Shown here: positions 1 to 32,000 of the stretch, piece after piece
Layout: every line of letters starts with the position of its first letter
Numbering within the stretch: the stretch's first letter is position 1
Source of the DNA: an uncultured Methanosarcinales archaeon
GTDB lineage: Archaea > Nanobdellota > Nanobdellia > Woesearchaeales > JACPBV01
Direction of reading: 5' to 3'
Length of the DNA stretch: 32,000 nucleotides
Assembly (NCBI GenBank): GCA_964609455.1
Contig: CAZSRD010000011.1
Span: forward strand, 1 to 32,000
The notes under the pieces: model-generated
Databases searched by the model: none
What the model saw: only the letters and a program-made list of their open reading frames with translations
What the model was told of the DNA's origin: nothing
Made by a program: the position numbers and the translations under genes

Positions 1-52
1 AGAGCAGGTAGGCCGCAAGGCCTCCAGGGTTCGAATCCCTGCCTCTCCGCCA
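1..52 (+). tRNA. 3' portion of a class II (long variable arm) tRNA, most likely tRNA-Ser; the 5' part lies upstream of the window
   Basis: Variable-arm hairpin AGGCC(10-14)/GCAA/GGCCT(19-23). T-arm CAGGG(25-29)/TTCGAAT/CCCTG(37-41). Acceptor 3' strand CCTCTCC(42-48), discriminator G49, encoded CCA 50-52. The implied 5' acceptor GGAGAGG plus G73 is typical of bacterial tRNA-Ser (tRNA-Leu normally has A73). Confidence 0.7.
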
Positions 53-117
53 GTAACATCTAATTCCCTCACAAAAGTTGTTTCTCGTCGGAAGAACAAT
101 CATTTTCAATCCCTTGT

Positions 118-223
118 AATACCCCCTGAATACTCTAAATACCCCCTAATCTGTCAAAAATTGTCAAAAATCTGTCAAAAAATTGGCAGTGTTATGTTTT
201 TCTATGTGGTAAAAATGTGGTAA
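118..223. repeat. Array of three short direct-repeat families (candidate iterons, arm-type or operator sites) upstream of the first island gene
   Basis: AATACCCCCT at 118-127 and 138-147. TGTCAAAAA at 152-160, 162-170 and 173-181 (10-11 nt phasing). ATGTGGTAA at 204-212 and 215-223 (11 nt phasing). Confidence 0.8.
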
Positions 224-236
224 GAAAGGAGCAATT

Positions 237-1133
237 ATGAAAAGAAGTAGAACGCCATTTCCATTGTTTTACAATCCGACCAAAGAACAAAAGGCTGAGA
301 AATTAAAGGCACACAACATTCTGCACAAGCATATAAAGGATAAACTATATGAGTTTGCAGATGAGCTTGCAACAGTTTCTAAATGGCTAAGGCTGACAGA
401 TAAGTCTAACGATCCACGGTTACAGAAGGAAACAGCGTGGGAGAAGTATCATAGAACAGGAAGCGATAAGTTAGAGCCCGAGTTATTAAGAAGATTAAAG
501 AATATTATAGATAATAAAAAACTTGGTGTGCAGGATGAGATAGATAAAGCACTTTATCACCGCATCAGAGACCTTAGAGCAGTCAAAGGGTGGTATCAGG
601 CTGAGGCAAAAAACTCTAAGCCTAAGACAACTATAAGTTATGCGTATGAAACAGATCTTAGTTGGCTCGTATTTGGCTCTGATGAAGGTTTAGATGTGCA
701 GGATGACCCATCCCTTAATGCTTTTATGATAGGTTTTCATTCAATAAATCAATTACAGGGCGTGAATTTTACAGAATCAAACAAACTTATAAACCCCCAC
801 GCTGAATTTAAACAATGGTGCATTGATAATGATATACCGATTCCCCAACGTAGCTTAGAAATGATTGATACTTTGTTAGAAGAACTTCGAAAAGAGGTTC
901 GTAGCATAATGAGCAGCCTTACACAGAAGCAAAAAACAGCCTTAATTCTCGTTTTAATTGAGAAAAATAGCTATGAGAAGGCAGGAAAGAAGCTCGGCGT
1001 AAGTAAAAAGACCGTATATGAGCGTCTATGGGGTAAAAATAATATAGGTGGCGCGATAAAAATAATAAAAAAGAGCGATAAATTAAAAGAAATCGCTAAA
1101 AAATTAAGATATAACCCCCACAAAACAGCATAG
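237..1133 (+). CDS. Island protein with a C-terminal sigma-70 region-4 / LuxR-like helix-turn-helix; N-terminal part unrecognised
   Basis: 298 aa ORF with RBS AAGGAG at 226-231. The C-terminal segment TQKQKTALILVLIEKNSYEKAGKKLGVSKKTVYERLWG looks like a region-4 type HTH. Confidence 0.6.
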   Translation: MKRSRTPFPLFYNPTKEQKAEKLKAHNILHKHIKDKLYEFADELATVSKWLRLTDKSNDPRLQKETAWEKYHRTGSDKLEPELLRRLKNIIDNKKLGVQDEIDKALYHRIRDLRAVKGWYQAEAKNSKPKTTISYAYETDLSWLVFGSDEGLDVQDDPSLNAFMIGFHSINQLQGVNFTESNKLINPHAEFKQWCIDNDIPIPQRSLEMIDTLLEELRKEVRSIMSSLTQKQKTALILVLIEKNSYEKAGKKLGVSKKTVYERLWGKNNIGGAIKIIKKSDKLKEIAKKLRYNPHKTA

Positions 1134-1195
1134 TGTGGCTATATGTGAGGAGACGTCTCAATAAAGGAGTAAAAACTAAAAAGAAGGGAAATGAT

Positions 1196-1414
1196 ATGAA
1201 AGACAAGCTATCGAACGACATAGCAAGGGAAGATTTCATATTTTGGAAGGAACAACAGGATACGAAACCGCGGAACAGTTTTTTGTGTTTTCGAGAGGCG
1301 ACTGCTATGTGTAGTAGGTGCCTCGAGTATTTCTACAAAGAAGAACTGCAAGATGGTATGTGCGAAGGGTGTGCAAAAACAACAAACTATAATAAGAGTA
1401 TTGGGAGAATGTAA
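1196..1414 (+). CDS. Small zinc-ribbon-like protein (72 aa from the internal ATG; the track ORF starts at GTG 1133)
   Basis: CSRC...(13 aa)...CEGC cysteine pairs. ATG 1196 is preceded by AAGGGA. The start choice is uncertain. Confidence 0.45.
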   Translation: MKDKLSNDIAREDFIFWKEQQDTKPRNSFLCFREATAMCSRCLEYFYKEELQDGMCEGCAKTTNYNKSIGRM

Positions 1415-1416
1415 AT

Positions 1417-1668
1417 ATGGATGGGGTTGTGAAGTGGTTCCATGGCAAAAAAGGTTACGGGTTTATAATAGGAGAAGATGCAAAAGATTATTTCGTATCT
1501 TTTACTGATATAGACTCTTCCGTAGGATATAAAATGTTAAATGAAGGTAATAAGGTTTTCTTTGAAGTCTCAAAACAAAATAGGCAAGAATTTAAGTATG
1601 ACAAAGCTTTAAGGGTAAAAGTCATCGACGAAACAACGAAAGAGGAAAAGAATGGCAAGCAATCTTGA
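1417..1668 (+). CDS. Cold-shock-domain (CspA-like) nucleic-acid-binding protein
   Basis: N-terminus GVVKWFHGKKGYGFI carries the RNP1-like KGYGFI motif, followed by an RNP2-like YFVSF. 83 aa. The 3' end overlaps the primase start by 17 nt. Confidence 0.8.
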   Translation: MDGVVKWFHGKKGYGFIIGEDAKDYFVSFTDIDSSVGYKMLNEGNKVFFEVSKQNRQEFKYDKALRVKVIDETTKEEKNGKQS

Positions 1669-3781
1669 TTATGCTTTAGCTTATGCTCGTAAGGGTTTAA
1701 GTGTTTTTCCGTGTAAAGGTAAAATACCTTTAACAGAGCACGGATTCAAAGATGCTACTAAGGATGAGTTTAAAATCAAAGACTGGTGGGAGAGCAGTCC
1801 AGGAGCTAATATAGGGATAGCGTGTGGTAAAGTATCAGGAATTACCGTACTGGATATAGATCCTCGTAATGGTGGGGATATAACTAATACAAGAGTAAGC
1901 AACCTTCCAAAGACACCTAAGGTAATGACAGGTGGTGGCGGGTGTCATTTATATTTTAAATACAATGGTTCAGGCAGTGGTGTAATAGATTCAGGCTTAG
2001 ATTTACAGTCAGATGGTAAGTATGTGATAGCACCACCAAGCATACACCCTGATACAAATAAAACTTATGACTGGGATGAGGAACTATCCATAGGTAAGAT
2101 TCCTTTTGCTGAAGCACAAAGTCTTAAGGCGGAACGTAAAGTTTTATCTACTTCCCCCGATGCTGACATACCTAAAGGCGGCAGAAATCACGCTCTCACA
2201 AGTCTAGCAGGAGTAATGAGACGAAAGGGTGCTTCACAAGGGGCAATTGAAGATGCCTTGATAAGAGAGAATTCAATCAGATGCAATCCTCCATTACCTG
2301 AGTATGAAGTCAAAAATATTGCAAAAAGTATATCAAGGTATGAGCCGATAGAAGACATTGCGCAGGATATAAAAACCAGTAACGGAACTAAGACCCTGTT
2401 TACGAATACAAGAAATTCAGATAAAGCAATGGATGAGCAGACAGTGGCAATGAACGGTGGAAGTTCCATCTCTGCAGAAGCTAATGATGCTAATTCATGT
2501 GTTGGGGGTCTGTCTATTACCGAACAAGGCAAGGTTAAGTTTATTTCTACTAATGTAGCGGATAGACTTGCTAAGAATAATATTATCTTCAGTGGCGGAG
2601 AGTTCTATCAGTATGAAGGCGGATGCTATAGACCTTTAAGTGAAATATTAATCACTAAAGACATTAAAAATATAATAGGTGAAGGAGCAAGCAAAAAACA
2701 ATCTGAGGAAATCATATACTGGCTGAGATCTGAAGCCCATATCAAAGAAGATGAATTAAACAGCTCTAAGTATATAAATTTGAAGAATGGGTTGTTTGAT
2801 CTTGAGACTAATGAGTTACATCCTCACACACCTGATGTCTATAGTACTATTCAATTAGATGTGAACTATAACACAGATGCTAAGTGTGATAAGTGGTTAA
2901 GGACTCTACAGGAAATCTTCAAAGGCGATGAATTTAAGATGGAGACCTTGCAAGAGTTCTTTGGGTTGTGTCTTACAAAAGATACTAAGCAGAATAAGGC
3001 TTTGATGTGTATAGGTGAAGGCAATAACGGAAAATCCGTAGCCTTGAAGACCTTAGAGGCTCTGTTAGGAAGAGAAAACTTCTCAAGTATACCATTAGAG
3101 AGATTTTGTGACCCTACTTATGTTGTGAGCCTGTTTGGTAAACTTGCTAATATCTCTATAGAGACACACGCAAAGAGTGAAGTATACGATTCAACCTTTA
3201 AAGCTATTACTTCAGGTGATTCAATACAAGCTCATAAGAAATTTAAAATGGCTTTTAGTTTTAGACCGTTTTGTAAGCTCGTATTTGCAATGAATAACCT
3301 TCCAAGAGTGGATGATAAGACCAATGCGTTCTTTAATAGGCTCTTAATCATTAAGTTTGACAGAGAGTTCAAGGAAGAAGAGCAGAACAAAACTCTTTCA
3401 CAAGAACTTCTCCAAGAACAGGATGGAATCTTCCTATGGTCGTTAGAAGGGCTTAAAAACCTCGCTGAGAGGGGCTATTTTAGGCGTAATGAGGAGATGG
3501 AAGGTGTTATCAAGGAATACCGTAGAGAGAACAATAATGTGCTTGTATTCGTAGATGAGGAGTGCCAATTAGACCCTAATGCAGAGATAGAAAAGAACAC
3601 CCTTTACTTAGGATATAAGAACTTCTGTCAGGATAATGGGTATAGAGCTTTATCCAAGAAGAGGTTTGGAATGGAAATTTCTAAGCAATACAAACAGGTG
3701 CAAGATGGGTACAATCCAGCAGGTACTAAACGAATTTGGCAAGGAATCTGCACAAACTACCGTCAATTCCGACACATTTAA
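1652..3781 (+). CDS. Bifunctional primase-polymerase (Prim-Pol N-terminal domain + PriCT-like + D5_N/P4-family helicase C-terminal domain)
   Basis: N-terminal GLSVFPC...HGFKDAT...GIACG...VLDIDPRNGG is typical of Prim-Pol. The GGRNHALTSLAGVMRRKG segment is PriCT-like. Walker A is GEGNNGKSV, with downstream P4/D5-type helicase features. RBS GAGGAAAAG lies before ATG 1652. Confidence 0.85.
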   Translation: MASNLDYALAYARKGLSVFPCKGKIPLTEHGFKDATKDEFKIKDWWESSPGANIGIACGKVSGITVLDIDPRNGGDITNTRVSNLPKTPKVMTGGGGCHLYFKYNGSGSGVIDSGLDLQSDGKYVIAPPSIHPDTNKTYDWDEELSIGKIPFAEAQSLKAERKVLSTSPDADIPKGGRNHALTSLAGVMRRKGASQGAIEDALIRENSIRCNPPLPEYEVKNIAKSISRYEPIEDIAQDIKTSNGTKTLFTNTRNSDKAMDEQTVAMNGGSSISAEANDANSCVGGLSITEQGKVKFISTNVADRLAKNNIIFSGGEFYQYEGGCYRPLSEILITKDIKNIIGEGASKKQSEEIIYWLRSEAHIKEDELNSSKYINLKNGLFDLETNELHPHTPDVYSTIQLDVNYNTDAKCDKWLRTLQEIFKGDEFKMETLQEFFGLCLTKDTKQNKALMCIGEGNNGKSVALKTLEALLGRENFSSIPLERFCDPTYVVSLFGKLANISIETHAKSEVYDSTFKAITSGDSIQAHKKFKMAFSFRPFCKLVFAMNNLPRVDDKTNAFFNRLLIIKFDREFKEEEQNKTLSQELLQEQDGIFLWSLEGLKNLAERGYFRRNEEMEGVIKEYRRENNNVLVFVDEECQLDPNAEIEKNTLYLGYKNFCQDNGYRALSKKRFGMEISKQYKQVQDGYNPAGTKRIWQGICTNYRQFRHI

Positions 3782-3786
3782 GGTTT

Positions 3787-3880
3787 TCTGACGCATCTGA
3801 CACATCCACCTTATCTAAACTCCCATATGTATATAGGGGCTACAATAGAGTAGACATGTCAGATATGTCAGAAGAGTCAG
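3787..3880. promoter_or_regulatory. Inverted arrays of TCTGAC(A) / (A)TGTCAGA half-sites around an AT-rich core; candidate operator or origin
   Basis: TCTGAC at 3787-3792 and TCTGACA at 3796-3802. On the opposite orientation, ATGTCAGA at 3856-3863 and 3865-3872, then GTCAG at 3876-3880 (9-11 nt phasing). The AT-rich CATATGTATATAG lies between them. Confidence 0.5.
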
Positions 3881-3909
3881 TGATTGTAAAAACCTAAAAA
3901 GGAGATAGT

Positions 3910-4083
3910 ATGGACATAAAGACTTACTTAGAAGGGTCAGAGGAAGTGAAGGAGTATGTTTGTGAAGACCATTGTGATATATGCGGTTTTGGACTGACTA
4001 CTAAGGAATTTGATGAACAGACTGATAGTAATAGAAAGATTTGTGATAGCTGTACCCTGAAGCAGAAATCTGCGGGGAAGTAA
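3910..4083 (+). CDS. Small (57 aa) zinc-ribbon-like protein, below the ORF-track length cutoff
   Basis: Reading the sequence gives MDIKTYLEGSEEVKEYVCEDHCDICGFGLTTKEFDEQTDSNRKICDSCTLKQKSAGK. RBS AAAAGGAG lies just upstream. Cysteine pattern is C-x3-C-x2-C ... C-x2-C. Stop TAA at 4081-4083, 11 nt before terS. Confidence 0.55.
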   Translation: MDIKTYLEGSEEVKEYVCEDHCDICGFGLTTKEFDEQTDSNRKICDSCTLKQKSAGK

Positions 4084-4094
4084 AGAGTTTCCCT

Positions 4095-4523
4095 ATGAGT
4101 AGAAAGTTAACAATAAAGCAAAGAGAGTTCATAAAGGAATACATAAAAAGCAAAGGCAACGGTACACAAGCGGTAAGGGTAGCATATCCTAATATTAAGA
4201 CAGATTTAGCAAGAAGACAAATGGCTTACAAGCTGGTAACCAAAGGTAACATAATGGATAGAGTAGATAAGGAGTTAGAGAAGGAAGGGCTGTCTAAAGA
4301 CTTTGTGGTCATTGAAACCAAAAAAGTATTAGAAGAGAGTAAGCACGCAAGAGATAAACTCACAGCACTGCGTTTACTGGGTGATATAGGTGGTTATACT
4401 AAGCCTCAAGTGCTTGTACAACAACAAGTGCCTATATTCTCACTAACACAGGATGATACAAAGCTCATCAGGGAGAAGCTAGATACTGTGGAAAGTGTTA
4501 AAGCAGAGGATATTAAAGCATAG
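4095..4523 (+). CDS. terS: Phage terminase small subunit (Terminase_2-like)
   Basis: The N-terminus LTIKQREFIKEYIKSKGNGTQAVRVAYPN....ARRQMAYKL matches the characteristic small-terminase HTH region. 142 aa. Confidence 0.75.
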   Translation: MSRKLTIKQREFIKEYIKSKGNGTQAVRVAYPNIKTDLARRQMAYKLVTKGNIMDRVDKELEKEGLSKDFVVIETKKVLEESKHARDKLTALRLLGDIGGYTKPQVLVQQQVPIFSLTQDDTKLIREKLDTVESVKAEDIKA

Positions 4524-4612
4524 TAACAGCTACTAAATAAACCCCTACCCCAAAATCAGGTCAATTCCAATAGGAAATAACAGCAGGTAAATAAACTAAT
4601 GATTGTTTAGTC

Positions 4613-4690
4613 TGTTCAGGCATACATCAGGCAAGAAAGTGGCTGAAGTCCCTGGTCATGTAGGCATAAAGTGTTCAGGGAGTGTTCAGG
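4613..4690. repeat. Three direct copies of TGTTCAGG in an otherwise non-coding stretch
   Basis: TGTTCAGG at 4613-4620, 4672-4679 and 4683-4690. Confidence 0.7.
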
Positions 4691-4846
4691 TAAAGAAAAG
4701 GGTAAAAAGAAACATGGCAAGAGACCTATACCCCCCCAGCCACCTCTTGATCTAATTATAAACACGCTCGCTAAATTGCGGCATATTTTGAAACTTCCTT
4801 TCGATAGTAAGTTATACCTTGAGATCAATAGCCGAATAAATAGAAC

Positions 4847-4876
4847 TTGTCAAAAGAGGCTATTTTATGTTATAAT
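4847..4876 (+). promoter_or_regulatory. Sigma-70-type promoter with extended -10
   Basis: TTGTCA (4847-4852), an 18 nt spacer ending in TGT, then a perfect TATAAT (4871-4876). Confidence 0.55.
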
Positions 4877-4907
4877 CGGCCATATTTTTCACTACAAAGG
4901 AGTAGTA

Positions 4908-4958
4908 ATGCATTTAGTCAGAAAATGTATATCTAGGCAACCTTATTTTATATGGTAA
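4908..4958 (+). CDS. 16-codon mini-ORF (MHLVRKCISRQPYFIW) between a strong promoter and a terminator; may be a leader peptide or part of a small RNA
   Basis: Canonical RBS AAGGAG at 4897-4902, 5 nt before ATG 4908. The stop codon lies inside the terminator hairpin. Confidence 0.3.
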   Translation: MHLVRKCISRQPYFIW

Positions 4959-4969
4959 GGTTGCTTTTT
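4937..4969 (+). terminator. Rho-independent terminator
   Basis: 9 bp stem GCAACCTTA (4937-4945) / TAAGGTTGC (4956-4964), 10 nt loop, then TTTTT (4965-4969). Confidence 0.7.
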
Positions 4970-5032
4970 ACATATATAGCAGGATAGTACTATTTTAGCT
5001 ACCTACAAATAAAGGAGAAAGGATAAAGTGAT

Positions 5033-5833
5033 ATGAAAGTAATAGGGATAGTGATAATAAGTGCACTGTTGTTGACAACAGCCAGCTTCGCAGAACCTGC
5101 AAGAAGAATAGGCCTAGAGGTAGGAGCAGAAATATCATATATGAAATATAAGGAGCCTGATATGATGGAGGAGGATGGCATGATGTATGGCGTTTCAGCC
5201 GCCTATACCTTTTTAAGAAACAAGCTTATGCTAAAAGCAGACGGCAGATTTTCATATGGACAGGTAGATTATTCATCTCCAGTATCAGGTACATTAGATA
5301 ATATAGATGATTATAATGTTGAAACTAGAATTTCCGTGGGCTATAATTATAAACCGTCGGAGAAAGCGAGTATTATACCCTATGCCGGCTTTGGATATAG
5401 GTATCTAAATGATGATACAAGCGGGATGGTTACAAGCACTGGTGCAGCGGGATATGAAAGAGAATCAAATTATCTTTATACCCCTATTGGATTAGATGCC
5501 ATGGTCGACTTAGGAAATGGATGGTCACTTGGCGCTGTAGCTGAATATGATCTTTTTTGGTATGGCATGCAAAGAAGTCATTTAGAAGATGTTGGATATG
5601 GACTTAGTACCATGGATAACGACCAAAAATCTGGTTGGGGCGCAAGAGGATCAGTAAAAATAAAGAAAAAAGGTAATAAGGTAGATTTTTTGATCGAGCC
5701 CTTTATAAGGTACTGGAATATCAAAAAATCAGAAGAAACTAATTTAACATATTATGGCTTTATTGTCGGCAAAGGATGGGAACCAAAAAATAACTCTACT
5801 GAAATCGGTGCAAAAATCGCAGTACAGTTTTAG
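5033..5833 (+). CDS. Outer-membrane beta-barrel protein (porin/OMP-like)
   Basis: Signal peptide MKVIGIVIISALLLTTASFA. Alternating aromatic/glycine-rich beta-strand pattern. C-terminal ...KIAVQF with terminal Phe, typical of BAM substrates. Strong RBS AAAGGAGAAAGGA. Confidence 0.7.
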   Translation: MKVIGIVIISALLLTTASFAEPARRIGLEVGAEISYMKYKEPDMMEEDGMMYGVSAAYTFLRNKLMLKADGRFSYGQVDYSSPVSGTLDNIDDYNVETRISVGYNYKPSEKASIIPYAGFGYRYLNDDTSGMVTSTGAAGYERESNYLYTPIGLDAMVDLGNGWSLGAVAEYDLFWYGMQRSHLEDVGYGLSTMDNDQKSGWGARGSVKIKKKGNKVDFLIEPFIRYWNIKKSEETNLTYYGFIVGKGWEPKNNSTEIGAKIAVQF

Positions 5834-5957
5834 AGAAAATAGTGCTAACTCTAGAATTTCATTAAAATATCATAACCCAGCTACAAGCTTATAGTTGTAA
5901 GATTTTTTTGTTGCCTATACTTATATTTAGTTTATTATAATTAATGTATAATATATT

Positions 5958-6134
5958 ATGTATTTTGAAAGAATTCATATAGAAGTTATGAACCGTTGTA
6001 ATTTTTCTTGCGAGTTTTGCCATTACAGTACTATGACTCGTGCTCGAGAAGATATTGATTATGCTCTTTTATGCAAAGCATTGGATGAAATATCATATCA
6101 AAACCGACAGATCTGGTCATATTGTATATTATAA
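5958..6134 (+). pseudogene. N-terminal fragment (58 codons) of a radical SAM enzyme
   Basis: Translation is MYFERIHIEVMNRCNFSCEFCHYS..., containing the CxxxCxxC cluster motif (CNFSCEFC). The ORF stops after 58 aa, and no continuation in any frame was seen downstream. Confidence 0.6.
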
Positions 6135-6280
6135 GCCAGCCCTGCTATATCCTAAATAGGTAGTATAATTTTGGTTGCAAGTCGTTATATCATGTACTAT
6201 ATGGAGTTGCAATGGAAAATGATCCAAAGTGATTATAAGTCTATATGAAAGCAATTAAAATAACATAACGTGAGGATGAA

Positions 6281-7015
6281 ATGAAATGTGAAAATAAGAA
6301 GGTTGCATTGGTTGTTGGTGGTAGCCGTGGAATTGGGCTAGCCATATCACTGAAGCTTGCTAGTTCAGGTTTTGATATAATGATGACATATCGTAGCAAT
6401 CACAATGCTGCTAAGTCTGCGAAATCAGCTATAGAGAAAACTGGAAAGAAGTGCCAGCTTTTTTGTTTTGATGTTGCCGATTATAAAGCGACCGAATCTG
6501 CCTTATCTCAGGAGGTTGAGAATAGCCCGCCCGATGTTGTTATTTATAATGCTGGTATTGCTCGGGATAATCTTATGGTTTTTATGACAAAGGAGGAGTG
6601 GGATTCCGTATTATCAACTAATTTAGATGGTTTTTATAACATAATGCACGCGGTGCTTTTTAAAATGTTAGAAGTTAAGAAAGGACGTATCATTGTTGTG
6701 TCCTCAACATCAGGAGAAATCGGTCAAGCCGGCCAAGTGAATTATTCTGCCTCAAAAGCAGGATTAATAGGTGCGGTAAAAGCATTAGCGCGTGAAGTTG
6801 GTAAGAAGAATATTTTTGTTAATGCTGTTGCACCCGGGGTTATTGAAACAGAAATGACCGATAAGCTTCCAAAAGACAAAATCCTTCCACTTATCCCGTT
6901 GCAAAGATTTGGAAATGTGGATGACGTTGCATCTGTAGTGAATTTTTTGTGTTGCGAAGAGCATATGTATATACATGGTCAGGTTATCGGTATTAATGGT
7001 GGACTAGCTATCTAA
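6281..7015 (+). CDS. fabG: 3-oxoacyl-ACP reductase (SDR family, FabG-like)
   Basis: GGSRGIG cofactor motif, NAG, and YSASKAG catalytic Tyr/Lys motif. 244 aa. First gene of the cluster. Confidence 0.85.
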   Translation: MKCENKKVALVVGGSRGIGLAISLKLASSGFDIMMTYRSNHNAAKSAKSAIEKTGKKCQLFCFDVADYKATESALSQEVENSPPDVVIYNAGIARDNLMVFMTKEEWDSVLSTNLDGFYNIMHAVLFKMLEVKKGRIIVVSSTSGEIGQAGQVNYSASKAGLIGAVKALAREVGKKNIFVNAVAPGVIETEMTDKLPKDKILPLIPLQRFGNVDDVASVVNFLCCEEHMYIHGQVIGINGGLAI

Positions 7016-7016
7016 T

Positions 7017-8510
7017 ATGAAAAGATATGATGCCATAGTTGTAGGCAGTGGTGCCAGTGGTTTATCACTTGCGCTGCTACTCGGAATGAACGGGCATAAG
7101 GTTCTGCTGTTGGAAAAGAACCCTTATATTGGAGGAGGGCTGTTTCGGTTTTACAGGCAGGGGGTTCCGTTTGATACTGGGTTTCATTTTACAGGTGGCC
7201 TGAATGATGGCGGTCTTCTTAATAATATGCTGAAGGTCCTGGAGATTAACGATGATATACAGCCAGATTTTTTGTCTGGGAAGCATAACCAGTTTATTGT
7301 TGAGGATGAGGGATGTGCATATAACTTACCGCCAGGGATACAGGATTTATCCGATAAAATAAAAGAGTATTTCCCGTGTGAAAAAGAGGCTGTAACTAAA
7401 TATTTTGATATGGTCCGAGATGTATGCTTAAACACTGTTACGATGGACCTGCGCACAATTTCTCTTACTGCGGATTCGCTTGACGAAGATTATGTGAGTC
7501 TTGATAATGTTTTAAGGCGTCTGACCGATAATGTCTCGTTAAGGGCACTTTTATCCGGATATGTCATGTGTCATGGTGTTAGGCCTACTGAGATATCATT
7601 CGCCAATCATAGCAGAATATGTTTTAACTTGTACGAATCAGTCGCTCGTATAAAGGACGGGGGCGATGCATTTATCAGGTCGTTTCGAGAGCGATTCAAA
7701 ACAGTTGACGTAGACATTCTGTGCGATAGATATATAACGGAATGTGCTGATGTTAAGAATTCCCGGGTAGGTCGGTTTGTGTTAAACAGCGGTGAAGAAG
7801 TTAGCTGTGATAATTGTATCCTTACGATTCACCCAAAAGAAATTTTGAAAATTTTGCCTCGGCAGTATTTAACCAAAGCTTTTATTAATAGGATTTCAGC
7901 ATTTGAATCGTCAGCGGGATTCTTTTCTATATTTGGAACCGCTGGAACTGTTGACATAGCTGGGGAGTCTGAGCCTGGAATTTGTTGCTTATTCCCGGTG
8001 CCTGATGTAGATAAACTGTTTGATCCACACTATAAGGGTAAGCCTGCGCTGGCAGTGCTTAAACATTACGAAATGGTAAAAGGCAAGTTGCTTCGTGTTG
8101 TTACCGCGTTCGAACCTTCATTCCCTGGGCAAGTTGAGGACTGGGCAGATTCTAAACTTGGGAAGCGACCAGCTGAATATCGAGAGTATAAAAAACAGCG
8201 TACTGAACTTATCAGGAATCGGATTCTAGAGCTATATCCTGAATATCAAGATCCTTTTCAGATATTGGATTCGGCCTCGAGTTTAACTTTCAGGGATTAT
8301 TTACATTCTCCTGATGGATCAGCATATGGGATTAAACAGAAAATAGGGCAATATAATCTTTTTGGAAAACTGCCTCTACATAACATGTATGCCGCAGGCC
8401 AGAGCTCTGTTCTCCCAGGATTCTTAGGGGCAATGACATCTTCGTTTATTATAGCAAGATCTATTGTTGGAAAAGAACGATACAATAATTTTATTAGGCA
8501 AAGGTTATGA
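7017..8510 (+). CDS. FAD/NAD(P)-dependent oxidoreductase, phytoene-desaturase/amine-oxidase-like
   Basis: N-terminal dinucleotide fold YDAIVVGSGASGLSLALLL...LLLEKNPYIGG. 497 aa. The start is 2 nt after the fabG stop. Confidence 0.7.
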   Translation: MKRYDAIVVGSGASGLSLALLLGMNGHKVLLLEKNPYIGGGLFRFYRQGVPFDTGFHFTGGLNDGGLLNNMLKVLEINDDIQPDFLSGKHNQFIVEDEGCAYNLPPGIQDLSDKIKEYFPCEKEAVTKYFDMVRDVCLNTVTMDLRTISLTADSLDEDYVSLDNVLRRLTDNVSLRALLSGYVMCHGVRPTEISFANHSRICFNLYESVARIKDGGDAFIRSFRERFKTVDVDILCDRYITECADVKNSRVGRFVLNSGEEVSCDNCILTIHPKEILKILPRQYLTKAFINRISAFESSAGFFSIFGTAGTVDIAGESEPGICCLFPVPDVDKLFDPHYKGKPALAVLKHYEMVKGKLLRVVTAFEPSFPGQVEDWADSKLGKRPAEYREYKKQRTELIRNRILELYPEYQDPFQILDSASSLTFRDYLHSPDGSAYGIKQKIGQYNLFGKLPLHNMYAAGQSSVLPGFLGAMTSSFIIARSIVGKERYNNFIRQRL

Positions 8511-9742
8511 AACTAAAAAGAGTAGTTATTTCCGGAGTTGGTGCGATTTCTCCTTTAGGCAGAAATGTCTCAGAGCTTATTGAAGGACTTGAGCAGGGAA
8601 GAAATGCCAGTTGTTATATGTCGGAATGGGAAGAATACAAAGGTTTACGTGGGCTTGTAGGCGCACCGGCAGAGATGAAAGATGAAAAATTAATCCCCAG
8701 ACAAAGCCGGCGATCGATGGGCAGGCTGAGCATCTTTGCTGTTCAAGCGGCGCAACAGGCCCTAGCAGATTCTCGTTTACCAGAAGAAATGCTTTCAACA
8801 GGGCGGATTGGATGTGTGATTGGTTCAACAACCGGAAGCGCAAAAAGCTTCCAAGAGACATTTGAAACACTGCTAGCAGATAAGGATGTGTCAAAATTGA
8901 CATCGATGAAATTCTTCCAGTGCGTGTCCCATACAGCGGCTATGAACGTATCTCAATGTGTCGGTATTACAGGTTATGTTATGGCTACTTCTGCTGCATG
9001 CGCATCTGCAGTGCAAGCTCTCGGCGTCGGTTTCGATTTAATTAGACTAGGCAAACAGGAGGCTGTTTTGTGCGGTGGTGCAGAAGAACTTCATCCTACT
9101 GTTACAGGATCTTTTGATATACTTTTTGCTGCATCTTCAAACTATAATAAAGACCCGCAGAGAACACCGCGACCCTTTGATAAAGATAGGGACGGCCTTG
9201 TGTGTGGAGAAGGTAGCGGCATGATTCTTTTGGAAGAATATGAACATGCACTCCGTCGAAAGGCAAAAATATATTCCGAGGTTATTGGCTATCATACCTG
9301 CGGCAATGGTTCTCACGTTAGCCAATCAGACCGCAGCGCAATGGCTTTTTGTATGAAAGAGGCCTTAAAAAGCGCAGATATTAAGCCAGAGGATGTGAAT
9401 TACATTAATGCTCATGCCACAGCTACGATCCAGGGAGATAAAGCAGAGGCTGAGGCAATCAGGGATATTTTTGGCGACAAAGTTCCTGTCAGCAGCCTCA
9501 AGGGAAATATAGGGCATACGTTGGGTGCATCTGGGGCACTTGAGTTAATCGTAACACTTACCATGATGAAGAAAAACCGAATTTATCCTACGCTAAATTT
9601 AGATGAGGTGAGTAGCGACTGTGAAGGGATTTATCATGTAATGAAGCCCCTGGAACACACCATTGACATTATTGTCAAAAACTGCTTTGCCTTTGGCGGT
9701 ATAAATGCGACATTGGTATGCAAAAAAATTAACACTACATAA
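8507..9742 (+). CDS. Beta-ketoacyl-ACP synthase I/II type (stand-alone KS, Cys-His-His)
   Basis: Active-site TSAACASA, plus INAHATAT and GNIGHTLGASG motifs. ATGA overlap with the upstream gene. Confidence 0.85.
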   Translation: MKLKRVVISGVGAISPLGRNVSELIEGLEQGRNASCYMSEWEEYKGLRGLVGAPAEMKDEKLIPRQSRRSMGRLSIFAVQAAQQALADSRLPEEMLSTGRIGCVIGSTTGSAKSFQETFETLLADKDVSKLTSMKFFQCVSHTAAMNVSQCVGITGYVMATSAACASAVQALGVGFDLIRLGKQEAVLCGGAEELHPTVTGSFDILFAASSNYNKDPQRTPRPFDKDRDGLVCGEGSGMILLEEYEHALRRKAKIYSEVIGYHTCGNGSHVSQSDRSAMAFCMKEALKSADIKPEDVNYINAHATATIQGDKAEAEAIRDIFGDKVPVSSLKGNIGHTLGASGALELIVTLTMMKKNRIYPTLNLDEVSSDCEGIYHVMKPLEHTIDIIVKNCFAFGGINATLVCKKINTT

Positions 9743-9755
9743 AAGAGAGGTTACT

Positions 9756-10037
9756 ATGGATGAAAAAGACATTGTCAATATGGTAAACGAGGTCTTTGAA
9801 GAGTCGTTTGAGATTGACAAGAAAGAGCTAGATCCGGCAAAGCATGTTTTTAATGATTTGGGGCTAGACAGCCTGGATACGGTAGATCTGGTTGTTGCCC
9901 TACAGCATAAATTCAACGTTAAGATACGAAACGACGAGCGTGTCAGGGATATTAGGACACTCGGAGATATCTATAAATTTATCCTTGCTCTTAAGAATGA
10001 GGGTATTTTAGAGCCGCCTACTGATAATAAAAATTAA
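9756..10037 (+). CDS. Acyl carrier protein (ACP-1)
   Basis: Phosphopantetheine site LGLDSLDTVDLV. RBS AGAGAGG before ATG 9756. The track start at 9705 overlaps the KS and lacks an RBS. Confidence 0.85.
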   Translation: MDEKDIVNMVNEVFEESFEIDKKELDPAKHVFNDLGLDSLDTVDLVVALQHKFNVKIRNDERVRDIRTLGDIYKFILALKNEGILEPPTDNKN

Positions 10038-10792
10038 TGAATGCACTAAAGTCAATATATTTGAATGTAAGTTTTTATTTATTATTTTTATTGTTCACTG
10101 CTATTTATATACCGCTGGCAATTTTTGTCATTTTTTTTCTGTCACTGTTTTCGTCAAAGCGCAGTTCAATGAAGCGGCTTCGTTTTGCGATTTCATGGTA
10201 CGGGTTTATAATAGTAAGTGTTTTGCCGTTTCCATTAGTGAGAATTCAATACAGAGATTATTTTAAAAATAATGTATCTGGGCCATATATTTTTGTTTGT
10301 AATCATCGTTCATTTTCAGATGGATTCTTAGTATCTAAGCCGTGCATTAGTAGTGAAGCTATCCAAGTAGTCAATACGTGGCCGTTCAGTATCCCGGTGA
10401 TAGGTTTTTTTGCTAAACTTGCAGGCTATCCAAGCGTTAATGAAATGCCATTTGAGCAGTTTTCTAAGAGAGTAACTGAATTGCTAGATAAAGGGATCTC
10501 AATTGTTGCTTTTCCGGAGGGGACTCGTTCGGGCGGAAAAAAAATAAATCAATTCTATAGCTCGATTTTTCGGGTTGCTCTAAAAGCGCACTATCCGATT
10601 GTGCCAATTTGTATTTCTGGGAATGAGCACATACCTTCCCGAGACACACTTCTACTACGTCCGGGCTTGATAAAAATACATAAGATGCCAGCCTTAGAAT
10701 GGACAGATTATAAACATATGAATGCATTCAAACTTAAAAATAAGATTCGCAATATTATAGCTTGTGAATTAGACGTTATTGAAAGGGCATAA
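10037..10792 (+). CDS. PlsC-type (1-acyl-sn-glycerol-3-phosphate / lysophospholipid) acyltransferase with N-terminal membrane anchor
   Basis: HxxxxD motif NHRSFSDG and FPEGTRS motif. Hydrophobic N-terminus. TAATG start/stop overlap. Confidence 0.8.
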   Translation: MNALKSIYLNVSFYLLFLLFTAIYIPLAIFVIFFLSLFSSKRSSMKRLRFAISWYGFIIVSVLPFPLVRIQYRDYFKNNVSGPYIFVCNHRSFSDGFLVSKPCISSEAIQVVNTWPFSIPVIGFFAKLAGYPSVNEMPFEQFSKRVTELLDKGISIVAFPEGTRSGGKKINQFYSSIFRVALKAHYPIVPICISGNEHIPSRDTLLLRPGLIKIHKMPALEWTDYKHMNAFKLKNKIRNIIACELDVIERA

Positions 10793-10794
10793 GA

Positions 10795-12039
10795 ATGGAT
10801 TTGACTAATCAAGACCGCTTGCGTGAACATCTCATTTATTGCAAAAAGTCTTCACTTTATTACAGGAAAAAATTAAAAGGGATTGATATAGATTCGCAAT
10901 TCGCAGCTTTCGAGAGACTGACCGAGTTTCCTTTTACTGATAAAAGAGATATCGAGAAGCATAACGACGATTTCTGTGCTGTGCCGAGGTCCAGTATTGT
11001 TGATATTGTTTTGTCCTCAGGGACCACAGGAAAGCCTATCAAGATAATGTATACTGAGTCTGATCTAAAACGGCTTGCCTACAATGAAGAGAAATCATTT
11101 CGAGGCTGCGGAGTTTCAGCTGATGATGTTGTATTACTGACTTGTACTATGGACCGCTGTTTTATCGCAGGGCTGGCTTATTTCCTCGGGATACGTGCAA
11201 TTGGAGCTGCAGCAATAAGAAACGGGCACGGTAGTCTAGAAAGTCATATGGAAATTATTATTAAGATGAATCCCACTGTGATTGTAGGAGTTCCTACTTT
11301 CTTAAGAAAATTAGGCCTGTACCTACAAGAAAAAGGAATTGATCCAAAAGAAACACCCATATCGAAATTAGTATGTATCGGAGAGCCATTGCGTGACATA
11401 AAGCTTAACTTTCTAAAAATAGGTGCTAATTTAGAGGGCTTATGGAAAGCAAAAGCCTTTTCTACTTATGCCTCATCAGAGATCGTTACAACGTTTTGTG
11501 AATGTAACGCTCAGCAGGGAGGACATTTGCATCAGGATCTGGCAATTCTAGAGATCGTTGATGAAAATGGCGTCGTGCTTGCACCTGGTGAAGTAGGGGA
11601 AATCGTAGTTACACCTTTAGGTGTAGAGGGAATGCCATTGATACGTTTTAAAACAGGGGATATCAGTTTTATGACTGATCAGGCTTGCTCTTGTGGCAAC
11701 AATTCTCCAAGGCTAGGCCCGATTTTAGGGAGGCAGAAACAGATGATGAAATTACGAGGTACTACCGTGTATCCACAGGCGATTTATGAGGTTCTTGAAG
11801 AAATTGACACAATAAACGAGTATTACCTAGTTGTTACTAGCGAGAGTGACCTCTCTGATTTTATTACCATACATGTTTCAGTAAAAGATAATACCTACAC
11901 AGCCGAAATGATACAAGATAAGCTTCAAGCTCGATTGAGAGTAAAGCCTGAGGTTGTTTTTGATGATGAGGCAAATATCATGCGACAGATCTATACACAA
12001 AAATCAAGGAAACCAATTCGGTTTATCGACAAAAGATGA
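10795..12039 (+). CDS. Adenylate-forming ligase of the phenylacetate-CoA ligase / coenzyme F390 synthetase family
   Basis: SSGTTGKP AMP-binding motif, ~414 aa, C-terminal lid-like region. Consistent with the COG1541-type family. Confidence 0.7.
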   Translation: MDLTNQDRLREHLIYCKKSSLYYRKKLKGIDIDSQFAAFERLTEFPFTDKRDIEKHNDDFCAVPRSSIVDIVLSSGTTGKPIKIMYTESDLKRLAYNEEKSFRGCGVSADDVVLLTCTMDRCFIAGLAYFLGIRAIGAAAIRNGHGSLESHMEIIIKMNPTVIVGVPTFLRKLGLYLQEKGIDPKETPISKLVCIGEPLRDIKLNFLKIGANLEGLWKAKAFSTYASSEIVTTFCECNAQQGGHLHQDLAILEIVDENGVVLAPGEVGEIVVTPLGVEGMPLIRFKTGDISFMTDQACSCGNNSPRLGPILGRQKQMMKLRGTTVYPQAIYEVLEEIDTINEYYLVVTSESDLSDFITIHVSVKDNTYTAEMIQDKLQARLRVKPEVVFDDEANIMRQIYTQKSRKPIRFIDKR

Positions 12040-13529
12040 AGAATACACATAACTGCAATAAAATAATGCCTTACGTAGAGTTCACCCGAAAAGAGATTGA
12101 TGATGCGGCCAAGAACAACAGGCTTCTAACTTTAGAAATTGAATTCAGTATTCGTTGCAATTTACGTTGTCAATATTGTTATGTTCCTGATCAAATCTCT
12201 ACTGAGAAAGAACTGACCAAAAAAGAGATACGCAGTGTTATTCTACAAGCGGAACAGCTTGGTGCAAGAAAAATAATTATTCTTGGTGGAGAGCCAATGT
12301 TTTATCCGCATATTCTAGAGATGATCAAATTTATAAAAAGTCGTAAAATGAAGGTAGAAATGTTTACAAATGGTTTTCAGATTACTGCTAATGTAGCTAA
12401 GCAGCTTGCTGATTATGGTGTGAATGTTGTTCTAAAAATGAGCTCCTTTAATGAAAACATAGAAGATATGCTCTGCGGCCAAAAAGGTGCTAGTAAAATG
12501 ATTTGGGACGCATTTCACAATCTAAAGGCCGCAGGCTACCCAGCTAAAAAAAATTCCTTATCGATTAGTGCTGTCATATGTCGCCAAAACGTTGATGAGC
12601 TGATTAATATGTGGCAGTGGTCGCGTGAACAAGGCATCGACCCTTATTTTGAAATGCTTACACCTCAAGGGCATGCGATGCAAAATGAATGGCTGAATGT
12701 AAGTCCTGCGAGGCTACACGAACTTTTCTCCGAGATCTCAAAAATTGATCGCTTGCATTATAATAAAACCTGGAATCCACAACCACCTCTAGTCGGCGGC
12801 CGATGCTTACGGCACCAGTTCTCTTGTTTGGTTAATTCATATGGTAATGTTACAGCGTGCGTAGGTGTGCCCATACCGGTTGGAAACATTCGTGAAAAAA
12901 ATCTTTCTGATATTATTAAAGACAGTGAGGTTATTCAGGATCTAAGAAATTACCGCTCTACCATAAAAGATCCCTGTCGTAGTTGCGAGAAAGTAGAAAA
13001 CTGCTATGGTTGCCGCGGAGCAGCGTACCAACTGACAGGAGACTACCTTGCCGCTGACCCTATGTGCTGGAAAAATACGGATCGTCAGAGTGAGATTGTT
13101 TTTTTACCAACTGCGGTAAATTCAATGATACCGCAGCAAGTCACGATGCGCGTCATTGATACTATCGACAAAGTAGAGGAGCGCATAGTGGAAGTTTCAG
13201 TAACAGTATCAAAGGACATGCCTTTTGTGAATGAAGACGGCATTGTTGATGAAGTGGTATACATCGAATTTATTGCGCAAGCGATTGCAGCACTAGACGG
13301 TTTCAAGAAAGCGGGAGCCTCTGGAGAGAAACCGGAAGGATTTTTATTGGGTGTTAAGAATCTTGAGATATTCGACCATGCCAAAATTGGCGACAAGTTA
13401 AGAATAACAGCGTTTAAATATGCACAATATGAAGCTTTCGGTGTAGTTAAGGGCCATGTTTATCATGGTAATAAATTATTAGCGCAAGGAGAGATAAAGA
13501 TCTGGCATGATACATCATGCCGCGAATAA
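12036..13529 (+). CDS. Radical SAM / SPASM-domain enzyme fused to a C-terminal hotdog-fold (dehydratase/thioesterase-like) domain
   Basis: CNLRCQYC radical SAM motif near the N-terminus. Cys-rich auxiliary-cluster region C..C..C then CRSCEKVENCYGC...C. The last ~130 aa (approx nt 13130-13526) show a hotdog-like pattern: VYIEFIAQAIAAL...GFLLGVKNLEI...GDKLRI...GEIKIW. Confidence 0.75.
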   Translation: MKNTHNCNKIMPYVEFTRKEIDDAAKNNRLLTLEIEFSIRCNLRCQYCYVPDQISTEKELTKKEIRSVILQAEQLGARKIIILGGEPMFYPHILEMIKFIKSRKMKVEMFTNGFQITANVAKQLADYGVNVVLKMSSFNENIEDMLCGQKGASKMIWDAFHNLKAAGYPAKKNSLSISAVICRQNVDELINMWQWSREQGIDPYFEMLTPQGHAMQNEWLNVSPARLHELFSEISKIDRLHYNKTWNPQPPLVGGRCLRHQFSCLVNSYGNVTACVGVPIPVGNIREKNLSDIIKDSEVIQDLRNYRSTIKDPCRSCEKVENCYGCRGAAYQLTGDYLAADPMCWKNTDRQSEIVFLPTAVNSMIPQQVTMRVIDTIDKVEERIVEVSVTVSKDMPFVNEDGIVDEVVYIEFIAQAIAALDGFKKAGASGEKPEGFLLGVKNLEIFDHAKIGDKLRITAFKYAQYEAFGVVKGHVYHGNKLLAQGEIKIWHDTSCRE

Positions 13530-13537
13530 GGAATTTT

Positions 13538-14206
13538 ATGAAATTATATAAAGTACATAAAAAAAGAATGAAGTTAAAATTGGTGATTATTCTATTCATG
13601 CTCTGTCTAAGTTTGCCAGTTAGTGTGATAGCCAGCGTTGAAGGTGTGCTAAAAGACCTTGAGACAAAGATGTCTGGCATAAGGACTATTGAAACAGATT
13701 TTGTGCAAGAGAAAGAACTAGCTATGTTTAAAGCTAAAATCATCATAGAAGGCAGCATGTATATCCAAAAACCTGGGCTTTTTGCCTGGCACGTCTATAA
13801 GCCGGTACGCTACTCTGCAATTATAGATGGGGATGTGATGCGCCAGTGGGATGAGGAGACAGACCAGACGCACAAAATATCATTATCAAAGAATCCAATG
13901 TTTAGCGTTATTATTACGCAGATGCAACTATGGTTTTTAGGGGCATATGTTGAGCTACTAGATGATTATAGCATAACAGTGCTCCAGCAGAATCCATTAA
14001 TGCTTACGTTCACCCCCCACGAAAATACGAGCGTAGCCAGCGTTATTGATAGAATTGAAGTTGTTTTCCGTGAAGATGAGAGTTACATTTCTCAGATACG
14101 CATATGGGAGAAAAGCGGAGATAATGCTCTAGTTAGCTTTATTAACACTCGCTTCAATCTCCCGATTGACCCAGTAATGTGGAAGGTAAAATCATATGTT
14201 CGATAG
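13538..14206 (+). CDS. LolA-like outer-membrane lipoprotein carrier family protein (periplasmic)
   Basis: Signal peptide, then a DFVQEK....G.MYIQKPGLFAWHV...IIDGDVMRQWDEE pattern typical of the LolA fold. ATG 13538 has AAGGA upstream; the track start at 13517 overlaps the upstream gene. Confidence 0.65.
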   Translation: MKLYKVHKKRMKLKLVIILFMLCLSLPVSVIASVEGVLKDLETKMSGIRTIETDFVQEKELAMFKAKIIIEGSMYIQKPGLFAWHVYKPVRYSAIIDGDVMRQWDEETDQTHKISLSKNPMFSVIITQMQLWFLGAYVELLDDYSITVLQQNPLMLTFTPHENTSVASVIDRIEVVFREDESYISQIRIWEKSGDNALVSFINTRFNLPIDPVMWKVKSYVR

Positions 14207-16583
14207 GTGTTTTTCCTGGCTATTTGACATGTTTCAACGTTTGAAATGGCTGGTTATTGCGTTAGTAGTGTTATCTACAGTCATTGCTATAGCTAACGTA
14301 GGCCGTATTTCTTTTGACAACAATATTGAGTCAATGCTTCCCAAAAATCAAGAGGTTCAGCGCATTATAGAATTTTTGCGAGAATCCAAGTTTTCAGACA
14401 ATATTGTTCTTTCTTTCAATCTAGAATCTAACGAATATAGTACGCGAGATCTTTTTAGTGTTGTTGATCAGGTAGCGCAATCTCTTGAGCCGCCTCTAGT
14501 AACAGATGCAACCAGTGGGATTTCTGGAATAGGCCCAGCAAAGGAGATAGTATCCTTTGCTAGATATGTCCCTCAGTTATTTGATAAAGAGGCTCTAGCA
14601 AATACCCGACAGAAAACCACGCCCGATGGAATACAGACGCGTCTCAGCCAGATATACCGACAAATGATTACTCCTGCGGGTACATTTATGAAATCTTCTG
14701 TGCAGACTGACCCGCTAGGGATATCTTTTCAGATGCTAGATAAGGTTAAAAAGCTTTCTTCATCTCTTGGATATGATGTTACGTTTGACCAAGGCCATTT
14801 TGTTAGCCACGATGGAAAACATGCTCTGCTTTTCGTGGAAACACCTATAACTCTCACTGATGGGTTCGGCTCGCGGGAACTTATTGCATACCTGAAGGAA
14901 AAGCTGAAAGTGTTGCCATCTTATATTTCTGTAGATATCATTGCCGGCCATCTACATACAGTAAGCAATGAGGATGTTATCAAGAGAGATATACGACTAA
15001 TGTTGGCTATAGCGACTGTAGCTTTCTTTTTATTATTTCTAATTGTACTTCGTAACCTCAAAGCTATAATGATATTTTTAGTGCCACTAGCATCGGTTCT
15101 TGTTGCCATAAATCTTTCACTACTAGTCTATAAAAAGCTGTCTTATTTCATAATCGGCATGGGCGCTGTTATTGTAGGGATTGCGATAGATTACGGCATT
15201 CATGTTTACATAGCTGTGCGTGCTATGGGTGGTAAGCCAGAGGTTGTTAAGCGCGTAGCGAAACCGGTAGTTACTGGGGCCCTGACTACCATAGGCGTTT
15301 TTGCTGCGTTCTTGTTTTCAAGTGTTTCCGGTTATCGCCAGTTAGGCCTGTTCGCGATTATCAGTATTGCCATATGTCTTCTTTATGCCTTATTTATTTT
15401 ACCGCATTTTCTAAGTAATTGGCGCAGGAGCGAGATTAAAGATAAAGTTATACACAGCCTTTTCGACAAGCATAATGCTTTTAATGGCATCATAACATCT
15501 GTATGGCTTGTGGTTATGATTCTAGCAATAGTGATGTCATCTCGTATTGTTTTTAATAATGACATTAAGCAATTCGATGGGGCAGAACCTAGGATTATGC
15601 AATCTGAAGAGAGGTTTAATCGGATATGGGCGCGGAAAGACATACCAGCAATTATGGTTGTTTCAGGTGAAACAATGGATGACGCTTTAAGGCAAAATGA
15701 GTTGATTTACCGAGAAATTGTTGCAAAAATAGGTGAAGAAAATATTACAAGCGTTGTCGGGGTATGGCCTTCAGCACAAAGCCGAGTAGCCAATATTGAA
15801 CGCTGGAATACGTTCTGGCAAAGCGGCCAGGAAGAAAAACTGAAGAATATGTTCCGGGAGTATGGATCTAAATATAATTTTAGCGAAGAAGCATTTGAGC
15901 CATTTTTTAATAACTTGTATGCGGACACCAAAGAACCTGTTTTCCTTGAGAGGTTAAAAAAGAAGTTTATATTTGAAAAACAGAACGGATACCAGGTATT
16001 ATCTTTTTTCCCTGATAAAGAACAGTATGTTACAGAAATTTTGGCTATGACTAAAAAAAGACCAGATATATTCATAGTTTCCCGAAGAACGCTTTCTGAC
16101 ATGATATCGCGCTCGATTTCTTCAGAAGCCCTTTTTGTTCTAGTGATAGCAGGATTTTTCATCTTGGCTCTGACGTTTTTACTATTGCAAAACGTGCGAC
16201 TAGCTTTTATTGCTCTAATTCCAGTTTTAAGTGGTGTTCTAGGTATTTTAGGCATATTTTCACTATTTAAAATACCGCTTACTGTGCCTGCAATAGTAGC
16301 TGGCATGGTTGTTGTAGGTCTCAGTATTGATTATGGAATATTCATGGTCTACAAGCACAGATGCAAATTAAATGTTGAGACACCAAAGGCAGTGGCGATT
16401 TCAGCTGTTACGACACTTATAGGAGCGGGGGTTCTTTTATTTTCCAAACACCCCGTACTTTTTTCTATCGGCTTAACAATGACGATAGGCGTTTCCATAG
16501 GATGTATAACTTCGTTAATAGTTGTACCATCAGCCTATGCGCTATGGGTGGGTAAGGAGAAAAAGGGTGTGTTGCAGACATGA
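14196..16583 (+). CDS. MMPL/RND-superfamily membrane exporter
   Basis: 795 aa with two blocks of ~6 hydrophobic helices (approx residues 270-400 and 640-790) separated by large soluble domains. Sits where APE-type clusters have their MMPL exporter. Confidence 0.75.
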   Translation: MFDRCFSWLFDMFQRLKWLVIALVVLSTVIAIANVGRISFDNNIESMLPKNQEVQRIIEFLRESKFSDNIVLSFNLESNEYSTRDLFSVVDQVAQSLEPPLVTDATSGISGIGPAKEIVSFARYVPQLFDKEALANTRQKTTPDGIQTRLSQIYRQMITPAGTFMKSSVQTDPLGISFQMLDKVKKLSSSLGYDVTFDQGHFVSHDGKHALLFVETPITLTDGFGSRELIAYLKEKLKVLPSYISVDIIAGHLHTVSNEDVIKRDIRLMLAIATVAFFLLFLIVLRNLKAIMIFLVPLASVLVAINLSLLVYKKLSYFIIGMGAVIVGIAIDYGIHVYIAVRAMGGKPEVVKRVAKPVVTGALTTIGVFAAFLFSSVSGYRQLGLFAIISIAICLLYALFILPHFLSNWRRSEIKDKVIHSLFDKHNAFNGIITSVWLVVMILAIVMSSRIVFNNDIKQFDGAEPRIMQSEERFNRIWARKDIPAIMVVSGETMDDALRQNELIYREIVAKIGEENITSVVGVWPSAQSRVANIERWNTFWQSGQEEKLKNMFREYGSKYNFSEEAFEPFFNNLYADTKEPVFLERLKKKFIFEKQNGYQVLSFFPDKEQYVTEILAMTKKRPDIFIVSRRTLSDMISRSISSEALFVLVIAGFFILALTFLLLQNVRLAFIALIPVLSGVLGILGIFSLFKIPLTVPAIVAGMVVVGLSIDYGIFMVYKHRCKLNVETPKAVAISAVTTLIGAGVLLFSKHPVLFSIGLTMTIGVSIGCITSLIVVPSAYALWVGKEKKGVLQT

Positions 16584-17242
16584 AAACATGGATGGTTATA
16601 GCAGCAATGGTTTTATTTATTGCTGGGTGTTGTTCTCTACCTCCCGAGAGAGTTAGTTATAGAAATGTAATAACAGTTGACCCTGTTCAGGCACGAGAGG
16701 GGTTTGCCAGTTTGCTGCCGCAGCAGTTTAGTATTGTTGATTCAATTGTCTTTCAGTATGGCAAAAAGCCTTTTAGCGCTATCGGTTATACTGAGATTAA
16801 TAGTTTAGATAATATGTTTAAAGCTGCTTGCCTAAATCATGCGGGCGTAAAACTGCTAGAGTTAAAGGTGGCAGGCCAGGAAATTAAATATGGATACGCT
16901 TTGGAAGAGTTGTCCGCTCATGGCGATATCGTGCAGGCAATGGCAACTGATATACGAAGGATTTACTTTGACCGTGTCCCAAGCCCGGAAGCAGAGACAT
17001 GCAAAGAGAGATATCAGGTTGTTTACAGAGAGATTTATAATGAAGGTATTTTGGAATACGTCTTTGCAGGTGAAGGACCTTTTTTAATTCGTAAAACTTA
17101 CTTTGAAAAAGAGAAAAACATCTGGAGTGTTTCTTACTATAAATATATGGAAAAAGATGGAAAAATATATCCGAGAGAGATTGTATTTAAACATCATCAA
17201 TATGATTACAGGTTAACTATTAAGTTAAAGGAGATTCGTTAG
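16580..17242 (+). CDS. Lipoprotein (DUF3261-like, as found next to MMPL exporters in APE-type clusters)
   Basis: Lipobox FIAGC after a signal peptide. ATGA overlap with the exporter gene. Confidence 0.6.
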   Translation: MKTWMVIAAMVLFIAGCCSLPPERVSYRNVITVDPVQAREGFASLLPQQFSIVDSIVFQYGKKPFSAIGYTEINSLDNMFKAACLNHAGVKLLELKVAGQEIKYGYALEELSAHGDIVQAMATDIRRIYFDRVPSPEAETCKERYQVVYREIYNEGILEYVFAGEGPFLIRKTYFEKEKNIWSVSYYKYMEKDGKIYPREIVFKHHQYDYRLTIKLKEIR

Positions 17243-17619
17243 TGAGTACGATCAAGCAAGAAATAAAGCAATGTATGCTTAAAATAGATAATACCGCAGG
17301 CAACAAGATAAAGGCACATTTTTTATTCCCGGAGCACTTTATCGGATTTAAGGGTCACTTTCCTGGTAACCCTGTTTTACCTGGGATTTGCCAGGTGCAG
17401 GCGCTTATCACAATTGCTGAGAAATTGCACAAAAAGAAAGCTGGCTTAAGAAGAGTTGTGCTCGCGAAATTTTTTAAACAGATATCGCAAGATGAAGCAG
17501 TGTTGTTTGATTATACAGAAGAAAATAAGCAAAATAACGAGTTTAATATAAAAGCACTGGTAAACACGGTTAACGGTGAAAAGATTGCTAAACTAGAATT
17601 AGAGATAAATTTTTTGTAA
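17242..17619 (+). CDS. FabZ/FabA-like beta-hydroxyacyl-ACP dehydratase (hotdog fold)
   Basis: FKGHFPGNPVLPGICQVQAL matches the FabZ catalytic His motif HFPxxPxxPG. GTG start overlaps the upstream stop; ATG 17275 is an alternative. Confidence 0.75.
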   Translation: MSTIKQEIKQCMLKIDNTAGNKIKAHFLFPEHFIGFKGHFPGNPVLPGICQVQALITIAEKLHKKKAGLRRVVLAKFFKQISQDEAVLFDYTEENKQNNEFNIKALVNTVNGEKIAKLELEINFL

Positions 17620-17633
17620 TAGAAAGGGTGCCA

Positions 17634-18122
17634 ATGAATACCAGACGAAAAAGAGAAGGATATTTTAAGCATATCAAAGGATCGCCTAAGCCCTTGACTA
17701 TGCAGGTAAAAAGGCAAGTGAAATTCAGCGAAGTTGATATAATGGGGATTGTCTGGTATGGCAGATATGCCGGATTTTTTGAAGAGGGGGCAGCCGCGCT
17801 CGCTGAGCGATGTGGTCTTTCTTATAAAGATTTCTACAAAGCGAATTTACGTGCTCCGATTGTGCAATTTCATATTGACTATTATCAGCCGCTTGTTTTA
17901 GATGAGAGGTTTACTATTTGCGTTTCTTTTTTGTGGAATGAAGCGTCTAAACTAGAAACTGAATTTGTGCTGTTGAAGCAGGATGAAAGTATTGCAGCAA
18001 CAGGTTATACTGTGCAGATGTTTACTGACGGTAAAACCAATAAAGCTTGTCTGATAGTTCCAGAGCTTTTAGAGCGCTATCACAGAAGGTGGAAAGCGGG
18101 CGAGTTTTCATGCCTAGAGTAA
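17634..18122 (+). CDS. 4HBT/YbgC-type acyl-CoA/ACP thioesterase (hotdog fold)
   Basis: VKFSEVDIMGIVWYGRYAGFFEEG resembles the 4HBT active-site region. ATG 17634 lies 6 nt after AAAGGG; the track uses GTG 17628. Confidence 0.7.
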   Translation: MNTRRKREGYFKHIKGSPKPLTMQVKRQVKFSEVDIMGIVWYGRYAGFFEEGAAALAERCGLSYKDFYKANLRAPIVQFHIDYYQPLVLDERFTICVSFLWNEASKLETEFVLLKQDESIAATGYTVQMFTDGKTNKACLIVPELLERYHRRWKAGEFSCLE

Positions 18123-19249
18123 AGGTTGTAATAGTTGATTGTGATATGACTACTGCTTATGGCTTAGGCGTAGATGCCTGTTGGAGCGGGCTAATTTCAG
18201 GAAAGTCTGCGATAAAAAAACTGGAACGCTTTGCAACAGAAGCTTTCAAGAGTGAAAACGCAGCAGTCGTTTCTGATTTAATTACTGATTCAGATCAGTC
18301 CCTAGTAATGCAAATGTTTGAACCGTTATTTAAAAAAGGCAGTTCCTGTATACCTGGTGATGCTACTTTGTTTTTAGCGACAACAACTGGTGAAATTGAT
18401 ATTCTAGAAAAGCATGTTTTAGCTGGGAAGTCAGATGCCATAGGTAGTAGGTTGGATTATTTGTTGGAGAAGGTTGGGCGGTTGAGTGGCGTAGATAAGC
18501 CTGGCGTGGTTATTTCTGCGGCCTGTTCTTCGTCAAGCGTGGCAATTGCCCAAATTGCGGGTATGATTGCTAGTGGTGAAAGTGATTGCGTGCTTATCGT
18601 TGCTGGTGATAGCGTAAGCGAGTTTGTTTTTTCAGGATTTTCCGTGATAAATGCCTTAAGCAGGAATAAAGCCAGGCCCTTCGATAAGCACAGGGATGGT
18701 TTAAGCCTAGGAGAAGCGGCAGGGTTCGCGCTGTTAATGAGCGAGTCACGAGCATTAAAAGAAAAAAGAACAATAATAGCAGAAGTAGCCGGGTGGGGCT
18801 TATCAAATGACGCCAATCATATAACCGGTCCCTCGCGGGATGGCGATGGGTTAAAATTGGCAATAAATAAAGCTTTGCGCTCAGCAAATATCAATCCTGT
18901 AGAAGTTGGTTGTATCTCTGCGCATGGCACAGGAACAATATACAATGACTCTATGGAAATGAAGGCGTTCAAAACGGTTTTTGGCAACCGTAAGGTTCCG
19001 ACTTATTCTATTAAGGGGGGCACAGGGCATACGCTGGGAGCAGCTGGTTTAATTGAGACAATCGTAGCTATAAAGTCACTGAAAGAAAAAATTGTTCCTT
19101 CAACAGTAAATTTGCTTGAAATCGATGACGAAGCTCAAGGGTGGGTTTTAGTAGAGCCGTGCTCTTTTGATAGCTCAATAACTCTTTCTACCAATTCAGG
19201 ATTTGGCGGAATAAATGCCGCTTTAGTATTAAGGAAGTGCAATGATTAA
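18110..19249 (+). CDS. Beta-ketoacyl synthase (KS-2, catalytic partner of the downstream CLF-like protein)
   Basis: Motifs ISAACSSSSVA (Cys), ISAHGTGT and GGTGHTLGAAG. The start was taken at MPRVKVVIV. The track start at 18047 would overlap the thioesterase by 76 nt. Confidence 0.8.
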   Translation: MPRVKVVIVDCDMTTAYGLGVDACWSGLISGKSAIKKLERFATEAFKSENAAVVSDLITDSDQSLVMQMFEPLFKKGSSCIPGDATLFLATTTGEIDILEKHVLAGKSDAIGSRLDYLLEKVGRLSGVDKPGVVISAACSSSSVAIAQIAGMIASGESDCVLIVAGDSVSEFVFSGFSVINALSRNKARPFDKHRDGLSLGEAAGFALLMSESRALKEKRTIIAEVAGWGLSNDANHITGPSRDGDGLKLAINKALRSANINPVEVGCISAHGTGTIYNDSMEMKAFKTVFGNRKVPTYSIKGGTGHTLGAAGLIETIVAIKSLKEKIVPSTVNLLEIDDEAQGWVLVEPCSFDSSITLSTNSGFGGINAALVLRKCND

Positions 19250-19970
19250 GAAGAAAGATAGGGTTGTGGTTGCAGGTATTGGATGGGTTACGCAAGAAAG
19301 ATATGGCAGCGTAATGCAAAAACTGCACAAGGACTATAAAGATAAAGTATCCTTACATTTACAGTTACGGGATGAATCTGTGTTTTTACAGCCAGTGAAA
19401 AATTTTGGTAGGTTTGATGAAATTTCAAAAAAAGCCTGCTCTGTGGCTGCACTTGCACTGTGTGACGCTGGTATTCCATATTCTAAGGATCGAAAAGAGG
19501 ACATTGGATTAATTGGCACAAATACAGCTGGTTCGTTATTGTCGAACTTGAGCTATTTTAAAGATTATGTTGAAAACGGCCGGACGTTGGCTAGGGGAAA
19601 TCTTTTTACATACACATTACCTTCGAGCCCATTGGCTGAAGCAGCAATCAATTGTGGATGTCAAGGACCCCTTTTATATATCAACTTTTCATCTCCGAAG
19701 AAACAAATGCCCCTATTACTTCGTTATGCAGAAAGCATGATTTGTCGAAAAGAGACACCTGCAATGCTAGCTATTAATGCTGATGAAAAAGAGGGGGTTT
19801 GCTTTTTATTGATACAGGAAGGCGATGCACTTGACAAAAAAATATGTGCGCTGGAGGATATTCTAGCTATTACAGAGAAGGTGACTATTTTAGAGGATAT
19901 GGTAAATGAATTTGAATCGTGCATCATTACAGAGGAATCGCACTTAAAGAATGATCAAAGAAACGCTTGA
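19242..19970 (+). CDS. Short KS-like protein without the catalytic core (chain-length-factor-like)
   Basis: The N-terminus RVVVAGIGWVT is KS-like, but the protein is only 242 aa and has no ACxS/HGTGT/GH motifs. 8 nt overlap with KS-2. Confidence 0.6.
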   Translation: MIKKKDRVVVAGIGWVTQERYGSVMQKLHKDYKDKVSLHLQLRDESVFLQPVKNFGRFDEISKKACSVAALALCDAGIPYSKDRKEDIGLIGTNTAGSLLSNLSYFKDYVENGRTLARGNLFTYTLPSSPLAEAAINCGCQGPLLYINFSSPKKQMPLLLRYAESMICRKETPAMLAINADEKEGVCFLLIQEGDALDKKICALEDILAITEKVTILEDMVNEFESCIITEESHLKNDQRNA

Positions 19971-19994
19971 TAAAATATTGGAGTAGGAATAGTA

Positions 19995-21251
19995 ATGAAA
20001 ATAAAGTTAATCTATCCAAAATGGACTAAACTTAAACATCAACCGGAATTCAATCTCCCGCCACACGGTCCAGTATGCTTTGCCGCAACCATACCAGATG
20101 AGGTTAAAATCTCTTTTTGTGATGAAAATACGGAAGTTCTTAACTTTTCAGAAGATGCAGATCTTATTGCACTATCTGTAATGCTGACGTGTCAGATCCC
20201 CCGTGCTTTGGAAATTGCAGATCATTTTAGAGCAGTTGGTAAAAAGGTTATTTTTGGTGGAATCGCAGTAATGTTGCACAAGGAAGAGGTCATGCAGCAT
20301 GCCGATTCGGTTTTTTTCGGTGAACCAGAAGGTCGGTTCAAGGAAGTTATTGAAGATTTCCAAAAAGGGCAATTAAAAAAACTTTATGACTATAATCTAA
20401 ATTTCCCTGACACTGCTACTATTGGAACCGCACGTCGCAGTATTCTTAACTATCCAAATTATAATTTTCGCGGTGTTCAGATGGTAGATCTTGTGCATGC
20501 ATCCAGAGGGTGCCGTTTTAACTGTTTTCCATGCTGCACTCCGTATTTAGGAGGGTGTAGTTTTAGGCCGCGACCTATAGATGCTGTCGTAAAAGAACTT
20601 GAAAGCATAGAGAATAAACGCATTTTCTTTGTTGATAACTCTATGGCCCAGGATGATGAATGGGAAAAGAAACTATTTAAGGCAATAGCACCATTGAAAA
20701 AGAAATGGATATCCCATCCCATTAAGGATGATGATGAGATATTGGATCTAGCTGTCAAGGCTGGATGCTGGTATGTGTACCAGGCAATCGTGGATACTTC
20801 TGACTATATACGAAAACGGATACTTCGCTTGAAGGAACGCGGCATTAGTGTAGAAGGAACTATTATTTTAGGAATGGATAATCAAGATGAGGATTATATA
20901 AAGCGTTTTGTTGATTTTCTTCTAGACTTAGATTTAGATCTTGCAGAATTTAACGTACTCACACCTTATCCTCATACTGCTGTTCGCACACAACTAGAAA
21001 AACAGGATAGGATAATACACAATAATTGGTCTAAATACACAGGTGGGGATGTTGTTTTTAAGCCCGCAAAGATGACAGTGTACTCGCTACAAAAGATGTA
21101 TGATTATGCCTGGGATATGTTTTATAGAGACTGTTCAAAGGAAATGAAAATGGCAAAGCTATATATAGAGGTAAATAGACGGGAAAAAGAGGACAATACA
21201 TTTGAGAGGGTTAAGCCAAGCCCTAACCGTAAGTGGGGATCAGCCACTTAA
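19995..21251 (+). CDS. B12-binding-domain (class B) radical SAM enzyme 1
   Basis: N-terminal Rossmann-like cobalamin-binding-type region (DLIALSV....GKKVIFGG), followed by SRGCRFNCFPC (CxxxCxxC). Confidence 0.75.
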   Translation: MKIKLIYPKWTKLKHQPEFNLPPHGPVCFAATIPDEVKISFCDENTEVLNFSEDADLIALSVMLTCQIPRALEIADHFRAVGKKVIFGGIAVMLHKEEVMQHADSVFFGEPEGRFKEVIEDFQKGQLKKLYDYNLNFPDTATIGTARRSILNYPNYNFRGVQMVDLVHASRGCRFNCFPCCTPYLGGCSFRPRPIDAVVKELESIENKRIFFVDNSMAQDDEWEKKLFKAIAPLKKKWISHPIKDDDEILDLAVKAGCWYVYQAIVDTSDYIRKRILRLKERGISVEGTIILGMDNQDEDYIKRFVDFLLDLDLDLAEFNVLTPYPHTAVRTQLEKQDRIIHNNWSKYTGGDVVFKPAKMTVYSLQKMYDYAWDMFYRDCSKEMKMAKLYIEVNRREKEDNTFERVKPSPNRKWGSAT

Positions 21252-21263
21252 CATGGTTCAACT

Positions 21264-22637
21264 ATGAAGGTTTTACTTATTGCGTCTAACATTGCGGATA
21301 CTCCTTATTTCGTATACCCACTGGGAATGAGTATGGTCGCAGGTGCCCTGCAGAATGCTGGGCACGAAACTATCCAGTTTGATTTTCTGCAGAGCGGGAA
21401 ATCGTTGGATGCACTTAGCCTTATTGTAGAAAAAGAACGTCCAGATTTTATTGGCATATCTGTACGGAATATTGATAATACAAATTTTTTAAACGAGCAG
21501 CGCTATGTCTATATTGTAAAGGATATGATACAAAGGATTCGGATTAAGACAAAAAGCCCGGTGGTGCTTGGAGGCTCAGGATTTTCCATCTTGCCGGATC
21601 TTGTTCTTCGAGAAACAGGAGCAGATTATGGGATCGTAGGCGAAGGAGAATCGCTAATGGTTGATTTTGTAAATAATGCTACTAAAGGAGTCTTTCCCGA
21701 AAAGCGTTGTGTGCGTGCTTCCGTTAGTTTGCCCGGAGAGAACATATCTTCTCCCTATTATGAGTCTGATCTTATGGAATTTTATAGAAAAAAAAGCAAT
21801 ATGGCATCTGTTCAGACAAAAAGAGGATGTGAATACGATTGTATTTATTGTACCTATCCTTTGCTTGAAGGAACAGATCTCCGATGCAGACAACCTAAAG
21901 CTGTTGTCGATGATATAGAGGTTCTAGTGGACAAGCACAAAATAAATCATATATTTTTTACGGATTCAGTGTTTAACGACAGGCATGGGCATTACCTCGA
22001 TGTGCTTAGGGAGCTAAAAAGAAGGGATGTGAAAATCACATGGACTGCATTTTTTAGGCCAGAGCTTTTTAGCGATGAGGTCATTAAATTAATGAGAAAA
22101 ACTGGGCTCAAATCTGCTGAGATAGGCGCTGATGCATCGACGAATACAACACTAAAGGGATTAAAAAAACCATTTTTATTTAAAGATGTTGTTGCATGTA
22201 ATACATTATTAGCTAAAAATGGCATTGCAACAGCGCATTATTACATGTTTGGGTGCCCCGGAGAAACCAAAGAAACGGTTTTAGAGGGGGTCGAAAACAT
22301 CAAAGGCATAAAAAATACGGTTTCATTTATATTTATGGGAATTCGGATACTTCCCGGCACTCCTCTGGTTCAAATGGCCCAAGAGGAAGGCCTTCTTTCG
22401 CCTAATCAAGAATTACTTGAACCCGTATATTATATCGCAAGAGGAGTGGATAAGCAGTGGATGGAGAAGGCATTAACAGACGCTTTTAGTGGTGTTAGAA
22501 ATTGTATTTTCCCACCTGACTCCCGTGATTCAAGCTTACAATTCCTTCATAGCTTGGGTTACACAGGCTCTTTGTGGGAGATGCTTATTACTAAAGATGG
22601 AAAGCGGAGAAGAGATGGACGTCGCACAAAAAAATAA
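21264..22637 (+). CDS. B12-binding-domain (class B) radical SAM enzyme 2
   Basis: N-terminal MKVLLIAS....PDFIGISV....VVLGGSG, followed by KRGCEYDCIYC (CxxxCxxC). Basic C-terminal tail. Confidence 0.75.
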   Translation: MKVLLIASNIADTPYFVYPLGMSMVAGALQNAGHETIQFDFLQSGKSLDALSLIVEKERPDFIGISVRNIDNTNFLNEQRYVYIVKDMIQRIRIKTKSPVVLGGSGFSILPDLVLRETGADYGIVGEGESLMVDFVNNATKGVFPEKRCVRASVSLPGENISSPYYESDLMEFYRKKSNMASVQTKRGCEYDCIYCTYPLLEGTDLRCRQPKAVVDDIEVLVDKHKINHIFFTDSVFNDRHGHYLDVLRELKRRDVKITWTAFFRPELFSDEVIKLMRKTGLKSAEIGADASTNTTLKGLKKPFLFKDVVACNTLLAKNGIATAHYYMFGCPGETKETVLEGVENIKGIKNTVSFIFMGIRILPGTPLVQMAQEEGLLSPNQELLEPVYYIARGVDKQWMEKALTDAFSGVRNCIFPPDSRDSSLQFLHSLGYTGSLWEMLITKDGKRRRDGRRTKK

Positions 22638-23817
22638 ACCCTTTAATACAGACCAGGTATGGTGCGTGGTTCCGGTTTTTAATAATAAGAAAACTGTTAA
22701 AGATGTAGCTATGGGCTGTAAGGAGCTTTTGCGTAATGTTATTGTTGTAGACGACGGCAGTACGGACACAAATATTACTGAATTATTCACAGACAGTGAT
22801 ATAGTAGTGCTTCAGCATAAAACAAATCAAGGAAAAGGTAGAGCCATATTGACCGCTTTAAGCTACATAAGCGAACGTGGTGGGAAGTTTATGATTACAA
22901 TTGACGCCGATGGTCAGCATTTTCCACGTGATATAAAGAAATTTTTACCCTTACTTGAAAAGGATGAGACGGTCGTTGTAATAGGAAGCAGAAATTTTAA
23001 CACGAAGAATATTTCTCGTGGAAGCCGATTTGGCCGGACATTCTCTAACTTCTGGCTGCGTATTGAGACTGGTGTCTCAATCGACGATTGTCAGAGTGGT
23101 TTTCGTTCATACCCCGTACACTATCTTAGTAAAATAAAAATGAACGGCTCGCATTATGATTTTGAAACCGAGGTTCTAGCCAAGGCAGTATGGTCAGGAT
23201 TAAAGCTAGAAACAGTCTCTGTAGATGTATGGTACCCTGAATTAAGTCTTCGTGTCTCCAATTTCAGGCCATTTATAGATAATCTGCGCATTTCATTAAT
23301 GCACGCCTACTTAATAGGTAGGCGCCTTTCCCCATTGCCTTATCGCAAATTAGTCCAGTTACCTGAGGAACATTTTGACATTAATATACTTCTGCACCCT
23401 GTTAAATTACTAAAGGCATTGTTAAAAGAGAACTCTACACCGTCTGGGCTAGCGGTTTCAGCGGGTGTAGGTATTTTCCTTGCTGTTCTACCACTTCTAT
23501 CAGTACATACGTTGGTAATTATTTACGTAACGACGCGTTTGCATTTAAACAAGGTTATGGCGGTATGTATACAAAATTTATGTATTCCACCTTTTGTACC
23601 GGTGGCCTGCGTTCAATTGGGATATTATATGAGGCACGGACACTGGTTAACGGATATATCGATTAAGACTGTTTTTGGTCAGCTTGGATCTAGAATATAT
23701 GAATGGTTCTTAGGGTCTCTTATCATAGCGCCTGTAATGGCTATAGCTGTAGGAGTAATCGTATTCTTTCTTGCTTGGAGACTAGAAAAGAAAGCGGTGA
23801 GCCATGCCAGAAAATGA
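22615..23817 (+). CDS. Family 2 glycosyltransferase fused to a DUF2062-like membrane domain
   Basis: VVPVFNN...VVDDGSTD...TIDADGQH are GT-A motifs. The C-terminal membrane region GVGIFLAVLPL...NLCIPPFVP is DUF2062-like. ATG 22615 is preceded by GGAGAAGAG; ATG 22597 is an alternative. Confidence 0.75.
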   Translation: MDVAQKNKPFNTDQVWCVVPVFNNKKTVKDVAMGCKELLRNVIVVDDGSTDTNITELFTDSDIVVLQHKTNQGKGRAILTALSYISERGGKFMITIDADGQHFPRDIKKFLPLLEKDETVVVIGSRNFNTKNISRGSRFGRTFSNFWLRIETGVSIDDCQSGFRSYPVHYLSKIKMNGSHYDFETEVLAKAVWSGLKLETVSVDVWYPELSLRVSNFRPFIDNLRISLMHAYLIGRRLSPLPYRKLVQLPEEHFDINILLHPVKLLKALLKENSTPSGLAVSAGVGIFLAVLPLLSVHTLVIIYVTTRLHLNKVMAVCIQNLCIPPFVPVACVQLGYYMRHGHWLTDISIKTVFGQLGSRIYEWFLGSLIIAPVMAIAVGVIVFFLAWRLEKKAVSHARK

Positions 23818-24730
23818 CCCTTTAAGAAAGATCAAAGTAAAAAAAAGAGGCAATGCTTTAGGTGTCTGGTTTTTTAAGGTTTTTTTACAGCTATTTGGAT
23901 TAGATGGTGCATATCGGCTTCTATTTATAGTCTGCTCTTATTATTTAATTTTCGACTGGGTAGCTGTTTCAAGAGCATTGGCATATATTAACAAGAGATT
24001 TCCTGGGTGTGGATTTTTTAAGAGTCGTATGCACGTATATAGATTATTTTTATGTCAAGGCAGGTGTCTTATTGACCGATATGCGCTTATATCAAACCGC
24101 ACAATGTTTGACATTAAGCTGTGTGGCTCGGGCATCCTTGTGCCTTTAGCCACCGATGTAAATCAGGGCTTCATTTTACTAATGACGCATATTGGTAATT
24201 GGCAGGTTTCAATAACGACTATAAGTGAGTTGAAAAAAACCGTATATTTGCTTATGCGACCGGAGGATAATACTGCAATAAAGGATTCTCTTGCCATAAG
24301 CTTGGAAAAGGGGCCCGTTAGGGTTATCTCACCAGAACAGTATCTTGGCGGGGTTATTGAAATTATGAATGTGCTATCTAAAGGGAATATAGTTTCGATG
24401 ATGGGTGATCGTGGATATGGGTCTAATGCTATTGATGTGGACTTTTTGGGAGAAAAAGCATGGTTCCCTTGCAGCGCTTTTGCCATAGCTGCGACAGCTA
24501 ATTGCCCTGTCGTGGTATTATTGTCTACTAAAATTGGCAAGCGTAAATATAGCGTTGATGTGGCTAAGGTGATGCGCCCCTCTTATCAGAAAGGCTGTGA
24601 TAAACGTCAGCAGTTGAGAAATTGGGTTCAGGAATATGCTGGCCTGCTTGAGTCATATGTGAAGGAATATCCATATCAGTGTTTTTTATTTCATGATATT
24701 TGGAAGAAAGAAGCAAAAACGGAGGCCTAA
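23804..24730 (+). CDS. LpxL/HtrB-family (lipid A late / lysophospholipid) acyltransferase
   Basis: ~308 aa with an N-terminal hydrophobic helix, a THIGNWQ (H-x4-type) motif and a MGDRG block. Sits at the usual position after GT2-DUF2062 in APE-type clusters. Confidence 0.6.
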   Translation: MPENDPLRKIKVKKRGNALGVWFFKVFLQLFGLDGAYRLLFIVCSYYLIFDWVAVSRALAYINKRFPGCGFFKSRMHVYRLFLCQGRCLIDRYALISNRTMFDIKLCGSGILVPLATDVNQGFILLMTHIGNWQVSITTISELKKTVYLLMRPEDNTAIKDSLAISLEKGPVRVISPEQYLGGVIEIMNVLSKGNIVSMMGDRGYGSNAIDVDFLGEKAWFPCSAFAIAATANCPVVVLLSTKIGKRKYSVDVAKVMRPSYQKGCDKRQQLRNWVQEYAGLLESYVKEYPYQCFLFHDIWKKEAKTEA

Positions 24731-25012
24731 ATGGAAAAAAACAAGGAAAAGGAACTGGTAGCACTGCGAAAAAAACTTAAAGAACTTCTGGTTAGTAGCT
24801 TATCGTTAGAAGGCGTAAAACCTGAAGATATCAAGGATGATGAAATTCTTTTTGGAGATGGGCTGGGTCTTGATTCGTTGGATGCAGTGGAAATTGTTGT
24901 TTTATTGCAGAGGAACTTTGGTATTGAAGTTAAGGATATGAATATAGGCAAAAAAGTATTTTACTCTCTTGATACTTTGGCGCGGTATGTTTTAGAAAAC
25001 AGAAAAAAATAG
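24731..25012 (+). CDS. Acyl carrier protein (ACP-2)
   Basis: LGLDSLDAVEIV phosphopantetheine motif. RBS ACGGAGG. Starts 1 nt after the upstream stop. Confidence 0.85.
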   Translation: MEKNKEKELVALRKKLKELLVSSLSLEGVKPEDIKDDEILFGDGLGLDSLDAVEIVVLLQRNFGIEVKDMNIGKKVFYSLDTLARYVLENRKK

Positions 25013-25044
25013 GAATTTAGGCATTTCAGGTAAAAGGCAAAACT

Positions 25045-26211
25045 TTGAAAAATAGACGTATTGTTATAAGCGGGTTAGGGGTTATTTCTGCAGCAGGGAA
25101 AGGTGTTCAAGCAACACTAAATAGCTTTGAATCTAGTAAAAGGAATGCAGGGAGTGTTACCCTATTTCCCACGTCTTTGAAGTGCCCTGTTTTTGAGGTA
25201 AGGGAAGTTAGAGGAGAAAAAAAAGAGCGTACATTGAATCTTGCCCTTTGTGCAGTAAAAGAGGCATTGAATGACGCAAGAATACCTGAGAAGCTATCGA
25301 ATTTTAGAACAGGGGTATGTTTAGGAACTACTGTAGCAAGCCAGTTGAATGATATTGATTTTTACAGGGCATATCGTAGTGCAGGAAATACGCCTATGGA
25401 TGCGGTTGAAAGGTTTTTAAAGGGGACTCTTTCTGAAGTTATAGCTAGTCACATTGATGCAAAAGGGCCATTCATGACGGTTGTTAACGCATGCTCTTCC
25501 GGAACAGATGCTATTGGAGTAGCATTGTCTTGGCTAAGAAGTGGGGTTTGTGATATTGCTGTTGCCGGAGGTGCTGACGAATTAAATACCATCCCTTTTT
25601 GCGGATTTGCGTCATTGGGTATAGCAAGCGACTCGTTATGCGCACCGTTTGACCGGGATAGAAAAGGGTTAAATCTTGGAGAGGGCGCAGGTGTTTTAGT
25701 TCTTGAAACAGAGGAACACGCGCGCCAAAGAGGAAGGGATTTTGATTTTGTTCTTACCGGATATGGCTTAGCAAGCGATGCATATCACCTTACAGCGCCT
25801 CACCCCGAGGGGTTGGGGCTGGAAAAAGCGTTGAAGAGAGCTATGTACGAATCAAGAATTACCTACCAAGATGTATCTTTTGTGAATGCCCACGGGACTG
25901 CGACACGTGATAATGATAAGGTAGAGGCAAAGGTTTTGAACAGGGTTTTTGGTTCCGAATTATCTTTTCTTTCTACAAAAGGCTTTACCGGGCATACGTT
26001 AGGTGCAGCTGGTGGCCTTGAAGCTGTTTTTACTGCTATAGGGCTTCGAGAAAAATGGATACCAGCCAGTGTAGGTTTTGTAAATCAAGATAGCGAAATA
26101 CCCATAACACCTGTTATAAAAAAAACTTTTGTTGAAGGCAGTTTCGCGATTTCTACGTCATTGGCGTTTGGTGGTAATAACTCAGCGATTATTATCGGTA
26201 GAGCTAAATAG
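25045..26211 (+). CDS. Beta-ketoacyl synthase (KS-3)
   Basis: Motifs VVNACSSGTDA (Cys), VNAHGTAT and GFTGHTLGAAG. TTG start as in the track. Confidence 0.8.
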   Translation: MKNRRIVISGLGVISAAGKGVQATLNSFESSKRNAGSVTLFPTSLKCPVFEVREVRGEKKERTLNLALCAVKEALNDARIPEKLSNFRTGVCLGTTVASQLNDIDFYRAYRSAGNTPMDAVERFLKGTLSEVIASHIDAKGPFMTVVNACSSGTDAIGVALSWLRSGVCDIAVAGGADELNTIPFCGFASLGIASDSLCAPFDRDRKGLNLGEGAGVLVLETEEHARQRGRDFDFVLTGYGLASDAYHLTAPHPEGLGLEKALKRAMYESRITYQDVSFVNAHGTATRDNDKVEAKVLNRVFGSELSFLSTKGFTGHTLGAAGGLEAVFTAIGLREKWIPASVGFVNQDSEIPITPVIKKTFVEGSFAISTSLAFGGNNSAIIIGRAK

Positions 26212-26222
26212 GGCACTTAAAA

Positions 26223-27266
26223 ATGGACGGGCTTATGAATGTTGTTGGAATAGGTGTAATTTCCGCGAACGGCCGCGGAATCAACAGCCATAAGGAATCT
26301 TTAAGCAGAGGATGGGTACCGCCTTCAGGAAAACTGGCGTATTGTGTATCTGCGGAAAGCCTTAATGACAAATTGGTTTTAAAGGAAATGCGCCGTGCAG
26401 ACCGTTTTAGTAAAATGGCGGCTCTGGCTGCTTGGGATGCTGTACAGGATAGCGGTATTGATCTGGATGAACTGAAATCGTCATTAGGCATTATTGTTGC
26501 AACAGCATTCGGTGCCCATGCGACAACCTTCCGCTTCTTGGATGACATTCTTGATTATGGAGACGACAATGTTTCTCCGACAGCTTTTTCTAACTCAGTA
26601 CATAATGCGGCGGGATCCTATATAGCCTCGATTCTGGGTAATCAGGGTCCTGTATTAACGATGACTCAGCTTGTTGCTTCTTTCCATCAAGCGCTTATTC
26701 TCGCAGAGTCATGGATAAAAGAAGGGAGGTGCCGAAATGTTCTTGTAGGTAGCGTGGATGAATATGCCGATGTGATGGAGTATATCTGCAGCCGTAAATT
26801 AACAATTGCTGAAGATGGTAAAATCAGACCTTTTCTGTTTACTAAAATGCCAGCATCGGTTCCCGGAGAAGGAAGTAGTTTTTTTTTAGTCACCGATCAG
26901 AATAGCCCCAAAAAGTATGCTTCGATCTCAGCATTATACGATGATAATGTACAGGAACCCGACATGCTTATTTTGGATTGTGATGGTATGGTGGGAAGCG
27001 AAGAAGGATATCGAGCAATTGGACAAACAAAGTCATTGATTTCAAGTTATGTACCGATATTTGGCAGCATGCTTACAATAAGCAGTTTTAACTGTGCTGC
27101 TGCAGCGCTTATGATTAAAGAACAATATTACTATGCTGCACCAGTGCAAGACAATCCGCACGGATTGAATTTGTGCAAGGCACATCAGCCCGCTGCAATA
27201 AGTAGTATCAGCTGTCTGAGGTATGGCTGTAAAGGTGAGAGATTGCAAATTTTTCTTAAACAATAA
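26223..27266 (+). CDS. KS-like protein lacking the active-site cysteine (chain-length-factor-like partner of KS-3)
   Basis: KS-like N-terminus VVGIGVISANG. The position equivalent to ACSS reads TQLVAS, with no Cys. No HGTGT or GH motifs. Confidence 0.65.
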   Translation: MDGLMNVVGIGVISANGRGINSHKESLSRGWVPPSGKLAYCVSAESLNDKLVLKEMRRADRFSKMAALAAWDAVQDSGIDLDELKSSLGIIVATAFGAHATTFRFLDDILDYGDDNVSPTAFSNSVHNAAGSYIASILGNQGPVLTMTQLVASFHQALILAESWIKEGRCRNVLVGSVDEYADVMEYICSRKLTIAEDGKIRPFLFTKMPASVPGEGSSFFLVTDQNSPKKYASISALYDDNVQEPDMLILDCDGMVGSEEGYRAIGQTKSLISSYVPIFGSMLTISSFNCAAAALMIKEQYYYAAPVQDNPHGLNLCKAHQPAAISSISCLRYGCKGERLQIFLKQ

Positions 27267-27282
27267 AACAAGGAGGGGTGAC

Positions 27283-27879
27283 ATGAAGCTTATTAGAAAT
27301 TTGTCTATAATAACTTTAGTGATTTTAACCTGTACTTTTTTGTTTTCATATGTATACGCGGAAAACCGTGGCAGCGAAACATATTATACTAAGGTAAACA
27401 TATGGTACGATAAACCAAACAAGATTGAGTCCACTAACTATCACAAAGGAGTAATAATACCATTTGGAACTAAAGTAAAAAATGTCAATTGCGTAGGTAA
27501 TATAATAGAATTTAGAGAGGAAGATACACCTGGTGCCAAATTTAAAATTTTCAATATCTACAAATACAGCCTTATTCCAGCAGAAGATTTATTGAGTCGG
27601 TATTTTTCTTCTAGTGACCCCAAGACAGATAATGGGGATTTTGCTGGGTTGAGTAGTCAGGAGAAGAAGAATATCGAAGATGGTGTTATTGCGGAAGGCA
27701 TGAGTAAAGAGGCTGTTATAATAGCGTATGGTTATCCGCCTAAGCATAGAACGCCTGAGTTGACAGACAATGTATGGTATTATTGGTATACTCGGACAAT
27801 TGTGGACCAAGTTAAGTTTAGCAATAACAAAGTCGTCAGTATCGAAAGAACGGACAGTGCAAAAATATTTGGGAAATAA
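27283..27879 (+). CDS. Secreted protein of unknown function, paralog A, with a BamE/SmpA_OmlA-like C-terminal motif
   Basis: RBS AAGGAGG before ATG 27283. Signal peptide ending VYA/EN. Shares the blocks YYTK.N.W...P......N.H.G.IIP.GTKVK and GMSKEAVI.AYGYPP with the 28834-29454 product. Confidence 0.65.
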   Translation: MKLIRNLSIITLVILTCTFLFSYVYAENRGSETYYTKVNIWYDKPNKIESTNYHKGVIIPFGTKVKNVNCVGNIIEFREEDTPGAKFKIFNIYKYSLIPAEDLLSRYFSSSDPKTDNGDFAGLSSQEKKNIEDGVIAEGMSKEAVIIAYGYPPKHRTPELTDNVWYYWYTRTIVDQVKFSNNKVVSIERTDSAKIFGK

Positions 27880-27906
27880 ATAAAAAATTTCTATTTCTAT
27901 CTCATT

Positions 27907-27941
27907 GGGCAACCAGAGCTCGATGCTGCCCGATTTTATTT
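27907..27941 (+). terminator. Weak candidate intrinsic terminator in the only sizeable intergenic gap of the cluster
   Basis: GGGCA (27907-27911) / TGCCC (27927-27931) with a 15 nt loop, followed by GATTTTATTT. The stem is short, so support is weak. Confidence 0.3.
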
Positions 27942-28027
27942 ATAGTAGAATAACCCACGATTCATTTATATGTGCGGAGAAAAAGAGAAAACGGACAGAA
28001 TAGGTTTATTATGCAAAATATTTAGCA

Positions 28028-28840
28028 ATGAAAAGATTACATTTATTTGAGTTTGAAGATTATGCTTGGTTCCCGTCTGTTTTTCGTAATTACATCACGG
28101 ATATCATGCGCTATGCTTATAAGCTAACAGGCATGTATGATTGCGCTATACCGTTAATAGAGAAAATGTTGGAATGCGTAAAGGGTAAAAAGATAGTTGA
28201 TCTGTGTTCAGGATCAGGTGGCCCATGGGAGCAATTGCATCAGAAAATTACGGAACAGCTTGGAGCGATAACAATTACTTTAACCGATCAATTCCCTAAC
28301 CCGAATAGTTATGACAAAGAAAAAAATACAATTACCAGAAAGATTGAATACATGGCAGAGCCAGTAGATGCGTGTAACTTACCTGCGGATTTAAAAGGGG
28401 TTAGGACAATTTTTTCAGGATTTCATCATTTTAGACCAGCGGTTGTTAAAGAGATACTGAAGAGTGTTATTGCTCAAAATGCTGCTATTGGAATTTTTGA
28501 ACACACCGAGAGGCACTTTAAGGCTATCGGTCTTTTTTTACTAAATCCATTATTTGTTTTGTTTATTACACCGTTTATTCGTCCTTTAACCCTTAGCAGG
28601 GTTCTTTGGACATACATTATACCAGTGATTCCGATTGTGTTCTCATGGGACGCTCTTGTCTCATGTTTGCGGACATATTCAATAAAAGAATTAGAAGCCA
28701 TTGTTAAGGGTATTATGAATAAGGGGTATACCTGGGAAACCGGGGTTTGTAACAATCTAAACTCAAGGTTCCCGATTAAGGTAACATATTTATTAGTATA
28801 TCCCGATGTAAAAAAAGAAAAAAAGGAGGTAATATGTTAA
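28028..28840 (+). CDS. Class I SAM-dependent methyltransferase with C-terminal transmembrane segments
   Basis: VDLCSGSGGPW (motif I, GxGxG-like). Two hydrophobic helices: AIGLFLLNPLFVLFITPFI and VLWTYIIPVIPIVFSW. Confidence 0.65.
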   Translation: MKRLHLFEFEDYAWFPSVFRNYITDIMRYAYKLTGMYDCAIPLIEKMLECVKGKKIVDLCSGSGGPWEQLHQKITEQLGAITITLTDQFPNPNSYDKEKNTITRKIEYMAEPVDACNLPADLKGVRTIFSGFHHFRPAVVKEILKSVIAQNAAIGIFEHTERHFKAIGLFLLNPLFVLFITPFIRPLTLSRVLWTYIIPVIPIVFSWDALVSCLRTYSIKELEAIVKGIMNKGYTWETGVCNNLNSRFPIKVTYLLVYPDVKKEKKEVIC

Positions 28841-29454
28841 AAGCGAAGAAAACTTTTTCTATAATTATTTTTGTCGCAATTTCTTTTGTTTCTTGCATTG
28901 CGTACGCTGATAAGCTTAACCCAAAAGAATCCTCATCCACTAAACAAATCAATCAAAAAGTACCAAAGATCGAAGAGGGAGAGATTTATTATACAAAGAC
29001 AAATATGTGGTTCGAGCGTCCTAAGAATTTTCTTTCCACAAATTTCCATGTTGGAATTATTATACCCGCTGGTACGAAAGTAAAAATTCTCCGGTGCAGT
29101 GGAAAAGAGATTCATTTTAATGATGAAGAAAATGGCGTTACCTATACTTATATACATGCAAAGAAACACAGTATTATAGGGCTGGAAGAACTATTTTATC
29201 GATATTTTTCTAAGGAAAACGTTATGGCTGAAGGCAAAGAGTTTAGCAAATTCACAAAAGAAGAGCAGGAAAATATTAAGCAGGGAATAATTACCCCAGG
29301 CATGAGTAAAGAGGCTGTTATAATGGCGTATGGTTATCCACCAACGCACAAGACGCAAAATTTAACAAGCAATGTCTGGACATATTGGAACAGCCGTGCA
29401 GACAGGCGTGTTATATATTTTAAAGACGGCGTCGTTTTAAAGATAGAAAGTTAG
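28834..29454 (+). CDS. Secreted protein or lipoprotein of unknown function, paralog B of 27283-27879
   Basis: RBS AAGGAGG. Signal peptide ending AYA/DK, with a possible lipobox FVSC. Has the same two conserved blocks as paralog A. Confidence 0.65.
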   Translation: MLKAKKTFSIIIFVAISFVSCIAYADKLNPKESSSTKQINQKVPKIEEGEIYYTKTNMWFERPKNFLSTNFHVGIIIPAGTKVKILRCSGKEIHFNDEENGVTYTYIHAKKHSIIGLEELFYRYFSKENVMAEGKEFSKFTKEEQENIKQGIITPGMSKEAVIMAYGYPPTHKTQNLTSNVWTYWNSRADRRVIYFKDGVVLKIES

Positions 29455-29484
29455 AGTTAAAAAGATGGAAAGATTGATTAAAAA

Positions 29485-29727
29485 ATGAATGTGAAAGATA
29501 TTGAAAAGATATTAGCAGAGGAAGCTGCGGCAATTCTTTCTCGAGATGCCGCAGAAATTGCTCCGGATGAACCACTGTATGCACTAGGAATAGATTCTTT
29601 GGGGTTTGTGGAGCTTTTAGTTTTTATAGAAAAGAGGTTCAATCTAAAGCTGATAGAATCTGGCCTGGGCCGTGAAGATTTCAAAAGCATACGGTCTCTA
29701 GCCTTATGTATCAGCCGTATGTCTTAG
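29485..29727 (+). CDS. Acyl carrier protein (ACP-3)
   Basis: LGIDSLGFVELL phosphopantetheine motif. 80 aa. Confidence 0.8.
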   Translation: MNVKDIEKILAEEAAAILSRDAAEIAPDEPLYALGIDSLGFVELLVFIEKRFNLKLIESGLGREDFKSIRSLALCISRMS

Positions 29728-29735
29728 GAGTAAAA

Positions 29736-31052
29736 ATGGCTCAACTGCCTTTTTCTAAAATCAAACGTTACCTTACTGGTATGGATTGGGTTATTCATAC
29801 GCTTGATCATATGAGTAAAAAGCAAACCGGTGTTGGTAATATCTCTCAGCTCGTTTTGGAGCTAAGTGGTCCACCTGCACATGATGAACTCAGAAACTCT
29901 TTAGCAGAATTTATAAAACATTACCCTGTTTCAAACGGGCGGTCTGTGAGGGGTTGTAATCTAGCACCTTATTGGAAGATTTATCGTGGAGCTGTCATCC
30001 CCCCTAGGTTAAAAATTCACGAGCTCAGTGATGCTTCGTATACCGGAGTGCTTTCGAAGTTGGAAGAGGAACTAAACCTGCCTTTTAATACCGAACGGGA
30101 ACATCTTGTTTTTCATCTGCTGTGCGCTAAAAACAGATATTTTGTAGCTATGACATTCGATCATCGCTTGCTGGACGCTCGGGGCGCAGAAGCATTTTTA
30201 GACATATTCCAGCAGGAACAAGTAGCTGGTGATAAATCCGATAGCATTTCCTTGAATGAATCGGCACATCTATGTAATTGGCGCAAGAAGTTTGTAGCAG
30301 GTAAGCATGTAAATCAGATATTCCGTACGATAGCTCAAAATACGCCGCCTATACGCCCGCTGCCAGACACATCTAAAGAAAAGAGGTTCAGGTTTAAACT
30401 TATTTCCTTTGATAAAGCAGAGACTAACCGAATTATTGAGAACATATATGACCAGACCGGATATATGATGGTTATGCCCTATGCTCTAGCGGCCAGTGTG
30501 CATATATTACATAAATATTTTATCAAAAATAGTGCGCATGCTGGTGATTATATAATTCCTGTTTCTATTGATACGCGTCCCCCAGAAAAAGTTCAACAAG
30601 AAGTATTCTTTAACCATATTTCATTCTTTATATTTCGTATTCCCCAGTCTATTTCAGGTGATTTTTCTGCTATCTTAGCATTGATCCAAAAGCAAATGTA
30701 TGAACAAGTAAAATCGCGATTACCAGAAGATTTTAAAGAGGCCAGCCATTTAATGAGAATTCTTCCTCTTGCAGTAATGGGCTTTCTCATGCATCTACCC
30801 CTGAACGGTCAAATTGCATCATTTTGCTTCTCTTATATAGGTGAGAGCGCTTATCAGTCTTCAGAGTTTATGCATGAGCGTGTACTTAATATGTTTCACA
30901 TGCCACGCGCGCCAGTACCGCCAGGATTAGGTATATATTTTAATCAGTTTCAGGGACAATTAAACGCAGTTCTTTCCTATATCGATGGGGTCTTAGACAG
31001 AGAAGAGGCAAGTGTAGTTATGGATGAGGTAAGGTCACATTTAGGCACATGA
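29736..31052 (+). CDS. Condensation-domain / WS-DGAT / PapA5-like acyltransferase
   Basis: FDHRLLDARG matches the (H)HxxxDG catalytic motif with the first His replaced by Asp. ~439 aa. RBS AGGAG before ATG 29736. Confidence 0.55.
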   Translation: MAQLPFSKIKRYLTGMDWVIHTLDHMSKKQTGVGNISQLVLELSGPPAHDELRNSLAEFIKHYPVSNGRSVRGCNLAPYWKIYRGAVIPPRLKIHELSDASYTGVLSKLEEELNLPFNTEREHLVFHLLCAKNRYFVAMTFDHRLLDARGAEAFLDIFQQEQVAGDKSDSISLNESAHLCNWRKKFVAGKHVNQIFRTIAQNTPPIRPLPDTSKEKRFRFKLISFDKAETNRIIENIYDQTGYMMVMPYALAASVHILHKYFIKNSAHAGDYIIPVSIDTRPPEKVQQEVFFNHISFFIFRIPQSISGDFSAILALIQKQMYEQVKSRLPEDFKEASHLMRILPLAVMGFLMHLPLNGQIASFCFSYIGESAYQSSEFMHERVLNMFHMPRAPVPPGLGIYFNQFQGQLNAVLSYIDGVLDREEASVVMDEVRSHLGT

Positions 31053-32000
31053 TGAAGAATGAAAAAAAATACTGCGAAATTTTGGTTGTTGGAGGCGGAG
31101 TTTCTGGCATAGCCGCAGCTATAAGCGCATCACGTTCTGGTGCTAATACAATTTTAATTGAAAAGGAATCCTTTCTCGGAGGAGCTGCTGTGGCTGGTTT
31201 GCATCAGTTTATTTGCGGACTCTATGCAAACGGTAGTAGCAAGCCAAGAAAAACTCTTAATGACGGCATAGTCAGAGAGATCTGTTCACGTCTGAAGGTT
31301 ATAGCTCCGGATAAAGTCATTGCACGAATGGGAAATGTATATGTTCACCCATTCTTAACCAAAGATCTTATATCTGTTTTTTGTTCAATGATTCACGAAA
31401 CAAAACAACTTAAAACGCTATATAATTGTAACGTTGTTTCAGTAAAAACAGACGGTAACCTTATAAAATCTGTTAGAGGACGTACCTCTAAAGGCGCGGT
31501 TGATATTTTCCCCAAAGTTGTTATTGATTGTTCAGGCAACGCTGTTATCGTTCGATCAAGCAACGCGGATTATAGCTTATCACCGCTTAAGCAGCGCCAG
31601 CTTTCAGGTTATAGTTTTCGAGTTAAAGGCTTGAATAATACAGATGACATGCTCTCTATACAAGTACCTTATCATGTTAAGCAGGCAATTAGAAAGAAGA
31701 AATTAGCGAGTTATTTAAAATTTACTACGTTTGCTTTAGGGGATAATAAGAACGAAGGCATCTTTAAGCTCAGTGTTATTCCTGTTGATAGGGCAGATAA
31801 TACTGTTTATGTAAGAAACGATGCGTGTAAATTACAGCGATACTTAGCCAGCACGTTAGCTCCTTTTAAAAATTCACACATTACAGAGATGTCATCCGAG
31901 GTTCTTGAAAGAGAGGGTATGCGGGTCAAGGGAGAATATATCTTAAAAGCAGATGATGTGATAAGAGCACGGAAATTTCCTGATGGAATTGTAAAGAATT
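31049..32000 (+). CDS. FAD-dependent oxidoreductase (partial; continues beyond the window end)
   Basis: Read from the sequence: MMKNEKKYCEILVVGGGVSGIAAAISASRSGANTILIEKESFLGG, a GxGxxG FAD fold. The frame stays open to nt 32000. ATGA-type overlap with the upstream stop. Absent from the ORF track because it has no stop. Confidence 0.7.
   Translation, partial: MMKNEKKYCEILVVGGGVSGIAAAISASRSGANTILIEKESFLGGAAVAGLHQFICGLYANGSSKPRKTLNDGIVREICSRLKVIAPDKVIARMGNVYVHPFLTKDLISVFCSMIHETKQLKTLYNCNVVSVKTDGNLIKSVRGRTSKGAVDIFPKVVIDCSGNAVIVRSSNADYSLSPLKQRQLSGYSFRVKGLNNTDDMLSIQVPYHVKQAIRKKKLASYLKFTTFALGDNKNEGIFKLSVIPVDRADNTVYVRNDACKLQRYLASTLAPFKNSHITEMSSEVLEREGMRVKGEYILKADDVIRARKFPDGIVKN

Follow-up and report, generated by a model that had tools for sequence, protein, structure and literature searches.

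Two adjacent genes for radical SAM (rSAM) enzymes with B12-binding-type domains, embedded in a lipid/polyketide gene cluster, raise the question of whether such a pair carries out one kind of modification twice or two different reactions, and on which part of the product. The genes lie in a stretch of 32,000 nt (the window), which corresponds to positions 1 to 32,000, forward strand, of contig CAZSRD010000011.1 (GCA_964609455.1). A preliminary description of this DNA had regarded the pair as paralogous enzymes that probably act on an acyl chain, either in two sequential or iterative steps or as a heteromeric pair. The genes and their cluster motifs are as follows.

19995..21251, + strand: ORF1, 418 aa, a B12 domain followed by an rSAM barrel, from an unnamed and very tightly conserved family
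20511..20537, + strand: rSAM cluster motif CRFNCFPCC of ORF1 (C173, C177, C180, plus C181), translation checked
21264..22637, + strand: ORF2, 457 aa, a member of TIGR04072 (rSAM_ladder_B12, 'lipid biosynthesis B12-binding/radical SAM protein')
21828..21851, + strand: rSAM cluster motif CEYDCIYC of ORF2 (C189, C193, C196), followed by the invariant Tyr198

The two ORFs, their coordinates on the + strand and their motifs are exactly as first described, the motif contexts reading SRGCRFNCFPC(C) in ORF1 and KRGCEYDCIYC in ORF2. Neither ORF is a chance reading frame: ORF1 has more than 6000 homologues and ORF2 more than 2300, with E-values reaching 1e-290. Invariance was counted over 59 family members for each protein, and the cysteines C173, C177, C180 and C181 of ORF1 and C189, C193 and C196 of ORF2 are kept in 59/59. 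The AlphaFold models are confident (pLDDT 88.9 for ORF1 and 86.2 for ORF2), and both match radical SAM structures with a probability of 1.0. ORF1 and ORF2 both belong to the radical SAM superfamily, with CxxxCxxC in a partial TIM barrel. The class B architecture ascribed to both was likewise borne out by Pfam: ORF2 matches B12-binding (PF02310) with 64.2 bits and Radical_SAM with 54.5 bits, while ORF1 matches PF02310 with 34.1 bits (cutoff 32.1) over residues 52-118, half of the domain, and PF04055 (Radical_SAM) with 26.5 bits, slightly under the cutoff of 29.5. A HemN/coproporphyrinogen-oxidase-like identity, which had been named as a possible refutation, is rejected, as ORF2 gives a trivial 23-bit match and ORF1 none.

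The pair is flanked, as first described, by KS and CLF genes upstream and by a glycosyltransferase gene downstream.

6281..27266, + strand: single-strand packed lipid/polyketide operon, neighbouring genes overlapping or at most 32 nt apart
12036..13529, + strand: third radical SAM enzyme, rSAM-SPASM, in 26/33 full loci
18110..19249, + strand: KS (KS_b, ApeO-position) with Pfam ketoacyl-synt N and C domains, in 32/33 full-length loci
19242..19970, + strand: shortened KS-like, CLF-type protein (ApeC-position), 242 aa, BLASTP to KS_d E 2e-5
22615..23817, + strand: GT2-DUF2062 glycosyltransferase, polyprenyl-phosphate sugar synthase-like (ApeJ-position), PpgS-like, 83.6 bits
23804..24730, + strand: LpxL-type lipid A biosynthesis acyltransferase-like protein (PF03279), in 33/33 full loci

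The operon begins with genes for an SDR, a phytoene-desaturase-like FAD enzyme, a KS, an ACP, a PlsC-AT, a FlxY-like ligase, the rSAM-SPASM enzyme, LolA and MMPL, and continues with DUF3261, ApeI-DH, a thioesterase (TE), KS, CLF, ORF1, ORF2, GT2, LpxL-AT, ACP, KS and a KS-like protein; conserved ORFs run on downstream of 27266. ORF1 and ORF2 are 12 nt apart. From its likely start at 22615, GT2 shares its first 23 nt with ORF2, and the CLF-type ORF, which keeps its position in 31/33 full loci, shares its first 8 nt with KS_b. This spacing fits an operon, in which ORF1 and ORF2 are predicted to be co-transcribed. A scan for promoters and terminators was at background (51 found versus 55 expected, and 20 versus 14, respectively) and is therefore uninformative on operon boundaries; an Rfam scan gave no match to riboswitches or to RNAs of other kinds.

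Much of this gene content is that of aryl-polyene (APE) and flexirubin clusters, which share with the window a KS and CLF, ACPs, an ApeI-like dehydratase, a KR (FlxB-like), an aryl-acid ligase (FlxY-like), a thioesterase, a GT, acyltransferases and the LolA/MMPL/DUF3261 export genes. The accessory genes of this type in the window are a FlxB-like SDR, a FlxY-like ligase, LolA2_flexi, an ApeI-like gene, DUF3261 and MMPL, although the ApeI-like match reaches 25.9 against a cutoff of 28.5 and all flexirubin-model scores are under cutoff. Among the APE core types (KS apeO/R, ACP apeE/F, CLF apeC, DH apeI/P, KR apeQ and transporter apeM), the KS, ACP, KR (SDR) and MMPL are clear, the CLF is weakly KS-like, and likeness to the ApeP dehydratase is confined to a weak similarity in the C-terminal extension of the rSAM-SPASM enzyme. 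KS_b is equally close to FabF and to APE ketosynthases/ApeO, and the CLF-type ORF has no Pfam match and reaches just E 0.29 against solved structures. What this cluster has beyond the canonical APE set is three radical SAM genes, another KS/KS-like pair and the phytoene-desaturase-like enzyme. The canonical set, ApeA-R, contains a SAM-dependent methyltransferase, ApeB, and zero radical SAM enzymes (PMC8253772, Table 1), in agreement with the earlier statement that ORF1 and ORF2 fall outside it.

The same arrangement is widespread. Among the 80 closest loci listed by one genome scan, whose 10-kb flanks cover part of the whole cluster, a near-invariant block of 14 genes (SPASM-rSAM, LolA, MMPL, DUF3261, ApeI, TE, KS, CLF, ORF1, ORF2, GT2, LpxL, KS and KS) is syntenic across Desulfobacterota, Omnitrophota, Nitrospirota, Verrucomicrobiota, Elusimicrobiota, Planctomycetota, Geobacteraceae and Spirochaetota. 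The genomes closest to the window among the loci listed are Desulfobacterales MAGs, at no more than 75% identity. For the presence of single genes, 33 full-length reference loci were counted.

A cluster of this kind has been recognized since 2009, when Kuenenia and Desulfotalea were described as sharing a syntenic cluster whose radical SAM genes are uncharacterised (Rattray et al., 2009; PMC2649909). The window's cluster is of the Kuenenia Kuste3335-3352/Desulfotalea type, which antiSMASH labels 'ladderane' outside anammox bacteria. The Kuenenia cluster and that of Desulfotalea psychrophila (DP185x) share with it multiple FabF-like KS, ACPs, a phytoene-desaturase-like enzyme, a phenylacetate-CoA-ligase-like enzyme, a glycosyltransferase and radical SAM enzymes, and the same gene mix is found in non-anammox anaerobes, Deltaproteobacteria included. 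The likeness to Kuenenia is one of gene content, and its gene order, as read from locus-tag functions, differs from that of the window. Kuste3342/3343 and DP1853/1855 are candidate orthologues of ORF1 and ORF2; no Kuenenia or Desulfotalea locus is among the 80 closest loci listed. Expression of 'ladderane' clusters in non-anammox phyla has been reported, with function unknown (PMC9902471). The literature found on the characterisation of TIGR04072, Kuste3342/3343 or DP1853/1855 consists of just the comparative work of 2009 and an attempt in 2016 at expression in E. coli, which failed, Kuste3342 and Kuste3343 being undetectable (PMC4790861).

The name of the ORF2 family, rSAM_ladder_B12, and the presence of a phytoene-desaturase-like enzyme together with three radical SAM genes bring to mind genuine ladderane chemistry, in which the task of the radical SAM enzymes would be to close rings, cyclobutane or other, along a polyunsaturated chain; a radical cyclisation of polyunsaturated chains was proposed for Kuenenia by Rattray et al. 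(PMC2649909). However, in Desulfotalea, which has the syntenic cluster, acyclic polyunsaturated hydrocarbons and no ladderanes were found (PMC2649909), the family occurs in at least eight non-anammox phyla, and the genomes nearest to the window are Desulfobacterales. An identity with the ladderane cluster of anammox Planctomycetes, which is marked by the anammox-specific amxACP, amxFabZ and amxFabF pair, was rejected, the locus now regarded as anammox-specific being a different one, KustE3603-3608; no amxFabZ-type gene was identified in the window. Ladderane formation by these enzymes is thus extremely improbable.

One reading of the two enzymes is that of duplicates with one task. ORF1 and ORF2 are 25% identical over 150 aa by BLASTP (E 7e-8) and 23% identical over 331 columns in a profile-profile comparison (probability 96.5%, E 1e-9). 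This identity and the different nearest families rule out a recent tandem duplication, so that the term 'paralogous' holds at the level of the superfamily and fails in the sense of a tandem copy. Judged by their sequences, ORF1 and ORF2 belong to two anciently diverged subfamilies. They nevertheless travel together: of the 76 reference loci that have room downstream of the ORF1 homologue, 73 carry an ORF2 homologue directly behind it and in the same orientation, and 2 of the 3 exceptions still hold a TIGR04072 member within 4 kb. In rearranged Spirochaetota/Brevinematales loci, the TIGR04072 gene is found with TE-KS-CLF, and ORF1 with LpxL-KS-KS; the linkage of the pair to GT2 is therefore not fixed.

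Strict adjacency with a gap of just 12 nt would also suit an obligate heterodimer with one active site, in which ORF1 serves ORF2 as a non-catalytic scaffold or chaperone, as a CLF serves its KS. The same cluster uses KS/CLF-type pairs of enzyme and pseudo-enzyme, and the Radical_SAM score of ORF1 is under its cutoff. ORF1, on the other hand, keeps an invariant CxxxCxxC and is 65-75% identical over at least eight phyla, which makes it the most conserved protein of the cluster and quite unlike a degenerate pseudo-enzyme, and fused ORF1-ORF2 proteins are absent from the top matches listed. A purely structural role for ORF1 is very unlikely.

The two proteins also differ in what they resemble. 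ORF2 matches TIGR04072 with 616.8 bits (cutoff 360), its residues 2-442 aligning with positions 1-442 of the 443 in the model; nothing sets it apart from this family, and its lipid/FAS gene neighbours are those that the family name implies. Its next-best NCBIfam scores are BzaD (208 bits, cutoff 450), TsrM (149 bits, cutoff 500) and PhpK (94 bits), and it reaches 59.2 bits on NF033070, the AprD4 family (cutoff 500). The best PDB match is TsrM, both in sequence (E 5e-34) and in fold (E 7e-28, TM 0.82), other fold matches being MgmA/QCMT, OxsB, CysS and TokK. The nearest characterised relatives are hence TsrM, a tryptophan 2-C-methyltransferase (PDB 6wte/6wtf), and BzaD, both methylases of sp2 carbons, although ORF2 is just ~23% identical to its methylase relatives and its BzaD and TsrM scores are far under their own cutoffs. 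TsrM also has ~110 C-terminal residues that ORF2 lacks. A role as BzaD, in the biosynthesis of the B12 lower ligand, was rejected on its score and on the fixed lipid-cluster synteny.

21264..21698, + strand: predicted N-terminal cobalamin-binding domain of ORF2, about residues 1-145 (PF02310; alignment to 6wte)

With this TsrM-like Rossmann domain and a residue placed under the corrin, ORF2 is, as far as alignment and model can tell, a class B enzyme, and cobalamin binding is predicted. The residue is Arg68 (nt 21465-21467), kept in 59/59 members; its counterpart in the alignment is Arg69 of TsrM, which lies beneath the corrin in that enzyme (PMC12931638). In TsrM, E273 is a ligand of the unique cluster iron and E236 lies between cobalamin and the cluster (PMC12931638). 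In the alignment to 6wte, E236 is replaced by Y198 of ORF2 (59/59) and E273 by V236 (55/59), and the non-radical mechanism of TsrM is therefore unlikely for ORF2, which led us to reject its assignment as a TsrM-type methylase. The signals are mixed, in that the sub-corrin arginine is a signature of the non-radical TsrM whereas the missing capping glutamate suggests radical chemistry.

19995..20399, + strand: N-terminal Rossmann (B12-binding-like) domain of ORF1, about residues 1-135 (PF02310; secondary structure from the model)

ORF1 has no NCBIfam equivalog match. It scores 52.7 bits on TIGR04072 (cutoff 360) and is therefore not a member of the family of its neighbour. Its best fold match (PDB 6fd2, TM 0.76, E 1e-18) and its top sequence-profile match (E 1.9e-8) are both AprD4, and its next-tier relatives lean to BchE, HpnJ and TIGR04013. 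AprD4 is the radical SAM 1,2-diol dehydratase of apramycin biosynthesis and removes an oxygen from an aminoglycoside sugar, while the reaction of HpnJ is the ring contraction of a hopanoid-linked glucosamine. ORF1 resembles these non-methylating enzymes and BchE more than any methylase. AprD4 and ORF1 have the same two-domain architecture (Rossmann plus rSAM) and a similar length, but they are just 18% identical, AprD4 sits in an aminoglycoside cluster and ORF1 in a lipid cluster, and H24, C66, Q67 and C181 are ORF1's own invariant residues. Membership of the AprD4 family (NF033070) was rejected at 38.2 bits against a cutoff of 500, and the likeness is one at fold level only.

The cobalamin use attributed to both proteins is well supported for ORF2, by its TsrM-like fold and invariant Arg68, whereas for ORF1 the features point both ways: the RNxDN loop, which bears the sub-corrin arginine in ORF2 and TsrM, is deleted in ORF1 according to the profile alignment, and AprD4 is documented as an enzyme that binds no cobalamin (PMC12931638). 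The N-terminal domain of ORF1 is nonetheless highly conserved, with an invariant His24 in an 'LPPHGP' loop and an invariant Cys66-Gln67, and could bind cobalamin or another cofactor. These differences bear on the idea that both are paralogous, cobalamin-dependent class B enzymes making like modifications of the growing acyl chain, sequentially or iteratively, for instance two methylations giving a +14 Da series. Their B12-binding and Radical_SAM matches, intact cysteine motifs and conserved adjacency are compatible with that, as are the canonical APE head groups, which are mono- or di-methylated. An identity of 23-25% between different subfamilies, the non-methylating character of ORF1's nearest relatives and the loss of its RNxDN loop argue against it, and we consider two like reactions distinctly unlikely. 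The iterative pair of the preliminary description is accordingly set aside, the relatives of ORF2 being methylases (BzaD, TsrM, PhpK) and those of ORF1 non-methylating (AprD4, HpnJ, BchE-like).

As for the target, action of the two enzymes on the acyl chain, as first suggested, is plausible, but the target may instead be a sugar or anchor moiety. In the latter case ORF1, and perhaps ORF2, would remodel what the adjacent GT2/LpxL genes put in place, an amino-sugar-phosphate or a glycerol moiety. The likeness of ORF1 to the sugar-modifying AprD4 and the HpnJ-like group points in this direction, as do the 23-nt overlap of ORF2 with GT2, the resemblance of GT2 to the polyprenyl-phospho-GalNAc synthase PpgS and the GalNAc-phosphate-glycerol of canonical APE lipids. 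These similarities are remote, however, and the linkage to GT2 is broken in the Spirochaetota/Brevinematales rearrangements, so that a pair devoted to the head group or anchor is possible but doubtful.

The reading that we favor, with a probability slightly above one half (about 0.55), is that the pair forms a core module of two different enzymes of class B architecture, ORF2 catalyzing a C-methylation and ORF1 a non-methylating radical step, toward an outer-membrane lipid. The cluster would be a type II FAS/PKS lipid cluster, similar to those for aryl polyenes and flexirubins, that is widespread among anaerobic bacteria. In it, ORF2 would bind cobalamin, cleave SAM in the normal radical way, unlike TsrM, and most likely methylate the aryl/polyene acyl product at an sp2 carbon or another unactivated one. 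ORF1 would use a 5'-deoxyadenosyl radical for a separate step, such as a dehydration, a rearrangement or the formation of a C-C bond. Its substrate would be the ACP-bound or sugar-linked intermediate on which ORF2 also acts, and the two enzymes may work in a complex. The product would probably be a glycosylated, acylated outer-membrane lipid other than a ladderane, exported by the LolA/MMPL/DUF3261 genes.

A bolder claim, which we hold to be rather unlikely, is that ORF1 represents a new functional class among the radical SAM enzymes with a B12 domain, one obligately paired with TIGR04072 and whose reaction would be new for fatty-acyl or polyketide lipids, and that an undiscovered class of lipids extends across the phyla of anaerobes. 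ORF1 might then form C-C bonds or perform a rearrangement by radical chemistry on the polyene chain or the amino-sugar anchor, perhaps with an unusual ligation of its cofactor through the invariant His24 or Cys66.

The system as a whole is of a known but uncharacterised kind, and the ORF1 family is unnamed. The window adds one more example, new at the level of species, to a system that was already catalogued, as was TIGR04072, a fact that the preliminary description had missed. Genome-mining software gives the label "ladderane" to such clusters in anaerobes that include sulfate reducers, Omnitrophota, Nitrospirota and Verrucomicrobiota. According to a 2026 review, modification by radical SAM enzymes has so far been proposed for just two kinds of fatty-acyl lipid, ladderanes and jawsamycin (PMC13459092); the cluster in the window holds three such enzymes. 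The question is sharpened here to that of two different enzymes with different likely chemistries, which form an almost obligate pair and of which one, ORF1, is the most conserved protein of the cluster.

One further observation concerns methylation. No ApeB-type methyltransferase was found in the conserved block, for which the 10-kb flanks cover part of the cluster, and this is in keeping with ORF2 as the methylating enzyme. Against it stands the ORF at 28028-28840, which is not conserved but carries a class I methyltransferase motif, so that a SAM-dependent methylase may exist in this organism.

ORF1 and ORF2 are neighboring genes on the same strand, separated by 12 nt, that encode two different radical SAM enzymes and form an obligate pair within a type II FAS/PKS-plus-export operon. 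The two genes and the elements of interest within them are as follows.

19995-21251, plus strand: ORF1, 418 aa, Pfam B12-binding and Radical_SAM domains
19995-20399, plus strand: part of the ORF1 N-domain with the invariant columns of residues 24, 66, and 67
20511-20537, plus strand: ORF1 cysteine motif CRFNCFPCC
21264-22637, plus strand: ORF2, 457 aa, Pfam B12-binding and Radical_SAM domains
21828-21851, plus strand: ORF2 cysteine motif CEYDCIYC

Both are real, strongly conserved genes. More than 6000 homologues of ORF1 and more than 2300 of ORF2 are found in the databases (the nearest 97 and 93% identical, respectively), and AlphaFold2 models of both are confident (pLDDT 88.9 and pTM 0.88 for ORF1; pLDDT 86.2 and pTM 0.86 for ORF2). 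The two ORFs, domains, and cysteine motifs of the preliminary description are thus borne out by Pfam, translation, alignments, and models. The Radical_SAM match of ORF1 (26.5 bits) lies slightly below the gathering score and that of ORF2 clearly above it. In each family, the cysteine triads are invariant across an alignment of 59 diverse proteins. A rival explanation, with ORF1 as a catalytically dead partner, would fit its low Radical_SAM score but is made unlikely by the invariant cysteines. By BLASTP, ORF1 and ORF2 are 25% identical across 150 residues (E 7e-8), and a profile-profile comparison of their families gives 23% identity over 331 columns (probability 96.5%, E 1e-9). Accordingly, the term "tandem paralogous" used for them earlier holds in the superfamily sense only, for a common architecture of old divergence, and a tandem duplication is ruled out by the 23-25% identity.

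ORF2 matches, end to end, the NCBIfam family TIGR04072, named [quoted passage not shown] (616.8 bits against a cutoff of 360). In second rank come two families of sp2-carbon methylases, BzaD at 208 bits and TsrM at 149 bits, and after them the P-methylase PhpK. Among solved relatives TsrM leads, both by sequence (E 5e-34) and by Foldseek (E 7e-28, TM 0.82), and the lower-ranked fold matches (MgmA/QCMT, OxsB, CysS, and TokK) are all genuine cobalamin enzymes. Functional residues of TsrM were transferred to ORF2 through an alignment with 6wte, the numbering being checked on R69, E236, and E273 as given in a 2026 review (PMC12931638). In TsrM, Arg69 lies under the corrin, Glu236 lies between cobalamin and the cluster, and Glu273 caps the unique iron and keeps SAM from binding there (PMC12931638). 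The arginine is common to both proteins (Arg68 in ORF2, kept in 59 of 59 members), whereas the two glutamates are replaced by Tyr198 (59/59) and Val236 (55/59). ORF2 therefore has a predicted TsrM-like cobalamin site and very probably binds cobalamin in the manner of TsrM; since it lacks the glutamates behind the non-radical mechanism of TsrM, we infer ordinary reductive SAM cleavage.

ORF1 matched no curated equivalog in NCBIfam, its top scores being TIGR04013 (60 bits), TIGR04072 (53), HpnJ (45), BchE (39), and AprD4 (38). AprD4 is its closest solved relative (E 4e-6 with the single sequence, 1.9e-8 with the family profile) and its top fold match (E 1e-18, TM 0.76). Methylases rank second by fold (MgmA and TsrM, TM about 0.6). 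AprD4 is a radical SAM 1,2-diol dehydratase, which clusters with B12-radical SAM enzymes, yet does not bind cobalamin (PMC12931638). The ORF1 family is tightly delimited: an exhaustive phmmer search over 1.84 billion 50%-identity representatives returned just two full-length representatives at 50-59% identity to ORF1; the next tier is broad and unnamed (31-41% identity; 655 proteins at E <=1e-30) and tends to BchE, HpnJ, and TIGR04013, below every cutoff. These relatives belong to the non-methylating side of the superfamily. ORF1 and ORF2 are, judging from their sequences and folds, functionally different types rather than twins.

Whether ORF1 uses cobalamin is doubtful. The seven-residue "RNxDN" loop that bears the sub-corrin arginine of ORF2 is missing from ORF1 in the profile alignment, and the site of this loop in TsrM and ORF2 is occupied by an invariant Cys66-Gln67. 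A third ORF1-specific invariant residue of the N-domain, His24, is part of the motif "LPPHGP" in the loop that follows the first Rossmann strand; ORF2 and AprD4 read "PLG"/"PLD" at this place. The extreme conservation of this domain and its family-specific invariant residues argue that it binds something, and His24, Cys66, and Gln67 could be candidate cofactor ligands. With the likeness to AprD4 and the lost arginine loop on one side, and the conserved N-domain on the other, the evidence on cobalamin use by ORF1 points both ways; the cobalamin binding proposed for both proteins in the preliminary description is supported for ORF2 through its TsrM-like fold and Arg68.

The distribution of the pair was followed in reference loci obtained by scanning one genome per GTDB species and keeping the best 80 of 294 ORF1 relatives. 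The nearest of these are Desulfobacterales/Desulfobacteraceae MAGs, with just 74-75% identity, and the organism of the window is therefore absent from the reference species; identical copies of ORF2 are found on metagenome contigs only. The ORF1 family extends over Desulfobacterota, Omnitrophota, Nitrospirota/Thermodesulfovibrionia, Verrucomicrobiota/Kiritimatiellia/Victivallales, Elusimicrobiota, Planctomycetota, Geobacteraceae, and Spirochaetota/Brevinematales. Enough sequence for a downstream neighbor is present in 76 loci, and in 73 of these the next gene after ORF1, 0-348 nt away and in the same orientation, is an ORF2 homologue; two of the three exceptions (loci L013 and L028) keep a true TIGR04072 member (513 and 517 bits) in an arrangement of two divergent operons. 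The block SPASM-LolA-MMPL-DUF3261-ApeI-TE-KS-CLF-ORF1-ORF2-GT2-LpxL-KS-KS is nearly invariant among the reference loci. ORF1 is its most conserved protein, with a median identity of 70% where the remaining proteins have 36-66%, a comparison biased by the choice of loci on ORF1 similarity; independent best-120 lists, from each of which a few closest matches were omitted, agree (67-75% for ORF1 and 58-67% for ORF2). The pair is an almost constant module of this cluster type, which numerous phyla of anaerobes carry.

In L013, L028, and L036 (all Spirochaetota/Brevinematales), the genes of the cluster have an altered order and are split between two divergent operons, with ORF1 (71-74% identity) beside LpxL-KS-KS. 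The TIGR04072 gene of L013 and L028 is far more divergent (37-39% identity) and follows TE-KS-CLF on the opposite strand, and the sole nearby B12-radical SAM gene of L036 is HpnJ-like, not TIGR04072.

In the window, every gene from 6281 to at least 27266 lies on the plus strand, and neighbors overlap or leave gaps of no more than 32 nt. They encode, in order, SDR/KR (FlxB-like), phytoene-desaturase-like FAD enzyme, KS, ACP, PlsC-type acyltransferase, FlxY/PaaK-like ligase, rSAM-SPASM protein, LolA-like protein, MMPL/RND transporter, DUF3261, ApeI-like dehydratase, 4HBT thioesterase, KS, a truncated KS-like "CLF," ORF1, ORF2, GT2-DUF2062, LpxL-type acyltransferase, ACP, KS, and KS-like. By gene content, this appears to be the aryl-polyene/flexirubin logic, from which it differs by three additional radical SAM genes, the desaturase-like enzyme, and a second KS pair. 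Of the canonical genes ApeA-R, one, ApeB, encodes a SAM-dependent methyltransferase and none a radical SAM enzyme (PMC8253772), which agrees with the earlier placement of the pair outside that set. No ApeB-type gene lies within the conserved block.

On these grounds, ORF2 is probably a cobalamin-dependent C-methyltransferase with normal radical SAM chemistry. It likely methylates the aryl or polyene acyl product, at a carbon that is sp2 or unactivated, and would take the role of ApeB in the canonical cluster. The analogy with AprD4, HpnJ, and BchE suggests that ORF1 probably carries out a separate 5'-deoxyadenosyl-radical reaction other than methylation. This reaction would take place on the acyl chain or on the sugar-phosphate anchor for which the neighboring GT2 and LpxL genes are responsible. 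The two proteins may form a complex. Less probable rivals are a pair of iterative twin methylases and head-group remodelling by the pair. Confidence is high for the classification and genomic context of the pair, and low to moderate for the specific chemistries.

True ladderane chemistry is a further, very unlikely rival. The cluster type itself is already catalogued. Kuenenia stuttgartiensis has unusual FAS clusters with "SAM radical," phytoene-desaturase-like, phenylacetyl-CoA ligase, and glycosyltransferase genes, in striking synteny with Desulfotalea psychrophila, Geobacter, and Pelobacter (Rattray et al., 2009, PMC2649909); the likeness to our cluster is one of gene content, and one-to-one orthology with named locus tags is putative. 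Desulfotalea had polyunsaturated hydrocarbons and no ladderanes (PMC2649909), Kuste3342/3343 gave neither detectable protein nor product in E. coli (PMC4790861), and the anammox-specific cluster is by current view another one, KustE3603-3608. The antiSMASH "ladderane" class, present from version 3 on, was built on Rattray et al. (2009), and such clusters are expressed in Desulfobacterota, Omnitrophota, and other phyla, their function not being known (PMC9902471). A literature search found no characterization of TIGR04072 or ORF1-family proteins. The preliminary interpretation, partly right overall, had missed the named family and the catalogued cluster type; the system is uncharacterized, and the window is one further member of it, of moderate interest.

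Several other genes of the window deserve mention. The third radical SAM enzyme (rSAM-SPASM, 12036-13529) has a C-terminal extension of ~147 aa (about 13086-13529) with a weak ApeP-like hot-dog dehydratase match below cutoff (E 0.006, 16.7 bits), which recurs in the precomputed annotation of locus L001. Because no stand-alone ApeP was seen, this protein may be an rSAM-SPASM::dehydratase fusion. For both the KS (18110-19249) and the CLF-like ORF (together 18110-19970), the top solved matches are the two chains of PDB 9s5h, which are distinct 3-oxoacyl-ACP synthases of 412 and 413 aa; the KS scores little better here than against ordinary FabF (172.7 vs. 169.9 bits), and the CLF-like match is not significant (E 0.29). 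A second ACP, KS, and KS-like set follows the acyltransferase at 24731-27266. Further downstream (27223-31052), ORFs 27223-27879, 28834-29454, and 29706-31052 are conserved in 19-28 of the 80 loci, and the next cluster genes on L001 encode an ACP, a 438-aa protein, an FAD oxidoreductase, and an AMP-ligase, so that the cluster runs past the end of the window. ORF 28028-28840 has a "VDLCSGSGG" class I methyltransferase-like motif, faint Methyltransf_25 and UbiE matches, and a hydrophobic C-terminal half. It is confined to this strain's own metagenome contigs (0 of 80 reference loci), and in L001 it is called as one 475-aa product with the next ORF. Directly upstream of the lipid cluster, at 237-4523, are phage- or mobile-element-like genes:

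237-1133: sigma-70 region 4/HTH protein
1652-3781: Prim-Pol/D5-type primase-helicase
4095-4523: small terminase subunit
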